This document shows positions 1-63,939 of a DNA stretch of 63,939 nucleotides, one piece after another; positions within the stretch are counted from its first letter, which is position 1; every line of letters starts with the position of its first letter. The position numbers and the translations under genes were made by a program. Where the stretch lies: the NCBI GenBank assembly GCA_041288045.1, contig JBGGMM010000167.1:1-63939 (forward strand), in the 5' to 3' direction. Source of the stretch: Pseudobdellovibrionaceae bacterium (GTDB taxonomy: Bacteria; Bdellovibrionota; Bdellovibrionia; Bdellovibrionales; Bdellovibrionaceae). The notes beneath the pieces are model-generated. The model had not been told where the DNA came from, did not search any database, and saw only the letters and a program-made list of their open reading frames with translations.

Positions 1-141
1 GGCATTGGTGAGCTTCCCATGGATGGTCCGGCACCAGCGATCCTCAATGCGATTCAAAATGCCCTGCAAATTCCAGTGAATCAAATTCCTCTTTTGCCAG
101 AGGATCTCTTTCGGACTTGGGAGAAATTCCATGCAACATAA
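1..141 (+). CDS. 3' fragment of the molybdopterin-binding large subunit of a xanthine dehydrogenase/aldehyde oxidase-family Mo-hydroxylase (5' end outside the window)
   Basis: Frame 1 is open from nt 1 to TAA 139-141 (GIGELPMDGPAPAILNAIQNAL...PLLPEDLF), a typical C-terminus of large subunits. It overlaps the ATG of the next subunit gene. It is absent from the ORF track because it has no start in the window. Confidence 0.75.
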   Translation, partial: GIGELPMDGPAPAILNAIQNALQIPVNQIPLLPEDLFRTWEKFHAT

Positions 142-592
142 AATTTCTTTCGAAGTGAATGGAAAGCCCGTCACTGTTGAAGCCCACTCAATGGAAAGAC
201 TTTTGGATGTGCTTCGGGAAAGTCTGCATCTGACAGGGACGAAAGAAGGATGTGGCGAAGGGGAGTGTGGGGCTTGCTCGGTTTTTCTGGATGGTGAGCT
301 GGTGAATTCCTGTCTGATTCCCGTGTCTCAAGTTCTCAATCGAAAAATTCTCACCATCGAAGGTCTTTCCAAAGAGGGCGGGCTTCATCCTGTGCAAAAA
401 AGCTTTCTGCAACACGGGGGAGCGCAGTGTGGGATTTGCACTCCAGGCATGGTCATGGCGGCAGTTTCGCTTCTGGAAAAAAATAAAAATCCCAGTCGAG
501 ATGAAATCAAAGAGGCTTTGGCTGGAAATCTTTGCCGTTGCACTGGGTATATGAAAATTTTTGATTCGGTCGAAAAGGCGGTGAAGCCATGA
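131..592 (+). CDS. (2Fe-2S)-binding small subunit of a Mo-hydroxylase (CoxS/XdhA N-terminal type)
   Basis: Two cluster motifs: CGEGECGACSV and CGICTPG...CRCTGY. 153 aa. Overlapping junctions with both neighbouring genes. Confidence 0.93.
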   Translation: MQHKISFEVNGKPVTVEAHSMERLLDVLRESLHLTGTKEGCGEGECGACSVFLDGELVNSCLIPVSQVLNRKILTIEGLSKEGGLHPVQKSFLQHGGAQCGICTPGMVMAAVSLLEKNKNPSRDEIKEALAGNLCRCTGYMKIFDSVEKAVKP

Positions 593-1476
593 GAGCCTTC
601 GTTCCTGATTATGAGCTTGTGACCAAAGGCAGTCTTCAGGAAACTCTGAAAACTTTGTCACAAGAGCCAAAAATCTGGAAAGTTTTTGCTGGCGGCACGG
701 ATTTGATGGTGCTGTTTGAAGCTGGAAAACTGAAGCATCATCGCTTTTTAAATCTGGCTCCATTTTCTGAATTGCGAAAGATACAAGTAGAAAAGGATTT
801 TGTTCAGATTGGTTCTCTTTGCACTTATTCTGATATTCAGTCTCATCCAGTGATTCAAAATGAATTTCCCTTGTTGGTGAGATCCGGGTGGGTGACTGGC
901 GCCAAAGCCATTCAAAATCGTGGCACCATCGGCGGAAATATTGCCAACGCCAGTCCGGCCGCTGACACTCCTCCCAGTCTCTTGGCCTACGGGGCACAGA
1001 TTGAATTGCAGAGTGAGAAGGGGAGTCGGATTTTGGACTATACTCAGTTTCATTTGGAGTATAAAAAGACAGCTCTGCTTGAAAATGAGATCATTTCTTC
1101 TGTTCGCATTCCGCGAAATCAGGGGTGGACTCATCATTACTATCGAAAAGTGGGGACTCGGGCTTTTCAATCCATCTCGAAAGTAGCTCTGTCAGTGGCG
1201 GCTCGAGTGGAAGCGGATCAGGTTTTGAATTTCCATTTGGGACTCGCTTCAGTAGCTCCCTTTCCAATGTTAGCTCTGGATCTTGAAAAAAATATACTTC
1301 ATCAAAAACTAAGGTTGGTGGATTCTGAAAAGGTGTCGCAGTCGTTTTCAAACCTATTGTCTCCCATTGATGATGTTCGCTCGACTGCGGCGTACCGTAA
1401 AGCTGTGGCGAAAAATTTGGTTGCTCATTTGATTGAGATATTGGGAAAACCACCTGGAATTTACCTGGAGAGTTGA
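589..1476 (+). CDS. FAD-binding medium subunit of a Mo-hydroxylase (CoxM-like)
   Basis: FAGGTDLMV and GTIGGNIANASPAAD motifs. ATGA overlap with the upstream stop. Confidence 0.9.
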   Translation: MRAFVPDYELVTKGSLQETLKTLSQEPKIWKVFAGGTDLMVLFEAGKLKHHRFLNLAPFSELRKIQVEKDFVQIGSLCTYSDIQSHPVIQNEFPLLVRSGWVTGAKAIQNRGTIGGNIANASPAADTPPSLLAYGAQIELQSEKGSRILDYTQFHLEYKKTALLENEIISSVRIPRNQGWTHHYYRKVGTRAFQSISKVALSVAARVEADQVLNFHLGLASVAPFPMLALDLEKNILHQKLRLVDSEKVSQSFSNLLSPIDDVRSTAAYRKAVAKNLVAHLIEILGKPPGIYLES

Positions 1477-2304
1477 GTGTTCAGAAAAATTGCGGATCTG
1501 CAATCTGAAGGAAAAACATCCGTGCTCGTGACCATCACGAATACCAAAGGTTCAACTCCGCGTGAAGTCGGCGCAAAAATGCTGGTGACCAGAGACAAAA
1601 TCGAAGGAACCATCGGCGGTGGAACTCTGGAATGGCTGGCTATCGAGAGAGCCCGAGGGCTTCTGGAATCCTGTGAAAACAGCAAATGGTCGGTTCCGCT
1701 CTGTTCAAAAGCCCATCAGTGTTGTGGCGGATTTGTTGAGCTTTTCTTTGATATCATTAAACCTCGGCCGCGGCTTTTGATTTTTGGCGCAGGCCATGTT
1801 GGGCAGGCGCTTTTAGAAGTCATGGCGGGAACTCAATATGAATGCAAGCTGGTGGATGAACGCAGTCAGTGGATTGAAGAAGCGCAGAGAAAGCGGTTTC
1901 AACTCAGTCATTTGGCACTCGAAACTTTTCTGAAAAATCCCGTGGAATGGTTTGACGATAATCCTGGCTGGAACTTTGAAGAGACTTACGCCATTGTGAT
2001 GACTCATGATCATGGGTTGGATGAAGCGATTTTAGAAAAATTGCTTGGGAAACCACTCCGCTTTTTGGGACTGATTGGATCGCAGACCAAACGCCAAAGA
2101 TTTTTTTCACGCTTGCTGGAAAAGGGATTTCCACAATCTCAGCTGGAAAAAATCTCTTGTCCAGTAGGTTTGCCTATCGGTGGGAAAGCTCCCAAAGAGG
2201 TTGCTCTCAGCATCGGTGCTGAGCTTGTGCAACTTTACTTTCTGGATCTGGCCAAACAGGAAAAACAAAGAGTGCCTGTCACAATTCAGGAAATTCAACA
2301 TTGA
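1477..2304 (+). CDS. xdhC: XdhC/CoxI-family Mo-hydroxylase maturation factor
   Basis: N-terminal XdhC block (TNTKGSTPREVGAKMLV...GTIGGG) plus a Rossmann-like block (LLIFGAGHVGQAL). GTG start directly after the upstream TGA. Confidence 0.85.
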   Translation: MFRKIADLQSEGKTSVLVTITNTKGSTPREVGAKMLVTRDKIEGTIGGGTLEWLAIERARGLLESCENSKWSVPLCSKAHQCCGGFVELFFDIIKPRPRLLIFGAGHVGQALLEVMAGTQYECKLVDERSQWIEEAQRKRFQLSHLALETFLKNPVEWFDDNPGWNFEETYAIVMTHDHGLDEAILEKLLGKPLRFLGLIGSQTKRQRFFSRLLEKGFPQSQLEKISCPVGLPIGGKAPKEVALSIGAELVQLYFLDLAKQEKQRVPVTIQEIQH

Positions 2305-2402
2305 TTCAGATTGGATCATTACTTACTAAGGTCTTGTAAAGACCATCTCCCAAAATGAGATAAATCAAGAAGCGAACCTGAAGATCCGAAACGTTCCTTA
2401 AG

Positions 2403-3089
2403 GTGAAAAAACCACTGCTTCTCCTCAGTTTAATTGGCCTTATTAGTTGTCATCGTCCCCAGGATGAAGGCTCTTCCGTTTCTATTCGCATTCCCTCGGT
2501 CAAAGAATTCAAAGCGTCTCGTTATCAAAATACGACGGCCTCGACAGTGGATTACAGTCGATTGTGTTTTGCTGTGAACGTCAAGGGGCCTGGGATTTCA
2601 GGACAATTGGGATCAACCTGCAATATCGATCGAGGTTTGTTCGAAGGAACGACAGTTCCGCCAGGGCAGAATCTGAAATTGGATGTTCCGGCGGGGAGTG
2701 ATCGGGTCTTTGAAGTTTATGGATTTCTTCGTGATAGCACTTCAGAAAGCTGTCCGATTGTTAGTTCCTCATCTTGGAATTTTCCTCTTTATAAGATTTA
2801 TTACCTCGGTGAAAAATCAGGAGTCACTGTGGCTCCTCCAGAGACTCAGGTTGAAATTAAAATCACTCTACCAAGCACATCACAGCCTTTGGCAGTCCAG
2901 CGTGGCTGGCCACTGAGCTGTAACGGCACCATTCCAGCTGTTGCCAATGGGCTTCGTGGAAATGTTGTGGTCGGAGCCAAAGAGCTGGCCAGCGCGAGTT
3001 ATAAACTGCGCGCCCACGTGTCTGAGAAAAATTTAGATTTTAAGCTGACAGGTCCTAATGGGACTCAGTTCAAGGGCGGAGTTAGGTAA
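2403..3089 (+). CDS. Hypothetical lipoprotein
   Basis: Signal peptide with lipobox (LLLLSLIGLISC). No recognisable catalytic motifs. GTG start. Lies 30 nt upstream of the fibre gene. Confidence 0.6.
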   Translation: MKKPLLLLSLIGLISCHRPQDEGSSVSIRIPSVKEFKASRYQNTTASTVDYSRLCFAVNVKGPGISGQLGSTCNIDRGLFEGTTVPPGQNLKLDVPAGSDRVFEVYGFLRDSTSESCPIVSSSSWNFPLYKIYYLGEKSGVTVAPPETQVEIKITLPSTSQPLAVQRGWPLSCNGTIPAVANGLRGNVVVGAKELASASYKLRAHVSEKNLDFKLTGPNGTQFKGGVR

Positions 3090-3119
3090 TTTTTTAACGA
3101 AAACGAAAGGGTTTTTGTT

Positions 3120-5642
3120 ATGCGTATTTTAAATCATTTATCTTCTCTGTTTTTTGGAGTGATTCTCCTGGTGATGCCAGCGATTTCATTGGCGGGATTC
3201 AATTTCGAAGGTTTTCTTGCTGACTCCAATGACACTCCAATCACAGGCTCAGGGATTTCGGTTCGCTTGAAAGTTTACAGTCCAGGATCTGAAGCTTGTC
3301 TTCTTTATGATGAAACCCACTCGGTGACGACCTCGGATGGATACGTTTCACTTTCGATTGGAAGCGGAACCCGAAATGATGCTCTTTCGCATTCGATTTC
3401 TGCAGCTTTTGCTAATCATGCGGCTTTCACAGGTCTGACTTGCTCCTCTGGGACTTCCTACACTCCTGTGGCAGGTGCGGGTCGTAAACTTTCTGTGACT
3501 GTGAATTCAGAACTCTTAGGAACTTTGGACATGAATCCAGTTCCGATGTCGATTGGTGCTGAAAAGCTCGGACATTTGACGGCTTCAAATGTTATGCGTG
3601 TTGAAAGCTCTGGCGTGGCTCAAACAGTCACTGCATTGACCTCTGCTCAGTACACTGAATTCAATGCCTTGATTGCTGGAACTTCCACAAAGTATTTGCA
3701 GAAAAATGCCGCTGCAGGTTCCACACTGCCTGTGGTTTCCAGCGGAATTCCAGCTTCGGCTGTGGCGGGAAGCATCTGGTATGATTCAACAGCGAATGCA
3801 GTGAAATACTATAATGGGACTACTGATTTAACTCTCTCTTCAGGCGGTGCAGGATTGTCAGCCGGGACTGCCTTCTCTGGTGATGTTTCTGGAACTTACA
3901 ATGCTTTGGCTCTCGCAAATACGGGAGTGTCGGCTGGTAGTTATTCCAAAGTGACAGTCGATGCCAAAGGCCGAGTGCTATCTGGCTCTCAAATCGCTTC
4001 TTCTGATATCACGGCTGCCATTGGGTTCACCCCAATGAACAAATCCGGTGACACGTTGACGGGAGTTCTGGGACTTTATTCAACACCCTCCGATCCTTCT
4101 TCAGGATGGAGTGTCGCTGAGAAAGGTCGCACTTGGTTTGATTCTTCTGCCAATCAAATCAAATATTGGGATGGATCTTCGGTGCAATCGGTTGGCGCAG
4201 CCGGCGGCGGAATCACTTCGATGAACGGAGCGACTTCAAGCTCGCAAACGTTCACAATCACTAACGACAATGCCATCGCAGCCCCACAGATCAACACCGC
4301 CAGCTCGCTTCACACTTGGAAATATCCAATGGCTTCTGCTTCTGGGGTGACTGCGGGTTTGATCAGCAAAACGGAATACGATTTGTTTTACAATAAACTT
4401 GATTCTGGCACGCCATTTTCGGGCGATGTCTCTGGAACTATGGCCAGCAATCAGGTTGTTAAGCTTCGTGGATACCCAGTCAGTTCTTCAACGCCTTCGG
4501 CTGGACAGCTTTTATTTTACGATGGCAGCCAGTACACTCCTCTTAGCTTGAGCGGTGATGCCACTCTTTCAGGGAGCGGATTTTTGAACATCACAAACGT
4601 TTCTGTTTCTAAAGGCGGAACGGGCGTGAGCTCTTTCAGTGCCAATCAGGTGATCGTAGCCAACGGAACCGGAAGTGCTTTGCAAGCTTTCACTTGCTCT
4701 GTTGGCCAGATCTTATCTTTCGATGCTTCAGGATGGGCTCAATGTCAAACCATTGAGGCACTCGGAGCTTTCGTGAATGGCGGTAACAGCCTTGGCAGTT
4801 CTGTCAGCTTTGGTACGAACGATACTTTTCCAGTGCATTTTGAAACCAACGGCGTCAGTCGAATGACTTTGGAATCAAATGGAAAAGTTGGAATAGGAAC
4901 ATCTTCTCCCACCGAGAAATTGCATATTGCTGGTGGTGGTGGCAGCCCTCCTCGTGTCCTGATCGAAAATAATACCAGTGCCTCCTCTGCTGACGGCTCG
5001 CGAGTTGTGATCAAAAACCATGCAGGATCTTACGGAACATTTCCTACTCTTTCGTTGGAGAATGCTCGAGGTGCCTGGGGATCTCCCACCCAGATGAATT
5101 CTGGAGATATTATAGGTGAAATCATGGCTGGTCCTTACGATGGCGCGAGCAATACGGCTTCAGCAAAAATTTCCTTTGTTGCTGCAGAAACTATCGGCGT
5201 CTCGATGAAGGGCACGCAAATGGGATTTTGGACGGCGAATACTGGATCTCCCAGTATCTCTGAAAAAATGCGACTCACTGCTAACGGTCAATTGTTAGTT
5301 GGAACGACGACCTCAGATCCTTATGCAAAATTGCTGGTGCAGGGAACCATTGTCTCTCAACAATCATTGGCCTCAGGGGCTGTCGCGGACTTCGCCTACG
5401 GAAATTCACTTGTCTTGACCACAGTGCCCTCGAGCTCGATCAGTCTTTCGGGAATGGCAGCCGGTGGACACTATACATTGGTCATCGAAGATACGACGTC
5501 CCGAAGTTACAGTTTTTCAGGTTGCACGACAGTCAAAATGGTACCCGCGAGCTCACCGACTAGTGGCGCCAGTATTTTTAAAATTTACTACGGCGGAAGC
5601 AACTATAGCACTTGCTTCATTAATTGGACGACGGGTTACTAA
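3120..5642 (+). CDS. Secreted phage-tail-fibre-like repeat protein (possible Bdellovibrio MAT-type adhesive fibre)
   Basis: Signal peptide (LLVMPAISLAG). Duplicated FSGDVSGT...GSYSKVTVDAKGRVLSGS tail-fibre repeat. Duplicated W[YF]DS.AN..KY[YW].G motif. GKVGIGTSSPTEKLHIAG motif typical of tail-fibre-domain proteins. Small Cys-containing C-terminal tip. Confidence 0.75.
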   Translation: MRILNHLSSLFFGVILLVMPAISLAGFNFEGFLADSNDTPITGSGISVRLKVYSPGSEACLLYDETHSVTTSDGYVSLSIGSGTRNDALSHSISAAFANHAAFTGLTCSSGTSYTPVAGAGRKLSVTVNSELLGTLDMNPVPMSIGAEKLGHLTASNVMRVESSGVAQTVTALTSAQYTEFNALIAGTSTKYLQKNAAAGSTLPVVSSGIPASAVAGSIWYDSTANAVKYYNGTTDLTLSSGGAGLSAGTAFSGDVSGTYNALALANTGVSAGSYSKVTVDAKGRVLSGSQIASSDITAAIGFTPMNKSGDTLTGVLGLYSTPSDPSSGWSVAEKGRTWFDSSANQIKYWDGSSVQSVGAAGGGITSMNGATSSSQTFTITNDNAIAAPQINTASSLHTWKYPMASASGVTAGLISKTEYDLFYNKLDSGTPFSGDVSGTMASNQVVKLRGYPVSSSTPSAGQLLFYDGSQYTPLSLSGDATLSGSGFLNITNVSVSKGGTGVSSFSANQVIVANGTGSALQAFTCSVGQILSFDASGWAQCQTIEALGAFVNGGNSLGSSVSFGTNDTFPVHFETNGVSRMTLESNGKVGIGTSSPTEKLHIAGGGGSPPRVLIENNTSASSADGSRVVIKNHAGSYGTFPTLSLENARGAWGSPTQMNSGDIIGEIMAGPYDGASNTASAKISFVAAETIGVSMKGTQMGFWTANTGSPSISEKMRLTANGQLLVGTTTSDPYAKLLVQGTIVSQQSLASGAVADFAYGNSLVLTTVPSSSISLSGMAAGGHYTLVIEDTTSRSYSFSGCTTVKMVPASSPTSGASIFKIYYGGSNYSTCFINWTTGY

Positions 5643-5689
5643 TCTCATTCATTTTGTGTTATGGGTGACTTCAAGAACTGAGGTCATCC

Positions 5690-6307
5690 ATGAGTACTTG
5701 TGACTTTCTTTTATTAGCTGCTGGGAAATCCTCTCGCATGCATCAAGATAAGGCTTTGCTTGATTTTTTTGGAACCACTTGGATTGAAGCGCAAGTGGCT
5801 GAGGTCAAAAAATCGAATTTGATTCAACAATTGGTAATTGTTGATCAGCCTGGCAAAACTCAAAAATATAAAGATCTTTTACTGCGGCTTGAAAATGAAA
5901 GTTTTAAAATTCATTTTGTTGAAAATACTGAATCTGAATCTTCGCCTTCTGATTCAATTGAATTGGCTTTTCAGAAAAATTCTTTTTCACAAGGTGTTTG
6001 CCTATCCCCAATTGATGTTCCTTTGAAATCTTCGAATCTTCAGCTTTTACTTTCATCGCGGGCAACTGAAATTGAAATTTTAAAGCCTTCTTTTCAAGGT
6101 CAGGGCGGGCATCCGGTTTGGCTTTCTTTCTCGGCTATTGAGAAATTTCGTCAAGCTCCACGAAGGTTAGACGAATTTTTGGCTGATTTTCCTCTCGAGC
6201 AGGTTCGATTTGTTGAATTTGACAGTCCAGAGGTTCGGATGAATCTCAACACTCCTGAAGAGTGGCAGAGCTTTCTCAATCGAGGGATGGAGCATCCAAA
6301 ACGCTAA
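5690..6307 (+). CDS. mocA: MobA-like NTP transferase, probable molybdenum cofactor cytidylyltransferase
   Basis: N-terminal LLLAAGKSSRM nucleotide-binding loop. 205 aa. Context: Mo-hydroxylase cluster. Confidence 0.75.
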   Translation: MSTCDFLLLAAGKSSRMHQDKALLDFFGTTWIEAQVAEVKKSNLIQQLVIVDQPGKTQKYKDLLLRLENESFKIHFVENTESESSPSDSIELAFQKNSFSQGVCLSPIDVPLKSSNLQLLLSSRATEIEILKPSFQGQGGHPVWLSFSAIEKFRQAPRRLDEFLADFPLEQVRFVEFDSPEVRMNLNTPEEWQSFLNRGMEHPKR

Positions 6308-6824
6308 AGTGTTCTTGGCAGAGGGTTTCTGTCGGACTTCGGCGGTTGCTTCGGAATGAGCGGTCTAACTTTTTATAGGTGCATTTTTTGACCATGGGGC
6401 CGGTGAGAAGACTGGTCGCTTTGCCTGCGAACCTTTGTTTGACCTCGGCTTTGCATTCGTCTTGAAAATGCGTCCAAAGCGATGAGCAATTATTCTTAGA
6501 GAAAGTATAGCACTGCATTTCAATGCTCGAAGGCGCACAGGGTTCTTGGGCGATTTTCTCTGCCTCAAATCGAGGGACCAGGATCACCCAAAGCACATGA
6601 CCCAAGAGCACCAAGCCGCAGGCAAAGATCAGGCTGTTCTCAAAGGCGACTGGCAAGCCGGCTTTGACGAAAGGTCTTTCCTTGAAAATGAAAATTCCAA
6701 TTCCGAAAAGTCCGACTGGCAGCCAATGCAGAGCAGGAAATGAGGTCCAAGCCGCCAAGAGTTCAAAAACTCCCCAAGAACTGAGGATATAAAGCAGCAG
6801 TTGCACCCAAGTTGGTATTCGCAT
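6276..6824 (-). CDS. Hypothetical membrane protein with a Cys-rich C-terminal domain
   Basis: About three hydrophobic helices in the first ~85 aa, then a soluble domain with several Cys. Its 3' end overlaps mocA convergently by 32 nt. Confidence 0.5.
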   Translation of the reverse strand: MRIPTWVQLLLYILSSWGVFELLAAWTSFPALHWLPVGLFGIGIFIFKERPFVKAGLPVAFENSLIFACGLVLLGHVLWVILVPRFEAEKIAQEPCAPSSIEMQCYTFSKNNCSSLWTHFQDECKAEVKQRFAGKATSLLTGPMVKKCTYKKLDRSFRSNRRSPTETLCQEHFSVLDAPSLD

Positions 6825-6968
6825 TCCTTCATCCTAAGACGAAAAGCTGGCCTCGCCAAGAAGCTTTTTAACGCAATGCCCACGAGAGTGATTCAGAGGC
6901 TTTTCAACTGGCCAGTTTTTCTTCCTTGATGTTAGAAAGGGAAGATTCAATGAATGGGGGAAACCACT

Positions 6969-8552
6969 ATGAAAACAACAGTTTTAGCGTCTTTGGTGAT
7001 GCTCTTGGCTTTGTCTGCTCAAGCTGCAAAAACATTCGTCTACTGTTCGGAAGGAAGTCCCAGCACTTTCAATCCGCAATTGGCAACGGATGGAACCACT
7101 TTCAACGCCAGCTCTCGCGTTGTTTACAACAATTTGGTCGAATTCAAACACGGCTCTACCGAGATTGAACCCGCATTAGCTGAATCTTGGACCATTTCCA
7201 AAGATGGACTGACTTACACCATGAAATTACGCAAAGGTGTGAAATTCCATTCAACGGAAGCTTTCAAACCAACTCGTGATTTCAATGCTGATGACGTTTT
7301 GTTTTCTTTCAATCGCCAGCGCGATCCCGCTAATCCTTACAACAAGGTTTCGGGCGGAAGCTACGAATACTTCCAGGGCATGGACATGGGAAAGGTCATC
7401 AAGAACATCACAAAGAAAGGGGACTACGAAGTCGTTTTCAATCTGACTCAGCGTGAAGCTCCTTTCCTCGCCAATCTTGCCATGGATTTCGCCAGCATCC
7501 TCTCTTCTGAGTACGCCGATGCCATGATGAAAGCGAAGACTCCAGAAAAAGTCGACACACTGCCCGTGGGCACAGGTCCTTTTGTCTTCAAGAGCTATCA
7601 AAAAGACACTCTCATTCGCTACACAGCCAATCCCACTTACTGGAAAGGAACTCCGAAAATTGAGAACTTGGTTTTTTCAATCACTCCGGATCCTTCTGTT
7701 CGCTCTCAAAAACTGAAAGCCGGTGAGTGCAATCTGATCGCTGAGCCAGCTCCTCAAGACATCGATGCGCTGAAAGCCAACAGCAAATTGCAAGTCATGG
7801 AAAAAGAAGGCCTGAATGTCGGCTACTTGGCATTCAACGTTGAAAAAGGACCTTTTGCGAAAAAAGAAGTTCGTGAAGCCATCAACTATGCCTTGAATCG
7901 CAAAGCTTACCTTGAAGCGATTTACATGAATCGAGCGGCTTTGGCGAAAAATCCAATTCCGCCGACTGTTTGGTCTTACAATCAAACGATCAAGGACTAC
8001 GATTACAATCCAACCAAAGCCAAAGAACTTTTGGCAAAAGCTGGATTTCCAAATGGTTTCGAAACTGAAATGTGGACTTTGCCAGTTTCTCGTCCCTACA
8101 ACCCAGCAGGGAAAAAAATGGGTGAGATGATGCAAGCCGATCTGGCGAAAGTCGGAATCAAAGTGAAGCTTGTGACTTACGATTGGCCAACTTACCTTGA
8201 GAAATCCAAAAAAGGTGAGCACCAGATGATCCAAATGGGTTGGACAGGTGACAATGGTGATCCAGACAATTTCTTCAATGTGCTCTTGGGTTGTGCTGCC
8301 ATCGAAGCTGGATCGAATCTCGCTCGTTGGTGCTACAAGCCTTTTAACGATTTGGTTCAACAGGCGAAACAAACGGCTGATACCAAAAAACGAACAGACC
8401 TTTACATGAAAGCTCAAACAATTTTCAAACAGGAAGCTCCTTGGGCGACGCTGGCACATGCTCGTGTTTACCGGGCTATGTCTGCCAATGTCACAGGCTA
8501 TAAGATTCATCCTTTTGGAACTGAGCAATTTGAGACTGTTGATTTGAAGTAA
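6969..8552 (+). CDS. dppA: Dipeptide ABC transporter periplasmic substrate-binding protein
   Basis: Long blocks matching E. coli DppA as I recall it (AKTFVYCSEGSP.TFNPQL, KVSGGSYEYF, APFLANLAMDFASILSSEYADAMMKA, GWTGDNGDPDNFF). Signal peptide. I moved the start to ATG 6969 (GGGGGA 8 nt upstream) rather than the track's 6954. Confidence 0.92.
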   Translation: MKTTVLASLVMLLALSAQAAKTFVYCSEGSPSTFNPQLATDGTTFNASSRVVYNNLVEFKHGSTEIEPALAESWTISKDGLTYTMKLRKGVKFHSTEAFKPTRDFNADDVLFSFNRQRDPANPYNKVSGGSYEYFQGMDMGKVIKNITKKGDYEVVFNLTQREAPFLANLAMDFASILSSEYADAMMKAKTPEKVDTLPVGTGPFVFKSYQKDTLIRYTANPTYWKGTPKIENLVFSITPDPSVRSQKLKAGECNLIAEPAPQDIDALKANSKLQVMEKEGLNVGYLAFNVEKGPFAKKEVREAINYALNRKAYLEAIYMNRAALAKNPIPPTVWSYNQTIKDYDYNPTKAKELLAKAGFPNGFETEMWTLPVSRPYNPAGKKMGEMMQADLAKVGIKVKLVTYDWPTYLEKSKKGEHQMIQMGWTGDNGDPDNFFNVLLGCAAIEAGSNLARWCYKPFNDLVQQAKQTADTKKRTDLYMKAQTIFKQEAPWATLAHARVYRAMSANVTGYKIHPFGTEQFETVDLK

Positions 8553-9565
8553 TGGTCATTGGAATTCTGAAGAAAATTTTATTGGTGATTCCAACATTAA
8601 TTGGGGCAAGCGTGATAGCGTTTGCCCTGATTCGTTTGATTCCTGGTGATCCAGTCACCAATTTATTGGGCGAACGAGGCGGTGATCCTCAAGTGGTCGC
8701 CGAAATGCGAGCCCGTTACGGCTTGGACAAACCAGTCATCACTCAATATTTTCTCTTCATTGGAAATGCTCTTCAAGGAGATATGGGAGAATCCATTATT
8801 TCCAAGCGCCCCGTTTCAGAAGAATTCTGGTCGCGCTTTCCAGCCACTTTAGAATTGGCCTTTTTGGCTTTGTTATGGTCCGTGCTTCTGGGAATCCCCT
8901 TGGGAATTTTAGCAGCAGTGAGGCGTAATTCTTTTTTTGATTACTCGGTGATTGGCGTGTCCCTTATCGGATACTCGATGCCGATTTTTTGGTGGGGCCT
9001 GATCCTGGTGATTTTTTTCTCTGTCAATCTTGGCTGGTTCCCGGTTTCTGGCCGCATGAATGTGATGTACGACGTGACCCCTCACACTGGCTTCATGCTG
9101 ATCGACTCATGGCTCAGTCCAGATGGAGCTGCAGCATTTTGGGATGCTTTGAAACATTTGGTTCTTCCGGCCATCGTGCTTGGGACAATTCCACTGGCAG
9201 TGATGGCTCGTATGACTCGATCCTCTTTGCTCGAAGTTTTAGGCGAAGATTATGTGCGCACGGCAAAAGCCAAAGGACTCGATACCTTTCGAGTGGTTTT
9301 TATTCATGCACTGAGAAATGCGATGATTCCGATTGTGACTGTGATTGGTCTTTTAGTGGGGACCTTGCTGACTGGCGCAGTATTGACCGAGACGATTTTT
9401 TCTTGGCCTGGTATCGGCCGCTGGCTTGTGAAATCGGTGGAAGCTCGTGATTATCCAGTCATTCAAGCTGGTGTTTTGTATTTGGCTTTTTTGATTGTGA
9501 TGGTGAATTTGATTGTGGATCTGGTTTATCTTTGGGTCTATCCGCGAATGAGGTCACAGACATGA
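8552..9565 (+). CDS. dppB: Dipeptide ABC transporter permease
   Basis: BPD-transporter permease pattern with multiple TM helices. TAATG overlap with the dppA stop. Confidence 0.9.
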   Translation: MVIGILKKILLVIPTLIGASVIAFALIRLIPGDPVTNLLGERGGDPQVVAEMRARYGLDKPVITQYFLFIGNALQGDMGESIISKRPVSEEFWSRFPATLELAFLALLWSVLLGIPLGILAAVRRNSFFDYSVIGVSLIGYSMPIFWWGLILVIFFSVNLGWFPVSGRMNVMYDVTPHTGFMLIDSWLSPDGAAAFWDALKHLVLPAIVLGTIPLAVMARMTRSSLLEVLGEDYVRTAKAKGLDTFRVVFIHALRNAMIPIVTVIGLLVGTLLTGAVLTETIFSWPGIGRWLVKSVEARDYPVIQAGVLYLAFLIVMVNLIVDLVYLWVYPRMRSQT

Positions 9566-10413
9566 AAGATTTTTGGTATTTGTTCCGCCAAAATCGGGGT
9601 GCTGTGATGGGCCTTTGCCTGGTTCTGTTGGCCGCCGTGATCGCTCTGCTAGCTCCCCTGATTGCGCCCTTTGAACCCATCACGGTTTTCAACGAGTCTT
9701 TAAAGCTCCCGCCCTTCTGGCATGATGGAGCAAATGGCTCTTATCTGTTAGGAACGGATGATCTGGGCCGAGACCTTTTATCTCGTTTGATTTATGGGTC
9801 TCGAGTTTCATTGGGGATTGGCTTTTTCGTCGTCGTTTTTAATTTGTTCTTTGGTTTGATCTTGGGTCTGACGGCAGGTTCTTTCGGCGGTTGGGTGGAC
9901 ACGGTCATCATGCGATTGATGGACATCATTCTTGCTTTGCCATCGATTCTTTTGGCAATTGTCGTCGTGGCAATTCTGGGCCCTAGCCTGATCAACACAG
10001 TGATCGCTGTTGGAATTGTCACACTTCCCAATGTCGTTCGAGTGGTGCGTGCTTCGATTCTGGTCGAGAAAAAGAAAAACTACGTCGCTGCCTCTAAAAG
10101 CTTCGGCGCTTCATGGTTTCGAATTTACATTTTGAATGTGCTTCCCAATTGTCTGGCGCCACTTTTGGTTCAGGCGAGCTTTGGGTTTAGTGACGGGATT
10201 CTCAATGCAGCAGCTCTCGGTTTTTTGGGCCTCGGTGCGCAGCCTCCAATCCCCGAGTGGGGAACAATGTTGTCAGACGCCAGAGCTTATATTGAATCTG
10301 CGCCCTGGCTCGTGACTTTGCCGGGACTTTGTATCCTTATTGTCGTCATTGCATTTAATTTGTTGGGCGATGGACTTCGGGATGCTTTGGATCCCAAGGT
10401 GAAACGAGCATGA
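9562..10413 (+). CDS. dppC: Dipeptide ABC transporter permease
   Basis: Permease with a conserved N-terminal OppC-type segment. Start trimmed to ATG 9562, which forms an ATGA overlap with the dppB stop (track start 9532 lies inside dppB). Confidence 0.88.
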   Translation: MKDFWYLFRQNRGAVMGLCLVLLAAVIALLAPLIAPFEPITVFNESLKLPPFWHDGANGSYLLGTDDLGRDLLSRLIYGSRVSLGIGFFVVVFNLFFGLILGLTAGSFGGWVDTVIMRLMDIILALPSILLAIVVVAILGPSLINTVIAVGIVTLPNVVRVVRASILVEKKKNYVAASKSFGASWFRIYILNVLPNCLAPLLVQASFGFSDGILNAAALGFLGLGAQPPIPEWGTMLSDARAYIESAPWLVTLPGLCILIVVIAFNLLGDGLRDALDPKVKRA

Positions 10414-11396
10414 GTTTACTGCAGGTCAAAAACCTCAATATTGATTTTAGCACTTCCACCGGAGTGATTCAGGCTCTCCGAGATGTGAACTTTCGTCTCG
10501 AAGAAGGCGAAGCTTTAGGAATAGTCGGCGAATCTGGCTCTGGAAAGAGTGTGACGAGCTTGGCTTTGTTTGATTTGCTTGCCAGCAATTCAATTGTACG
10601 CAGTGGAGAGATTTTTTTCAAAGGCCGGGATATTCGGAAAATGTCTGAAGCTGAAAAATTGAAACTTCGAGGTGCTGACATTTCCATGATCTTTCAAGAT
10701 CCCATGTCGAGCCTCAATCCCTGCTTCACTGTTGAATACCAAATCTCTGAAGTTTTAAAAGTTCATCAAGGTCTGACCGGTGCTTCGGCCCGGGATAAGA
10801 TTCTTGAGCTGCTCAGACAAGTAGGGATTCCGGATCCTCAATCCAGACTTCATGTTTATCCACATGAACTTTCCGGCGGAATGAGCCAACGAGTGATGAT
10901 TGCCATAGCCATCGCCTGTTCTCCAAAAATTCTTATTGCAGATGAGCCCACCACAGCTTTGGATGTGACAATCCAAAAACAAATTCTCTCGCTTTTACAG
11001 AAACTGAGAAAAGAGAAAAAAATGTCTCTTGTTTTGGTTTCACATGATCTCGGAGTCATCGCGCAAAACACGGATCGACTTCTTGTCATGTATGCCGGGG
11101 AGATTGTTGAAGAGGGTGATTCGATGGCGGTGATTCAAAAGCCGACTCACCCATACACTGAGGGGCTTCTTCAGTGCTTGCCTGGATTGCATTCTCATGA
11201 AAGCCGAGATTTTCGTTTACCGACAATTCCAGGGATTGTGCCCAATCTCGGACAACGTCCCTCCGGCTGTCAGCTCAATCCGCGTTGTCCTTATAAGAAA
11301 AAAAACTGTGAAGAAAAGCCGGTGCCGCTTTTTCAGGTCCAAGCCAACCGAGAAGCTCGTTGTCTTTATCCACTGAACGTTGAAAGGAGCCTTTAA
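10410..11396 (+). CDS. dppD: Dipeptide ABC transporter ATP-binding protein
   Basis: Walker A GESGSGKS, signature LSGGMSQR, Walker B ILIADEPTTALD. C-terminal oligopeptide-ABC Cys motif (CQLNPRCPY). Confidence 0.92.
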   Translation: MSLLQVKNLNIDFSTSTGVIQALRDVNFRLEEGEALGIVGESGSGKSVTSLALFDLLASNSIVRSGEIFFKGRDIRKMSEAEKLKLRGADISMIFQDPMSSLNPCFTVEYQISEVLKVHQGLTGASARDKILELLRQVGIPDPQSRLHVYPHELSGGMSQRVMIAIAIACSPKILIADEPTTALDVTIQKQILSLLQKLRKEKKMSLVLVSHDLGVIAQNTDRLLVMYAGEIVEEGDSMAVIQKPTHPYTEGLLQCLPGLHSHESRDFRLPTIPGIVPNLGQRPSGCQLNPRCPYKKKNCEEKPVPLFQVQANREARCLYPLNVERSL

Positions 11397-11767
11397 TGGA
11401 AATTTTCATTCTTACGGTCGCATTGCTTTTTGCAATTCCCAATTTTTCAAGTGCATCTGAAAGTTCCAGCACAAAAGAGCAAATTCAAAAAGATTTCGAA
11501 AAAGGTTACGAAGACCTGAAAGTGCAAATCAAAGAACTGCAGGAAAAAGCCAAGACGAGTTCGGGAAATGCCAAAAAAGAAATGGAAACCCAGCTGGCTA
11601 AATTGGACCAAGAGCAAAAAGAGTTTCAAACTCAAATGCAAAAACTGAAAAAGTCGTCCGGCAAAGCATGGGATGATGTCAAAACTGGTACCGGTGATGC
11701 TTACGAGAGCCTGAAAAAGTCAGTCATTCAAGCCAAGCAGCGCTTTCAGTCCGAGGACAAGAAGTAG
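11396..11767 (+). CDS. Small secreted K/E/Q-rich helical protein embedded in the dpp operon (unknown function)
   Basis: Signal peptide MEIFILTVALLFAIPNFSSA, then about 100 aa of heptad-like charged helix. AGGAG 6 nt upstream. The start shares one nt with the dppD stop (TAATG). The stop shares one nt with the dppF GTG (TAGTG). Confidence 0.65.
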   Translation: MEIFILTVALLFAIPNFSSASESSSTKEQIQKDFEKGYEDLKVQIKELQEKAKTSSGNAKKEMETQLAKLDQEQKEFQTQMQKLKKSSGKAWDDVKTGTGDAYESLKKSVIQAKQRFQSEDKK

Positions 11768-12720
11768 TGTTGGTTGTTGAGAATCTCAAGAAGACTTTCA
11801 AAACTCCGAGAGCTTTCAAAAAACCTCTCGAAGTTCAAGCTTTGCGCGGGGTCAGTCTTAGCGTTGATGCTGGCGAGACTCTGGCCATTGTCGGTGAATC
11901 CGGCTGTGGCAAAAGCACATTGGCGAAAGTGCTTTTGAAAATTGAATCACCTTCATCCGGCCAAGTCACAATTGATGGAAAGGCTTTGGCAGCGATTTCT
12001 CTGAAGGAACTTTCGGATCACATGCAGATGATCTTTCAGGATCCTTATTCGTCGATCAATCCCAGGAAAAAGGTTTTTCAAATCATTTCTGAGCCCTTAA
12101 AAATCAAAGGCGTTTCGACTGAAGAAATCAAAAAATCAGTGGAATCCGTCGCTCAGATGGTGGGCCTTCGACCCGAAATCCTTCGGCGCTATCCCCATAT
12201 GCTCAGCGGCGGCCAGCGACAAAGAGTCGGCATTGCCAGAGCACTTGTCACCAGTCCCCAATTGATTGTCTGTGACGAGCCGGTTTCAGCCTTAGATGTG
12301 TCTGTTCAGGCTCAGGTTCTAAATTTGCTCTTGGACCTCCAAAAGCAAAAGGGTCTCAGTTATCTTTTTATTTCACATGACCTGGGGGTCGTTCGTTTTC
12401 TCGCCCATCGCGTGGGTGTTATGTATCTGGGTCAAATTGTAGAAATTGGTGATCGAGATGCGATTTTTAAGAAACCTCTCCATCCTTACACTCAGCTTCT
12501 TTTAAAGAGCACGCCTTCAATTTCAATAGCTGAAAATTTCAATACGACTGAGGCAACCGAACTTCCTTCACCACTCAATCCGCCTTCTGGTTGCAGTTTT
12601 CACACTCGTTGTCCTTATATGACTGAGCTTTGTCGGGAAAAAACACCGGAACTTCGGGTGTTAATGGGATCTCAAGTCGCCTGTCACCATGCTGAAAAAA
12701 TCGCTGGGGGCCAAGCTTGA
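11767..12720 (+). CDS. dppF: Dipeptide ABC transporter ATP-binding protein
   Basis: Walker A GESGCGKS, signature LSGGQRQR, Walker B LIVCDEPVSALD, C-terminal CSFHTRCPY motif. GTG start. Confidence 0.9.
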   Translation: MLVVENLKKTFKTPRAFKKPLEVQALRGVSLSVDAGETLAIVGESGCGKSTLAKVLLKIESPSSGQVTIDGKALAAISLKELSDHMQMIFQDPYSSINPRKKVFQIISEPLKIKGVSTEEIKKSVESVAQMVGLRPEILRRYPHMLSGGQRQRVGIARALVTSPQLIVCDEPVSALDVSVQAQVLNLLLDLQKQKGLSYLFISHDLGVVRFLAHRVGVMYLGQIVEIGDRDAIFKKPLHPYTQLLLKSTPSISIAENFNTTEATELPSPLNPPSGCSFHTRCPYMTELCREKTPELRVLMGSQVACHHAEKIAGGQA

Positions 12721-13724
12721 AGTTTCAGGTGCCAGAACTGAAATTTTCAAAAACTTTTCCCAAGACCACTGGTTTATCTCCAAAAAGCTCAATTCTCATT
12801 TATGATCAGATTCTTTCAAAAAGTCCAAACGCGAATGCGTGGATTCAAAAATTTCCTTTTCGCTATGCTGTCACGTCTGGTGAAGAACTGAAAGATCTTA
12901 AAAATTTTCCTGCTCATATGGAAAAAATTCTCAATTTGTCTGGTGAAATTTCAGAAAGGCCTCTGCAAATTGTTTGTTTGGGTGGGGGCAGTGTCGGTGA
13001 TTTTTCTGGGTTTTCTGCCAGTGTTCTCAAGCGCGGCGTGGACTTTATTCAAATCCCAAGCACTTGGCTTTCCGCCATTGACTCAGCTCACGGTGGAAAG
13101 ACGGCTTTAAACGTTGGAAACATTAAGAATCAGATTGGCTCTTTTCATTCAGCGAATAAAATTTATCTCATTCGTGAGCTTTTAATATCTCAACCTCAAG
13201 AGCGAATGGATGAAGCACTCGGCGAAGCTTTGAAAATTTCTTTGATTCAGGGAAAGGCGCTCTGGAAAAAGTGGGAGAAAATTCAGGTCTGGAATTCAGA
13301 GAATCTCTGGAAGCTTCTTCCAGACCTGATCAAAGCTAAATATCAAATCGTCAAAAGGGATCCCTGGGAACAAAAAGGTATTCGTCATGTTCTCAATTTC
13401 GGACACACTTTGGGACATGTCTTCGAAGCTGAGCTTGGCCAAGCTCATGGAAAGGCTGTTCTCGAGGGCCTTCGATTTGCGATTTGCTGGAGTGAGAAGA
13501 AGAAAATTTTGAAATCCAAATCTCTTTTGCAATCCCATTTTTTGCCTGAAATTCGAAACTCTCTAAAAAGTCTGCAATCTCCGGAAAAATTTCTTTCTCA
13601 GGATAAAAAGCGCGTCGCAAACGGGAAAATCCGCTTTATTTTTCTTCAATCACCTGGAAAACCCCTGATACAATCAGTGACTGTTTCCGAAGTTCTCGAT
13701 GAGGTAAAAAGGCAAGCGCAATGA
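12717..13724 (+). CDS. aroB: 3-dehydroquinate synthase
   Basis: GGGSVGDFSGF, PSTWLSAIDSAHGGKTALN, NFGHTLGHVFE and HGKAV motifs. TTG start overlapping the dppF stop (TTGA). Confidence 0.85.
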   Translation: MKFQVPELKFSKTFPKTTGLSPKSSILIYDQILSKSPNANAWIQKFPFRYAVTSGEELKDLKNFPAHMEKILNLSGEISERPLQIVCLGGGSVGDFSGFSASVLKRGVDFIQIPSTWLSAIDSAHGGKTALNVGNIKNQIGSFHSANKIYLIRELLISQPQERMDEALGEALKISLIQGKALWKKWEKIQVWNSENLWKLLPDLIKAKYQIVKRDPWEQKGIRHVLNFGHTLGHVFEAELGQAHGKAVLEGLRFAICWSEKKKILKSKSLLQSHFLPEIRNSLKSLQSPEKFLSQDKKRVANGKIRFIFLQSPGKPLIQSVTVSEVLDEVKRQAQ

Positions 13725-14893
13725 AGTCCTTTTCTTTTCAAGGTGAAATTCCGGCTTCGAAATCAATGATGAACAGGGCTTTGTTGCTGCAAAGCTATCA
13801 ACCAGGTCTTCAAATCGTTGGTAACTCCAATTGTGACGATGTTCGACACATGAAATTGGCCTTGGCCGCTTTTATTCAGAAAAAAAATATTCCCTGTGGC
13901 GAAGCCGGGACTGTGATTCGGTTCATGGGAATGCGGGCTTCTCGGGAAAAGGGAACCTTTGCTCTGCTAGGCAGTCCTAGGCTTCTCAGTCGGCCCCAAG
14001 ATGAACTGATTTATATTCTCAATCAACTCTCTGTGAATGTGCAGCTTTTGAATGACCAAATCATCATTCACAGTGAGGGCTGGAAAAAGCCAATGATCCC
14101 CATTCGCGTCCACCGCGAAACTTCTAGTCAATTTGCAACTGCTTTGCTTTTGAACTCTTGGAAACTTCCATTTGATTTAGAATTTGAAATGAAACCCGGT
14201 GTGTCCGAAGGCTATTGGCAAATGAGTGTGGAGCTAGCTCAGAAAGCAGGCCTTGTTGTTCAGAAAAAAGGGGATTTTTGGAAAGTTCCCGCCCAACAGG
14301 AACTGCAGCCCCATCAAATCATGATGGAACCTGATTACAGTTCCGCATTTGCTTTGGCGGCAGCCGGCGCTCTTTGCGGCGAAACAGTCATCACAAATGC
14401 AACTGCTACAAGCTTTCAACCGGATTATATTTTTATCGATTTGCTGAAGAAAATGAACATTCCCGTTGAGCTGAAGGATCAACAATTGAAAGTACGCCAA
14501 GCTCAGGAAATAAAACCATTAGATATCAGTTTGCACTCTTCTCCGGATCTTTTTCCTGTGCTTTCTGTTCTGTGTGCTTTTTCCAAAGGGGAATCCATTC
14601 TCAAGGGTGCTACTCATTTGGCTCATAAAGAGTCTCATCGGGTCGAAAAAACGGCCGAGCTTTTAAGGCTTGCCGGATTTTATGCCAAGCTCAGGCCGGA
14701 TGGACTGCAGATTCAAGGGCAGGGAAAAGGATTTAAGCCTCAAAAGTTCGAATTTGATCCCGATCAGGATCATCGGATGGCGATGGCCGCGGGCATTTTG
14801 AAGCTTCAGGGATTTGATGTCAAAATTCATCAGCCACAAGTGGTGAGCAAAAGTTTTCCTGAATTCTGGCGGGCATTGGGTATTCAGGCATGA
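13721..14893 (+). CDS. aroA: 3-phosphoshikimate 1-carboxyvinyltransferase (EPSP synthase)
   Basis: KSMMNRALLL and GEAGTVIRF motifs, DHRMAMA near the C-terminus. ATGA overlaps on both sides. Short for the family (390 aa). Confidence 0.88.
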   Translation: MKSFSFQGEIPASKSMMNRALLLQSYQPGLQIVGNSNCDDVRHMKLALAAFIQKKNIPCGEAGTVIRFMGMRASREKGTFALLGSPRLLSRPQDELIYILNQLSVNVQLLNDQIIIHSEGWKKPMIPIRVHRETSSQFATALLLNSWKLPFDLEFEMKPGVSEGYWQMSVELAQKAGLVVQKKGDFWKVPAQQELQPHQIMMEPDYSSAFALAAAGALCGETVITNATATSFQPDYIFIDLLKKMNIPVELKDQQLKVRQAQEIKPLDISLHSSPDLFPVLSVLCAFSKGESILKGATHLAHKESHRVEKTAELLRLAGFYAKLRPDGLQIQGQGKGFKPQKFEFDPDQDHRMAMAAGILKLQGFDVKIHQPQVVSKSFPEFWRALGIQA

Positions 14894-16704
14894 AGCTTGT
14901 TTTACTGGGACATCGCGGAACTGGGAAATCCCAGCTTTTAGAAAGACTGAAGACCTATTGGAAGGACAAATCTTCCAATTTGAAATTTTTTGATCTTGAC
15001 CGAGAGATTGAATTTCGTGAAGGCAAAACCATTTCTCAAATTTTCAATGATGCTGGAGAAAAAGATTTTCGCGACCTCGAAGTGAATGTCTTTCATGATC
15101 TGATTCGTGCCAATCCAGAATTTGTCATTTCCATGGGGGCTGGCTTTCCTTTGCAGCACATCCCAGCTGACATTCAACGACTGTGGGTGCGCCGAAAAAC
15201 AGATTTCCTTGGAAGAATTTTTCTCAATCGGCCTCGCCTGAATCCCGAAATGTCACCGCTTGAAGAGTACCTGCAACGGCTTCCACTGCGCGAGGAGCGC
15301 TATCGAAAGCATTCCACAGATGAGTATCTCATGCCTGAGGGAATCGAATCGGCCAATTCAATCGAGGAAAGAATCTTTAAAGAGGACTATCGAAATTTGG
15401 GTGGAGTCCTTACCCTTCTTCCCATTCATTTTCGCAGTCTGGAAAGTCTGCAAAATCGGATTCGCAATTTTGATGTGGATTTTTTTGAGCTTCGGGATGA
15501 TCTCTTAAGCCTTCAACAAATTCAAATGGTTACCAGCCTTCTGCCGCCCAGGCGTGTGCTTTTGAGCTTAAGGTCTGCGAAAACCAACCCGTGGATTCAG
15601 GAGTTCTTACGAACTGGGATTTCTTGGGATTGGGCCCTCGAGCTAGGCGCCTGCCCTTTTGGTGAAGCTCCGATTTTTTCACTGCATCAAGTTCCAAGGG
15701 CAATTCTTCAAAGCAAAGAGAGTTTGGAAACTTTCCTTGCAGAGAAAAAAATCCCGGCCACTTCTCATATCAAATTATCACCCATCATTGAAAGCTTCTC
15801 TGAATTGCAGATTCTTTTAAATTGGCAGAATGAAAACCCATCACAGCGAAGCGTCCTTCCCAGATCTCAGGCCGGGCGCTGGGGCTGGATTCGCCTTTGG
15901 CTGAAAGGCCGGCAAAAAATTAATTTTTTCCGACTCGATCAGGGATCGGCCTTGGATCAGCCAACACTTTTTGAATGGATGAGCACTCCTTTTCAAATCC
16001 AAAATTTCGCAGCTCTTTTAGGCCACCCCGTTTTTCACAGTCGAACTCCGATTGAGCACCAAGCTTATTTTCAAAAAAAAGGATGGCCTGTTTTTGCCAT
16101 TGATATCGAAGAGGAGGAATTTCAAAAGGCCATTGAGCTCTTGTCTTTTTTGGGACTGCAGGCGGCGGCAGTGACTTCCCCTTTAAAGGTCAAAGCTTTT
16201 CAATGGGCTCAAGAGCGATCACCGATTGTGCAAGAGCTTGAAAGTGCCAACACTCTTTTTTTCAAAGACCAGAAATGGTCGGCTCACAACACGGATCTTG
16301 ATGGTTTTCGTTTTTTATTTTCTCAGATCACCGGTGACACACAGTCCTTGGCCGTTTGGGGCGGTGGCGGAACTCTGCCAGTGATCTTAAAAATTGCTCC
16401 CAATGCCATTTTCTTTTCAGCCCGAACAGGGGAGCTGAAACGAGAATATGGGGATCAGCAGAAATGGACTCGGGATCAGATCGTCAGTATGCAAATGGAA
16501 GGACCGCGAATTCTGATCTGGGCCGCTTCACCTGAGGCCCAGCTTCCGCCAGAGGATTGGCGGCCCGAATTTGTGCTGGATTTGAATTACCGCGAAGATT
16601 CCCTGGCCAGAGAGTACGCTCTTCAGGTAAATGCTCAGTATCTGGACGGTCTCGGCATGTTCAAAGAACAGGCGCGAGCACAAAGAGAATTTTGGGATCG
16701 GTGA
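14890..16704 (+). CDS. aroK-aroD-aroE: Trifunctional fusion: shikimate kinase / type I 3-dehydroquinate dehydratase / shikimate 5-dehydrogenase
   Basis: N-terminus: Walker A GHRGTGKS, DLDREIE...GKTISQIF, GEKDFRDLE (AroK). Middle: DFFELRDD, LLSLRSAK, SLHQVP (His), SHIKLSP (Lys), GRWGWIRL (AroD type I landmarks). C-terminus: ALLGHPVFHSRTPIEH, SPLK, NTD.DG, WGGGG (AroE). One uninterrupted 604-codon frame. Confidence 0.8.
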   Translation: MKLVLLGHRGTGKSQLLERLKTYWKDKSSNLKFFDLDREIEFREGKTISQIFNDAGEKDFRDLEVNVFHDLIRANPEFVISMGAGFPLQHIPADIQRLWVRRKTDFLGRIFLNRPRLNPEMSPLEEYLQRLPLREERYRKHSTDEYLMPEGIESANSIEERIFKEDYRNLGGVLTLLPIHFRSLESLQNRIRNFDVDFFELRDDLLSLQQIQMVTSLLPPRRVLLSLRSAKTNPWIQEFLRTGISWDWALELGACPFGEAPIFSLHQVPRAILQSKESLETFLAEKKIPATSHIKLSPIIESFSELQILLNWQNENPSQRSVLPRSQAGRWGWIRLWLKGRQKINFFRLDQGSALDQPTLFEWMSTPFQIQNFAALLGHPVFHSRTPIEHQAYFQKKGWPVFAIDIEEEEFQKAIELLSFLGLQAAAVTSPLKVKAFQWAQERSPIVQELESANTLFFKDQKWSAHNTDLDGFRFLFSQITGDTQSLAVWGGGGTLPVILKIAPNAIFFSARTGELKREYGDQQKWTRDQIVSMQMEGPRILIWAASPEAQLPPEDWRPEFVLDLNYREDSLAREYALQVNAQYLDGLGMFKEQARAQREFWDR

Positions 16705-16705
16705 A

Positions 16706-17749
16706 ATGGCAGCAAATACTTTTGGTCATTACTTTCAAATCCATTCCTTTGGTGAAAGCCATGGGCCAGCTCTAGGCTGCGTGATTGAGGGCTGCCCTGC
16801 GGGTCTAGCATTCGATTTCTCTTTGCTGCAATCAGAACTTCAACGTCGAAGACCTGGCCAGCAGGGTCTGCAGAGCGCAGGAGTGTCGCAGCGCCAAGAA
16901 TCCGATGAAGCCGAAGTGCTCAGCGGTGTTTTCGAAGGCATGACCCTGGGCACTCCAATCGCAATTATTGTTCGCAATCAGGACGCCAAATCACAAGATT
17001 ACCAGCAAATCAGATCCCAAGCACGGGCTGGCCATGCGGATGATGTGTGGGAATCAAAATTTGGGCACCGCGATCATCGCGGCGGCGGCCGCTCATCAGG
17101 ACGTGAAACGATTGCCCGTGTGATGGGCGGCGCAGTTGCTAAAATGCTTCTTCGAAAACTGGCTCCAGAGCTTTGCATTTTTGGCTTCTCGACTCAAATT
17201 GGCCCTTTGACTTTAACGTCAGAAGAAAAAATTGATTTTCTTTCAGGATCGAATTTCTCAAAATCCCCTCAGGATTCTTTTTTTGCCAGATTCCCAAGCT
17301 CAAGAGACCAGGATGTTCGCGAGCTTTTGCAGAAAGCACAAGAAACGGGTGAAAGCTACGGAGCTCGAGTGGAAATCCGAGTCAAAGGCATGGTCCCGAA
17401 CCTAGGCCAACCGGTTTTTCATAAATTAAAATCAGATTTGGCAAAAGCCCTGATGAGTGTCGGCGCGGTCTCAGCATTTCAAATTGGTGAAGGAGCTCCT
17501 GAATTGGAAAAGGGCACTGATTTTCATCAAAACGAAAGCTCGGTCTATGGCGGCATTCGTGGTGGAATTTCAACAGGCGAAGAGCTCATTCTGCAGGCGA
17601 GTCTCAAACCCACAAGCTCGATTTTGGACATCGCTAAAAAAGGCCGTCATGACCCTTGCATAGCAACTCGGGCCATTCCTGTCCTTGAATCCATGGTGGC
17701 CTTGGTTTTAGCAGATCATCTGCTTTTAAAGCGGTTGGATCAGATTTAA
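16706..17749 (+). CDS. aroC: Chorismate synthase
   Basis: FGESHGPALGCVIEGCPAG, RRRPGQ, HRDHRGGGRSSGRET motifs. Start trimmed to ATG 16706, 1 nt after the upstream stop (track start 16631 lies inside the fusion gene). Confidence 0.93.
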   Translation: MAANTFGHYFQIHSFGESHGPALGCVIEGCPAGLAFDFSLLQSELQRRRPGQQGLQSAGVSQRQESDEAEVLSGVFEGMTLGTPIAIIVRNQDAKSQDYQQIRSQARAGHADDVWESKFGHRDHRGGGRSSGRETIARVMGGAVAKMLLRKLAPELCIFGFSTQIGPLTLTSEEKIDFLSGSNFSKSPQDSFFARFPSSRDQDVRELLQKAQETGESYGARVEIRVKGMVPNLGQPVFHKLKSDLAKALMSVGAVSAFQIGEGAPELEKGTDFHQNESSVYGGIRGGISTGEELILQASLKPTSSILDIAKKGRHDPCIATRAIPVLESMVALVLADHLLLKRLDQI

Positions 17750-17751
17750 AA

Positions 17752-18648
17752 TTATTTTTTATCCTGATCCTGGTTTTTTTCATCTTTCGGATCTTTTCGA
17801 AGATCTCGAAGGCCGACTTCAGAAATGTCGTGGTCCTTAAACCAATTCATCAGATCGACGAAATAATGACGGTACCAATCGTCAACGGCTGAAAGGTTAA
17901 GCCCCAGTTGAACTCGGTCATATTTAGCCATGTTCACAGAGAATTTAGATGGAGTCGTGATGTACACTCGCAAATTATCATAACCTTTGTTTTGCGGGTA
18001 AAAGTAGTAAACCCACTCTCTGAGTTCCATGAGGATATTGGCGTAATTGTCGATCACCATCCATTTGCCATTCGTGGTGCGAACGATTGTTGCCACATGA
18101 AAGGCCCAGTTTGTGCCACCAGCACTCATAGGTCCCACCAACCAAACTTTACGGATGGACTCTTTCATAATGCCCATTTTCAAAAGAACTAAATGAGCAT
18201 AAGTGGCGCGCCCAAAGCAGTAGCCAATTTCCGTGGTTTCACGGTCGTATTTTTCATTCTGTGAATAAGCGACAACCGGATGAATATTCATGGATTCAAT
18301 GATTTTTTGTGCATTTACTGGGTCAATTGCTGGTAATCGGTAGCGACCTTGAGGATGAGGAGTCTGTGCTTGAACAGGAAGCGCATAGACTTGATCAATT
18401 GCCTTCTCATTCATTTCCTTAAGACGAGCTGGACTGTATTTGTGAGCCTCATTCCATTGCATCGCCAAAAGGTCAGCATGTAAAAGTGGATCAACAGGTT
18501 CTGGCTCTTGTGGTTCTACCTCTGGTGTCTGAGTTGTTGGTGTCGTAGGTGCTGGAGTTGAATCAGATTCTTTCAGATCGGCTTTGGGACCGCAGTTTGT
18601 CAGAACCATACTCAAAACAAGAAGCAGGAAAAATTTTGTAAAATTCAT
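17752..18648 (-). CDS. Secreted lipoprotein with a possible transglutaminase-like Cys-His-Asp core
   Basis: Lipobox LTNCG and a P/T/E-rich linker. Ordered GYCFGRA (Cys) ... WAFHVATIV (His) ... WMVIDN (Asp), resembling the transglutaminase/papain-like triad order. The function is inference. Confidence 0.55.
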   Translation of the reverse strand: MNFTKFFLLLVLSMVLTNCGPKADLKESDSTPAPTTPTTQTPEVEPQEPEPVDPLLHADLLAMQWNEAHKYSPARLKEMNEKAIDQVYALPVQAQTPHPQGRYRLPAIDPVNAQKIIESMNIHPVVAYSQNEKYDRETTEIGYCFGRATYAHLVLLKMGIMKESIRKVWLVGPMSAGGTNWAFHVATIVRTTNGKWMVIDNYANILMELREWVYYFYPQNKGYDNLRVYITTPSKFSVNMAKYDRVQLGLNLSAVDDWYRHYFVDLMNWFKDHDISEVGLRDLRKDPKDEKNQDQDKK

Positions 18649-18812
18649 GATATCTCCGAAACTTTTGATGATAGGACTTATTCAGTAGCAAGAATCCGTC
18701 CAAAATTTGAGATCTCAACTCAACTAAAATAGCTGTAGAAAAGAAAGAGTGGGAAATATTTTTAGGGTCATCTGTGAACGAAGCCAATTTGGAACTGACG
18801 AGGAAAATGTTT

Positions 18813-19703
18813 TCAGGTTTTATTAAGCCAATCAGAAAGGGCAACAAAGGCCCTCTCTTTTCCTAGCTCATTGAAGGACTCGTGGAAAAACCCGGGGAAG
18901 CTGGTTAAAACTTTTTTCTTTCCCTCTTTCATTTGCAGTTGCTTGAAAAACTGCAAGCAGGCCTTCCAGCTGACGATCTGATCGGCCAACGGGACAATCA
19001 CAAAAAGATTGTAAGCAAAGGGTCCCGAATTGTTTCGGGTTAAAGGCATTTCCTTCATCATGCTGACAAAAAACCGTGGAGTGACAAAATTGTGGTTCAA
19101 TTGATTTCCATGATAAGCCTTGGCCACTTCGGGATCATGAGAGATCAAATCTCCATTGAGCTCATTGCTCAATTTCAAAGATCCCAAAAGAGGCTCTACA
19201 AGCTCTCCAAAAAGACGTTTGAGCTTTGGAACCGGTAATGCCAAGTCCAAAAGTGGCGCTGACACCGTGACAGATTGCAAAGGCAAATTTGATTCTTTCA
19301 AAAGAGCGCGAAGAGTGATGAGACCACCGAGACTGTGCCCAAACCAATGGGCTTGCACAGAAGCATTCGAATTTTGTTTCATCCATTCAAAGGCCGCTTG
19401 AAAGCCATTCAAAACAGCTGTTGAATATTCGTCAAAATTTTCAATGTGCCCACGAACACCCAAAGACTTTCCATGTCCTGGCAGATCGACACAAATCACT
19501 GCATCGACGACACCTTGTAAGTAATGGGGAAAATGCTCGTAACGATCACTTTGCTCTGCCTGTCCATGGACAAGATAGAGAAAGCGTCCTTGGCTTAAAT
19601 CAGCTGAGCGATAAATTCGAAGAGAAATCGTCTTATTGGCAATGTCGATAAATTCGGTGGTCCAACCTGAAGGCAGCTTCGGAAAAAACGGAGAAGCCGC
19701 CAT
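18813..19703 (-). CDS. Alpha/beta hydrolase (lysophospholipase/monoacylglycerol-lipase-like)
   Basis: HG oxyanion motif (LYLVHGQAEQS) and nucleophile elbow GHSLGG. 296 aa. Confidence 0.8.
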   Translation of the reverse strand: MAASPFFPKLPSGWTTEFIDIANKTISLRIYRSADLSQGRFLYLVHGQAEQSDRYEHFPHYLQGVVDAVICVDLPGHGKSLGVRGHIENFDEYSTAVLNGFQAAFEWMKQNSNASVQAHWFGHSLGGLITLRALLKESNLPLQSVTVSAPLLDLALPVPKLKRLFGELVEPLLGSLKLSNELNGDLISHDPEVAKAYHGNQLNHNFVTPRFFVSMMKEMPLTRNNSGPFAYNLFVIVPLADQIVSWKACLQFFKQLQMKEGKKKVLTSFPGFFHESFNELGKERAFVALSDWLNKT

Positions 19704-19705
19704 TT

Positions 19706-20419
19706 CTATTTCTGGCCGTGGTAAATATAGGCCACGCCACCAGTCAGAGAATGAAAAGACATTTTAGAAAATGAATCTGACTTTTGCATCAGCGACAGAA
19801 AGTCCTGCTTGCAAGGAAAGGCAGCTGAAGATTTTTGCAAATACTGATAGGCATCCTTTTGCCCCGTCACCCAGCCACCCACCAATGGCAAAACTTTTTC
19901 GGAATAAAAATTAAAAAGAGGTGCAAACACAGGAAGATCCGCCTGACCAAATTCCAGAACCAAAACGGAGCCACCTGACTTTGTCACTCTGGCCATTTCT
20001 TTCAGTGCTTTGACGGGATCTGCGACATTTCGAATACCAAAAGAAATGCTCACCAAATCAAACTGAGCATCCGGATAGGGCAGATTCATCACATCTGCGG
20101 TTTCAAAAGTGATTTGTAAATTCTGGCTTTGAGCTTTGGCAGGAGCCGGGACCAGCATTTCTTGGCAGAAATCCGTACCCGTGACTTGGCCTGATGAACC
20201 GACGGCTTTTTTAAATTCAATTGCCAAATCACCAGTGCCGGTAGCGCAATCGAGAACTTTCATTCCCTCTCGGGCGCCTGAAAGTTTCACTAGTTTTTTT
20301 CTCCACAAATGATGAATCCCCATAGAAAGAACCGAATTGGCTCGGTCGTAATTTGATGCCACTTTGGCAAACATGGATCTGATTTTTTCTGGTTGGGGCG
20401 AATGCTTTTCAGGAGTCAT
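19706..20419 (-). CDS. ubiE: Demethylmenaquinone/ubiquinone C-methyltransferase
   Basis: YDRANSVLSMGIHHLWR and VLDCATGTGD SAM motifs. UbiE/MenG family length. Confidence 0.9.
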   Translation of the reverse strand: MTPEKHSPQPEKIRSMFAKVASNYDRANSVLSMGIHHLWRKKLVKLSGAREGMKVLDCATGTGDLAIEFKKAVGSSGQVTGTDFCQEMLVPAPAKAQSQNLQITFETADVMNLPYPDAQFDLVSISFGIRNVADPVKALKEMARVTKSGGSVLVLEFGQADLPVFAPLFNFYSEKVLPLVGGWVTGQKDAYQYLQKSSAAFPCKQDFLSLMQKSDSFSKMSFHSLTGGVAYIYHGQK

Positions 20420-21283
20420 TTAATTTTCCAATTGATTCAAAGGACGATCCAAAGCCTGCAGAACCCTCTCAAGCTTTTTCATCAAATTCTGAAAATCAGG
20501 AATGGTCAGGGCTTGAGGCCCATCCGAAAGAGCTTCGGCTGGACGAGGATGGACTTCAACAATAATTCCATCAGCGCCCGCAGCTGCCGCCGCCAATGCC
20601 AATTGTGGAACGAATTGCCGAACACCAATGGCATGTGAAGGATCCACAATCACTGGAAAGTGGGTCTTTTCTTTCACATAAATCACAGAATTCAAATCCA
20701 AAGTGTTTCGAGTCGAAGTTTCAAAAGTGCGAATGCCTCTTTCACACAAAACCACTTGATCATTGCCACCAATCGAAATGTATTCGGCAGCTTTGATCCA
20801 CTCGTCAACAAAAGCGGCAAACCCGCGCTTGAGCATCACAGGTTTTTTAGTCAAGCCCAGCTCTTTGAGAAGCGCATAGTTGTGCATATTTCGAGAGCCC
20901 ACTTGGTACATTTCAACGTAATCGTCCAAAAGGGCAATTTGACGAGGATCAGTGACTTCGCTGACCAATTTCATTTTTGTCTGATTGAGAATGTCTTTAA
21001 TAAACGCAAAAGCTTCATTGCCAAGGCCTTGAAAAGTCTGCGCGCTAGTTCGAAGTTTCCAAACCCCACCACGCAGAATCACAGCTCCTGCTGCTTTGAC
21101 GGCTCGGGCTGTCTCTTCGAATTGAGATTTGCTTTCAATTGAGCAGGGTCCCGCAATCACCGTGAATTCAGGTCCGCCAATAATGACAGAGCCCACCTGA
21201 ACAGGCTTTGTTATTTTCACTTGAGCCGACGGCGCGGCCCTGTGAGGATTCACAAGTGTATCCGTATCCACAGAAATTTTCAT
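20420..21283 (-). CDS. 3-deoxy-7-phosphoheptulonate (DAHP) synthase, class I-beta (KDO8PS-like)
   Basis: [27 protein letters not shown] and VDPSH motifs. The stop abuts the ubiE start. Confidence 0.85.
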
Positions 21284-21398
21284 ATCGGTTTGAGTCCACT
21301 TCCGCTATAAAAAGCAAGAGAACCTTTATACCACCAAAATCCCGTAGGGAAACGGAAAGAAGTGGTGAGAGGTTTCACTGTGTAAGAAGGCAAGGTCT

Positions 21399-22448
21399 AT
21401 GACGCAGGCAGAAATTAAATCCTTTCTCAAATCAGGCGCTTTGATCCGCCTCCCCTCTGGAAAGCTTCGTCTTTGGATGGGCCCATTTAAAGCTTGTGAG
21501 CCTGGAAAAGAGCAAGTCTTTTCAATAGCTTGCATGGAGTTTTTTGGCGGTCAGCCCGAATTTTTCGAAAGCTCTCAGCCAGTGATCGAAACTGAAGTTT
21601 CCACTCTAAGAGCTCTTCTGCAAGAACAGATCACTGAAGCTCCCTTGGCAGCCTCTAGCTTTTTTCAGCCGTCTTTTGAAAAATTTCAGGAATCCTTTCA
21701 AACCATTCAAGGGAAAATTCATCGCGGGGAAATCGAGAAGGCTTTGCCTGTGGTTTTCGCAGAATGCCCAGTGATTCCAAGCCCCAGTCAGAGAGCCAGC
21801 ATGTTGGCTCAGGCATTAGAAGCTCATCCCCAGCTCTATGTTTTTGGATTCTGGAATGAAGCTTCTGGGATTTTGGGAGCCACTCCGGAAATTCTATTTC
21901 ATTTGAAAGGCAAATCTCTCAAGACCATGGCGCTTGCGGGAACTCATCCGCGAGCTGAAGAAAAAGACCTGCTTCGAAATCCCAAAGAGCTCAAAGAGCA
22001 TCAATTGGTTGTTCAGGATCTCAAAGAGAAGCTGGAAAAATTAGGTTGGGTCAAAATTGGTGAAACCCATGTCGCTGAATATGGGATTCTTTCGCACCTT
22101 AAAACCGATATCGAAGTTGAAATTTCAGATGTGTCGATCCAAGAACTGCTCAAGCGGTTACATCCGACAGCCGCTTTGGGGGTTTACCCTCGAAACTACG
22201 GCATTCAGTGGATGAAAGCACTTCCCTATCAAGAGCAACGCGGCCTTTTTGGTGGTCCGGTGGTTTTTCCAATTTCAAGAACTGAGTCTTTGGCCTTAGT
22301 CGCAATTCGCTGCCTGCAGTGGAATGAAAACGGCTCACAGATCGGTACCGGTTGCGGGATTGTTGAAGCCAGTGATTTGCATCGCGAATGGAAAGAATTG
22401 GCCCTCAAGCGAGAATCCGTGATGAAGGTCTTGGGACTTTCAATATGA
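21399..22448 (+). CDS. menF: Isochorismate synthase
   Basis: Chorismate-binding C-terminal motifs (LHPTAALGVYP, GLFGGPV, GCGIV). Followed by menD-menH with ATGA overlaps. Confidence 0.82.
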   Translation: MTQAEIKSFLKSGALIRLPSGKLRLWMGPFKACEPGKEQVFSIACMEFFGGQPEFFESSQPVIETEVSTLRALLQEQITEAPLAASSFFQPSFEKFQESFQTIQGKIHRGEIEKALPVVFAECPVIPSPSQRASMLAQALEAHPQLYVFGFWNEASGILGATPEILFHLKGKSLKTMALAGTHPRAEEKDLLRNPKELKEHQLVVQDLKEKLEKLGWVKIGETHVAEYGILSHLKTDIEVEISDVSIQELLKRLHPTAALGVYPRNYGIQWMKALPYQEQRGLFGGPVVFPISRTESLALVAIRCLQWNENGSQIGTGCGIVEASDLHREWKELALKRESVMKVLGLSI

Positions 22449-23986
22449 ACATTGCCTTGGCCGAAAAAGTCTTGCGAGCTCTCAAATCGCAAGGAGTGAA
22501 AGACATTCTTCTCTGCGCTGGAGCAAGAAATTCCCCTTTGGTGGTGCTTTTAGAAAAAGCCAAAGGTTTTCAAATTCTCAATTTTTTCGAAGAAAGATCC
22601 GCTGGTTTTTTCGCTTTGGGAAGAGCGCAAAGAGATCAAAGACCCGTTGCCATTATCACAACGTCTGGAACTGCAGTGGCAGAACTTCTTCCCGCGGCAG
22701 TAGAGGCCACTTACACTTCAACGCCTTTGATTTTTGTAACAGCTGATCGCCCTCGCAGTTACAGAGGAACAGGGGCGCCTCAGAGCATCGATCAAGTCGG
22801 GATTTTTTTTAAATATGTGGAAACCTGTGTGGACATTGCGCATATCAGTGAAGAGTTGGATCTTTCTCTTTGGACAAGGGCAGCTCCTTTGCAGATCAAT
22901 GTCTGTTTTGATGAGCCCTTGATGGATTCGGAAATTGCTCCTCTGAATTTTTCTGATTCGGAAGTGCTGCCTTCTCGATTGCCAGCTCTAAAGCCCCAGC
23001 AGACTCAGGTTCTGAATCAACCTTTGGTGATTGCTGGGCCACTTTCGGAGCAAGAGGCAAAAATTGCGGCTCCTTTTCTCGAAAAATTAGGCGCTCCCAT
23101 TTACGCTGAAGCGCTTTCCAATCTTCGGGCCGAGCCTTCTTTGCAATCGCTTTTTCTCAAATCCGGCGATGGAATTGTGCGGGAGCTTTTCGTTCAAGGC
23201 CATTGTCAAAGTGTGTTCCGAATAGGCGGAGTTCCCACTGTCAGATTTTGGCGGGATTTGGAAGAAAGTTTTCAATTGATTCCTGTCGCCTCGGTTGCCA
23301 ATTCGGATTACAAGGGTCTGAGCCGAAGCGTTCGGCACATTGTGGGGTTTGAGAATTTGCATTTGGTGAAATCTCAGTGGGCCAAAGATCCTCGATCAGA
23401 GATTTTTCAAATCGATCGCGAAAGAAAGCAGAGCTTTCAAAACCTGCTTCAGAAATTTCCTAAATCCGAAGTGGCGCTCTTGTCTTTTCTATCTGCCGAG
23501 ATCGGAGCTTCTTTTACCTATCTGGGAAACAGCTTGCCAATTCGTGAATGGGATTTGGTCTGTCCCTTTGGCAAAGAGCTTGGCAGACAGAGCGGCAACC
23601 GAGGTGCTAATGGTATCGACGGGCAGATCTCAAGCTTTCTTGGCGGAGCACAAACCGCGACTGAGAACTGGGCTCTTTTAGGGGACCTCACCACACTGTA
23701 TGATCTTTCAGCGCCTTGGATTAGCTCCCAATTGAATTCGATGAAGCTGAGACTGGTGGTTATCAACAACCAAGGCGGACAGATTTTCAAATCGATTTTT
23801 GGCAAAGATATTTTTCTCAATCGTCACCAGATTGAATTTTCTCACTGGGCCAAAATGTGGGATTGGGATTATCAAAAATGGACAGAAATTCCCGAAAAGA
23901 AAAATCTCTCTGATCGGATTGTGATTGAGCTTTGCCCAGATCCAGATCAGAGCCACTCTTTCTGGCAGGAGCTACGCTCGCGATGA
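22445..23986 (+). CDS. menD: SEPHCHC synthase (2-succinyl-5-enolpyruvyl-6-hydroxy-3-cyclohexene-1-carboxylate synthase)
   Basis: ThDP-enzyme N-terminus (LCAGARNSPL, ERSAGFFALG, TSGTAVAELLPA). C-terminal ThDP motif GDLT...NNQGG. Start trimmed to ATG 22445 (ATGA overlap with the menF stop). Confidence 0.88.
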   Translation: MNIALAEKVLRALKSQGVKDILLCAGARNSPLVVLLEKAKGFQILNFFEERSAGFFALGRAQRDQRPVAIITTSGTAVAELLPAAVEATYTSTPLIFVTADRPRSYRGTGAPQSIDQVGIFFKYVETCVDIAHISEELDLSLWTRAAPLQINVCFDEPLMDSEIAPLNFSDSEVLPSRLPALKPQQTQVLNQPLVIAGPLSEQEAKIAAPFLEKLGAPIYAEALSNLRAEPSLQSLFLKSGDGIVRELFVQGHCQSVFRIGGVPTVRFWRDLEESFQLIPVASVANSDYKGLSRSVRHIVGFENLHLVKSQWAKDPRSEIFQIDRERKQSFQNLLQKFPKSEVALLSFLSAEIGASFTYLGNSLPIREWDLVCPFGKELGRQSGNRGANGIDGQISSFLGGAQTATENWALLGDLTTLYDLSAPWISSQLNSMKLRLVVINNQGGQIFKSIFGKDIFLNRHQIEFSHWAKMWDWDYQKWTEIPEKKNLSDRIVIELCPDPDQSHSFWQELRSR

Positions 23987-24720
23987 CGATCTGGGCACTG
24001 CATGGCTTCTTAGGGCTTCCCTCGGACTTTGATTCTCTGAAAGAGAATCTTGGAAAATCTCGGGCCGATTTGAAATGGCATGTTCCTGATTATCTTCACA
24101 CCCGCGAGCTTTCATCGATGAACAGCCTCGGTGATTGGGGACTTCAGTTCAATCAATGGGTGATGAGCAAAGAACCTCAATCAACAGAAAGAATTCTTTT
24201 GGGTTATTCGCAAGGGGGGCGTCTGTGCCTCCAGGCATTCAAACAAAATCCTGGTCTGTGGAAGGGGCTCATTCTTTTATCTGTTAATCCAGGCATTCGG
24301 TCTGGAGAAAAACCAGTCCGATTGAAGTCCGATCAAGAATGGGCAGCTCGCTTTTTAAATGAAAAATTTGATCGGGTCGTTCAAGACTGGAATTCACAAG
24401 CCGTTTTCAAAGGCTCACAGATGGAACCTCTTCGCAAAGAATCCAATTACAATCGTCATCAATTAGCTGATGCATTGGTCAACTGGTCCGTGGCCAATCA
24501 AGAAGATTTCCGGAATCTCCTTTCGACCACACAAACTCCGATTTTTTACATCGCAGGCGAAAATGACCACAAGTACCGGCAAATTGGAGAAACTCTTCAT
24601 GTGCTGAATCCAAAAATTTATTTTCAAGCACTTAAGAATTCAGGGCATCGAGTGTTGTTTGATCAGCCTGTGAGTCTTGCTACAGTCATGGGTGATTGGT
24701 TGAATAGCTATTGTAAATGA
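23983..24720 (+). CDS. menH: SHCHC synthase, alpha/beta hydrolase
   Basis: LHGFLG and GYSQGG nucleophile elbow; position after menD. Start trimmed to ATG 23983 (ATGA overlap). Confidence 0.78.
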   Translation: MTIWALHGFLGLPSDFDSLKENLGKSRADLKWHVPDYLHTRELSSMNSLGDWGLQFNQWVMSKEPQSTERILLGYSQGGRLCLQAFKQNPGLWKGLILLSVNPGIRSGEKPVRLKSDQEWAARFLNEKFDRVVQDWNSQAVFKGSQMEPLRKESNYNRHQLADALVNWSVANQEDFRNLLSTTQTPIFYIAGENDHKYRQIGETLHVLNPKIYFQALKNSGHRVLFDQPVSLATVMGDWLNSYCK

Positions 24721-24740
24721 AGGTCGAGTCTTTGCCTGAT

Positions 24741-24866
24741 CGTGAACGTCCGTGTCCGTCTTTTCTGGAAATTCGGCCATCCGCCGACAGTCATCGTCCA
24801 GCTTCGCCTCCGCGGCTCCAGGCCTCACCCCTTCGGGGCTCGCCTTCGGCGAGTTTCCAGAAAACC
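24741..24866. repeat. GC-rich (~70%) hairpin-dense intergenic element bounded by an 11-nt inverted repeat
   Basis: TTTTCTGGAAA (24761-24771) pairs with TTTCCAGAAAA (24854-24864). Internal short GC stems have TTCG-containing loops (24828-24838, 24839-24853). GTGTCCGTC (24752-24760) and CATCGTCC (24792-24799) motifs are shared with the 31.2-kb element. Confidence 0.55.
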
Positions 24867-24901
24867 TAAAATAGAAATGCAGCAGAGCTGATCATGGGGT
24901 T

Positions 24902-24932
24902 TTGGTTACTCACATGAATGTTAAGTTATAAT
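24902..24932 (+). promoter_or_regulatory. Candidate sigma70-type promoter (perfect TATAAT, weak -35)
   Basis: TATAAT at 24927-24932. TTGGTT/GGTTAC lies 17-19 nt upstream. No + strand CDS downstream, only a terminator-like hairpin about 40 nt away. Confidence 0.2.
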
Positions 24933-24970
24933 GCTACATTCAAGGGAGTAGCTGATCGAACCAATCCACA

Positions 24971-25001
24971 GCGGCGTTCAGAAAACGCTGCGGCATTTTT
25001 T
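24971..25001 (+). terminator. Rho-independent terminator-like hairpin plus T-tract
   Basis: GCGGCGTT (24971-24978) pairs with AACGCTGC (24984-24991), including one G-U; 5-nt loop; then GGCATTTTTT (T6 at 24996-25001). It lies 250 nt after the menH stop. Confidence 0.5.
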
Positions 25002-25127
25002 CGACGAATTGTTTTCATCTTTTTGAACTGCCAATCAGGAAGATCGGCAGTCCGGGGGTTCGGGGCAGACCTGCCCCGATTGCATGGACGCTGACACTGC
25101 ATGATTATTCCCGAACGTTAGAGGCTC

Positions 25128-25967
25128 TTATGGATGACCAGGAATCGGTTCCATTGGTACAAAATCTTTTGAATTCAATGATTTTGCGGATTCTTTCAGA
25201 AATTCGATACTTCCAGGAACTGAAGTGAAAACGGCTCCTTCAAGGCAAGTTTGTCCACCTTGTAGAGTTTCTGAACGGCTTGTGACGCCGATAACGAAAA
25301 GCTTATCATTGATTTTAGTGTAAATGGGACCGCCAGAATCTCCATGGCAAACACCCTGTCCATGTTGAAAATCGACAAGGAACTCAGTTTCTGAATAATG
25401 AGAATTGGTCAATTTTACATCCGCTTTCAAAAGTTTTTTGGGATCTTCCATAGGCGCCATGCTGGTCAGGCCATAGCCAGCCAGTTCAATGTCAGCCTGA
25501 TCTTTCAAGTTCTCCATACTTCCCAACAGCCGAACAGGTTGATACCCAGCTGGAGCACTTGACTCAAATCGGAGAAGCGCAACGTCTCCCCAGTTGAATT
25601 CTTCGTCATCAGCAAGTGCCACCCAGCGTTCAGTCACTCGGCCACCTAAGACGCGACGAACTTCTAAGCTTTCAGACTCAAGATCCAAACCAAAAACAAT
25701 TCTCAATAAAGAGGGACGCAACCCGGAGACACAGTGGGCAGCCGTCAGAACCAAATTGGGTGCGACCAATGTTCCTGTGCAAACCACGCCCTGACCTAAC
25801 ATAGCCAAGCCAACAGTTGATTTTGCGATTTCCTCTGAAAATGCAACGGCCTCACCCCCAACAATGGAAGGATCGGAGGAGTCTGTATTCGAATGATAAG
25901 ATTGATTCGCTGAGCAAGCGCAAAGCACTAGAAACATTGAAAGTGTCAGAGAATGTAATCTATTCAT
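25128..25967 (-). CDS. Secreted trypsin-like serine protease (S1 family)
   Basis: IVGGE mature N-terminus, LTAAHC (His), DVALL (Asp), GDSGGP (Ser). Signal/lipobox LVLCACS. Confidence 0.9.
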   Translation of the reverse strand: MNRLHSLTLSMFLVLCACSANQSYHSNTDSSDPSIVGGEAVAFSEEIAKSTVGLAMLGQGVVCTGTLVAPNLVLTAAHCVSGLRPSLLRIVFGLDLESESLEVRRVLGGRVTERWVALADDEEFNWGDVALLRFESSAPAGYQPVRLLGSMENLKDQADIELAGYGLTSMAPMEDPKKLLKADVKLTNSHYSETEFLVDFQHGQGVCHGDSGGPIYTKINDKLFVIGVTSRSETLQGGQTCLEGAVFTSVPGSIEFLKESAKSLNSKDFVPMEPIPGHP

Positions 25968-26001
25968 AAGGCCCCCGCCACAGTGGTGGTTATAGCATGG
26001 T

Positions 26002-26853
26002 TCAATGGAAAGCTGTTGAAGACTTTAAAAAAGTCAGAGTTTTTGAAATATAATCCACATGGGCAGCAACGCTTGTGGAAACGCTGAGGCTATCACAGCG
26101 CTCATCGCTTCCACGGCTTGTCACACCAATCAGAGTGAGTTGTCCGTTGATTCGAGCATAGGCAGGTCCACCTGAATCACCCTGGCAAGTTGAAACTTTT
26201 GATGGCGGAAGCTCAAAGAGAAGTTCAGAGCCTTCGTGCTTTCCATCCGTCAAAACAGAGTCAGCCCGACGGAGAACTCCTGAATCATCTTCAACTGCGT
26301 GTTGTCCTTCTGGAGAAGTGATTCCATATCCGGCAAACACCACAGACAAACCCTTTGTCAGTTGAGAAACATCAGTCAATCGGGATGCTGGCTTATAGCC
26401 TTCTGGAAGTGGGCCTTCGAATTTCACGAGACCAATATCATTCCAGCCACCTTGACCGGGCTCACGAGGGCTAAATTGAGGATGAATGGAAATTTTTACG
26501 AAAGGGCGAGCCACTTTTGCGTCGGCCTTTGTCATATCAGTAGCAAAAACAACAGCACCACCACGGATGGCACTTACAGTTCCGTCTTCTTCGAAATTCA
26601 CCAAGCAGTGAGCTGCTGTGATGACAATATTTTCTTCAATGAGAGTTCCAGTGCAAATAGCAGAATTAGAAGATTCATCGACTAAAATAAGCAATCCAAC
26701 AGTTGAAACTGCAGTTTCGTCTTTTGCGTCGACTTCTTGTCCACCGACGACACCTGTTGAAAGTTCGCCTTGGTAGGTAGGGGCTTGTCGTTGACTGCAA
26801 GCTGTGAGCGATAGGAGCAAAGCTGCTACTGCGAAAAGATTTTTAGATATCAT
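26002..26853 (-). CDS. Secreted trypsin-like serine protease (S1 family), tandem paralog
   Basis: VVGGQ, ITAAHC, NDIGLV, GDSGGP. Start trimmed to ATG 26853 (MISKNLFAVAALLLSLTAC lipobox, G-rich SD upstream). The track's 44-aa extension has no signal-peptide character. Confidence 0.88.
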   Translation of the reverse strand: MISKNLFAVAALLLSLTACSQRQAPTYQGELSTGVVGGQEVDAKDETAVSTVGLLILVDESSNSAICTGTLIEENIVITAAHCLVNFEEDGTVSAIRGGAVVFATDMTKADAKVARPFVKISIHPQFSPREPGQGGWNDIGLVKFEGPLPEGYKPASRLTDVSQLTKGLSVVFAGYGITSPEGQHAVEDDSGVLRRADSVLTDGKHEGSELLFELPPSKVSTCQGDSGGPAYARINGQLTLIGVTSRGSDERCDSLSVSTSVAAHVDYISKTLTFLKSSTAFH

Positions 26854-27056
26854 AAATCCCCCCCGGGATGTCCCTGACTCCAATTGAGGAGGGGGCTTGT
26901 GGCCCCCTCTTCCCCCTCTGAAGCCTTCAAAATCCACGGAGTCATTGTGGTTTCGAAGCCTTGTTAAGAATTTGTGTCTTAACAATTGGGTGCAATAAAC
27001 ATCGCCGACCCAGGTTAAGGCAAAGACATTCTTTTGATTTGGGCCATAAGAAAGTC

Positions 27057-28007
27057 TTATGGAAAATGCTTAAATTCCTCAGTGGTTCTAATGAGAGCAG
27101 AGCGAATTCCAGGCTCAGAAGCCGCATGCCCAGCATCGGAGACAATTTCAAGCTGAGCTTCGGGCCAAGCTCTGTGTAGATCCCAAGCACTTCGTGCGGG
27201 ACAAACGACATCGTAACGGCCCTGAATGATCTTTCCTGGAATTTTTCGAATGCGATCGATGTTTTCGATAAGATAATTTTGAGTTGGGAAAAAGGCATTG
27301 TTCATAAAGTAATGACATTCGATTCGGGCAAAGGGGAGCGCTCGTTCTGCTTCTTCAAATTCTTCAACAGCATTTGGCTTTGCTAACAAATATGAGGTTC
27401 CGCCTTCCCATTTGCTCCAGGCACGGGCGGCTTGCAGTTGCAGTTTTTGATCCGAACTGGTCAAGCGCTTGTAATAGGCGGCCACCAAATTGGATCTCTC
27501 CTCAACAGGAATTGGTTTTAAATACTCTTCCCAAAGATCGGGGAAAAGTTGGCTTGCTCCCTCTTGATAAAACCAATGAATTTCAGATGGGCGACAGAGA
27601 AAAATCCCGCGTAAAATCAAAGCTGTCACTTGCTGAGGGTGGTTGATCGCGTAGCTCAATGCCAATGTTGAGCCCCAGCTTCCACCGAAAACATGCCATT
27701 TTTCGATTCCTAAATGGGAGCGCAATTTCTCAATATCATTGACCAGATCCCAAGTGGTGTTTTCACGAAGCTCAGCAAAGGGAGTGCTTTGACCACAGCC
27801 TCTTTGATCAAACAGGACAATTCGGTAAAATTGAGGGTCAAAGTAGCGGCGATGATCGGTGTTGATGCCGCCACCAGGGCCACCGTGTAAAAAAACGATG
27901 GGCTTGCCTTTTGGATTTCCAACCTGCTCATAGTAAATTTCATGGAGGTCAGAGACTTTGAGACGTCCGCTTTGATAAGCTTCGATTTCAGGAAAAAATT
28001 CGATCAT
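27057..28007 (-). CDS. pip: Prolyl aminopeptidase (proline iminopeptidase)
   Basis: FLHGGPGGG, GGSWGSTL nucleophile elbow and C-terminal AGH. Start trimmed to ATG 28007, 2 nt after the add stop. Confidence 0.88.
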   Translation of the reverse strand: MIEFFPEIEAYQSGRLKVSDLHEIYYEQVGNPKGKPIVFLHGGPGGGINTDHRRYFDPQFYRIVLFDQRGCGQSTPFAELRENTTWDLVNDIEKLRSHLGIEKWHVFGGSWGSTLALSYAINHPQQVTALILRGIFLCRPSEIHWFYQEGASQLFPDLWEEYLKPIPVEERSNLVAAYYKRLTSSDQKLQLQAARAWSKWEGGTSYLLAKPNAVEEFEEAERALPFARIECHYFMNNAFFPTQNYLIENIDRIRKIPGKIIQGRYDVVCPARSAWDLHRAWPEAQLEIVSDAGHAASEPGIRSALIRTTEEFKHFP

Positions 28008-28009
28008 AT

Positions 28010-29104
28010 TCACCTCAAGGTGTGGATGGGCCTGGGCCAGACACTTTGCTTTTTCATCAAAGGCAGAAAACTGGCTTGTGCCGCAACATCGTTGCATTGG
28101 TCAAACTCTGCTGCAGTAAATCCATAGCTTTGGGCTAGCAGTTGATACTCTTTCAAAAGATTTGAATCAAAAATGCCGGGGTCATCCGAGTTGATGGTTA
28201 CTAAAACCCCCGATTGCATCAACTTTCGGATGGGGTGATCTTGCAAATTCGGGATGGCTTGGGTTAACCAGTTGCTCGTCACACAGAGCTCCAAGGGGAT
28301 TCCCTGTTCGCGAACGAAAGTCACGATGCTTGGGTCTGAAATGATTTGCAGTCCGTGACCGATTCTCTGAGCTCCCAAAATTTGAATGGAATTTTTCACA
28401 TTCTGAGCGGCTTGTGGGATTTTGGCTTCGCCAGCGTGAACCGTAATGTGAAGACCATTTTTCTTGGCCTTTTCAAAGGGCTTTTGAAAAAGCCGGGGGT
28501 CAAATCCCTCTTCATTGTCGGCCAAATCCAAACCGATAAAAAAATCTTTATGGTCAATTGTGAAATCGACCACTTTTTCGGCTTCTGAGACTGGCAAGAT
28601 CCTCTGTATGATCGAAAGAAATCCAACTGCCACTGGCAAATGACTGGCCATTTGGGCGCCTTTGCGAATTCCGTCGAGAATTTTATCAAAATTCAAGTGA
28701 GGGTGCCCCTGCGCAATGAAAGTCGGAGCCCAACGCAACTCGAGAATCTTAATGCCCTCAAGAGAGGCATCTTCAATCGCTTCATAAGTGATCCGAGAGA
28801 GGATCTCCGGACTGCTCAAAACGGCCTGTGTGCGCAGAAATTTTTGCAGCACACTTTCTAGGTCTCTCATCGGTGAGGTGACAAGAAACTCCTCTTTGGT
28901 TTTCTCTAATGTCGAAGGAATCTCAAGGCCTAAATCCTCAGCCAATTCAACAAATGTTGATAGACGCATTGAGCATTCCAAGTGACGGTGCAATTCGACT
29001 TTGGGAATCAACTGCAGAGCTTCAAGAGAGTCCTTGTAAGAGGAATTTGATTGACCAAAATTCATTGAAAAGAGGATAAATTTCACCAGCCCATTTGTAA
29101 ACAT
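28010..29104 (-). CDS. add: Adenosine deaminase
   Basis: VELHRHLECS metal-binding motif, HAGE, SDDPG. The start could instead be ATG 29065. Confidence 0.88.
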   Translation of the reverse strand: MFTNGLVKFILFSMNFGQSNSSYKDSLEALQLIPKVELHRHLECSMRLSTFVELAEDLGLEIPSTLEKTKEEFLVTSPMRDLESVLQKFLRTQAVLSSPEILSRITYEAIEDASLEGIKILELRWAPTFIAQGHPHLNFDKILDGIRKGAQMASHLPVAVGFLSIIQRILPVSEAEKVVDFTIDHKDFFIGLDLADNEEGFDPRLFQKPFEKAKKNGLHITVHAGEAKIPQAAQNVKNSIQILGAQRIGHGLQIISDPSIVTFVREQGIPLELCVTSNWLTQAIPNLQDHPIRKLMQSGVLVTINSDDPGIFDSNLLKEYQLLAQSYGFTAAEFDQCNDVAAQASFLPLMKKQSVWPRPIHTLR

Positions 29105-29127
29105 GATCTCATCAGCCGGAGACCGTC

Positions 29128-31161
29128 ATGACTCAGCCACTTCCTCAGCCCCTGTCGATTCGTCCTCGACTTGCGGAAAATCCTTCACGTGATCCTCATT
29201 ATGCTGTTTCGGTGAAAGGGCCTCAGGGTCCAGTTGCAGCTGCCGACCCACGATCCACCAGAGCTTTGGTGGCTTTGATGGATATGAATGCGGTTTTAGG
29301 TGGTGCTGCCAGTCACTATGGTGGACCGGCAGCTTTTGCTGAGCTGATGTCAGCCGCCCATGCGGCTATGTTTTTGGAGAGCCGCAATCAAAATCGAGTC
29401 TGGCACGAGCTCTTTCATTTTGTGAACGATGCAGGTCACTGTGAAAATGGCCTTTATGCTCTTCGCGCCAATTATGGTTTTGCTGACCTGACTTTTGAAA
29501 AGCTTAAAAAATTTCGTTCCATTGAAAGTCCTCTGACGGGGCATGGGGAGTCGCACCTTTTCCCTGAGGGCGTGCTTTTGAGTAACGGCCCTTTGGGTTC
29601 CGCTTTTCCACAGTCTCAAGGGCTGGCGATGGCAGATTCTCTTGCAGGCAAAAAGCAGCGGGTGACCATCACTGCGATCTCTGATGGAGCTTGCATGGAA
29701 GGTGAAGCGAAAGAGGCTTTTGCTGCCATTCCAGGCTTTGCTCGAACTGGCAAAGTTGCTCCCTACATTCTGATCATTAGCGATAACAACACAGGACTTT
29801 CTGGGCGAATTGATAAGGAAAGTTTTTCGATGAATCCCACTTTTGACTCTTTGTCATCGCTGGGCTGGAAAGTCATGGATTTGCCGGACGGTCATGACTT
29901 GCAGAAGTGCTTTGATGTCATTTGGTCCTCCATTCAAGAGGCGCGTTCGAATCCGGCAGTTCCAATTGCGATTCGAGCCAAGACAATCAAAGGAATTGGT
30001 TCGAAAAAAACAGCCGAATCTTCAACTGGAGGACATGGTTTCCCTCTGAAATCTCCTTCGGAATTGCCAGCTTTTCTCAATGAAATTTATGAAGGCGATT
30101 ATCCAAAAGAATTCAATTCTTGGATTGAAGAGCTTTTGCAGCTTGAGAAAAAAATCAAAGCTGCTGAAAAAAAGCCGGCGGCTCCTGAAGAAAAAATCCA
30201 GGTTGGTGTTTCACAAGCAATGATCAAAGCGATCAAAGCTGGCTATCCGGTTGTTTCAATCACTTCTGATCTTCCCGGCTCGACAGGAGTGGCTGGATTT
30301 CGCAAAGAATTTCCACAGGCCTGCCTCGATGTCGGAGTGGCCGAAAGCAATATGATTTCAACGGCTGCCGGATTTTCAAAAATGGGTTATATTCCAGTGG
30401 TGGATACTTTTGCTCAATTTGGAGTGACCAAAGGCGCCTTGCCTTTGACGATGGCTTCTCTGAGCGATGCGCCGATGATCTGCGTTTTCTCGCACACTGG
30501 ATTTCAAGACGCCGCAGATGGCGCTTCTCATCAGGCCCTGAGTTATTTGTCCATGCTTTCGTCAATTCCACATCTTGATATTTATTGCCTGACTTGCAGT
30601 GAAGAAGCTGAAAGCTTGATGACTCAAACCATTGAGGCGTTCGCAACTGAACGCAAAGCCGGAAAGATCCCTCACAGCAAAGTTTTCTTTTTGGGCCGAG
30701 AGAATTTTCCAAAGGCCTTTGCGCCCCAAGCTTCTTATGATTTGAAGCGGGCCCAAGTGGTTCGAGATGAATCAAAGGCAGGAGCATCTGTCACACTGCT
30801 GGCGTCAGGATCTTGTTTGGTGCAAGCCATGGAAGCAGCTGAGAGTTTGAAATCCCAAGGCAAAGGTGTTGTGGTGATCAATCCAGGTCTTCATAATCAT
30901 TTGGACACAGCAACTTTGAAAGATGCTTTGAAGAAAACAGATGGACGATTGATTGTGATCGAAGATCATCAAAGAATCGGTGGCCTGGCTCAAATGACAG
31001 CTTTTGCACTGGCAGAAGCTGGAGTGCAGGTGAAACTGAAATCTCTGGCGGTTGCTGGAGAGTTTGGCCAAAGCGCTTACTCCGCACAAGAGCTTTATCG
31101 CAAACACAAAATGGATGCCTCTAGTATTTTGGAAGCTGCTTCGGAGCTTTTGAAGGCCTGA
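29128..31161 (+). CDS. Transketolase-family ThDP enzyme (fused N- and C-terminal halves, divergent N-terminus)
   Basis: ThDP motif SDGACMEGEAKEA...ILIISDNN. Pyrimidine-binding half (DVGVAESNM, VDTFAQF) and a C-terminal transketolase domain. SHYGG replaces the canonical GHxG. Confidence 0.75.
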   Translation: MTQPLPQPLSIRPRLAENPSRDPHYAVSVKGPQGPVAAADPRSTRALVALMDMNAVLGGAASHYGGPAAFAELMSAAHAAMFLESRNQNRVWHELFHFVNDAGHCENGLYALRANYGFADLTFEKLKKFRSIESPLTGHGESHLFPEGVLLSNGPLGSAFPQSQGLAMADSLAGKKQRVTITAISDGACMEGEAKEAFAAIPGFARTGKVAPYILIISDNNTGLSGRIDKESFSMNPTFDSLSSLGWKVMDLPDGHDLQKCFDVIWSSIQEARSNPAVPIAIRAKTIKGIGSKKTAESSTGGHGFPLKSPSELPAFLNEIYEGDYPKEFNSWIEELLQLEKKIKAAEKKPAAPEEKIQVGVSQAMIKAIKAGYPVVSITSDLPGSTGVAGFRKEFPQACLDVGVAESNMISTAAGFSKMGYIPVVDTFAQFGVTKGALPLTMASLSDAPMICVFSHTGFQDAADGASHQALSYLSMLSSIPHLDIYCLTCSEEAESLMTQTIEAFATERKAGKIPHSKVFFLGRENFPKAFAPQASYDLKRAQVVRDESKAGASVTLLASGSCLVQAMEAAESLKSQGKGVVVINPGLHNHLDTATLKDALKKTDGRLIVIEDHQRIGGLAQMTAFALAEAGVQVKLKSLAVAGEFGQSAYSAQELYRKHKMDASSILEAASELLKA

Positions 31162-31206
31162 CGAATCGGGCTTCGCACATCACTTTGCCAAACGAATTCG
31201 GGACGA

Positions 31207-31352
31207 GTGTCCATCCATGATGTTGTCCGTTGGTATGGTGTGCCGACGGACAACATCGTGGATGGATGGTCTCGAGTACAGCGGTGACGAAGATAAACGT
31301 GCGTGTGTCCGTCCATGCGAAGGCTCCCAGACGACCATCGTGGTCGTCTGGC
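31207..31352. repeat. Hairpin-dense intergenic element: 21-bp inverted repeat plus an 11-bp GC-rich hairpin
   Basis: 31210-31230 pairs with 31246-31266 (21 bp, one G-U, 15-nt loop). 31327-31337 pairs with 31341-31351. Direct repeat GTGTCC[A/G]TCCATG at 31207 and 31305; CATCGTGG at 31254 and 31336. No U-tracts. Confidence 0.6.
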
Positions 31353-31394
31353 AAGTTGAAGGAAAAGGCGATAAATGTGAAGTTGGTTGCGGCT

Positions 31395-32693
31395 TTAAGG
31401 CTTTTCTTCTGCTTTTGGTTCGGATTTTGTTTCTGTTTCAGGTTTTGGTTCGGGCGCAGTTGCGGATGGTCTTTGGCGGTTTTGTTGAGACCTTCTCGGG
31501 TTTTGGTCGCGAGAACCTTGAGGTTGATTCATCTGTTGCAATTGCTCTTGCCAGAACCAGTAGGCTGCGGCTGATAGATGGTGTTCGACTTTGGCGACTC
31601 GGAGAGCGATCGGTAGCGATTCGTTTTTGAGGAATGCTTGCTGTCTGCGAAAGCCGCGGCGTCTGAAAGTGTCGATTTGGTCAAGCTGAGATAAAAGTTC
31701 CAAGCAACCAAAGACAACGGCCTGTTCGGCTTTGAACATCATCAATTCGTCTTTCATCAATTTGTTCAAAAGAGGCTCGGCTTCAGGGTGGCCTTCCATT
31801 GCTCGTTGGTAAGCCAGCACGACGGGAGTGTAGATTTCTGTGGGTTTTGAAGAATCGACGCAGATTTCTTCGAGACGATGTAGATAATGCAGAAAAATTT
31901 CCCGGCGATTATGGTCTTCAAAGACAGGTTTCAAACTTGGCAGAATCCAGTCCATCAGTCCCAAATCCCAAAGCTCCATCCAGGCGGGAACTGGATCGGG
32001 GAGTCTGAGAAATTTCAAATACTCTTCACGGCGGCGAGGCAAAACCGATTTGGAAACTTCGGAGGCATTTTTTTGAATGGCATCACGAAGGGACTCTTCA
32101 ATTCGAAAATGCAATTTGTGAGACAAACGAATGGCGCGAAGACTTCGAATTGGATCTTCGACAATGCGAGCGGCTGGATCGCCAATCATCCGTAAAGTTC
32201 GTGATTGGATGTCTTTCAAGCCATCAATGAAATCAATCAGCTCATCTTTGATGGGATCATAAAAAAGGGCATTGATCGTGAAGTCGCGACGAACGGCATC
32301 TTGTTCAGGAGTACCAAAAAAATTGTCTCCTTGAATCGGTGGCGGAGTCAGTTCGTCGTCCAGTGGCTGATCCGAAGGTGGCGGCAGATCATCAGGTGTG
32401 CTTTCGCGTCTAAAAGTCGCCACTTCGTATTGTTGGTCGCCACGTTTGACTAGGACTAGGCGAAATCTTCGGCCGATGACATAGCTGCCCCAGACTTTTC
32501 GCTTCACTTGGTTGGGTTCAGCGTTGGTGGCAATGTCATAGTCTTTAGGATGCAGACCGGCCAAGAGGTCTCGCACGCAACCGCCCACCAAATAGGTTGC
32601 GAATCCCTCTCTTTGAAGGACTCGAACGATTTCTTTGGCATTTGGGTCAATCCAGCTTGCGTGCAGCTTGGGTTTTTGCTTAATTTCCACCAT
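31395..32693 (-). CDS. pcnB: Poly(A) polymerase I / tRNA nucleotidyltransferase-family enzyme
   Basis: YLVGGCVRDLLAG...DYDIAT catalytic motif, RRDFTINALFYD. Basic/acidic low-complexity C-terminal tail. Confidence 0.85.
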   Translation of the reverse strand: MVEIKQKPKLHASWIDPNAKEIVRVLQREGFATYLVGGCVRDLLAGLHPKDYDIATNAEPNQVKRKVWGSYVIGRRFRLVLVKRGDQQYEVATFRRESTPDDLPPPSDQPLDDELTPPPIQGDNFFGTPEQDAVRRDFTINALFYDPIKDELIDFIDGLKDIQSRTLRMIGDPAARIVEDPIRSLRAIRLSHKLHFRIEESLRDAIQKNASEVSKSVLPRRREEYLKFLRLPDPVPAWMELWDLGLMDWILPSLKPVFEDHNRREIFLHYLHRLEEICVDSSKPTEIYTPVVLAYQRAMEGHPEAEPLLNKLMKDELMMFKAEQAVVFGCLELLSQLDQIDTFRRRGFRRQQAFLKNESLPIALRVAKVEHHLSAAAYWFWQEQLQQMNQPQGSRDQNPRRSQQNRQRPSATAPEPKPETETKSEPKAEEKP

Positions 32694-32708
32694 ACAGAAA
32701 GACTCTTT

Positions 32709-33533
32709 ATGTCATCTTATCTTTCTCAATTCAATTATCAAATCAATGGGCCCTCAGAAGGTCGACGGTGGGTGTTTTTGCATGGTTTGATGGGATATGC
32801 CATGAATTGGCGACGAATTGTGACAGGTCTCACCTCCACTGAGCAGGTTTTGACATTTGATCAGCGCGGCCATGGAAAATCCTGGAAACCGCTGACAGGC
32901 TATGCCGCCGAAGATTATGCGGATGATGTTTATTTGATCACTCAAGAACTTGGCTGGGATCGATTTATTCTTGTTGGCCACTCCATGGGCGGCAGAAATG
33001 CGCTTGAATTTGCTCATCGATTTCCAGAAAAAGTGGAAAAGCTGGTGATTGAAGATATTGGTCCAGAAGGAGACGCTTCGGCTCCTGATTACTATCGCTG
33101 GCTGTTTGGATTGATTCCAACTCCGTTCGTGAACAAGCTTCGGGCCAAAGAGTTTTTCATGAATGAGTTTAAGCCTTTGGTGAAGGATCGAAGCGAAAAC
33201 CCGGACACTTTAGGGCAATACCTCTATTCCAACATCGTCGAAACACCTGAAGGAACTGCTGATTGGCGTTTTTCCAAAGATGCCATGATAGCCACTGTGA
33301 TCCAGGGTCGAGCCAAAGATCGATGGGATGTGCTTCGAAGTCTGCCAATGCCCACTTTAGTGATTCGCGGCGAGCGATCCAAAGAGCTTTCAAGGGAGAT
33401 TTATCAACAAATGCTTTTTTCCAATCCGCGAGTTCAAGGTGTTGAAATTCCTAATGCAGGGCATTGGGTGCATTCGGATCAACCTGAGGAGTTTCTGCAG
33501 GTGATTCGAAAGTTTACAGATCTGCCTTCTTAA
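32709..33533 (+). CDS. Alpha/beta hydrolase (YbfF-like esterase)
   Basis: FLHGLMG, FDQRGHGKS, GHSMGG. Start trimmed to ATG 32709 (the track's extension overlaps pcnB antisense). Confidence 0.8.
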   Translation: MSSYLSQFNYQINGPSEGRRWVFLHGLMGYAMNWRRIVTGLTSTEQVLTFDQRGHGKSWKPLTGYAAEDYADDVYLITQELGWDRFILVGHSMGGRNALEFAHRFPEKVEKLVIEDIGPEGDASAPDYYRWLFGLIPTPFVNKLRAKEFFMNEFKPLVKDRSENPDTLGQYLYSNIVETPEGTADWRFSKDAMIATVIQGRAKDRWDVLRSLPMPTLVIRGERSKELSREIYQQMLFSNPRVQGVEIPNAGHWVHSDQPEEFLQVIRKFTDLPS

Positions 33534-33591
33534 GATAGGTTGGGCCTTTATCGCGCCATAATGGCGAGTGATCAACGTTGAGGACTGACTT

Positions 33592-35280
33592 TTGAAATTC
33601 GCCGATCTAAATCTTGAACCCAGTTTAAATACTTCCATTGAAAAGTTAGGTTTTGACGAGTCGACTCCGATTCAAACCGCCGTTTTCCCGCACATTTTTG
33701 AAGGCAAAGATGTGGCCGGCTTGGCGCAAACAGGCACCGGCAAAACAGCTGCTTTTCTGATTCCTTTGATGGATCGGATTTTAAAGGGCCGAGTGCAAAC
33801 TCAGGCGCTTTCTGATGAACAAAAAGCAATGCTAGCGAAAAGATCCTTTCAGGATTGGCGTGCCAATCAATTTATTTTGATTTTGGTGCCGACTCGGGAA
33901 TTGGCTGAGCAAGTTCATGAAAATATTCTGAAACTTGGCGAAGCCTCAGGATTGCGCGGGGCCGCTGTTTATGGTGGCACTGGTTATGACAAACAAAAAG
34001 AAGCTTTTAAAAACCAAGTTGAATTTGTTGTCGCGACTCCGGGCCGATTGATTGATCTCTACAAAGAACATGTTGTTGATCTCAAGCAAGTGCGAGCGAT
34101 TATTTTCGATGAAGCCGATCGAATGTTCGATATGGGTTTTAAAGACGACATGAAATACATTCTCTCTCGAGTGCCTCGGGAGAGACAGTTTCTCGTTTTC
34201 AGCGCCACTTTGAATTTTGATGTTCTCAATACGGCTTATCAGTTTGGGGCCGAGCCAGTTGAAGTCGATGTCAGTCGAGATCAAGCGAAAGCTGAAAACG
34301 TCAAAGACGAAATTTTTCACGTTGGCCATGAAGATAAGCCCATGTATTTGCTTTCGCTTTTGAAGAAGTACAATCCGAAACAAGCGATCATCTTTAGCAA
34401 TTTCAAATTCAATGTTGAAAAAGTGGCTCGTTTTCTGTCTGAAAATGGTGTCCATGCCATGGGGATTTCAAGTCTTCTCACTCAAGCTCAGCGCAACCGG
34501 GTGATGGAGCAATTCAAGGCTGACAATGAAAAGAACATTCTGGTCGCAACTGATGTCGCTGCCAGAGGTTTGGACATCAAAGGCGTTGATCTCGTCATCA
34601 ATTATGAATTGCCTCAAGATGCCGAGTCTTATGTTCATCGCATTGGTCGAACCGGCCGTGCAGGAGCTGAAGGTCGGGCCTTTTCTTTGGTGAGTGACCG
34701 AGATGTGGAATCTCTGTCTCGAATCGAAGATTATCTCAAGCACAAAGTCGACATTGGTTGGATTGAAGAAACAGACCTCATTCGCGAATTCAAAGCTTTT
34801 CCTCATTATGATGAGGGCGGTGGAGGTCGCGAAAAACCATTCTCACGCGACAGTCGTGGGCCTCGCCCTTCGCGAGGGGGACCTCGAGGTGAAAGAGGGG
34901 ACCGTCGTCCACGCCGAGACGGAGATCGCCCAGGAGGAGGCCCACGCGGACCTCGATCTGAGCACCGAGGTGAAAGCCGACAAGATTACAGAGGTGAGAA
35001 CCGGCAAGAGGGTCGTCGAAATGATCGTCCTCAGCAATCTCATCAAAGCGAGCAACAAGGGCGCAGACACCAACCTCGCGGAGAGGCTCGGCAGAGCAGA
35101 CCTCATCAACAGGGAAATCAAAGACGTCATCAGCGCAGTGAAAATGGCTCACAACATTCGCAGCCAAGACGTCATCAACAGCAACCAAGACAACAAAAAA
35201 GCCAACAGACTCCTCCAGCGGGATTGGTGAAAAAAGTCAGTGGGTTTTTCAAAAAGCTTTGGGGCGACAAAAGCACTTAA
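33592..35280 (+). CDS. DEAD-box ATP-dependent RNA helicase with an RG/Q-rich disordered C-terminal tail
   Basis: Q-motif region, AQTGTGKT, DEAD (FDEADRM), SAT, HRIGRTGRAG. About 155-aa R/G/Q/E tail ending in GLVKKVSGFFKKLWG. TTG start. Confidence 0.9.
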   Translation: MKFADLNLEPSLNTSIEKLGFDESTPIQTAVFPHIFEGKDVAGLAQTGTGKTAAFLIPLMDRILKGRVQTQALSDEQKAMLAKRSFQDWRANQFILILVPTRELAEQVHENILKLGEASGLRGAAVYGGTGYDKQKEAFKNQVEFVVATPGRLIDLYKEHVVDLKQVRAIIFDEADRMFDMGFKDDMKYILSRVPRERQFLVFSATLNFDVLNTAYQFGAEPVEVDVSRDQAKAENVKDEIFHVGHEDKPMYLLSLLKKYNPKQAIIFSNFKFNVEKVARFLSENGVHAMGISSLLTQAQRNRVMEQFKADNEKNILVATDVAARGLDIKGVDLVINYELPQDAESYVHRIGRTGRAGAEGRAFSLVSDRDVESLSRIEDYLKHKVDIGWIEETDLIREFKAFPHYDEGGGGREKPFSRDSRGPRPSRGGPRGERGDRRPRRDGDRPGGGPRGPRSEHRGESRQDYRGENRQEGRRNDRPQQSHQSEQQGRRHQPRGEARQSRPHQQGNQRRHQRSENGSQHSQPRRHQQQPRQQKSQQTPPAGLVKKVSGFFKKLWGDKST

Positions 35281-35295
35281 ATTTCTAGGAAAAAA

Positions 35296-36192
35296 ATGAA
35301 GAATTTAATTTTACTTCTGCTGACCACATTCACTGTTGTCAGCAGTCAAGCGGCCCTCGTGTATGTTCCCTCTCGTTTCAGAGCCCAACAAGCCAAGCTT
35401 GTCGTTGTCATTCACGGGTGTTTGCAATCTCCCGAAGTCATGGCATTTGGGGCGGGATGGAATCAACTGGCTGAACAGAATCAATTTTTAGTTCTTTACC
35501 CCGAAGTCCCTCAGGGGACTCATCCACTGGGGTGCTGGGGTTGGTATTTGCCGGAAAATCAAAGAAAAGATTCTGGTCAGCTCAAAATGATCATGGATGA
35601 AATCAAATCCGTGAAAAAAACTTATCAGTTGAAAAATCCAGAGGTGTATTTGACCGGGGTTTCTTCGGGCGGAGCGACAGTTGCAGGTCTCATGGCCTGC
35701 TTTCCCAAAGATTTCAAAGCAGGCGCCATTCACTCTGGCGGTTCTTATGGTTTGGTTCAAGACATGGCGAGTGCTGAAAAGTTGATGAAAGAAGGTCCAC
35801 CTGAAGCTACGACCAAAGGGCCCTGCAAGCCGCAGGATTATAAAGGGGCTGTTTTCGTCATTCATGGAAATCAAGATCCAGTTGTGAACATGAAAAATGC
35901 CGAGCGCATTTTGCTGGATTTTGCGGGTCCCATGAAAGATCCGGGAAAAAAAGAAGTCAGAGAGGGTTATACAATCACGGATGTGCCCGGTGTTTCCGGA
36001 ATTCGACGTGGACGATTGGTGATGGTTGAAGGATTAGGGCATGCTTGGTCTGGATCGACAGACAATTTGAAGCACTCACAAATGCTGGGACCTCAAGGTA
36101 AATTTCCTACGGTGATTCCTTTTTTCAGTGAGAAAGGTCCCAACGCCACACAGATGATGTGGGATTTTTTCCAGGAAGTTTCTAAAAAATAG
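35296..36192 (+). CDS. PHB-depolymerase-family esterase (secreted)
   Basis: Signal peptide, VVVIHGCLQS, YPE...GCWGWY, GVSSGG nucleophile elbow. Confidence 0.8.
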   Translation: MKNLILLLLTTFTVVSSQAALVYVPSRFRAQQAKLVVVIHGCLQSPEVMAFGAGWNQLAEQNQFLVLYPEVPQGTHPLGCWGWYLPENQRKDSGQLKMIMDEIKSVKKTYQLKNPEVYLTGVSSGGATVAGLMACFPKDFKAGAIHSGGSYGLVQDMASAEKLMKEGPPEATTKGPCKPQDYKGAVFVIHGNQDPVVNMKNAERILLDFAGPMKDPGKKEVREGYTITDVPGVSGIRRGRLVMVEGLGHAWSGSTDNLKHSQMLGPQGKFPTVIPFFSEKGPNATQMMWDFFQEVSKK

Positions 36193-36197
36193 TTTTC

Positions 36198-36770
36198 TTA
36201 ATTGATTTTGGAGTTGGGCTTATTGTCTGTCCATTCAAAGGACTTTGAGATCTGATTGCAACTGAGGATGGTTTGTGAAAAAAACTTTTGCGTGTCTCGG
36301 CAAGTGAGCACGACAGCTTTTTTGTTTTTCACGAAAAGCACCTGTCGAAGTTGCTGGTTGGATTTTTTGTGAAGAAGATCAACGACCAGTCCTTTCGAGC
36401 CATTTTGAAAAAAGGGCTGGGTTCCTAAGACTTCGAATCCGTAATTGGAATAATCTTTCATCCATCTTTTGGTATAATTTTCAAGGCTGAGATCGGCCTT
36501 TAAGATCTCTGTTCGAACAGCCAAAGAGCCAGTGCTTGAGTTGGGTTTTAAATAGCGAACTTGTTCGTCGTCTTCGCCTTGGGGAGCCGCCAACTGCCAG
36601 CCTGTTGTTCCGGCTTTCAACTGAAAGCCCTGTCTTTTCCAAAAGAGACCCATTTCTGGCGCAACGAGCAAAGAAGAGCCTGTGCCCGGCATGGGAGCTG
36701 CGAAAGCTGCAGAAGAGATTAGGAAAAGGGCAAACAGCTGAGCTCTGTAAGGAAATGATTTGATGACCAT
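36198..36770 (-). CDS. Hypothetical secreted protein
   Basis: Signal peptide (LFALFLISSAAFAAP). No recognisable motifs. Confidence 0.5.
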   Translation of the reverse strand: MVIKSFPYRAQLFALFLISSAAFAAPMPGTGSSLLVAPEMGLFWKRQGFQLKAGTTGWQLAAPQGEDDEQVRYLKPNSSTGSLAVRTEILKADLSLENYTKRWMKDYSNYGFEVLGTQPFFQNGSKGLVVDLLHKKSNQQLRQVLFVKNKKAVVLTCRDTQKFFSQTILSCNQISKSFEWTDNKPNSKIN

Positions 36771-36855
36771 AGTTTAGTTTTATTTGAAATTTTCCAAGCC
36801 TGCCAGTAGTTTCCGCACGGGCTGAGCCCAGAATCACTGATATTTGGAGGGTTTC

Positions 36856-39800
36856 ATGATTTCGCGAATGCGTATTCTTTTTTTCCTGCCTTTAGTCCTG
36901 CTCCTTGCCTGCAGTCCTAAAAAAAGTCCGCTGGAACTTTTCGGGGGAGAAGACACAGGGATCTTTAGCAATCGTCCTATCAAGCAGGACCAGTTCATTG
37001 CCATTGTGAAACTTTCCTCTCCAGCTTTGCTAACCACTGCACAGAAGCTTGAAGGTCGGACACAGATTGACGCTGAATTGGCTAAAAAAATCGAAGAAGA
37101 GCAAACAAAGACCATCGAGGATTTAAAATCTCTGTCTTCAGAGATCAGAGTTCTGTTTCGCTATCGTCTGGTTCTCAATGGTTTGGCCATCGTGGCACCA
37201 ATGTCTTTGCAGGAACAATTGAAATCCCGTTTGCACATTTCTTATGTCGAACGTGAGGGTCAGTTCGGCCGTCCGATCACAAGGGCTGTGGATCATAAAA
37301 ATTTGTTGAGATCCTTTTCATTGGCTGAAAAAAACTCTGTGAAATTCATCGGCAGTGAGACTGTTCATGCCGCTGGTATTCGCGGACAAGGAATGCGCGT
37401 TGGTGTGATCGACACTGGAATTGATTTCACACATTCCATGTTAGGCGGTGCTGGTACAAAAGAAGCTTATGAAGCTGTCAATCCAGCCAAACCAACAGAA
37501 GCTTTTCCAAATAGTAAAGTTGTCGGTGGGATTGATCTTTGTGGAACTGAATACGATTCAGCTTCTGGAAATTATCGTTTGCACTTGCCTGTCCCGGACG
37601 AAAATCCTTTGGATGAACAGGGTCATGGATCTCATGTGGCGGGAACAATTGCTGGAGTTGGCGATGGAGTTGAAACCTATTCGGGTGTCGCTCCTGAGGC
37701 TCTTCTTTATGCAGTTAAAGTTTTCGGGAAAGATGGTTCCACCGGGGATGCAGTGGTGATTGCAGCTCTTGAATACTCTGCCGACCCCAATCTGGATGGA
37801 CAGCCCGACGATCAGTTGGATGTGGTGAATTTATCTTTGGGAAGTTCTTATGGAAATCCCCACATTCTCTATGGCGAAGCAGTTGGCAACCTTTCAAATG
37901 GTGGAACTGTCGTTGTCGCCTCAGCTGGGAATTCTGGAAACAATGACTATATCGTTGGCGCACCCAGTGTGGCTAATGAGGCTATTTCTGTGGCCGCTTC
38001 GGTTGATGATATGGCTCACAACTGGCAGTTTTCGACTGTGAAGTTCGTCTCTAGTTTGGGCGAGCATGTGGTCGAGGCCATTGAAGGTCCTATTTCAAAG
38101 CCGCTCAAAGAAGCCGGTGATGTCTCAGGAAAGCTTGTGGCTGTGGGTCTGGCTGATCAGGATTTTTCTCCAGAATTAGCAGCCCAAGTGAAGGGGAATG
38201 TGGCTTTCATCGATCGAGGAATTGTCACTTTTGGTGAAAAAATCCGTCGGGCGTTCGAAGCAGGGGCCATCGGTGTTGTGATGGCGAACAACCAACCCAG
38301 TGCTCCGATTGCCATGGGTGGAGGCCCTGAAGACAAATTTGATATCCCTGCAGTGATGATTCCGCAAGATTTGGGAAACACTTTGCGTGAAGAGATCAAG
38401 CAGACAGACGTGGTCATTCACTTTCAAAATGCCGACAAAGTGGAGAAGCCAGAGCTGATTGACACTTTGACCGGATTCTCTTCGAAGGGTCCAAGATCGA
38501 TTGATGGTTTGTTGAAACCAGAGATTTCGGCTCCCGGAGCGAATATTATTTCGGCAGCTATGGGTGAAGGTAACAAAGGTGTTCAGATGTCTGGAACGTC
38601 TATGGCCGGTCCGCATGTAGCGGGTGTGATGGCATTGTTGAAGCAGGCTCGTCCTGATCTGAACTCTCAAGAGCTGAAATCCATTTTGATGGGTCGTGCA
38701 AAATCGATCGTTGATGAAACGAAAGTGAATTATTTGCTTTCCCGGCAGGGCGCCGGCCGAGTGCAAGTGGATGCCTCTGTGGCAGCCCAAGTTGTGGCTG
38801 ATAAAGTGGCCTTCTCTTTGGGTGAAGTAAATATTGAAATGCAAAAAATGGTGCGGGATTCTGTTCGAGTGCGCAACATCTCCAAAGAAACTCTGACTTT
38901 GAATGTGGAAATGTCAGAAGCGACAGGTTTGAAACTGGAAACTCCTCAGACTTTGACTCTGGTTGCTGGAGAATCCAAAGAATTGGCTCTGCAGTTCCGG
39001 TTGGATGTTTCGCAGTTGACTGAAAAATCAGGTGAGCTATCCGGACTTTTGAAGCTGACTGCCAATGGGACGGAAGTTCACCGGATTCCAGTTTTGGCAG
39101 TGGCGAAGAAAATTTCGCAGGTCGAAGCGCAAGCTTTGAAAGTGCATGCTGATTCGGCGGCTTCTGCAACAGGTGCTTTGGTGAAGCTGTCTTTGGCCAA
39201 CAAGGGTGTTCAGGATGGGTTGGCTTTGCCATTCAACCTTTTGGGAGTGGATGCGCGAAAAGAAAATGTGCATCATGATCCTTTTATGAGTCGTGCTTGT
39301 GATTTGCAGGCTGTTGGTTACCGCATTGTTGAGAAGACTGTGGGTGATCAGAAATTGAAAGTGCTTCAAATCGGCATGAAAGTTTTTGAACCGATGACGA
39401 CTTGGAATCTATGTGAGCTCTCTGTTTTGATTGATGCCGATGGTGATGAGAAACCAGAGCAAGAGCTGGCCGCAATTCAGTTGGGGAACGTCAAAGGACT
39501 TTCAACGGCTGTGAATGAAAATATGTTTGCCAGTGTTCTTTTGGATGCGACTGTCGCTCGGAAACTGCGCAGTGAATTTGAAGAGCGGGCGATTGTGGGG
39601 CCTGTGGATGGTCAGCCAGTGGCCGATGAAAACTATGCCGAAGCGGCTCTTGATCTTTTGCCTCTCATGACTTTCAACCGTTCGACTGTTCATTTGGTTG
39701 AAGCGGATGTGACCAAGCTGGCTCGTCGGGCGACTGGTGAGTTGCAAATCAAAGTTGCTGCTCTTTTCAATGATCCAAATGCTGTTGAAATGGATGACTT

Positions 39801-40035
39801 TTTGGCGAGCCAGGCAACTCAGTGGCAGCCTCTGTCATTGGAAGAAAAAAGCCAGGCATTTATGAATTTGCCCGAAGTTCTCGAAGTGAAAGCGGGTGCC
39901 AGTGTGACTGCTGATTTGGACAAGGGACAAGGCAAGGGGGATCTTTTGCTGCTTTTCCCTGACAATCGCACTGTGGTTTCAGATACTGAATCTGATGATC
40001 AGCTGCAGATTTTGAAACCTGTATTTGGCAATTAA
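36856..40035 (+). CDS. Large secreted subtilisin-family (S8) peptidase with a PA-domain insertion and a long C-terminal extension
   Basis: GVIDTGID (Asp), HGSHVAG (His), GTSMAGPHVAG (Ser). A PA-like segment lies between His and Ser. Lipobox LLLACS. Start set to ATG 36856 (GGAGG 5 nt upstream) rather than TTG 36844. Confidence 0.88.
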   Translation: MISRMRILFFLPLVLLLACSPKKSPLELFGGEDTGIFSNRPIKQDQFIAIVKLSSPALLTTAQKLEGRTQIDAELAKKIEEEQTKTIEDLKSLSSEIRVLFRYRLVLNGLAIVAPMSLQEQLKSRLHISYVEREGQFGRPITRAVDHKNLLRSFSLAEKNSVKFIGSETVHAAGIRGQGMRVGVIDTGIDFTHSMLGGAGTKEAYEAVNPAKPTEAFPNSKVVGGIDLCGTEYDSASGNYRLHLPVPDENPLDEQGHGSHVAGTIAGVGDGVETYSGVAPEALLYAVKVFGKDGSTGDAVVIAALEYSADPNLDGQPDDQLDVVNLSLGSSYGNPHILYGEAVGNLSNGGTVVVASAGNSGNNDYIVGAPSVANEAISVAASVDDMAHNWQFSTVKFVSSLGEHVVEAIEGPISKPLKEAGDVSGKLVAVGLADQDFSPELAAQVKGNVAFIDRGIVTFGEKIRRAFEAGAIGVVMANNQPSAPIAMGGGPEDKFDIPAVMIPQDLGNTLREEIKQTDVVIHFQNADKVEKPELIDTLTGFSSKGPRSIDGLLKPEISAPGANIISAAMGEGNKGVQMSGTSMAGPHVAGVMALLKQARPDLNSQELKSILMGRAKSIVDETKVNYLLSRQGAGRVQVDASVAAQVVADKVAFSLGEVNIEMQKMVRDSVRVRNISKETLTLNVEMSEATGLKLETPQTLTLVAGESKELALQFRLDVSQLTEKSGELSGLLKLTANGTEVHRIPVLAVAKKISQVEAQALKVHADSAASATGALVKLSLANKGVQDGLALPFNLLGVDARKENVHHDPFMSRACDLQAVGYRIVEKTVGDQKLKVLQIGMKVFEPMTTWNLCELSVLIDADGDEKPEQELAAIQLGNVKGLSTAVNENMFASVLLDATVARKLRSEFEERAIVGPVDGQPVADENYAEAALDLLPLMTFNRSTVHLVEADVTKLARRATGELQIKVAALFNDPNAVEMDDFLASQATQWQPLSLEEKSQAFMNLPEVLEVKAGASVTADLDKGQGKGDLLLLFPDNRTVVSDTESDDQLQILKPVFGN

Positions 40036-41117
40036 TTGACGGGTTTGGCCTCCCACTTCAGGCATTGGTCTGAAGTGGTGAGGGACTTATAGAAAATATC
40101 TGATTTTTCGTTTAAGACACTGACAAAGACCAATCCCTGACCATCGCTATTGGGTCGGGGAGAGTAAAGGTCGGTGTTGGTCTCAAAAAGATTTTGAATG
40201 CAATCACTGATCAGATCAAAACGATAAAATTGAAATTTCTTATTGAAGAGCTTGGCGTTGATGACCAGTTGGTGGTCGTTGAGCCAATTCAGTTCTTTGA
40301 ATTCACCCACTGGTAATTTGAGAGTTCTTTCGGGGCCATTTTGATATTTGATGGGTCCGACGACGATTTGGGATTCACCGTTGGGGAGACGCTCAATCCA
40401 TGCCGAGCGCTTGTTGTCAGGTGAAATGCGCAGGGATTCGATGGATCGATCTTTTCGATCCAGCATTTTCACTTGTTGATGGGATTGCAGATTCATCTGC
40501 CAAACTTCGAAGAGCTTGCCATTCCAAATCGAATACAAAAAGGATTCGGGGCGGTCATAACGGGGCCAGGGAGCGCCATCAAAGCCCTCTCTTTGGGTCA
40601 ATCTTTGAATTTGTGAGCCTGCCAAATCGCTGCTGTAAATTTCAGTCGGCGGCAGTGAAGTGGGACTGACATTTTTTTGAAATAGCAAGGGGCGCTCCTT
40701 CAATTCATCGGTTGAAGAAGCGTAGAGCACTTGTTGGCCATCTTTGGTGAGAACTGGATCTTTGCAGTCTCCATCTTGATAAGTGATTCTGCGCTCTTTC
40801 AATCTTTCCAAATCAAACAGATAGACCTGGCCTTGTTTGTGGCTGGGACGCTTGCGACTGATGTAGACAACTTTCTTCCCATCTTCGGAAAGAAAAGGGG
40901 AGTCATTGTCTCCGGTCTTGGTGATTTGGATTCCTAGAGCAGTGACATCCAATGCCGGTGCCACAGGATTCATGGTGATGGCTTCTTTGAGATTTTTAGG
41001 GACCGAGCTTTGATGACTGCACGACAGCAGCGCTCCTAAGAAGAGAGCACCTGTTGCAAAACTTTTTGCAATAAATTGGAGGGATTGATTTTTTTGATGT
41101 CCTTGATACGAACCCAT
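40032..41117 (-). CDS. TolB-like beta-propeller (PD40/WD40-like repeat) lipoprotein
   Basis: Lipobox LGALLSCS. Repeated PD40-like segments (SPFLSEDGKKVVYIS, DPVLTKDGQQVLYAS, RISPDNKRSAWIE, SPRPNSDGQGLVFVS). The 5' end overlaps the mutY 3' end by 82 nt. Confidence 0.7.
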   Translation of the reverse strand: MGSYQGHQKNQSLQFIAKSFATGALFLGALLSCSHQSSVPKNLKEAITMNPVAPALDVTALGIQITKTGDNDSPFLSEDGKKVVYISRKRPSHKQGQVYLFDLERLKERRITYQDGDCKDPVLTKDGQQVLYASSTDELKERPLLFQKNVSPTSLPPTEIYSSDLAGSQIQRLTQREGFDGAPWPRYDRPESFLYSIWNGKLFEVWQMNLQSHQQVKMLDRKDRSIESLRISPDNKRSAWIERLPNGESQIVVGPIKYQNGPERTLKLPVGEFKELNWLNDHQLVINAKLFNKKFQFYRFDLISDCIQNLFETNTDLYSPRPNSDGQGLVFVSVLNEKSDIFYKSLTTSDQCLKWEAKPVN

Positions 41118-42028
41118 TCCAACTCCTTCGCTTTTGATTTTATCGGAGACTTGGTCAGATTCTCAATCCGAATGTAAATGTCATGGTGAGTGATTCCGTG
41201 TTTGAGGTCAAAGGTCTTGGGCTTTTGATTTTGCTGACGGATAGTTCCAGGAAAAATCATTTGCCCTTTGAGAAATGGGGCATAATTGTTTTTGATTAAA
41301 GCGACTTGCTCGCCTTTTCGGTAAATCTCAGGAACCCAGACCCAGACTTCGGATTGTTTGCGCGGTTTTTTAAGCGGCAGTGCTTGAGTCAGGCCTTCGC
41401 GAAATGCGACGCAATTCGACTTCCAAGGGCAGAGAAGGCAAGTCGGATTTTGCGGAGTGCAGACCGTGGCTCCGAGCTCCATCAATCCTTGGTTCAGGAG
41501 ATGAGAGGGTCCAAGGCTTGCGATCTCATCGGCAGCGGTTTGCAATTGCGGTTTTGCTTTTTGGGTCCACCATTCCACTTGCCACCCATAGACGCGTGTG
41601 AGGACTCGGATGACATTGCCATCGAGAACTCCGACGGCTTCGTCAAATGCGAGGCTAGCGACTGCGCGAGAGGTGTAGGGTCCGAACCCTGGAAGCTCCA
41701 AAAGCTCTGTTGCGGTTTTTGGAAAGCCGGTGGCGGCGAGAGCTTGTGCGGATTTGTGCAGATTGCGGGCGCGACTGTAGTAACCAAGGCCCGCCCACAT
41801 TTCGTAAACGGCTTCCAGGGGAGCTTCGGCTAAACTTTCGACTGTTGGGAAGCGAGTCAGGAATCTTTCGTAGTATGGAATGACTGCGGCGACAGTCGTC
41901 TGCTGCAACATGACCTCGGAAATCCAAATTCGGTAAGGATTTCGATCCTGGCGCCAAGGCAGATCGCGATGATTCTCTTTGTACCAGGCGAGTAACGACT
42001 TGCTTAATGCAGTTGTGGTTGCTTTCAT
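41036..42028 (-). CDS. mutY: A/G-specific adenine DNA glycosylase
   Basis: LLAWY..NHRDLPWR, YRIWISEVMLQQT, a 4Fe-4S Cys cluster (C..NP.C..CP....C) and a NUDIX-like C-terminus. Start chosen at ATG 42028; TTG 42070 would overlap the speB start. Confidence 0.88.
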   Translation of the reverse strand: MKATTTALSKSLLAWYKENHRDLPWRQDRNPYRIWISEVMLQQTTVAAVIPYYERFLTRFPTVESLAEAPLEAVYEMWAGLGYYSRARNLHKSAQALAATGFPKTATELLELPGFGPYTSRAVASLAFDEAVGVLDGNVIRVLTRVYGWQVEWWTQKAKPQLQTAADEIASLGPSHLLNQGLMELGATVCTPQNPTCLLCPWKSNCVAFREGLTQALPLKKPRKQSEVWVWVPEIYRKGEQVALIKNNYAPFLKGQMIFPGTIRQQNQKPKTFDLKHGITHHDIYIRIENLTKSPIKSKAKELEWVRIKDIKKINPSNLLQKVLQQVLSS

Positions 42029-42059
42029 AGGGAGTGACCCGACCTTAACAGGAGCTTTT

Positions 42060-43016
42060 ATGCCCAGCAAGCCTCAAAATCAGAATGAATTTCAACCGAT
42101 GAGCGGCCGCGAATTCCCCCGCTTTTCCGGAATCAAAACTTTCTTTCGTTTGCCACTTGCCACAATCGATCAAAAATTTGATGTCGCGCTTTTCGGTGTT
42201 CCCTATGACGGCGGGGTTTCGTACCGACCGGGGCCGAGGTTTGCGCCTTCGAAAGTGCGTGAGGCTTCGAGCTTGGGACGGGGATTCCATTGGTCGCGGG
42301 GAGTGAATATTTTCAAGAAGCTCAAGATCGCCGATATCGGCGATTGCCCGACAGTGCCGATCGATCAAGCACAGACTTACGAGAAGATCGAAAAATTTGT
42401 AACGGAAGTCGCAAAATCAAAGAAGCGATTGATCTGGGTCGGCGGCGATCACTCAACAACTCTGCCAGCACTGAGAGCCCTTCACAAAGTCTACAAAAAG
42501 CCCTTGGCCTTTGTGCATTTCGACGCCCATCTCGACACCTATCCCGCAGCCTGGGGACAAGAATATCACCACGGAGCTTTCGCCAGACACGTCGTCGAAG
42601 AAGGCCTGGTCGATCCAAAGAAAATGCTCCAAATCGGAATCCGCGGCCCACTAACAGGCGGCGAAGATTTAGATTTCGTGAAAAAGCACAAGATCACGGT
42701 GAAAACCATCGATGATATTCGCGCGGGGACTTTGGATTCATTTCTAAAAACACTCCCAAAATTCGACAACACCCCAACCTACATCAGCTTCGACGTCGAT
42801 TGCTTAGACCCAGCCTACGCCCCAGGAACCGGAACCCCAGTCGTCGGCGGAATGACAACCTACGAAGCACAAAGAATCCTGCGCGCACTGAAAATCCCGA
42901 ATCTGGTTGGGGGAGACATTGTGGAAATCTCGCCACCTTTTGATCATGCGGATATCACTTCGCTTGTTGGAGTGGATGTGATGTTTGAGATGCTTTGCTT
43001 AATGGCTGAGGCTTGA
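42060..43016 (+). CDS. speB: Agmatinase (ureohydrolase family)
   Basis: GVPYDGG, GGDHS, HFDAHLD, SFDVDCLDPA Mn-binding motifs. Start trimmed to ATG 42060 (AGGAG upstream). Confidence 0.88.
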   Translation: MPSKPQNQNEFQPMSGREFPRFSGIKTFFRLPLATIDQKFDVALFGVPYDGGVSYRPGPRFAPSKVREASSLGRGFHWSRGVNIFKKLKIADIGDCPTVPIDQAQTYEKIEKFVTEVAKSKKRLIWVGGDHSTTLPALRALHKVYKKPLAFVHFDAHLDTYPAAWGQEYHHGAFARHVVEEGLVDPKKMLQIGIRGPLTGGEDLDFVKKHKITVKTIDDIRAGTLDSFLKTLPKFDNTPTYISFDVDCLDPAYAPGTGTPVVGGMTTYEAQRILRALKIPNLVGGDIVEISPPFDHADITSLVGVDVMFEMLCLMAEA

Positions 43017-43188
43017 AAAATCCGTCGGACTCAAGCTGCAGCTATTTTTTAAGACAGCCTTTCTGAGCGTCTGGTGGGTCAAAACCATTGGGTTCATTAA
43101 CAAGTCAGGTTACCCATTTAAAAATTGACTGAAAATTAGGACACTATTAGCGTCGACTGTAAAATATGAAATAGAGTTTGGGGGATTA

Positions 43189-44427
43189 ATGAATTCAATC
43201 GTGCGCAGTGTTGGTGTATTCTTATTTATATTATTAAGTGCAGATATCAGCAAAGCAGATATCTGCCAACGCTCAAAGCCTGTCGTTGTTCATTTTGAAA
43301 AATTGTTTAAGAAATCTTGTACAGAAATAACCTCTTCTGATCTTTCAACAATTACTGAAGGTTTAGGTTTTGGGGGGGCAGCTATTAAAGTTGGAGATCT
43401 AGATGGTTTGACAAATCTTTCACTACTTATTTTGTTTGATATGGATTTGGGTACGGTTTCACCAGAACTGTTTAGAGACTTGCAGAAATTAGGATCTTTA
43501 TCGCTTCGAGATATGAAATCGCTTGATTTACCAGATGGCGTTTTTAGTAAGCTAGTTGGTTTACAACAGTTGACGATCAGTAACAGCACATTAACACTTG
43601 GGCCCAAGGTATTTCATGAGCATCAAAATCTCCAAAGATTTACGCTTATGGAGTTAAAGCTTACACAATCTCTTCCTTCGCCTTTATTTTCTGATTGCCC
43701 AAGCTTAGAATCAGTATTCTTTGAAGGCCTAGAAGAATCCTCTGGCTTCATTACATTACCGGAACATCTTTTCGAAGAGTCAAATGAGTTGAAAAAGCTT
43801 GTCATTTCTAATACGGATCTTAATTCAGTTCCTCCCAATTTACTGAGAAATCTAGATAAACTTGAGCAGTTTTCTATCGGAGGAGGTTATGAAAAACTAT
43901 TCCTTCCTGTCGACTTTTTCTCGGGTCTTAATAAACTTGAAAGTATCCGTATGTGGTCTGTTGTTTTGAAATCTCAAAGCCTGCGGAGTCTTAATGGTCT
44001 TACCGTTTTTGAATGTTCGCATGGTTGTGACCTAAGTGATTTTCGAACGGGTGAGTTTTCAGATTTAAGTCAATTGCAGCACCTCAATCTGTCAGAAAAC
44101 GGGAAGTCTCATTATTTCGGCGCAGATTATTATAAAGGCAAAATGCCTCATCTCACTCCTGGATTCTTCCATGGGTTGGATAATCTTACATTCCTTGATT
44201 TAGGAACCGCAGATCTTAAATCTTTAAACCGAAATCAATTAGCTGGGTTACAAAATCTTAAGTCCTTAGTGTTAACTGATAATGGTTTATCTGATTTTCC
44301 CAAGGATATCTTTAAAGATCTACAAAAATTGAAATCCGTGTCTTTGCTGTGGAACCCTATCTCATCAGCGAAAATAAAAGTACTTCGCAGGGAATACCCA
44401 TCGGTAGAATTTCGCGGCGTAGATTAG
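43189..44427 (+). CDS. Secreted leucine-rich-repeat (LRR) protein, 'typical' animal-like LRR subtype
   Basis: Signal peptide. About 12 repeats of the 24-aa pattern LxxLxxLxLxxNxLxxhPxxhFxxL (e.g. FHGLDNLTFLDLGTADLKSLNRNQLAGLQNLKSLVLTDNGLSDFPKDIFKDLQKLKSVSLLWNPI). Cys-containing N-cap. Gene is ~35-40% GC on spot counts. Confidence 0.85.
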   Translation: MNSIVRSVGVFLFILLSADISKADICQRSKPVVVHFEKLFKKSCTEITSSDLSTITEGLGFGGAAIKVGDLDGLTNLSLLILFDMDLGTVSPELFRDLQKLGSLSLRDMKSLDLPDGVFSKLVGLQQLTISNSTLTLGPKVFHEHQNLQRFTLMELKLTQSLPSPLFSDCPSLESVFFEGLEESSGFITLPEHLFEESNELKKLVISNTDLNSVPPNLLRNLDKLEQFSIGGGYEKLFLPVDFFSGLNKLESIRMWSVVLKSQSLRSLNGLTVFECSHGCDLSDFRTGEFSDLSQLQHLNLSENGKSHYFGADYYKGKMPHLTPGFFHGLDNLTFLDLGTADLKSLNRNQLAGLQNLKSLVLTDNGLSDFPKDIFKDLQKLKSVSLLWNPISSAKIKVLRREYPSVEFRGVD

Positions 44428-44777
44428 TCTTTTGCAGTCAGCGGACAATTTAATCTGCCACTGAATTTAATCACTTGTTTCCAGATCATCGGCTGTTCAG
44501 GAATTCTAGAAAATTTAACAACGACGGCACCTGCCAAGTGCTTCCGTGAGTTGGTCTCTCCGAGGGTTTGTAGCCCGACCTTGGGCCGAGTCACTTTGAA
44601 CACGTTGGAGCTCCGATCGTCTATTTCAAAAGAGCTTTGGTCTTTATCAGAATGATTAGGCAGAGCAAAATCACTAAGAGAAAGGCCTTCATCAAATTCA
44701 AAATTCGCCGATAACGTAAATAGTTCGTTTTACGCACTCGGATTCTCCTTCCGTTTTTCGGAGAGAAGATTCCCTTA

Positions 44778-44809
44778 AAGCGGTTTTGGCAGGAGCCAAA
44801 CCGCTTTTT
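44778..44809. terminator. Intrinsic terminator hairpin between the LRR island and the cNMP-binding gene (bidirectional geometry)
   Basis: AAGCGGTTTTGGC / GCCAAACCGCTT stem (about 12 bp with one bulge) and AGGA loop. T5 follows on the + strand. On the - strand it lies 30 nt downstream of the 44838 stop, with a short U-tract. Confidence 0.6.
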
Positions 44810-44837
44810 GCATTTCTGGGGCCATTTTGATTTTTAA

Positions 44838-45992
44838 TTAAGCCGCGAGCTTAAACCCACACTCTGAACAGAACTTGGCTTGTGCAGGAATCGCAGCGCT
44901 ACACTGAGGGCAGGCGGGGCCGTCGGATTTCTTTTTTGCTTTTTGTTCTTCTTCGGTCATGTCGACGAAACCTTTTTCGTTCCACTTGTCGATTTCTTTC
45001 ATGACTTTCCAGATTTTTTGCGTGGTTTTGAATTCTTTCAATTCGAATTGCAGGACGACGGTGCCGTCTTGTCTTGCTTGGCGTTTGCAGAAAATGCCTT
45101 TTTGTTCCAAGCGGGCGAAATGGTCTGAGTTGAGGTTGATACCCCAGTCTTGTTTGAAGCGATCGAGGACTTTTTGGAAATCCAATGTGACTGTGCCGAA
45201 ACGGTCGGGTTCGATGCCGTCAGTGACAGTGATCAGGTTGTTGAGAAGGTTGGAACAGGATTCATCGACTTTGAGGACTTCGGATTTGGCTCCGCCTTTG
45301 AAATAGTAGTACTGATAGAATTCAAAGAAAGACTCAATGGCTGATAGATCAAGGATGTTGACCTTCATGATCTGCTCGGGTCCTTCTGGATCTTCTGGTG
45401 GACGACCCATTTCAAAATTGGCGAGCTTGAGTTTGACGAGCAGGCAGAGAGCTTGCTCGAGGCGCTTTGGTGATTCTGCGAACACTCGCTGTGAGTACTG
45501 TTTGTAAGTGGTCCACTCAACAGTGACCTGATTGGGATCCTTTTCATTCTTCGTGCCCTTATGGCGAGCGGTGTGGAAGGCGACGCCGAAAATTTTTGCC
45601 ACTTGGTCCTCGGGGCAGGGGCTTGCGTCTTTTTCCATTTTGCTTGTCTTCACATCGCTGGAAAGACTTTTCACTCGGTCAATGAGGGATTTCACCAGCA
45701 CTTTGATCATTTGCGGTGAGCCTTCGACCACTTGCTTGAAAGCTTCCACCGGGATTTCCACAACTTTCGTTTCTTGTGTCGCCACAGCTGAGAAAGTGTG
45801 AGTCGTAGCGCCTGAAATCGCTTGTTCACCAAGAACCTGTGAAGTTCCCAGAGTCAGAAGATCAATGTTCTTTTTAGGGCGAGAAATACAAACGGAAACG
45901 GCACCAGCTTGAATCAACTGGATGTTTTGGATTTTTTCGCCTTCTTTGAAAAGGAACTCGCCTTTTTTAACAACTTTGGCTGGAGATGACAT
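44838..45992 (-). CDS. Cyclic-nucleotide-binding-domain protein with a C-terminal zinc ribbon
   Basis: N-terminal cNMP-binding-like fold (GEFLFKEGEKIQNIQLIQAGAVSV...LGE.AI). Middle domain of about 200 aa is unassigned. C-terminus is CPQCSAAIPAQAKFCSECG. Confidence 0.65.
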   Translation of the reverse strand: MSSPAKVVKKGEFLFKEGEKIQNIQLIQAGAVSVCISRPKKNIDLLTLGTSQVLGEQAISGATTHTFSAVATQETKVVEIPVEAFKQVVEGSPQMIKVLVKSLIDRVKSLSSDVKTSKMEKDASPCPEDQVAKIFGVAFHTARHKGTKNEKDPNQVTVEWTTYKQYSQRVFAESPKRLEQALCLLVKLKLANFEMGRPPEDPEGPEQIMKVNILDLSAIESFFEFYQYYYFKGGAKSEVLKVDESCSNLLNNLITVTDGIEPDRFGTVTLDFQKVLDRFKQDWGINLNSDHFARLEQKGIFCKRQARQDGTVVLQFELKEFKTTQKIWKVMKEIDKWNEKGFVDMTEEEQKAKKKSDGPACPQCSAAIPAQAKFCSECGFKLAA

Positions 45993-46075
45993 TGAATTTC
46001 CTCCTGATTTGGACTTTTTAGGTATCGGTCACTTTCTTAGGAAAGATGAGGAATCTTCTGTCTCAATTAGGGAAA

Positions 46076-46103
46076 ATAAAAAACCTGGCTTTTCGGGCCA
46101 GGT
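46076..46103 (-). terminator. Rho-independent terminator downstream of the NtrC-type regulator gene
   Basis: ACCTGGC (46083-46089) pairs with GCCAGGT (46097-46103). On the - strand a U-tract follows (complement of AAAAA at 46078-46082). It lies 27 nt after the stop at 46130. Confidence 0.7.
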
Positions 46104-46129
46104 CTTTTGAATTTTCAGATTTTGTTTTT

Positions 46130-47587
46130 TTACTGACTGATATCCGGAGCTCGGCGGAAGTGCAGATTGGTTTCTTCTGCATCCTGGCTCTCGATCATAT
46201 CGCCTGGAGGACGAAGACCCTTTTTCTTGATCTTCTCGACCAGAGTGGTGCGATTCAAACGCAGCAAGAGGGCCGCTTGATTGCGATTCCAGCTGGTCTT
46301 TTCAAGAGCTCGCAAAATGAGATTGTTTTCAAATTGGTCGACGGCCGTATTGAAATCCAGACCTTCCTCGGGAAGATCAAAGCGCACAGGATCCATCGAA
46401 GGAACACTGGCCGTGCGGTACTTCGCTGGCAAGTCATTGATTTCAATCTGCCCCTGGCCCTTCAAAATCGCCAAGCGTTCCACAAGATTTTCCAGCTCGC
46501 GGATGTTGCCGGGCCAGCCGTAATTGATCAAGCACTCAAGAGTTTCATTGGAAAGTCCCGTGAGCTTGCGACCTTTGTTGCGATTGAACAGTTCCATGAA
46601 GTGAGAAAAGAGAAGCGGAATATCAGCTTTGCGCTCACGCAAAGGCGGAATGTTGAGTGGAATCACATTCAAACGATAAAAAAGATCTTCGCGGAAACGA
46701 CCATGGCCGACAAGCTCTTCAAGGTTCTTGTTGGTCGCAGCAATCACGCGTACATTCACCTGAACACTCTTGGCGGCTCCGACGGGTTCAAAACTCCGCT
46801 GCTGCAGCACTCGAAGCAATTTGACCTGCAAAGAAGGCTCAAGGTCGCCGATCTCATCCAAGAAAATCGTTCCGCCATCAGCCATCTCAAATCGACCGAT
46901 GCGATTGGCGATCGCGCCTGTGAAAGCGCCCTTCACATGACCAAAGAGTTCGCTTTCCAAAAGCTCAGCCGGGATCGCCCCGCAGTTAATGGCAACAAAG
47001 GCTTGATCCGCACGTGGAGAATTGTAATGAACAGCTCGAGCCACCAGCTCCTTACCAGTTCCACTTTCACCTGTGACGAGGACTGTGGAATCAGAATCAG
47101 CCACTCTCTCGACAAGTGAAAGAACGGTCTGAATGCCTTCGCTTTTTCCAATGATTTGTTCAAACTGATATTTTTTATGAAGTTCGTTTCGCAATTGCTG
47201 ATTTTCCTGCTGGAGCTTTTTCTGAGTGAGAGCTTTATCAACGAGACTGGTGAGTTCTTCCATGTTGAAGGGCTTGGTGATGAAATGAAAAGCCCCTTTC
47301 TGTGTGGCGCGAATGGCGGACTCGATGGTTCCGTGCCCAGTGAGAATGATCACTTGGCAATCGGGATGCACACCTTTTAAGTGAGTCATCAAATCGATCC
47401 CGTCCCCGTCAGGAAGGTTCAGATCGACAAGGGCCAAGTCTAAGGCCTGATCGGACTGGCAGAGGACTTTCGCTTCATCAATGCGGTTGGCAGTGATAAC
47501 ACTCAATCCCTTTCTATCGAGAATTCGAAACAGAGCTGTTCGAAGACTGGATTCATCATCCACAATAAGAACTCTTGATGAGCGCAT
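46130..47587 (-). CDS. Sigma-54-dependent response regulator (NtrC family)
   Basis: Receiver (VLIVDDE...DLNLPDGDG), AAA+ ([21 protein letters not shown]), Fis-type HTH at the C-terminus. Start set to ATG 47587 (GGAAGGAAGG SD upstream) instead of 47611. Confidence 0.9.
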
Positions 47588-47671
47588 GAACCTTCCTTCC
47601 GTGGTCGGCATGCTCTTAGGTTAATGGAATCTTGACAGACCTGTCAAAATTCAGAGAGTGAAATCGCGGCT

Positions 47672-49516
47672 TCAGGCCTGAAAAACTGGACGAGGAAGAG
47701 TGAAGTGAGCAAGACGAAAAGGCTGTGCCCGTGAAGAAAATTCCAGGTGTCCGTTGTAGTCGTGAATGATTTGCCCAGCCACTGACAAACCCAGACTTGG
47801 CGTGGACTCTGAGCCTAGACCGTTGTCCAAAATGCTCACAAAATATTCATGATCTTTCACATCCAAACGCAGCTCAATCAAACCCTGAAAGCCTTTCTGC
47901 GTCTGCGATTTTTCAATCAGAGCTTCAATCGAAGCTTGCAGTAAATTTCTCACTGCTTGCGAGAGAAGATTCAAATGTCCTCGGAACAAAGCGGGCTCTG
48001 TCGGAGTGTGCAATTTCAGCTCGATCCCTCGCGATTTCGTCTGCAGCTCGACGATTTTCACTGCTCGCTGAAGCACATCGCGCAGATCCAAATCTTTTTC
48101 TTCGTCCACAGTGGGAGTCCGAGTAAATCCCAAGAGGTTTTGCACAATCTCTTTACAACGACGAACGCCTTCTTCCATGGAAGCAATGTCCTCGTAAAGT
48201 GGATCCGTTGATTTCAAATCCATTTTAATCAGCTGAACAAAAGAGAGAATTCCACCCAAAGGATTGTTGAGCTCATGAGCAATGCTGCTGCCAATGGTCC
48301 CGATTTCAGCCAGCCTGGCGCTTTCCAGAATTTTTCTCTCCATTCGAATCTGTTCAGTCACATCGTGATAGAGATTCACAAAAACCGTTGTCTCCAATGG
48401 ATCCACAGGAACCAGCTGACTGTAAACGTCATAGGTCACTTTGGATTTGGAAACCTCAAGACGAAAATTTTTTCCCAACTGGCAATGAGAGCAGGGACTT
48501 TCTCTCTGAAAAAGAACTTTGTAGCATTTCTGTCCCATGATCTGATCAGCCGTCAGTCCCGATCGTTTCAAGAAAGCCGAATTGGTTTGGACCAGCTCAT
48601 ATTTCTGGTTGATCAGGGCGACAGGATCCGAAACCGCATTGAAAGTCGCTTGCCACTGCTCTTTCAAAGTTTCAGATTCTTCCAATTTCGTTTGCCGGTC
48701 CAAGGCCAGTGAAACCGCTTCCGTCACCCGCAGCAAGAAATCCGTTTCTTCACGATGAAAATTGAGTTTTGGATTTCGAATGAAAAGAATCGATCCCACT
48801 TGCTCTTCCGAGCGAAAGAGCGAAGCTTGGTAAATCGAAAAGCTTGAGTGAGACCTTTTCTGCTGGGAAAGAATTTGATCGTGTGGTCTCAACAAAATGC
48901 GAATGCTTTCCAATTGCAATGTCGGCTGCAAAACAGAGAGGAGATTTCTTTCCATGTCTCCAGTCGAAGTGGAACTGTAAATCGCAATCATCGCCTCTCG
49001 CAAAGACTCCCAGCGGGCATTGGCGATATAGGTCTTTCTTCTCGTCTCCAGCAGAAATTTCTGTCTTTTCTGCACTCGATCTTCGAGCTCTTGATAGAGC
49101 TGCTTGAGCTTTTCATTTTGTTCTTGCACGAGGGATTCAAGCTCTTGCTCCTGCTTCGCCATCTGGGCTTCTTCCAGCCCGAAGACGAGATCTTTCTCTA
49201 GGTCCTGCAATGATTTGCGGTAGGTGATTCGAAAAACAGGAAACTTTTCAAAAATCTTTTGTAAATCTTGAACTGGCTCATTTTCCTCAGCGATCATCAC
49301 CATCTGCAGAGTCGGATTTTTCATTTGCAGTGCCAATGCCAGTCTTTCAAATTCAGCTGTTTTCATATCTTGAAAAGGAGCGCAAAGAACGTCATAAGAG
49401 CCCAGCGAAAGTTGAGAAATCTGATCCCGCCAATTGACAGCCGTGTCTGCGCCCATCTGCAGGGAAGGCAGTTGTGGGAGGCCCAAAATAAGAACACTGG
49501 AGCTTACAGACGGCAT
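47672..49516 (-). CDS. Soluble sensor histidine kinase (coiled coil, PAS-like, HisKA, HATPase)
   Basis: H-box SSIAHELNNPL. C-terminal ATPase blocks (NLLQASIEAL, DNGLG). PAS-like segment with CSHC. No hydrophobic TM segments seen. Confidence 0.85.
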   Translation of the reverse strand: MPSVSSSVLILGLPQLPSLQMGADTAVNWRDQISQLSLGSYDVLCAPFQDMKTAEFERLALALQMKNPTLQMVMIAEENEPVQDLQKIFEKFPVFRITYRKSLQDLEKDLVFGLEEAQMAKQEQELESLVQEQNEKLKQLYQELEDRVQKRQKFLLETRRKTYIANARWESLREAMIAIYSSTSTGDMERNLLSVLQPTLQLESIRILLRPHDQILSQQKRSHSSFSIYQASLFRSEEQVGSILFIRNPKLNFHREETDFLLRVTEAVSLALDRQTKLEESETLKEQWQATFNAVSDPVALINQKYELVQTNSAFLKRSGLTADQIMGQKCYKVLFQRESPCSHCQLGKNFRLEVSKSKVTYDVYSQLVPVDPLETTVFVNLYHDVTEQIRMERKILESARLAEIGTIGSSIAHELNNPLGGILSFVQLIKMDLKSTDPLYEDIASMEEGVRRCKEIVQNLLGFTRTPTVDEEKDLDLRDVLQRAVKIVELQTKSRGIELKLHTPTEPALFRGHLNLLSQAVRNLLQASIEALIEKSQTQKGFQGLIELRLDVKDHEYFVSILDNGLGSESTPSLGLSVAGQIIHDYNGHLEFSSRAQPFRLAHFTLPRPVFQA

Positions 49517-50016
49517 ACTGAGAGAAGCTCCTGGTGAGAGTTGATTTCAAAATCGGGAACATCCTCAGGGCACTCCACAGTTTCACTCTGGTGTTCGCCG
49601 TATTTGAAAAGGCAAGTTTGGGCTCCGACTTTTTTGGCTTCTCGAATATCCGTTGTTCGTCGATTGCCAATGCTGAGCATCTCTTGCGATTGAATGCCGA
49701 AATTTTGGATGATTTGAGAAAAGAAAACGCCTTTGGGTTGATTCTGAGTGGGATCCGCAAAGTACTGCTCTTGAAAGAAATGCCCAATTCCCAAAGAAGT
49801 GACTTTCTGGGTTTGGGCATCTAAGCGTCCTTGAGTGAGCAAAGTGAGAATGTATTTATTTTTCAAGTATTCAAGATTTTCAAAAGCACCTGGCAACAAT
49901 GGCAAAGGCTCACGGATTCTTTTTTCGAAAGCCGGAGTGCGCGCAATTGGAATCAAAAGCTCGGTTGTATCCAGAAGAGTGTCATCGAGATCAAAAACGA
50001 TCAGTTTGATTTTCAT
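49504..50016 (-). CDS. HAD-superfamily hydrolase
   Basis: Motif I FDLDDTLLDT. Motifs IV-like GNRRTTD and I-II spacing typical of HAD phosphatases. Confidence 0.78.
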   Translation of the reverse strand: MKIKLIVFDLDDTLLDTTELLIPIARTPAFEKRIREPLPLLPGAFENLEYLKNKYILTLLTQGRLDAQTQKVTSLGIGHFFQEQYFADPTQNQPKGVFFSQIIQNFGIQSQEMLSIGNRRTTDIREAKKVGAQTCLFKYGEHQSETVECPEDVPDFEINSHQELLSVCRL

Positions 50017-50681
50017 ACTTTTTGTATCACCTTCTGCAGTCCTTCGGAAAATCGTGGCCAGGTTTGAGTCAAATCACTTTTTTCCTGCTCTTCAATGCAG
50101 ATCACTGGAATCTGAAGATTCAGCCAACCGTATTGTCCAAGACTTCCCGGAGTGGGATAGCCAATGTCCTCGCGGACTTCGTATCCAGAATTTCCAGCAA
50201 CTTTCAAAGCCCAAGGCTTTCCAGTGGCTCCAGTGTAAACGACACAGGGCTCCCATGAGTGAAAATGGAAAATCGCTTGGGGTTTGGTGTCTTGAATGAG
50301 TTGGCAAACAGCCTTCACTTCTGGCTCGCTGCCTGGAGAAAGCCCTGGAAAATAGCGCGGAGCTTTCGATTCCGACCTCCAATCCTTGCTTGGAAAATTA
50401 CGATTGAGATCCACACCATTGCCATTGACTCGATTGTTCTGAGAGTATCCATCCACGTTCAAGCAGGGGATTAAAAACCAAGAATGAAATTCGGGTTTGT
50501 TGTTTTTCAGCAACCAGTCCAAAAATTTTTGTGCGATTTCTACACCCTCAGGTTCATCGCCATGAACTCCGCCAATAAAAAGCAAAGGGCGATCCTTTGA
50601 ATGGTGTGACGAAAAGAGCTCAATGGGTTTTCCGCCAGGCGAGACGGCCCAAGAAGATTGATGTAAAATTTTTGAACTCAT
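50013..50681 (-). CDS. mpaA: M14-family zinc carboxypeptidase, MpaA-like murein peptide amidase (no signal peptide)
   Basis: GGVHGDEPEG (HxxE zinc site), NVDGY, GVDLNRNFP, FHFHSW (second His). ATGA overlap with the HAD gene. Confidence 0.7.
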   Translation of the reverse strand: MSSKILHQSSWAVSPGGKPIELFSSHHSKDRPLLFIGGVHGDEPEGVEIAQKFLDWLLKNNKPEFHSWFLIPCLNVDGYSQNNRVNGNGVDLNRNFPSKDWRSESKAPRYFPGLSPGSEPEVKAVCQLIQDTKPQAIFHFHSWEPCVVYTGATGKPWALKVAGNSGYEVREDIGYPTPGSLGQYGWLNLQIPVICIEEQEKSDLTQTWPRFSEGLQKVIQKV

Positions 50682-50696
50682 GTTTTAATTGTTGCT

Positions 50697-52106
50697 ATGA
50701 AAAGCCAAACAAACAAAGAAAAAAATCGGCCCTGGACAGCAATCATCATGGCAGCTGGCAAGGGCACCAGGATGAAGTCCCCACTTCCCAAAGTCCTGCA
50801 TCCAGTTGCCGGTAAACCGATGCTGGCCTATGTGGTGGAAGCCTGTCGCCAAGCGGGAGTCGGGGATGTCCGAGTTGTCGTGGGACATGGTTTGAATCTT
50901 GTGAAGGCTGTTTCAGAACCCTGGGGAGTGCAAATTCATGTGCAGGCCCAGCAGTTGGGGACAGCGGATGCGGTGAAATCAGCTCAACCCGAATCGATTG
51001 AAGGCAATGTCATCATCCTCAACGGCGATCACCCCTTGATTGAAGCTGACGATATCCGCCACTTCATCGAAGAATTTGAATCCGATCAGTTGGATTTGGC
51101 AGTGGTCACAGCAGAATTGAAAAATGCCCGCGAGTTTGGACGAGTGGTTCGCCACAAAGGAAATTTGGCAGCCATCGTCGAAGCCAAAGATGCTTCGGCG
51201 GAAACTTTAAAAATTCGAGAAGTGAATACCGGGATTTATTTGGTCAAAGCCGATGTGCTCTCCGAATTTTTACCGAAAATCCAAAATAACAATTCAAAAA
51301 AAGAATTTTATCTCACCGATTTGATTTCGATTTGCTTGGCGGATCATCAGAAAGTCAGTGCCATCAAAGGAAATAAAAAAGTCTCTGTCGGCGTCAACAA
51401 TCAGCAGGAATTGGCCAGAGCCTCAAGACTTGTTTTCCGCCGAAAAGCCAGAAGTCTCATGGAAGATGGGGTTTTAATGATTGAGCCCATGGCAACCTTT
51501 ATCGAAGACAGTGTTGAAGTCGCAGCAGGAGCTGTGATTTTCCCTAATGTCTATTTGCGTGGAAAAACCAAAATTGGCCCTTTCACTTCGATTGAACCCG
51601 GTTGTCATTTGGTCGATGCAGACATCGGTGAAAGTGTGCAGCTCAAAGCTTACACTTACCTTGAAAATTGCAAAGTGCATTCAAAAGCTTCCGTCGGCCC
51701 CTTTGCCCGCCTTCGTCCAGAGACAGAAATTGGTGAAGAAGCGCAAGTCGGAAATTTCGTCGAAATGAAAAAAACAAAATTCGGAAAAAAATCAAAAGCT
51801 GGGCATTTGACTTATTTGGGTGATGCCGAAATCGGCGAGCGAGTGAACATTGGCTGTGGGACAATCACAGTCAATTACGCCGTTGACCGCAAGAAATACA
51901 AAACTAAAATCGGTGATGATGTTTTTGTTGGCAGTGATTGTCAGATTTTAGCTCCCTTGACCGTGGGCGATCATGCGATTTTAGCAGCGGGATCGACAAT
52001 CACCAAAGATGTTCCGGCAAGAGCCTTGGCAGTGGCTCGAGGCAAGCAATTCGTCAAAGAGAACTACGTCAAAGTTCATGAAAAAGCAGAAGAGGCAGAA
52101 TCCTAA
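50697..52106 (+). CDS. glmU: Bifunctional UDP-N-acetylglucosamine pyrophosphorylase / glucosamine-1-phosphate N-acetyltransferase
   Basis: IIMAAGKGTRMKS, QQLGTADAV, C-terminal hexapeptide left-handed beta-helix repeats. Confidence 0.93.
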   Translation: MKSQTNKEKNRPWTAIIMAAGKGTRMKSPLPKVLHPVAGKPMLAYVVEACRQAGVGDVRVVVGHGLNLVKAVSEPWGVQIHVQAQQLGTADAVKSAQPESIEGNVIILNGDHPLIEADDIRHFIEEFESDQLDLAVVTAELKNAREFGRVVRHKGNLAAIVEAKDASAETLKIREVNTGIYLVKADVLSEFLPKIQNNNSKKEFYLTDLISICLADHQKVSAIKGNKKVSVGVNNQQELARASRLVFRRKARSLMEDGVLMIEPMATFIEDSVEVAAGAVIFPNVYLRGKTKIGPFTSIEPGCHLVDADIGESVQLKAYTYLENCKVHSKASVGPFARLRPETEIGEEAQVGNFVEMKKTKFGKKSKAGHLTYLGDAEIGERVNIGCGTITVNYAVDRKKYKTKIGDDVFVGSDCQILAPLTVGDHAILAAGSTITKDVPARALAVARGKQFVKENYVKVHEKAEEAES

Positions 52107-52107
52107 T

Positions 52108-53994
52108 ATGTGTGGAATCGTTGGCTACTATGGACCGCAAAATCCGAAAGATGTGATCGTCGAGGGTTTGAAAAAACTGGAATACCGGGGCTATGACAGT
52201 GCCGGTGTAGCGATTTTGCACGATGGTCACTTCAAGAGAGTGCGAGCCGAAGGAAAATTGAAAAATCTCGAACTGAAATTGCAAGGTGAAACTTTCAATG
52301 GTCATTTGGGTATTGGTCACACTCGCTGGGCCACCCATGGAGTTCCATCAGAACGAAATGCCCACCCTCATCAGGTTAAGGGCATCAGCCTGGTTCATAA
52401 CGGCATTATTGAAAATTACATTGAAATCCGCGAAGAGCTTCTTAAGCGTGGAGCCCAAATCACTTCAGACACAGATTCTGAATTGGTGGCGCATTTGCTG
52501 GCTGAAGAAGTGCAAATTCAAAAAGATCTTTTAAAAGCCGTTCTTGTGGTGCTCAAAAAACTCCGAGGAGCTTTTTCCATTCTCGCCATTTGGGACCAGA
52601 AACCGGATGAGCTGGTGGCTTTTAAAGACGGTCCACCACTTGTGGTTGGTGTTGGTGAAAAGCAGGTTTTTGTCGTGAGCGATGTGCAGGCGGCTCTTCA
52701 GTACACCAAAAAATTCATGTATCTGGAAGATCGCGAAGTTGTTTCCGTGAAAAACGGCGATGTGCAGATTTTTTCCAGTGAGGGAAAGCCCCTTCAGAAA
52801 AAAATCGTTGAGCTCAATTGGAATTCAGAGCAAGTCGAAAAAAAAGGCTACTCGCATTTTATGCTCAAAGAAATCTATGAACAGCCCCAAGCCGTGGCTT
52901 CAGCGATGGCTCCGCATATAAAAAATGGCACTCATGCCGTTCAGTTGAAGGGCCTGGGATTTGGCGGACAAGCCCCACATGACCTTGAATCTTTAAATGC
53001 CGATCAAGATTGGAAAGCCACTTCAGAAGTTTTTAAATCTGTTCAGCAGGTTTTCATCGTCGCCTGCGGCACGAGCTATTACGCTGGCTCTGTTGGCAAA
53101 TACTTGATTGAAAATCTGGCGCAGGTTCCAGTTGAGATCGACATCGCCAGCGAATTTCGCTATCGCAATCCAGCTCTTCGAAAAAATACTTTGGTGATCA
53201 CAATTTCACAAAGTGGTGAGACTGCGGATACACTGGCAGCCATTCGCTTGGCCAAAGAGAAAGGCTGTCAAACCCTTTCAATTTGCAATGTGAAAAATTC
53301 TTCCATTGATCGTGAGGCCCATGGGCATCTGTATATGAATTCAGGCCCAGAAATCGGAGTGGCCAGCACCAAGGCCTTTGTCAGCACGCTCACGATTCTG
53401 AATCTTTTGGCTGTGGCTTTTGGCCGGAGCCGAGGCGCTCTCAGTGCTGACAAAGAAAATGAGCATGTCGAAGCTTTGATGAAACTTCCGGCGCAACTGG
53501 AAGTGGTTCTTTCTTATGACAAGTACTTCAATGAAGCCTCCAATAGCCTCAAAGAATTTAAAGGCTTTCTCTATATGGGTCGCGGAGTCAGCTATCCGAT
53601 CGCGCTGGAGGGAGCTTTGAAATTAAAAGAACTCGCCTACATGCATGCAGAAGGATACGCAGCTGGCGAAATGAAACATGGCCCATTGGCTTTGATCGAT
53701 GAAAAAATGGCAATTGTTATGATCGTACCCAGTGATGAGCTCTATGAAAAAACAGTGAGCAATCTGGAAGAAGCCAAAGCTCGGGGTGGCAAAATCATCT
53801 CCATCGGAACCGGAGAGAATGAGCGATTGAAACAAGTGTCAGAGCGCTATTTAGCACTACCGAAAGCTCACTGGGCGACAAATCCAATTCTGGCCGTGGT
53901 TCCTTTGCAGCTGATGGCATTTCATCTGGCCAGCAATCTGGGATATGACGTGGATCAGCCGCGCAATCTTGCTAAATCTGTCACTGTCGAATGA
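52108..53994 (+). CDS. glmS: Glutamine--fructose-6-phosphate aminotransferase
   Basis: MCGIVGY N-terminal nucleophile, two SIS domains, C-terminal NLAKSVTVE. Start trimmed to ATG 52108, 1 nt after the glmU stop. Confidence 0.95.
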   Translation: MCGIVGYYGPQNPKDVIVEGLKKLEYRGYDSAGVAILHDGHFKRVRAEGKLKNLELKLQGETFNGHLGIGHTRWATHGVPSERNAHPHQVKGISLVHNGIIENYIEIREELLKRGAQITSDTDSELVAHLLAEEVQIQKDLLKAVLVVLKKLRGAFSILAIWDQKPDELVAFKDGPPLVVGVGEKQVFVVSDVQAALQYTKKFMYLEDREVVSVKNGDVQIFSSEGKPLQKKIVELNWNSEQVEKKGYSHFMLKEIYEQPQAVASAMAPHIKNGTHAVQLKGLGFGGQAPHDLESLNADQDWKATSEVFKSVQQVFIVACGTSYYAGSVGKYLIENLAQVPVEIDIASEFRYRNPALRKNTLVITISQSGETADTLAAIRLAKEKGCQTLSICNVKNSSIDREAHGHLYMNSGPEIGVASTKAFVSTLTILNLLAVAFGRSRGALSADKENEHVEALMKLPAQLEVVLSYDKYFNEASNSLKEFKGFLYMGRGVSYPIALEGALKLKELAYMHAEGYAAGEMKHGPLALIDEKMAIVMIVPSDELYEKTVSNLEEAKARGGKIISIGTGENERLKQVSERYLALPKAHWATNPILAVVPLQLMAFHLASNLGYDVDQPRNLAKSVTVE

Positions 53995-53997
53995 TTT

Positions 53998-54327
53998 TTA
54001 TTTTCGTTGGCAAGTGATGGACAAGAGAATATCTCGGGTCCAATTCGTCAATTCCAAAATTTGATCGACTGAAGTGAGAAACCCAGCCGAATAAAACCGG
54101 GCTGGTCCATTGGGATCAAAGGTTTCAATTTCAAATTTCTGTGATCCTAAGTGATTGAGATAGAAACGGTAGCCTTCAAGCTCGCCGATTTTCACTTGAG
54201 ATTTTGGATCCACTGTCAATTCTTGAGTGAAAACCAAAGCCGTGTTCTTGTGAACCTGACAAGAAAGTGTCTCGGCTTTTGCAATCAATGAAAAAATGAA
54301 GAAAAAAGTAAAGAAGAAGGATTTCAT
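53998..54327 (-). CDS. Small hypothetical secreted protein
   Basis: Signal peptide FFIFSLIAKA. 109 aa, two Cys near the mature ends. The stop lies 3 nt from the glmS stop. Confidence 0.5.
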   Translation of the reverse strand: MKSFFFTFFFIFSLIAKAETLSCQVHKNTALVFTQELTVDPKSQVKIGELEGYRFYLNHLGSQKFEIETFDPNGPARFYSAGFLTSVDQILELTNWTRDILLSITCQRK

Positions 54328-54368
54328 GTCAGCAGGCTAGCGGTTTTGCAAATGCACAGCAAGCAAAG

Positions 54369-55742
54369 TTAAATTTGGATTGTGATCAAATCCAAATAGC
54401 CAAAGACTCTGTGGACATAATCCACGGGCTCACGGCCCCGGGCTGGCCCGTACTTGAGATAGGGCAAATAATCCTGATCGGCGAGAAGCGGAAGAACCTC
54501 TTGCAAATCCCTCCAGGCATAGGGATCTTTGCCAAGGCGTTGCGCCAGCTTTTGAGCATCCCACATATGCGCAGGTCCAATGTTGTAAGTGGCCAAAGCC
54601 AAAGCCAATCGCTCTTTGAAGGGGAGTCCCTTTGGCTGGCGATTCAAAAGCATGCGCAAATACTTAATCCCACCCCAAATGCTTTGATTGGTGTCCAGTC
54701 GGTCTTCAACTCCTAGATGCTGGGCCGTTTCTTGTGTGAGCTGCATAAAGCCTTTCACACCTGTAAAGCTCTGGGCGTCCGGTTTCCATTTGGATTCCTG
54801 GTAAGCCACGGCAGCGGCTAACTGCCAAGGCAGGCGAAAGGACTGCCCGTGACGTTTGAACAGTGAGGAATAGAGCGGAAGAACCCGCTCACGGTCTTTC
54901 GCGAAACGACGAATTTCAGAATCCGAAAGAACTGAATTTTTTCCGAGAAACCTGTTTTTTGTTTGGCTTAAGACTCGGTCTTGCGCAGCTTTGGTCAGCC
55001 AGATCCGGAACTGTTGAGAAAGGTCAGTCCGTGCTTCAGACATCACGAAAAAATAAGAATAGGCCGGAGAGAGGTCTTTCATGACTTTCAATTGCGGGAA
55101 TAATTTCAAAGCATGGCGGGCTTCAAGACGATCCAGCAAGGTGCATTCGTTCTTTTTCTCGACTAAGTTTTTTAGGAGACGAGCGGTTGACGAGTTCTTT
55201 TTTAAAGAAATTTTCAATGTGGGCGTTTGTTTTTGAAAGTGCCGGAACCAAGAGGCTTCAGTTCGATAGGAATTTAAAACCAATTTCCAATTGTTTTTCG
55301 AAGTGAGCTGCCCTTCCGAATCCAATTCGACAGTAAGATCTTTGTGGCAAACAAGTGAGCTTTTTTCTTCGTCATAGACTGGACTTCTGGGAAGAGAGGA
55401 TGCACCCACTAGAAAATCATTCAAACGGGCGGCACCCAAATCGCCTTTGCCTTTTTCTAATTCACGCAGCAGGGTCTTTTCATTTTTGACGATTCGAACG
55501 TTCAAGCGATAACCCATATCCACTGCAAATTGCTGAAGAAGATCGAATTCAAACCCTTTTTCCAGCTCATGAATGCGTTGGTAGGTGAGGGGTTGGGAAA
55601 CCACCAAAAGGCGCAATGGTTTGTATTCTGAGAGATGGCCATAGGCTGGCCGGCTGCTCAGCCAAGCATCACACCCGTTGACCGAAGCCATCAATCCAGT
55701 GGCTGATAGGAATCCCAAACTGACTCTCAAAATTTTCTTCAT
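54369..55742 (-). CDS. mltF: Membrane-bound lytic murein transglycosylase F-like (SBP_bac_3 domain + SLT domain)
   Basis: SLT catalytic block AYQESKWKPDAQSFTGVKGFMQLT...YNIGPAH. N-terminal solute-binding-like domain. Start trimmed to ATG 55742 (MKKILRVSLGFLSATGLMASVNGC). Confidence 0.8.
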   Translation of the reverse strand: MKKILRVSLGFLSATGLMASVNGCDAWLSSRPAYGHLSEYKPLRLLVVSQPLTYQRIHELEKGFEFDLLQQFAVDMGYRLNVRIVKNEKTLLRELEKGKGDLGAARLNDFLVGASSLPRSPVYDEEKSSLVCHKDLTVELDSEGQLTSKNNWKLVLNSYRTEASWFRHFQKQTPTLKISLKKNSSTARLLKNLVEKKNECTLLDRLEARHALKLFPQLKVMKDLSPAYSYFFVMSEARTDLSQQFRIWLTKAAQDRVLSQTKNRFLGKNSVLSDSEIRRFAKDRERVLPLYSSLFKRHGQSFRLPWQLAAAVAYQESKWKPDAQSFTGVKGFMQLTQETAQHLGVEDRLDTNQSIWGGIKYLRMLLNRQPKGLPFKERLALALATYNIGPAHMWDAQKLAQRLGKDPYAWRDLQEVLPLLADQDYLPYLKYGPARGREPVDYVHRVFGYLDLITIQI

Positions 55743-55896
55743 AGGGTGGGCCCTTCTAGACAGCTTGAGAGGAAAGTGCAACTTTTTTGGGCATCGAGAG
55801 GGATTTGACTGAAGAAGCGGCTCTCCGAGAGAGGTTTTTTGATTGATTGGCCCGTGGAATGTGTAATTCTTTCCAGCGTTCAGAGGGGAAGAAGCA

Positions 55897-56541
55897 ATGT
55901 CAGAAATAGGATTCAATGGATGGATTCAGCGCCGTGGTTGGGTGGAAGTGATTGTCGGAGGCATGTTTTCTGGAAAAACCGAAGAGTTGATCCGTCGGCT
56001 CCGTCGAGCTGAATTGGCCCGTCAAAAAATCCAAGTCTTCAAGCCCCAGATCGATACTCGGTACTCAGTGGATGAGGTCTGCTCGCACAATCAAACCACT
56101 CTGCCTTCGATCCCGATTCAATCAGCGGATGAGATTTGGTCCCATTTGGATCCGAAGACTCAAGTGGTAGGTATTGATGAGGGGCAATTTTTTGATCACA
56201 GTTTGGTGGATGTGGTGCAAGCTTTGGCAGAGAGAGGTCTTCGCGTGGTGATTGCCGGTCTGGATACAGATTGGCAGGCGCAACCATTTGAACCGATGCC
56301 GACTTTAATGGCGATTGCTGAAAATGTGACGAAACAACATGCCGTCTGTGTCGTTTGTGGGGGAGCCGCCAGTCGCACTCAGCGCACAGCTGCAGTTGAA
56401 GGCCAAGTGGTTGTCGGAGCTCACGATGTTTACGAAGCTCGCTGCCGAGAACATTTTAGACCTGAGGTTGTTCCGCCGACAGAAATTTCAGGCCGTGGCC
56501 CTGATCCTGAGCCCATCCCTGCTCCTGAAGCCATTGGCTAA
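55897..56541 (+). CDS. tdk: Thymidine kinase
   Basis: GGMFSGKTEELIRR P-loop, GIDEGQFF, zinc knuckle CVVCG...CREH. Pro-rich ~25-aa C-terminal extension. Confidence 0.9.
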   Translation: MSEIGFNGWIQRRGWVEVIVGGMFSGKTEELIRRLRRAELARQKIQVFKPQIDTRYSVDEVCSHNQTTLPSIPIQSADEIWSHLDPKTQVVGIDEGQFFDHSLVDVVQALAERGLRVVIAGLDTDWQAQPFEPMPTLMAIAENVTKQHAVCVVCGGAASRTQRTAAVEGQVVVGAHDVYEARCREHFRPEVVPPTEISGRGPDPEPIPAPEAIG

Positions 56542-57877
56542 AAGCTTTTTGAGCTCTGTCCACCTGACGGAGCTTTTTTAATTTTTTATCTCGAATTTTT
56601 TTGCCGTTTTCCTCTTTCAAATCCCGGAAGAGACCAAAATTCACATTGGTCGGTTGAAAGTGCTCGGCGCGCGACGGATCTGTGATCGCTTCAAGCAAAG
56701 AGCCCATCATTGAATCTCGGGGCGGAGGCACAAACTTTTCGTTGTGTCTGATTTTTTGATCCAAGAATCGAGCCACAAGAAGGCCAATGCTGGTGGATTC
56801 AAAATAACCTTCAACTCCAGTGATTTGGCCTGCGAAAAAAAGCCAGGGATCTTTTTGGCTGGAGAGATCCTTGTTCAATCGGCGGGGAGAATTGATAAAA
56901 AGATTTCGGTGAATGCTTCCAAGCTTCAGGAACTCGGCTTTCTCAAGACCTGGGATCATTCGAAAGACCCTCGCTTGCTCGCCGTAAGCCATGCGGGTTT
57001 GAAATCCCACCATATTATATGCCGTGCCCTCTTTGTTGTCCTGACGAAGCTGAACAATGGCGTGCATTTCGCGGCCAGTTTTCGGATTTCGAAGACCCAC
57101 AGGTTTCATCGGACCGAAACGAAGTGTCTCTGGACCGCGAGCCACCATGGTTTCAATCGGCATGCAGCCTTCAAAAAAAGCGGTCGTTTCAAAATGCTTG
57201 GGTTCGATTTTTTGGGCTGATTCGATTTCACGGATCAAGGTTTCATACTGCTCACGATTCAAAGGGCAGTTGATGTAATCGGGAGTGCCCTTGTCGTAGC
57301 GATCAGCTTTCCAGGCAATGTCCATATCAATGGAATCCGCATCAATGATAGGAGCGATGGCATCAAAGAAATACAAGAATTCGTCGCCGAAATGTTTTTG
57401 CAGGCTTTCTGACAATTGCAAATGGGTGAGGGGACCTGTCGCAATGACGGCCGGCCTTGGGATCTGATCGAGAGATTCAACACATTCTGAATGAAGTCGA
57501 ATTCGAGGACTGGATTTCACTTGCGCAGTGACAGCTCGGGCAAAAACCTCGCGGTCCATTCCAAGCGCTTGACCTGCGGGAACTTGGGCTTCAAGAGCGG
57601 CACGAAGGACGTGACTTCCCAAAGCCTGGGCTTCCCATTTCAGTTGAGCTGGGGCGGAGCCATGGGAAAGGCTGCCAAAGGAATTGGAGCAAACTAATTC
57701 GCCCAAATGCGGGGTTTTGTGAGCTTCAGTCATAACCAGGGGACGCATTTCATACAAATCAACTAGATAGCCCATTTTGGCGAGCTGCAAAGCGCACTCA
57801 CTGCCAGCAAGTCCGCCACCCACGACAGTGATGGGTTTTTGGCCGGTTGCGATTTGATGGACAAGCTCTGGTGTCAT
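56456..57877 (-). CDS. trmFO: Methylenetetrahydrofolate--tRNA-(uracil54-C5)-methyltransferase
   Basis: ITVVGGGLAGSECALQLA FAD motif. Conserved GQITGVEGY and FAGQ blocks. Start trimmed to ATG 57877. Confidence 0.9.
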   Translation of the reverse strand: MTPELVHQIATGQKPITVVGGGLAGSECALQLAKMGYLVDLYEMRPLVMTEAHKTPHLGELVCSNSFGSLSHGSAPAQLKWEAQALGSHVLRAALEAQVPAGQALGMDREVFARAVTAQVKSSPRIRLHSECVESLDQIPRPAVIATGPLTHLQLSESLQKHFGDEFLYFFDAIAPIIDADSIDMDIAWKADRYDKGTPDYINCPLNREQYETLIREIESAQKIEPKHFETTAFFEGCMPIETMVARGPETLRFGPMKPVGLRNPKTGREMHAIVQLRQDNKEGTAYNMVGFQTRMAYGEQARVFRMIPGLEKAEFLKLGSIHRNLFINSPRRLNKDLSSQKDPWLFFAGQITGVEGYFESTSIGLLVARFLDQKIRHNEKFVPPPRDSMMGSLLEAITDPSRAEHFQPTNVNFGLFRDLKEENGKKIRDKKLKKLRQVDRAQKAFSQWLQEQGWAQDQGHGLKFLSAEQPQV

Positions 57878-58289
57878 GTTTAAACCTTCAATTGTGGCGA
57901 ACAAGAAAAAGACCAATCTCAGTGCTAGTTCCGACGTCCTACAGGCCCTTTTTGAAAATGGCAAGTCAGAGCTCTCGGTTCAGTTTATCCGTTGGAAATT
58001 ATGGAAAAAATGGACTGAATATGTGGGCCCCACAATGGCGCAAATCAGTGAGCCCGTCGGCTATCGCCGAGGTGTGCTGTTTGTCTGGGTGAAAAATTCG
58101 TCATGGATGCAGCAATTGGTTTTCATGCGAGAGCCAATGAAAGATGCCATCAATAAAAAACTGCAGCAAAGCTACGTCCGTGAAATTCACCTGACCATGG
58201 ATCGCAAATCCGTTCCTGCAGATGCTTTGGCCTCCAATGAGCTGAAAGAATCCATCTCTCAGCTGATGAAAGAAGAAGAAGGGGAATGA
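57876..58289 (+). CDS. dciA: DUF721-family protein (DciA-like, possible replicative-helicase loader)
   Basis: Pattern W..W..YVGP..A..S.P..YRRGVLFVWVKNSSWMQQL.F....M...IN, typical of DUF721. 137 aa. Confidence 0.65.
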   Translation: MFKPSIVANKKKTNLSASSDVLQALFENGKSELSVQFIRWKLWKKWTEYVGPTMAQISEPVGYRRGVLFVWVKNSSWMQQLVFMREPMKDAINKKLQQSYVREIHLTMDRKSVPADALASNELKESISQLMKEEEGE

Positions 58290-59170
58290 CGGGCGCCTTT
58301 CCATTGATTATGAGCTCGGCAAAGCAGCTGTAAATTTTCAATTTCATGAGTTCCACCTTGAGCCAGCGGTACAATGTGATCAATTTCCAACCAAAATTTA
58401 GATTCACATCTTTTTCCGGAATTTGGATTTTTATAACAGCATTGGCCTCGAGATTTTTTCCAGACCATTTGCTTGAGGTTTTTAGGGAGATAAGTCCGCT
58501 GGCCAGGAGTTGCCATTTTTTTATTTGTCTGCCGACGCCCTTGTTTGGCAGAAAATGGATCAAGTCGAGTCAGAGTTTCATCGGCCATCCACTGAATTGC
58601 CTCTGTATAGCTGGCATTTGAAATCTTGTGGGAGATGATTGACCTAATCAAATTCAACTTTTCTAGATGTTCGTTGCCAATGAATATTTTGATCTCAGTC
58701 ATATCTCCATTAATTGCACGAACTCTTTCTTTTGTATTTACTGATTGGGGAGTTTTTTCGATGAGGATCTTTTCACATTCTTGAATTGTTTTGTTGTGAA
58801 GTTGAGAAAAAAGTTCCTTTCGATCTTCGGGTGTTGGTTTTACTCTCGAATTCTTTTCTTCTGACGAAAGAAAGCCTTGTGCCTTTGCGACGACTGCTAA
58901 TGAAAGAGTCCCATCCAGTAGTGCAGGCCCGATTTGCGGTGTTTCTCGTCGAGCTCTCATAGCTTGAATTCTTCTGTAGGCAGAGGACTCTGAGTATTTA
59001 AGTTCCTGCAAACAAAACATCAGAAGACTTGGATATCCCAGCTCAAGATAAGCCTTTCGATTTTCGACCTCTTCAAGAAGGTCTAAAACCTGACTCGTGA
59101 TCTTTCTTTCGCTTTGAACAAGATTCCTGAGAGTCCGAACAAGATCCGATGAACTGATTTTTGAAAGCAT
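58259..59170 (-). CDS. HNH endonuclease-domain protein (DUF222-like N-terminal region)
   Basis: C-terminal HNH motif C..........EIDHIVPLAQGGTHEIENLQLLCRAHN. Start trimmed to ATG 59170. Gene is ~28-37% GC on spot counts. Confidence 0.8.
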   Translation of the reverse strand: MLSKISSSDLVRTLRNLVQSERKITSQVLDLLEEVENRKAYLELGYPSLLMFCLQELKYSESSAYRRIQAMRARRETPQIGPALLDGTLSLAVVAKAQGFLSSEEKNSRVKPTPEDRKELFSQLHNKTIQECEKILIEKTPQSVNTKERVRAINGDMTEIKIFIGNEHLEKLNLIRSIISHKISNASYTEAIQWMADETLTRLDPFSAKQGRRQTNKKMATPGQRTYLPKNLKQMVWKKSRGQCCYKNPNSGKRCESKFWLEIDHIVPLAQGGTHEIENLQLLCRAHNQWKGARHSPSSSFIS

Positions 59171-59263
59171 TGAAATCTCCGATGCGATCTCAGTGCATTT
59201 TTGATTCCAGCCCCTCTTCAAAATAAAATGCCAACCAGCCGAAAATTCCGGATTGATACAAGG

Positions 59264-59282
59264 CAACACCACGGTGGTGTTG
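59264..59282 (-). terminator. Hairpin 14 nt downstream of mlaD (possible terminator, no U-tract)
   Basis: CAACACCA / TGGTGTTG 8-bp stem with a 3-nt loop. Confidence 0.3.
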
Positions 59283-59295
59283 CTAAGCGCAAAAC

Positions 59296-60111
59296 CTATT
59301 TTTCTTCGGATTTTTCGATCGAAGAGCGGATCAGAGATTTCATGCCCTTCTTTTTATCGGTGGCGCCGACGATGGATTTCAGAGATTCGTGCAGACTTGG
59401 GTCATTGATCAGCGCCCCTAGAGTGCCATCTCCGCGGTCGATCTTCGTGAGGATTCGATCCAGCTTATCAACTGCTGCTGAAATTTTCTTTGAATCTTGA
59501 GATTTCAAATGAGCGACCACTTCACGACTGTCTTTGGCAGCGGCTTTCAGATCCTGACTGGTTTCAGCGAGATTTTTTAAGATGAGAGTGGTTCGGCCCT
59601 GGTCATTTAAAGTTTTTGAGAATTTATCCAACTCTTTGATGATATCAAAAATTTTTCCGGCTTCGTTGCCTTTTTCGGAAATTACAGCCAAAAGGTCTTT
59701 TTCGTTCACGACTTCAATTTGGTCGCCGTCTTTCATTGGCTTATTTGAAGGAGGACCCGGATTGACGTAAATGAATTTATCGCCAAGTGCTCCTTGAGTT
59801 CGGATTTCAGCTGAGGATCCGTCAGTGATTCGAGAAAGGAATTCGGCGTCGACTTTCATTTCAACCCGGAGTTTATTCTGCTCGGGCAAGAAAATAAATT
59901 TTTCAACATTTCCCACAGTGATCCCAGAGACGGAAACCACACTGCCTTCGCTCAGGCCCTGAACGCTTTCGAAATCAGAATACAGTCTGACGTGAGTTTT
60001 TAAAAGCTGATTGCCACCGACGAGAAAAATGGAGGAAGCCAAAATCACAGCGCCCAATGCAACGAATAGTCCGACTTTCATTTGATGGGAAAGCGGGGCT
60101 CGCGAGGTCAT
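59296..60111 (-). CDS. mlaD: MCE-domain protein (MlaD-like)
   Basis: N-terminal TM helix (VGLFVALGAVILASSIFLVGG) then an MCE fold. Last gene of the E-F-D operon. Confidence 0.82.
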   Translation of the reverse strand: MTSRAPLSHQMKVGLFVALGAVILASSIFLVGGNQLLKTHVRLYSDFESVQGLSEGSVVSVSGITVGNVEKFIFLPEQNKLRVEMKVDAEFLSRITDGSSAEIRTQGALGDKFIYVNPGPPSNKPMKDGDQIEVVNEKDLLAVISEKGNEAGKIFDIIKELDKFSKTLNDQGRTTLILKNLAETSQDLKAAAKDSREVVAHLKSQDSKKISAAVDKLDRILTKIDRGDGTLGALINDPSLHESLKSIVGATDKKKGMKSLIRSSIEKSEEK

Positions 60112-60839
60112 AAAGTCTCTCCTTGCGCAAATTGGGCAATCAGATTGGTTTCTTGCCGTTCGATCTCTTCAACTGTTCCGATGGCTTTCACTCGGCCTTC
60201 CATCAGCATGGCAATGCGATCACAAACCGCGAAAGCGACGGGCATATCATGAGTGACCAAGATCGAAGTCACCCCGGTTGCCTTTAAGCGCAAAATCAAA
60301 TCTTGTATCATTCGAGTGTTGGAAGGATCAAGCCCCGCTGTGGGCTCGTCGTAAAGAATCACTTCGGGTCCCATGATGATGGCGCGGGCCAAGCCCACAC
60401 GTTTTTGCATTCCACCAGAGAGATTTCCAGGAAAAACTTTTTCATTTCCTTTAAGTCCAAAATCTTCGAGTTGCTTGAGAATCTTGTCCTTGATTTGTGT
60501 TTCCGTGAGATTTGTATGTTCGCGAAGCGGATAGGCCAGGTTGTCATAAACAGTCATTGAATCAAAAAGCGCTCCGCCCTGAAAAGCATAGGCCATTCTT
60601 TTCCTGACTTTGAAAAGTTGGTTTTCGCTCATTTCATGGATTTTGATTCCATCGAAAATCACTTCGCCAATATCGGGCCTCTCAAGACCGATGAGGCTGC
60701 GAAGCAAAACTGACTTTCCTGTTCCAGAGCCACCGAGAAGCCCCAGACATTCCCCTTTACGAACAGTGAAATTCACGCCCTTGTGGACTTGCTTGTCACC
60801 GAACTTTTTTTCAAAATTTCTCACTGTAATCAAGTCCAT
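60108..60839 (-). CDS. mlaF: ABC transporter ATP-binding protein (MlaF-like)
   Basis: Walker A GGSGTGKS, signature LSGGMQKRVGLARA, Walker B ILYDEPTAGLD. Confidence 0.88.
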   Translation of the reverse strand: MDLITVRNFEKKFGDKQVHKGVNFTVRKGECLGLLGGSGTGKSVLLRSLIGLERPDIGEVIFDGIKIHEMSENQLFKVRKRMAYAFQGGALFDSMTVYDNLAYPLREHTNLTETQIKDKILKQLEDFGLKGNEKVFPGNLSGGMQKRVGLARAIIMGPEVILYDEPTAGLDPSNTRMIQDLILRLKATGVTSILVTHDMPVAFAVCDRIAMLMEGRVKAIGTVEEIERQETNLIAQFAQGETL

Positions 60840-61609
60840 GTTTCAATGATCCAAAAAAGTTTGGTTAAAAAGAAATCTCCGACCAGAACCAAAATCGACG
60901 AAGTGACAACGGCTTTCGTGGTGGCAATCCCAACCCCTGTTGTGCCGTTTTTGACATTGAGCCCAAGGTAACAAGAAGGAATGGCAATGAAAAGAGCGAA
61001 GAAAAAGGATTTTCCAAAACCTGAAAGGTAATCGCTGATCGCCAGATTGTTGAGCGATTTCAGAATGTAAAATTGGGCATCCAGATTGAGCTCGGTCACT
61101 CCGATTGCCAATCCGCCAAGGAAACTGACAAAATTGGCAAAGGCAATCAAAAGGGGAATAGCAATAAAACATCCAATCACTCGTGGGATGACAATTTTTT
61201 GAATCGGCGATGTCCCCATGGCACGAATAGCATCGATTTGCTGAGTCACTACCATCGAGCCGATTTCAGAGGCAATTCCAGCACCTACTCGAGCGGCAAC
61301 CATGAGGGCTGTGAAGACGGGGCCCATTTCACGGAGAATCGAGACAGTCACAAGGCGAGGGACATAGAGAGTTCCACCAAACCTTTGAAGACCCAATCCA
61401 AACTGCAAAGCCATCACGGCTCCAGTACAGATGGCAGTCACAAGTACTAAAGGCAAAGAGCGATGTCCAATTTGAAAAATCTGTTCAATGATCAGATTCA
61501 AAGAATTCCCTTTGCGAAAAAACTGTCGAAAGACATCTCTCGCGAGGAGGCCGATTCCACCAAGAAAGTTCAGAAATTCGCGAAAAGAATCAGCCAAAGT
61601 CTGGTTCAT
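60830..61609 (-). CDS. mlaE: ABC transporter permease (MlaE-like)
   Basis: 259-aa multi-TM protein with MlaE-family blocks (GVGIATTKAVV, EIGPVFTALMVAGR-like REMGPVFTALMVAARVGAG). Confidence 0.85.
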   Translation of the reverse strand: MNQTLADSFREFLNFLGGIGLLARDVFRQFFRKGNSLNLIIEQIFQIGHRSLPLVLVTAICTGAVMALQFGLGLQRFGGTLYVPRLVTVSILREMGPVFTALMVAARVGAGIASEIGSMVVTQQIDAIRAMGTSPIQKIVIPRVIGCFIAIPLLIAFANFVSFLGGLAIGVTELNLDAQFYILKSLNNLAISDYLSGFGKSFFFALFIAIPSCYLGLNVKNGTTGVGIATTKAVVTSSILVLVGDFFLTKLFWIIETWT

Positions 61610-62115
61610 GGCACACGAAATCCGCGAAGAAAGTTTTCAAACGTGGACCGGTCTCTTTCAAAGCCTTTGGCTCTCCCGACGTAGGTCAAAGTGTAGGCAC
61701 AGGAATTTTTCTTGAAAGTCAGAACATCCATTTTCACAGGAATTCCATCCACGGTGCCTTCGGCAAGGGATCGTCTGGCGGCCCGGGCCTCAAATTGAAG
61801 CTCTTTGCTTTCAGTGATTTGGTAACTATTGAGAGCTTGAATCGTCTCTCCCTCAAGAGCAATCAAACTGGGGTCTCGGCTCTCGCTGCATTCGGAAAGA
61901 ACGGCAATGGTATTGCCAGTGTCAGGATTGAGCCAAGCCTGATCCGTTTGCTTGTCTTTCATTTCCTGAAAGGGTTTTGCTGGTTCAGCGAAAGTATAGC
62001 TTTCAGATTTTGTCGGAGATTCTGTTTTGAGATCAACGTTGACGCAACCAATGAGTAGCAACAAGTTTGAAAGCAGCAAGAATTTGAAATTTGGATGGTT
62101 CATAGCAAAAAACAT
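61606..62115 (-). CDS. Hypothetical lipoprotein, first gene of the Mla-like operon
   Basis: Lipobox LLLIGCVN. ATGA overlap with the mlaE start. No recognisable family. Confidence 0.55.
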   Translation of the reverse strand: MFFAMNHPNFKFLLLSNLLLLIGCVNVDLKTESPTKSESYTFAEPAKPFQEMKDKQTDQAWLNPDTGNTIAVLSECSESRDPSLIALEGETIQALNSYQITESKELQFEARAARRSLAEGTVDGIPVKMDVLTFKKNSCAYTLTYVGRAKGFERDRSTFENFLRGFRVP

Positions 62116-62329
62116 ATCGGCAGCTTAACTGCTTAGAATGAGAAGGAAAAAGAAGAATTTAGTCTTTCATCGAGCGTCAGAGCTTTGTCAGGCCTGACAG
62201 AAAAATGTGTGCAGAAATTTCCCAGGCTCAGATTAATTTGCCCGGACGGTCCATTTGCGATGGCATCAATTCTGCTTTCTCTCAAAGTAGACCTTGCTTT
62301 CTTAAAAAGTCGAGTCATGGAGGACTCTC

Positions 62330-63939
62330 TTGCAGATCAAAACTTCGGTTCTGACCACGACACTTGTCTTGCTTCTGGGTGCAAATGCGAAGGCTTTGGT
62401 CCAGGCGCTGATTTCTCAACAAGGGGATACTGTTCACCTCGAATTTGAAGGACAGAATCAGTGGGATTACGATCTTCAGAAAATCGATCAAAAGGGTAAG
62501 ACCATTGTCCAGCTGACTTTGCCAAAAATGGATGAAAAAAGCTCTCAGCAAATCCAAAATTTTTCTCACGCCTTGATTCAAAAGGTCGATGTCAATCCGG
62601 ATGGCCCAGATGGTAAAGTCATCCTCTCCTTTCAAATGAATGGGCAGGGAATTGAGCCATTTGATTATCTCACTGAAAAGCCCTCTCGTTTGATCATTGA
62701 TTTTTACAAAGGTCAGGGATCTTCAGAGAAGCCAGAAAAAAAGAAGACAGCGGTCGCCCCAAAAACAGAAAAAGTAACTCCGCCGCCTCAAGCACTCGCG
62801 GAAAAATCAAAAAAGAAAGTCGACCGGGCGCCTGCTTCCCCAGATGTTCTGGTGATCAATGAGCAGGGACGTCAAGTGAGCTTGAATGACGCCCTGGCAG
62901 GAAAGAAATCTCCGACAGGAAGTATTTTCGATGGCGGAGATCCCAATTTTGAGCGCTTCTCAATTAAAGATTTTGAAATGCGCGAAGAGGCGGTGATCGC
63001 CAGTCGGCACAAAGTCTATTTGGATTTTCCGATGCTCCGAATGCAATCTCCTTATTTCGAGCTCTTGCAAACTCGCAAGCCTGCTTATGAGATTGCTCCT
63101 CAGGACACAGAAGAGAACAAACAAGCTCGTCTTTTGTTAACTTTGTTTGAAAATAAGCGGTATCACGTCTTCTTAAAGACTGTGGATTGGTTTTTTCAAA
63201 AATTTCCTGAATCCCAATATGACGAGATGATGAAATTCATGCTGGCCGATTCACTTTTTGGGATTTGGACAGAATCTCATAAGGCCGAGGATTTTGATTT
63301 GGCGATGCTTCGTTATCGACAGGCTCTGGAAAAGTATCCAGAGTCCCCGCTTTTAGAACGAACAATGATGCTGATGGGATTTGCAACTTTGGATCGCGGA
63401 GATTATTTGGGAACCCTTCGGTTATTTCAGTCCCATCTGCAAAAAAGGCCTCAATCTCCAAATAAAGACATTGCTCGGTTTGCCATTGCTGACTCTTTCT
63501 TGAAAATCAATCGCTATGATGAAGCGACTCAGGTCTACGATGAAATCGAAAAAGACGCATTTCAGGAAAAGGACAAAATCCAAGCAGCTTATCTCAAAGG
63601 GGATGTGGCCCATCAGAAAAAAGATTTCCGTAAAGCCATTGAAGATTATCAGACAGCTTTGAGCAAGTATCCCCAAGCATCTCCTGAATTTCCAAATGCT
63701 ATTTACAATCAGGCCGCCGCTTATTTTGGCCTGAAGGAATATAAAAAGAGCTTGGATTTATACGGAGAATTTATCAAAAAATTTCCGACACATTCAGAAG
63801 CTGGATTTGCAATGACTCGGATTGGAGAGCTGCAGGATATTTTAGGCGCTTCGCCAGAAAAAGTTTTAGGAACTTATTTGGAGACTTATTTTCGCTATGG
63901 AGATTCACCTAGTGCCGTAGTGGCCAGACTTCGAATGCT
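62330..63939 (+). CDS. AMIN-domain + tetratricopeptide-repeat protein (3' end outside the window)
   Basis: The frame is open from TTG 62330 (GGAGGA at 62319-62324) to the window end with no stops. Signal peptide (LTTTLVLLLGANAKA). AMIN-like beta domain (VHLEFEG...LIIDFY), a K/P-rich linker, then TPR-like repeats (Y..A.......Y..A...Y..F...P). Missing from the ORF track because it has no stop. Confidence 0.75.
   Translation, partial: MQIKTSVLTTTLVLLLGANAKALVQALISQQGDTVHLEFEGQNQWDYDLQKIDQKGKTIVQLTLPKMDEKSSQQIQNFSHALIQKVDVNPDGPDGKVILSFQMNGQGIEPFDYLTEKPSRLIIDFYKGQGSSEKPEKKKTAVAPKTEKVTPPPQALAEKSKKKVDRAPASPDVLVINEQGRQVSLNDALAGKKSPTGSIFDGGDPNFERFSIKDFEMREEAVIASRHKVYLDFPMLRMQSPYFELLQTRKPAYEIAPQDTEENKQARLLLTLFENKRYHVFLKTVDWFFQKFPESQYDEMMKFMLADSLFGIWTESHKAEDFDLAMLRYRQALEKYPESPLLERTMMLMGFATLDRGDYLGTLRLFQSHLQKRPQSPNKDIARFAIADSFLKINRYDEATQVYDEIEKDAFQEKDKIQAAYLKGDVAHQKKDFRKAIEDYQTALSKYPQASPEFPNAIYNQAAAYFGLKEYKKSLDLYGEFIKKFPTHSEAGFAMTRIGELQDILGASPEKVLGTYLETYFRYGDSPSAVVARLRM

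Follow-up and report, generated by a model that had tools for sequence, protein, structure and literature searches.

A predicted AroK-AroD-AroE fusion protein in a Bdellovibrio-type shikimate gene cluster with the domain order of eukaryotic AROM

We analyzed a stretch of 63,939 nucleotides from a Pseudobdellovibrionaceae bacterium (the window) and found that a single ORF of 604 amino acids (14890..16704, + strand) joins shikimate kinase (SK), type I dehydroquinase (DHQase), and shikimate dehydrogenase (SDH) domains. This protein, termed KDE for aroK-aroD-aroE, is predicted to run three consecutive steps of aromatic-compound synthesis. We consider it probable that KDE is a trifunctional shikimate enzyme encoded in a translationally coupled cluster, that it is an old and conserved trait of Bdellovibrio-type bacteria, and that its agreement with the order of the eukaryotic AROM polypeptide arose by convergence. 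The AroK-AroD-AroE triple fusion that had been proposed in an earlier note is genuine, with SK and SDH recognized by Pfam and the dehydroquinase recognized by its fold, its profile, and the conservation of its active site.

The shikimate gene cluster and its junctions

According to the ORF list and Pfam matches, aroB, aroA, KDE, and aroC follow each other in this order on the + strand and are tightly coupled. The gene aroB (12717..13724, 335 aa) encodes 3-dehydroquinate synthase (DHQS) for step 2 of the pathway (Pfam DHQ_synthase 7e-28, DHQS_C 5e-21; NCBIfam TIGR01357 215 bits, cutoff 305 bits), aroA (13721..14893, 390 aa) encodes EPSP synthase (EPSPS) for step 6 (Pfam EPSP_synthase 8e-54; TIGR01356 227 bits, cutoff 287 bits), and aroC (16706..17749) encodes chorismate synthase for step 7 (Pfam Chorismate_synt 9e-98; NF003793 328 bits, above cutoff). 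The ORF positions in the earlier note were right, including the end of aroC, and the motifs listed there (GHRGTGKS, DFFELRDD, LLSLRSAK, SLHQVP, HIKLSP, and GHPVFHSRTPIEH) are all present in the translation.

The aroB/aroA and aroA/KDE junctions are both ATGA overlaps, and a single base separates the TGA stop of KDE from the ATG of aroC at 16706. These junctions, described before as 4-nt overlaps or a 1-nt gap, are thus seen in the sequence and indicate translational coupling. The mechanical ORF of aroC begins already at 16631, but as the Pfam match starts at residue 35 of this long ORF and as aroC begins 6-20 nt past KDE in relatives, translation almost certainly starts at 16706 instead. The start codon of aroB is TTG, which forms a 4-nt TTGA overlap with the stop of an upstream oligopeptide-type ABC ATPase gene (11767..12720, + strand; Pfam ABC_tran, oligo_HPY), which closes an Opp/Dpp-type ABC transporter operon (6954-12720). 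Because of this overlap, the aro genes may not form a free-standing operon. The adjacency of the ABC ATPase gene and aroB recurs in three loci (L005, L009, and L020).

The three domains of KDE

The N-terminal SK domain (aa 1 to ~160, 14890..15369, + strand; step 5) gave a significant match when the fusion was checked with the Pfam SKI HMM as proposed earlier (1.4e-14, 55 bits against a cutoff of 22.1 bits). It contains the Walker A motif GHRGTGKS, the motifs DLD and FRDLE, and the lid motif RPRL, and it matches PDB 2pt5 over query residues 2-143. In an alignment of 242 family members, G7, G10, G12, K13, D37, R61, E64, and R114 are 98-100% conserved. The C-terminal SDH domain (aa ~372-604, 16003..16704, + strand; step 4) is recognized by Pfam Shikimate_dh_N (7e-11), by the aroE model TIGR00507 (residues 374-602, 86.8 bits, like the aroB and aroA scores below the NCBIfam equivalog cutoff), and by comparison to PDB 1nvt (5.9e-14). 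It contains an HSRTP motif and a GGGG NADP loop; K433 and D469 form the catalytic pair and are, like Q594, conserved in at least 99.6% of the 242 members. The mean identity per domain is comparable in this set (SK 0.42, DHQase 0.37, SDH 0.43), and the AlphaFold2 model of the full chain has a pLDDT of 93.8 and a pTM of 0.92.

The middle domain (aa ~170-370, 15397..15999, + strand; step 3) was not matched by DHquinase_I (PF01487) at E <= 0.1 in the Pfam scan, nor did any NCBIfam aroD model match it. The earlier note had listed the lack of a significant DHquinase_I hit as evidence against the fusion, and formally this is what was found. We regard the miss as overridden by three lines of evidence. 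First, the AlphaFold model of the domain (pLDDT 94.6) retrieved only type I DHQases of bacterial, archaeal, or AROM origin among its top 23 matches in a PDB fold search (TM 0.58-0.66). Second, a profile built from just the middle domain reaches two type I DHQases of known structure, 2ocz (E 3.9e-4) and 3l9c (8e-3), with ELR, SLR, SLH, and KLA of KDE paired to EWR, TLR, SYH, and KIA, so that the catalytic residues are in register; the sequence-level support is modest, 3.9e-4 being the best E-value. Third, the alignments by hhalign and hmmsearch equate E200/R202/R228/H266/K295/R335/F346/S353/Q357 of KDE with E46/R48/R82/H143/K170/R213/F225/S232/Q236 of E. coli AroD, and these positions are 97-100% conserved in the 242 members, except for S353 with 81%. 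By predicted structure and sequence, the middle domain is therefore a divergent type I dehydroquinase. The earlier assignment holds in this respect, albeit not by the HMM named for it.

In the predicted reaction sequence, the central DHQase would convert 3-dehydroquinate to 3-dehydroshikimate via a Schiff base at Lys295, with His266 as acid/base, the NADPH-dependent SDH would reduce 3-dehydroshikimate to shikimate with K433 and D469, and the SK would use ATP to form shikimate 3-phosphate. We infer that all three activities are real and that the middle domain would be the only dehydroquinase of the cell.

In principle, the middle domain might lack catalytic activity and serve as a scaffold or pseudo-enzyme, with the dehydroquinase supplied by another gene in the genome, as in Candida albicans, whose Aro1 contains a dead DHQase domain within a fusion (PMC9074039). 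The failure of the curated dehydroquinase HMMs would agree with such a loss, as would the barrel of ~215 aa, which is shorter than the ~250 aa of canonical AroD. However, the C. albicans domain lost exactly the Lys/His dyad (PMC9074039), whereas the predicted Schiff-base Lys295 and the catalytic His266 are kept in 99.6% of the 242 KDE members, and E200, R202, R228, R335, and Q357 are kept in all of them. A dead domain is therefore improbable. The counterpart of the enterobacterial AroD Glu86 was not conserved in the KDE family on inspection of the alignment, and the domain contains a Trp-rich block (RSxLPRSxxGRWxWxRLWLKGRQKINF) that is highly conserved and specific to the family.

Comparison with AROM and other fusions

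As had been pointed out, the order aroB, aroA, K-D-E equals the order DHQS-EPSPS-SK-DHQase-SDH of eukaryotic AROM/Aro1 (fungi and protists; PDB 6hqv, 7u5s, 7tbv), which has the same five activities and in which SK, DHQase, and SDH are covalently fused as in KDE. In contrast to AROM, the KDE host is bacterial, DHQS and EPSPS are encoded by separate genes, and the DHQase is far more diverged and escapes Pfam.

This agreement could reflect common ancestry, either with a B-A-K-D-E operon of a Bdellovibrio-like bacterium as the prokaryotic precursor whose genes joined step by step into the eukaryotic pentafunctional gene, or with an AROM gene that entered bacteria by transfer and was later cut at its domain boundaries. 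The shared order does not follow the reaction order (2-6-5-3-4), and in the whole-chain fold search with the KDE model the SK-DHQase-SDH regions of AROM came first, together with plant DHQ-SDH; AROM leads here because it has the three domains of KDE in identical succession. In addition, four clusters also have aroA fused, resulting in EPSPS-SK-DHQase-SDH proteins that were confirmed by Pfam and operon context in three independent assemblies, which demonstrates that the operon does fuse toward AROM.

Against common ancestry, AROM is not the preferred match of any of the five domains. In a ranking of scores, which is not a phylogenetic tree, all five score higher against bacterial or archaeal enzymes: AroB with 117 bits (bacterial DHQS) versus 79, AroA with 113 bits (bacterial class I EPSPS) versus 60, SK with 39 bits versus at most 35, and SDH with 55 bits versus at most 31, all from PDB sequences, and the DHQase with a fold E-value of 8e-6 versus 1.7e-3. 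Likewise, the AROM-specific TIGR01809 reached only 46.9 bits with the SDH domain, well behind TIGR00507. The predicted inter-domain geometry is also unlike that of AROM (TM ~0.3, rmsd ~19 A). Moreover, the order aroB-aroA-KDE-aroC was found in 52 of the 81 loci examined, and aroA-aroC-aroB-KDE and aroB-KDE-aroC-aroA also occur within the clade. The a priori chance of the AROM order, roughly estimated as ~1/24 to 1/72, is not extreme in view of the many bacterial lineages and of the fact that the finding was picked for the match. Common ancestry with AROM is thus unlikely. The KDE cluster is best read as an analogue of AROM that arose by convergence within one lineage, an independent bacterial invention and not its ancestor; of the earlier suggestion of a "bacterial intermediate or analogue", the domain scores, the geometry, and the varying gene order leave the analogue. 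The AROM-like order would have arisen by independent fusion of neighboring, overlapping genes, and the fusion may provide stoichiometric or proximity benefits.

Bacteria commonly show pairwise fusions of shikimate-pathway enzymes. AroK-AroB, AroA-Cmk, and TyrA-AroA (NF010556, NF008816, NF011381) likewise join pathway enzymes, but they have two domains and different partners, whereas the KDE family includes three- and four-domain chains. A published survey found that bacterial multi-domain EPSPS proteins usually have two domains (PMC9394408). Bifunctional DHQase-SDH proteins (plant DHQ-SDH, PDB 2gpt/2o7s/6bmb; the chlamydial AroDE type, NF006802) resemble KDE in that a type I DHQase precedes the SDH. 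The DHQase-SDH pair of the KDE model superposes as a unit on Arabidopsis DHQ-SDH (TM 0.57/0.68, rmsd 5 A, ~490 columns), and the family profile aligns across both domains of plant 2gpt. KDE differs by its additional N-terminal SK and its much more divergent DHQase, and NF006802 matches only its SDH half, far below cutoff. With monofunctional bacterial AroK, type I AroD, and AroE, the KDE domains share folds and catalytic residues (Walker A and lid Arg of SK, E/R/R/H/K/R/F/S/Q of DHQase, K/D of SDH), but they are fused, all shortened, and divergent, the DHQase also by its Trp-rich block and the missing conserved Glu86 equivalent.

Genomic neighborhood and distribution

A type I-beta DAHP synthase gene for step 1 (20420..21283, - strand; Pfam DAHP_synth_1 2e-69; NF006421 382 bits, above cutoff) is located 2.7 kb from the aroB-aroA-aroKDE-aroC cluster and completes the seven-step pathway within ~8.6 kb, so that all steps to chorismate are encoded together. 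It is accompanied by a ubiE/menG-like methyltransferase gene (19706-20419, - strand; Pfam Ubie_methyltran), a pair that is syntenic in many relatives. Genes for an isochorismate-synthase-like protein (21399-22448; Pfam Chorismate_bind), a menD-like TPP enzyme (22388-23986; TPP_enzyme_N), and a menH-like hydrolase (23932-24720; Abhydrolase) follow on the + strand. Judged from domains and order, the genes at 19706..24720 probably represent a menaquinone branch that would be fed by chorismate.

Type I dehydroquinases paired with YdiB-type dehydrogenases are known from catabolic settings, and the DHQase-SDH part of KDE might accordingly serve quinate/shikimate catabolism instead of biosynthesis. 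We consider this very improbable, as both domains are fused to SK, aroA and aroC flank the gene, with overlaps at the junctions, the best NCBIfam match is the biosynthetic aroE ahead of the quinate/shikimate dehydrogenase models, and the DAHP synthase and menaquinone genes adjoin.

The KDE family comprises 492 clusters at 50% identity (E <= 1e-3; 461 at E <= 1e-10), and the KDE layout is present in all of the best 150. An assembly artefact or a frameshift, be it one that joined separate aroK, aroD, and aroE genes or, as the earlier note had considered, one that splits the fusion, is practically ruled out: independent homologues of 560-650 aa that cover the full length number in the hundreds, some on closed chromosomes, and the model shows a single confident fold. 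The family occurs in Bdellovibrio, Pseudobdellovibrio, and related MAGs; nearly all of 80 genome loci carry the label Bdellovibrio, Pseudobdellovibrio, or Bdellovibrionales, and complete B. bacteriovorus chromosomes are among them. The fusion would thus be old and conserved in Bdellovibrio-type predatory bacteria, with aroA fused as well in a few lineages. Public records under-annotate KDE, usually as "shikimate kinase".

The aro gene cluster

The window carries four consecutive plus-strand aro ORFs, namely aroB (12717-13724, 335 aa; Pfam DHQ_synthase and DHQS_C), aroA (13721-14893, 390 aa; EPSP_synthase), the 604-aa aroK-aroD-aroE ORF termed KDE (14890-16704; SKI and Shikimate_dh_N), and aroC (16706-17749; Chorismate_synt). 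This arrangement and its tight junctions, both described in the earlier note, were borne out by the ORF list and by reading the junction sequences, and every motif quoted there was found in the translation. The aroB/aroA junction is caATGAag, the aroA/KDE junction is gcATGAag, and at the KDE/aroC junction (ggTGAaATGgc) one base separates the TGA stop codon from the ATG at 16706. We prefer this aroC start to the one at 16631, which belongs to a longer ORF and is unlikely, because the Pfam match begins only at residue 35 of the longer product and because aroC of relatives starts a few bases after KDE. Overlaps of four bases point to translational coupling and a fixed stoichiometry, and a fusion is the extreme of the same principle.

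An Opp/Dpp-type ABC transporter operon with a binding protein, two permeases, and two ATPases lies upstream (6954-12720), and its final stop codon overlaps the TTG start of aroB by 4 nt (cTTGAag). This stop/start overlap suggests that the transporter could be co-transcribed with the aro genes. The oppF-aroB adjacency is also present in three related loci (L005, L009, and L020). A 123-aa ORF (11396-11767) is inserted between the two ATPase genes; its product begins with a signal-peptide-like sequence, is rich in Lys and Glu, and has a weak DUF2852 match. In promoter and terminator scans, the region 6200-21500 did not exceed shuffled sequence in the number of sites, and the operon limits are therefore drawn from gene spacing. 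The same region contained no match to an Rfam family, and no riboswitch signal exceeded background.

AroB, AroA, and the AroE domain all scored below their NCBIfam equivalog cutoffs, whereas AroC and the DAHP synthase (20420-21283, minus strand) passed theirs. Judged by these sequence scores, the mid-pathway enzymes are much more diverged than the enzymes at the two ends of the pathway. AroA of the window is a short EPSP synthase (390 aa). At the class I glyphosate-site position, it has the motif CGEAGTVIRFMG, and the related four-domain protein P0118 has LGEGGTSLRFF; the corresponding class I motif is LGNAGTAMRPL.

A shikimate kinase and a shikimate dehydrogenase at the two ends of KDE

The N-terminal shikimate kinase (SK) domain matched Pfam SKI (PF01202) at residues 27-105 with 55 bits (cutoff 22.1 bits, E 1.4e-14), and the shikimate kinase structure 2pt5 could be aligned with residues 2-143. 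The Walker A motif GHRGTGKS, the DLD motif (DxD for shikimate/Mg), FRDLE, GAG, and the NRPRL lid are all present, and their residues are 97-100% conserved among 242 family members, with R116 at 87%. The C-terminal shikimate dehydrogenase (SDH) domain matched the substrate-binding HMM PF08501 with 42.6 bits (cutoff 27 bits, E 7e-11). TIGR00507 (aroE) covered residues 374-602 with 86.8 bits, below its equivalog cutoff of 200.2 bits, and the Pfam NADP-domain models had no match in the SDH domain. The substrate-loop motif HSRTP, the motifs TSPLK (K433) and NTD (D469) with the catalytic Lys/Asp pair, the NT motif, the Gly-rich NADP loop WGGGG, and the C-terminal glutamine Q594 were found, with at least 97% conservation of the motif residues in the 242 members and 68% (S/T) at T386. 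In a fold search, the KDE model matched solved AroE structures with target-normalised TM scores of 0.65-0.71.

A diverged type I dehydroquinase domain in the middle of KDE

Neither DHquinase_I (PF01487, Pfam) nor aroD (NCBIfam) matched KDE at E <= 0.1, and PF01487 was also absent from the precomputed Pfam annotation of all KDE homologues among the matches listed. The earlier note had claimed an AroK-AroD-AroE triple fusion and had counted a missing DHquinase_I match against it; the Pfam analysis confirmed the two outer domains by SKI and Shikimate_dh_N and left the dehydroquinase (DHQase) without a match. Because no dehydroquinase HMM matched, we examined residues ~160-374 separately. A profile built from this domain alone in 25 diverse members matched two solved type I DHQases, 2ocz from Streptococcus pyogenes (E 3.9e-4) and 3l9c from S. 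mutans (E 8e-3), pairing ELRDD/EWRAD, SLR/TLR, SLH/SYH, and KLA/KIA with the solved enzymes, and the profile of full-length KDE gave one continuous alignment across both domains of the bifunctional Arabidopsis DHQ-SDH.

AlphaFold2 predicted the whole KDE protein with a pLDDT of 93.8 and a pTM of 0.92, and the middle domain alone with a pLDDT of 94.6 and a pTM of 0.90. The model of the middle domain has eight strands and the (beta/alpha)8 barrel of type I DHQases. The first 23 PDB fold matches of this model were all type I DHQases (probability 1.00, TM 0.58-0.66, E values down to 8e-6), including enzymes of Salmonella, Clostridioides difficile, and an archaeon as well as the domain of AROM, the eukaryotic pentafunctional polypeptide; beyond the 23rd match, the scores dropped to unrelated barrels.

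The family profile aligned KDE residues E200, R202, R228, H266, and K295 with E46, R48, R82, H143, and K170 of E. coli AroD, and R335, F346, S353, and Q357 with R213, F225, S232, and Q236. The numbering of the AroD sequence used agrees with the published active-site positions. In E. coli/Salmonella numbering, K170 is the Schiff-base lysine, H143 the catalytic histidine, and E46, R48, R82, R213, F225, S232, and Q236 the substrate-binding residues. These active-site positions are 97-100% conserved in the 242 members, with S353 at 81%, and Glu86 is the sole canonical DHQase residue without a conserved counterpart in the family. The catalytic residues of SK and SDH are as well conserved as the DHQase active site in this set, and the mean pairwise identities of the three domains are alike (SK 0.42, DHQase 0.37, SDH 0.43). 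The DHQase domain of Candida albicans Aro1 is inactive and has lost the Lys/His dyad (PMC9074039), which is retained in KDE. From the conserved residues and the predicted structure, all three KDE domains are likely active. The triple fusion is upheld, with SK and SDH recognized by Pfam and the DHQase by profile, fold, and active-site conservation.

The most conserved stretch of the DHQase domain is a family-specific Trp-rich block, RSxLPRSxxGRWxWxRLWLKGRQKINF (KDE residues ~320-357, window positions 15850-15960), in which W333, R335, and Q342 are invariant. It stands where canonical DHQases have ...SMG..G.ISR...FGS..., and it may form a domain interface.

Distribution and annotation of the KDE family

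A word-indexed search found 559 relatives of KDE, and nearly all of the best 120 were full length (560-650 aa). An exhaustive search with the middle-domain profile gave 492 clusters at 50% identity with E <= 1e-3 (461 with E <= 1e-10). In the best 150 of these 492 clusters, the domain lay at residues ~160-380 of a ~600-aa protein or deeper in longer ones; all were members of the fusion family, and no non-fused dehydroquinase was among them. In the species-representative genome set, each of the 80 retained loci had a full-length KDE, including closed chromosomes of Bdellovibrio bacteriovorus, several Bdellovibrio species, and Pseudobdellovibrio. Examples of closed genomes with the fusion are NZ_CP102930.1, CP168971.1, and NZ_CP178619.1. 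KDE is thus a real, old, and widespread gene.

The G+C content of the KDE loci spans 29% to 74%. A few KDE-bearing MAGs are labelled Planctomycetota, Myxococcales, or Streptomyces. L051 (74% G+C, labelled Planctomycetota), L077 and L023 (both 65% G+C), and L008 (labelled as a Streptomyces griseus MAG) all carry full-length KDE and differ from typical Bdellovibrio in label or base composition; the other loci have 29-57% G+C. Such oddly labelled or high-G+C MAGs could be due to mis-binning, mislabelling, or a wider distribution.

In public records, KDE is named "shikimate kinase", "shikimate synthase", or "hypothetical protein", and one IMG record names all three activities. The dehydroquinase step is hence concealed in a protein that is named otherwise, with a domain that standard HMMs miss. 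As both HMMs and names miss the DHQase, automated reconstructions probably show a gap in chorismate synthesis, and this apparent gap would extend to the dependent branches that lead to menaquinone, folate, and the aromatic amino acids. The family is therefore useful for annotation. At ~215 aa, its DHQase is a compact and unusually diverged type I branch that could reveal which barrel elements can be lost.

Gene order and four-domain fusions

We analyzed synteny by tblastn with the window proteins as queries in 81 loci. The order aroB-aroA-KDE-aroC was found in 52 of them, and most of the others had the same order broken by contig ends. About eight loci differed, among them three with aroA-aroC-aroB-KDE and one with aroB-KDE-aroC-aroA. 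As in the window, a pair of ubiE and DAHP synthase genes often followed downstream on the opposite strand in relatives.

Four protein clusters of 975-992 aa (P0118, P0212, P0237, and P0245) carry an EPSP_synthase domain N-terminal to SK-DHQase-SDH. This aroA-KDE fusion was found in two of the 81 loci, at 1987-4923 of L031 (P0118) and at 5001-7976 of L081 (P0245), whereas no fusion of aroB with aroA or of KDE with aroC was seen in these loci. In three of the four clusters, the gene lies between aroB and aroC (L031, L081, and a JGI contig), and these are independent assemblies. The EPSPS C-terminus of P0118 passes into the first strand of SK essentially without a linker. The four clusters share 37-43% identity, apart from P0118 and P0212 with 65%, and their closest neighbours in identity matrices and UPGMA include three-domain proteins. 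As the mutual identity is low and the nearest neighbours include three-domain proteins, several origins of the four-domain fusion are plausible from the sequence comparison. A single further fusion would turn these proteins into an AROM-like chain.

A 1014-codon "fusion" in L051 was a false positive: the upstream open frame is not that of aroA and encodes Arg/Pro/Ala-rich nonsense in a locus with 74% G+C.

Its repeated fusion in AROM order, with three and then four domains, makes the family a tractable natural system in which to study the recurrence of this order, and it also allows a test of kinetic, stoichiometric, or stability gains from fusion. KDE could in this way serve as a model of fusion evolution.

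Comparison with AROM and other multi-enzyme shikimate proteins

Multi-enzyme shikimate proteins have long been known, with AROM, the plant and chlamydial DHQ-SDH, and AroK-AroB as examples. KDE resembles the plant and chlamydial DHQ-SDH in that the DHQase is N-terminal to the SDH on one chain and, in the model, has a similar relative orientation. Comparison with the plant structures 2gpt, 6bmb, and 2o7s gave TM scores of 0.56-0.58 (query) and 0.66-0.69 (target) with an rmsd of ~5 A over ~490-500 columns. The plant-like facing of the two domains in the model would fit a proximity effect. In contrast, NF006802, the NCBIfam model of the bifunctional enzyme, scored only 53.3 bits (cutoff 598 bits), and the SDH half alone aligned.

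The full-text literature that we searched does not describe the Bdellovibrio cluster, the cryptic DHQase subfamily, or a bacterial SK-DHQase-SDH chain in its three-domain or four-domain form. A survey found that multi-domain EPSPS of bacteria usually have two domains (PMC9394408). Public databases have contained the KDE genes for years, and the three activities are already named by one pipeline.

The colinearity with AROM claimed in the earlier note stands: the order DHQS-EPSPS-SK-DHQase-SDH is present in the window and in 52 of the 81 loci. The AROM order, which the genes of the window share, runs through the pathway steps as 2-6-5-3-4 and is not the reaction order. The five domains are not in one polypeptide in the window, where stop codons separate aroB, aroA, and KDE. 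As a rough prior, the order would match that of AROM by chance with a frequency of about 1/24 to 1/72, and the match is unremarkable because there are many bacterial lineages and the case was picked post hoc.

For all five domains, bacterial or archaeal enzymes outscored AROM in rankings of scores, not trees: AroB with 117 bits versus 79 bits, AroA with 113 versus 60 bits, SK with 39 versus at most 35 bits, and SDH with 55 versus at most 31 bits. With NCBIfam models, the SDH domain reached 86.8 bits (TIGR00507) versus 46.9 bits for the AROM model TIGR01809, and the best fold E-value of the DHQase was 8e-6 versus 1.7e-3 for AROM. The predicted KDE monomer matched the AROM structures 6hqv, 7tbv, and 7u5s with TM scores of only 0.29-0.32. 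As the rmsd was ~19 A despite ~710 aligned columns, SK, DHQase, and SDH are predicted to be arranged unlike in AROM.

These data bear on the idea that aroB-aroA-aroKDE is a surviving prokaryotic precursor state of the AROM gene. The shared order, which departs from the reaction order in both, is what speaks for such common descent, yet we consider it very improbable, since every domain of AROM is outscored by bacterial or archaeal enzymes, the predicted three-dimensional arrangement differs, and the gene order varies within the KDE clade. The same three observations argue against the "bacterial intermediate" of AROM suggested in the earlier note. It is equally hard to credit that AROM arose by stepwise fusion of a B-A-K-D-E-ordered operon from a relative of these predators, and there is only a slim chance that the four-domain EPSPS-SK-DHQase-SDH is a living penultimate step of this process. 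Fast divergence in both lineages, which would have erased the per-domain signal in the score comparisons, is a similarly improbable explanation. The cluster as it stands is not evidence on the origin of AROM.

Proposed pathway and gene neighbourhood

In the most likely pathway, the DAHP synthase would provide DAHP, which AroB would convert to dehydroquinate. KDE would then carry out three steps on a single chain, from dehydroquinate to shikimate 3-phosphate, before AroA would add the enolpyruvyl group and AroC would form chorismate.

The region 19706-24720 adjoins the shikimate cluster, with a ubiE/menG-like methyltransferase gene and the DAHP synthase gene on the minus strand, and genes for a chorismate-binding (isochorismate-synthase-like) protein, a menD-like TPP enzyme, and a menH-like hydrolase on the plus strand. 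These adjacent isochorismate-synthase-, menD-, menH-, and ubiE/menG-like genes suggest menaquinone as a main outlet of chorismate. Downstream of the menH-like gene, there was no menB, menC, menE, or menA, and trypsin-like proteases are encoded there instead.

A minus-strand gene for a 298-aa protein (17752-18648) runs toward aroC, and 2 nt separate the two stop codons. The protein combines a lipoprotein-like N-terminus with a Pro/Thr/Glu-rich linker and gave only a weak Gln_deamidase_2 match below threshold (E 4e-4); tblastn found no match to it at E <= 1e-8 in 80 related loci. The region 25128-40035 is rich in genes of the secreted-hydrolase type, which encode a 1063-aa subtilase carrying a PA domain, an esterase of the PHB-depolymerase type, two trypsin-like proteases, and three alpha/beta hydrolases. 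Such a density fits a predatory, Bdellovibrio-like genome. An adenosine deaminase and a transketolase-like protein are also encoded in this region.
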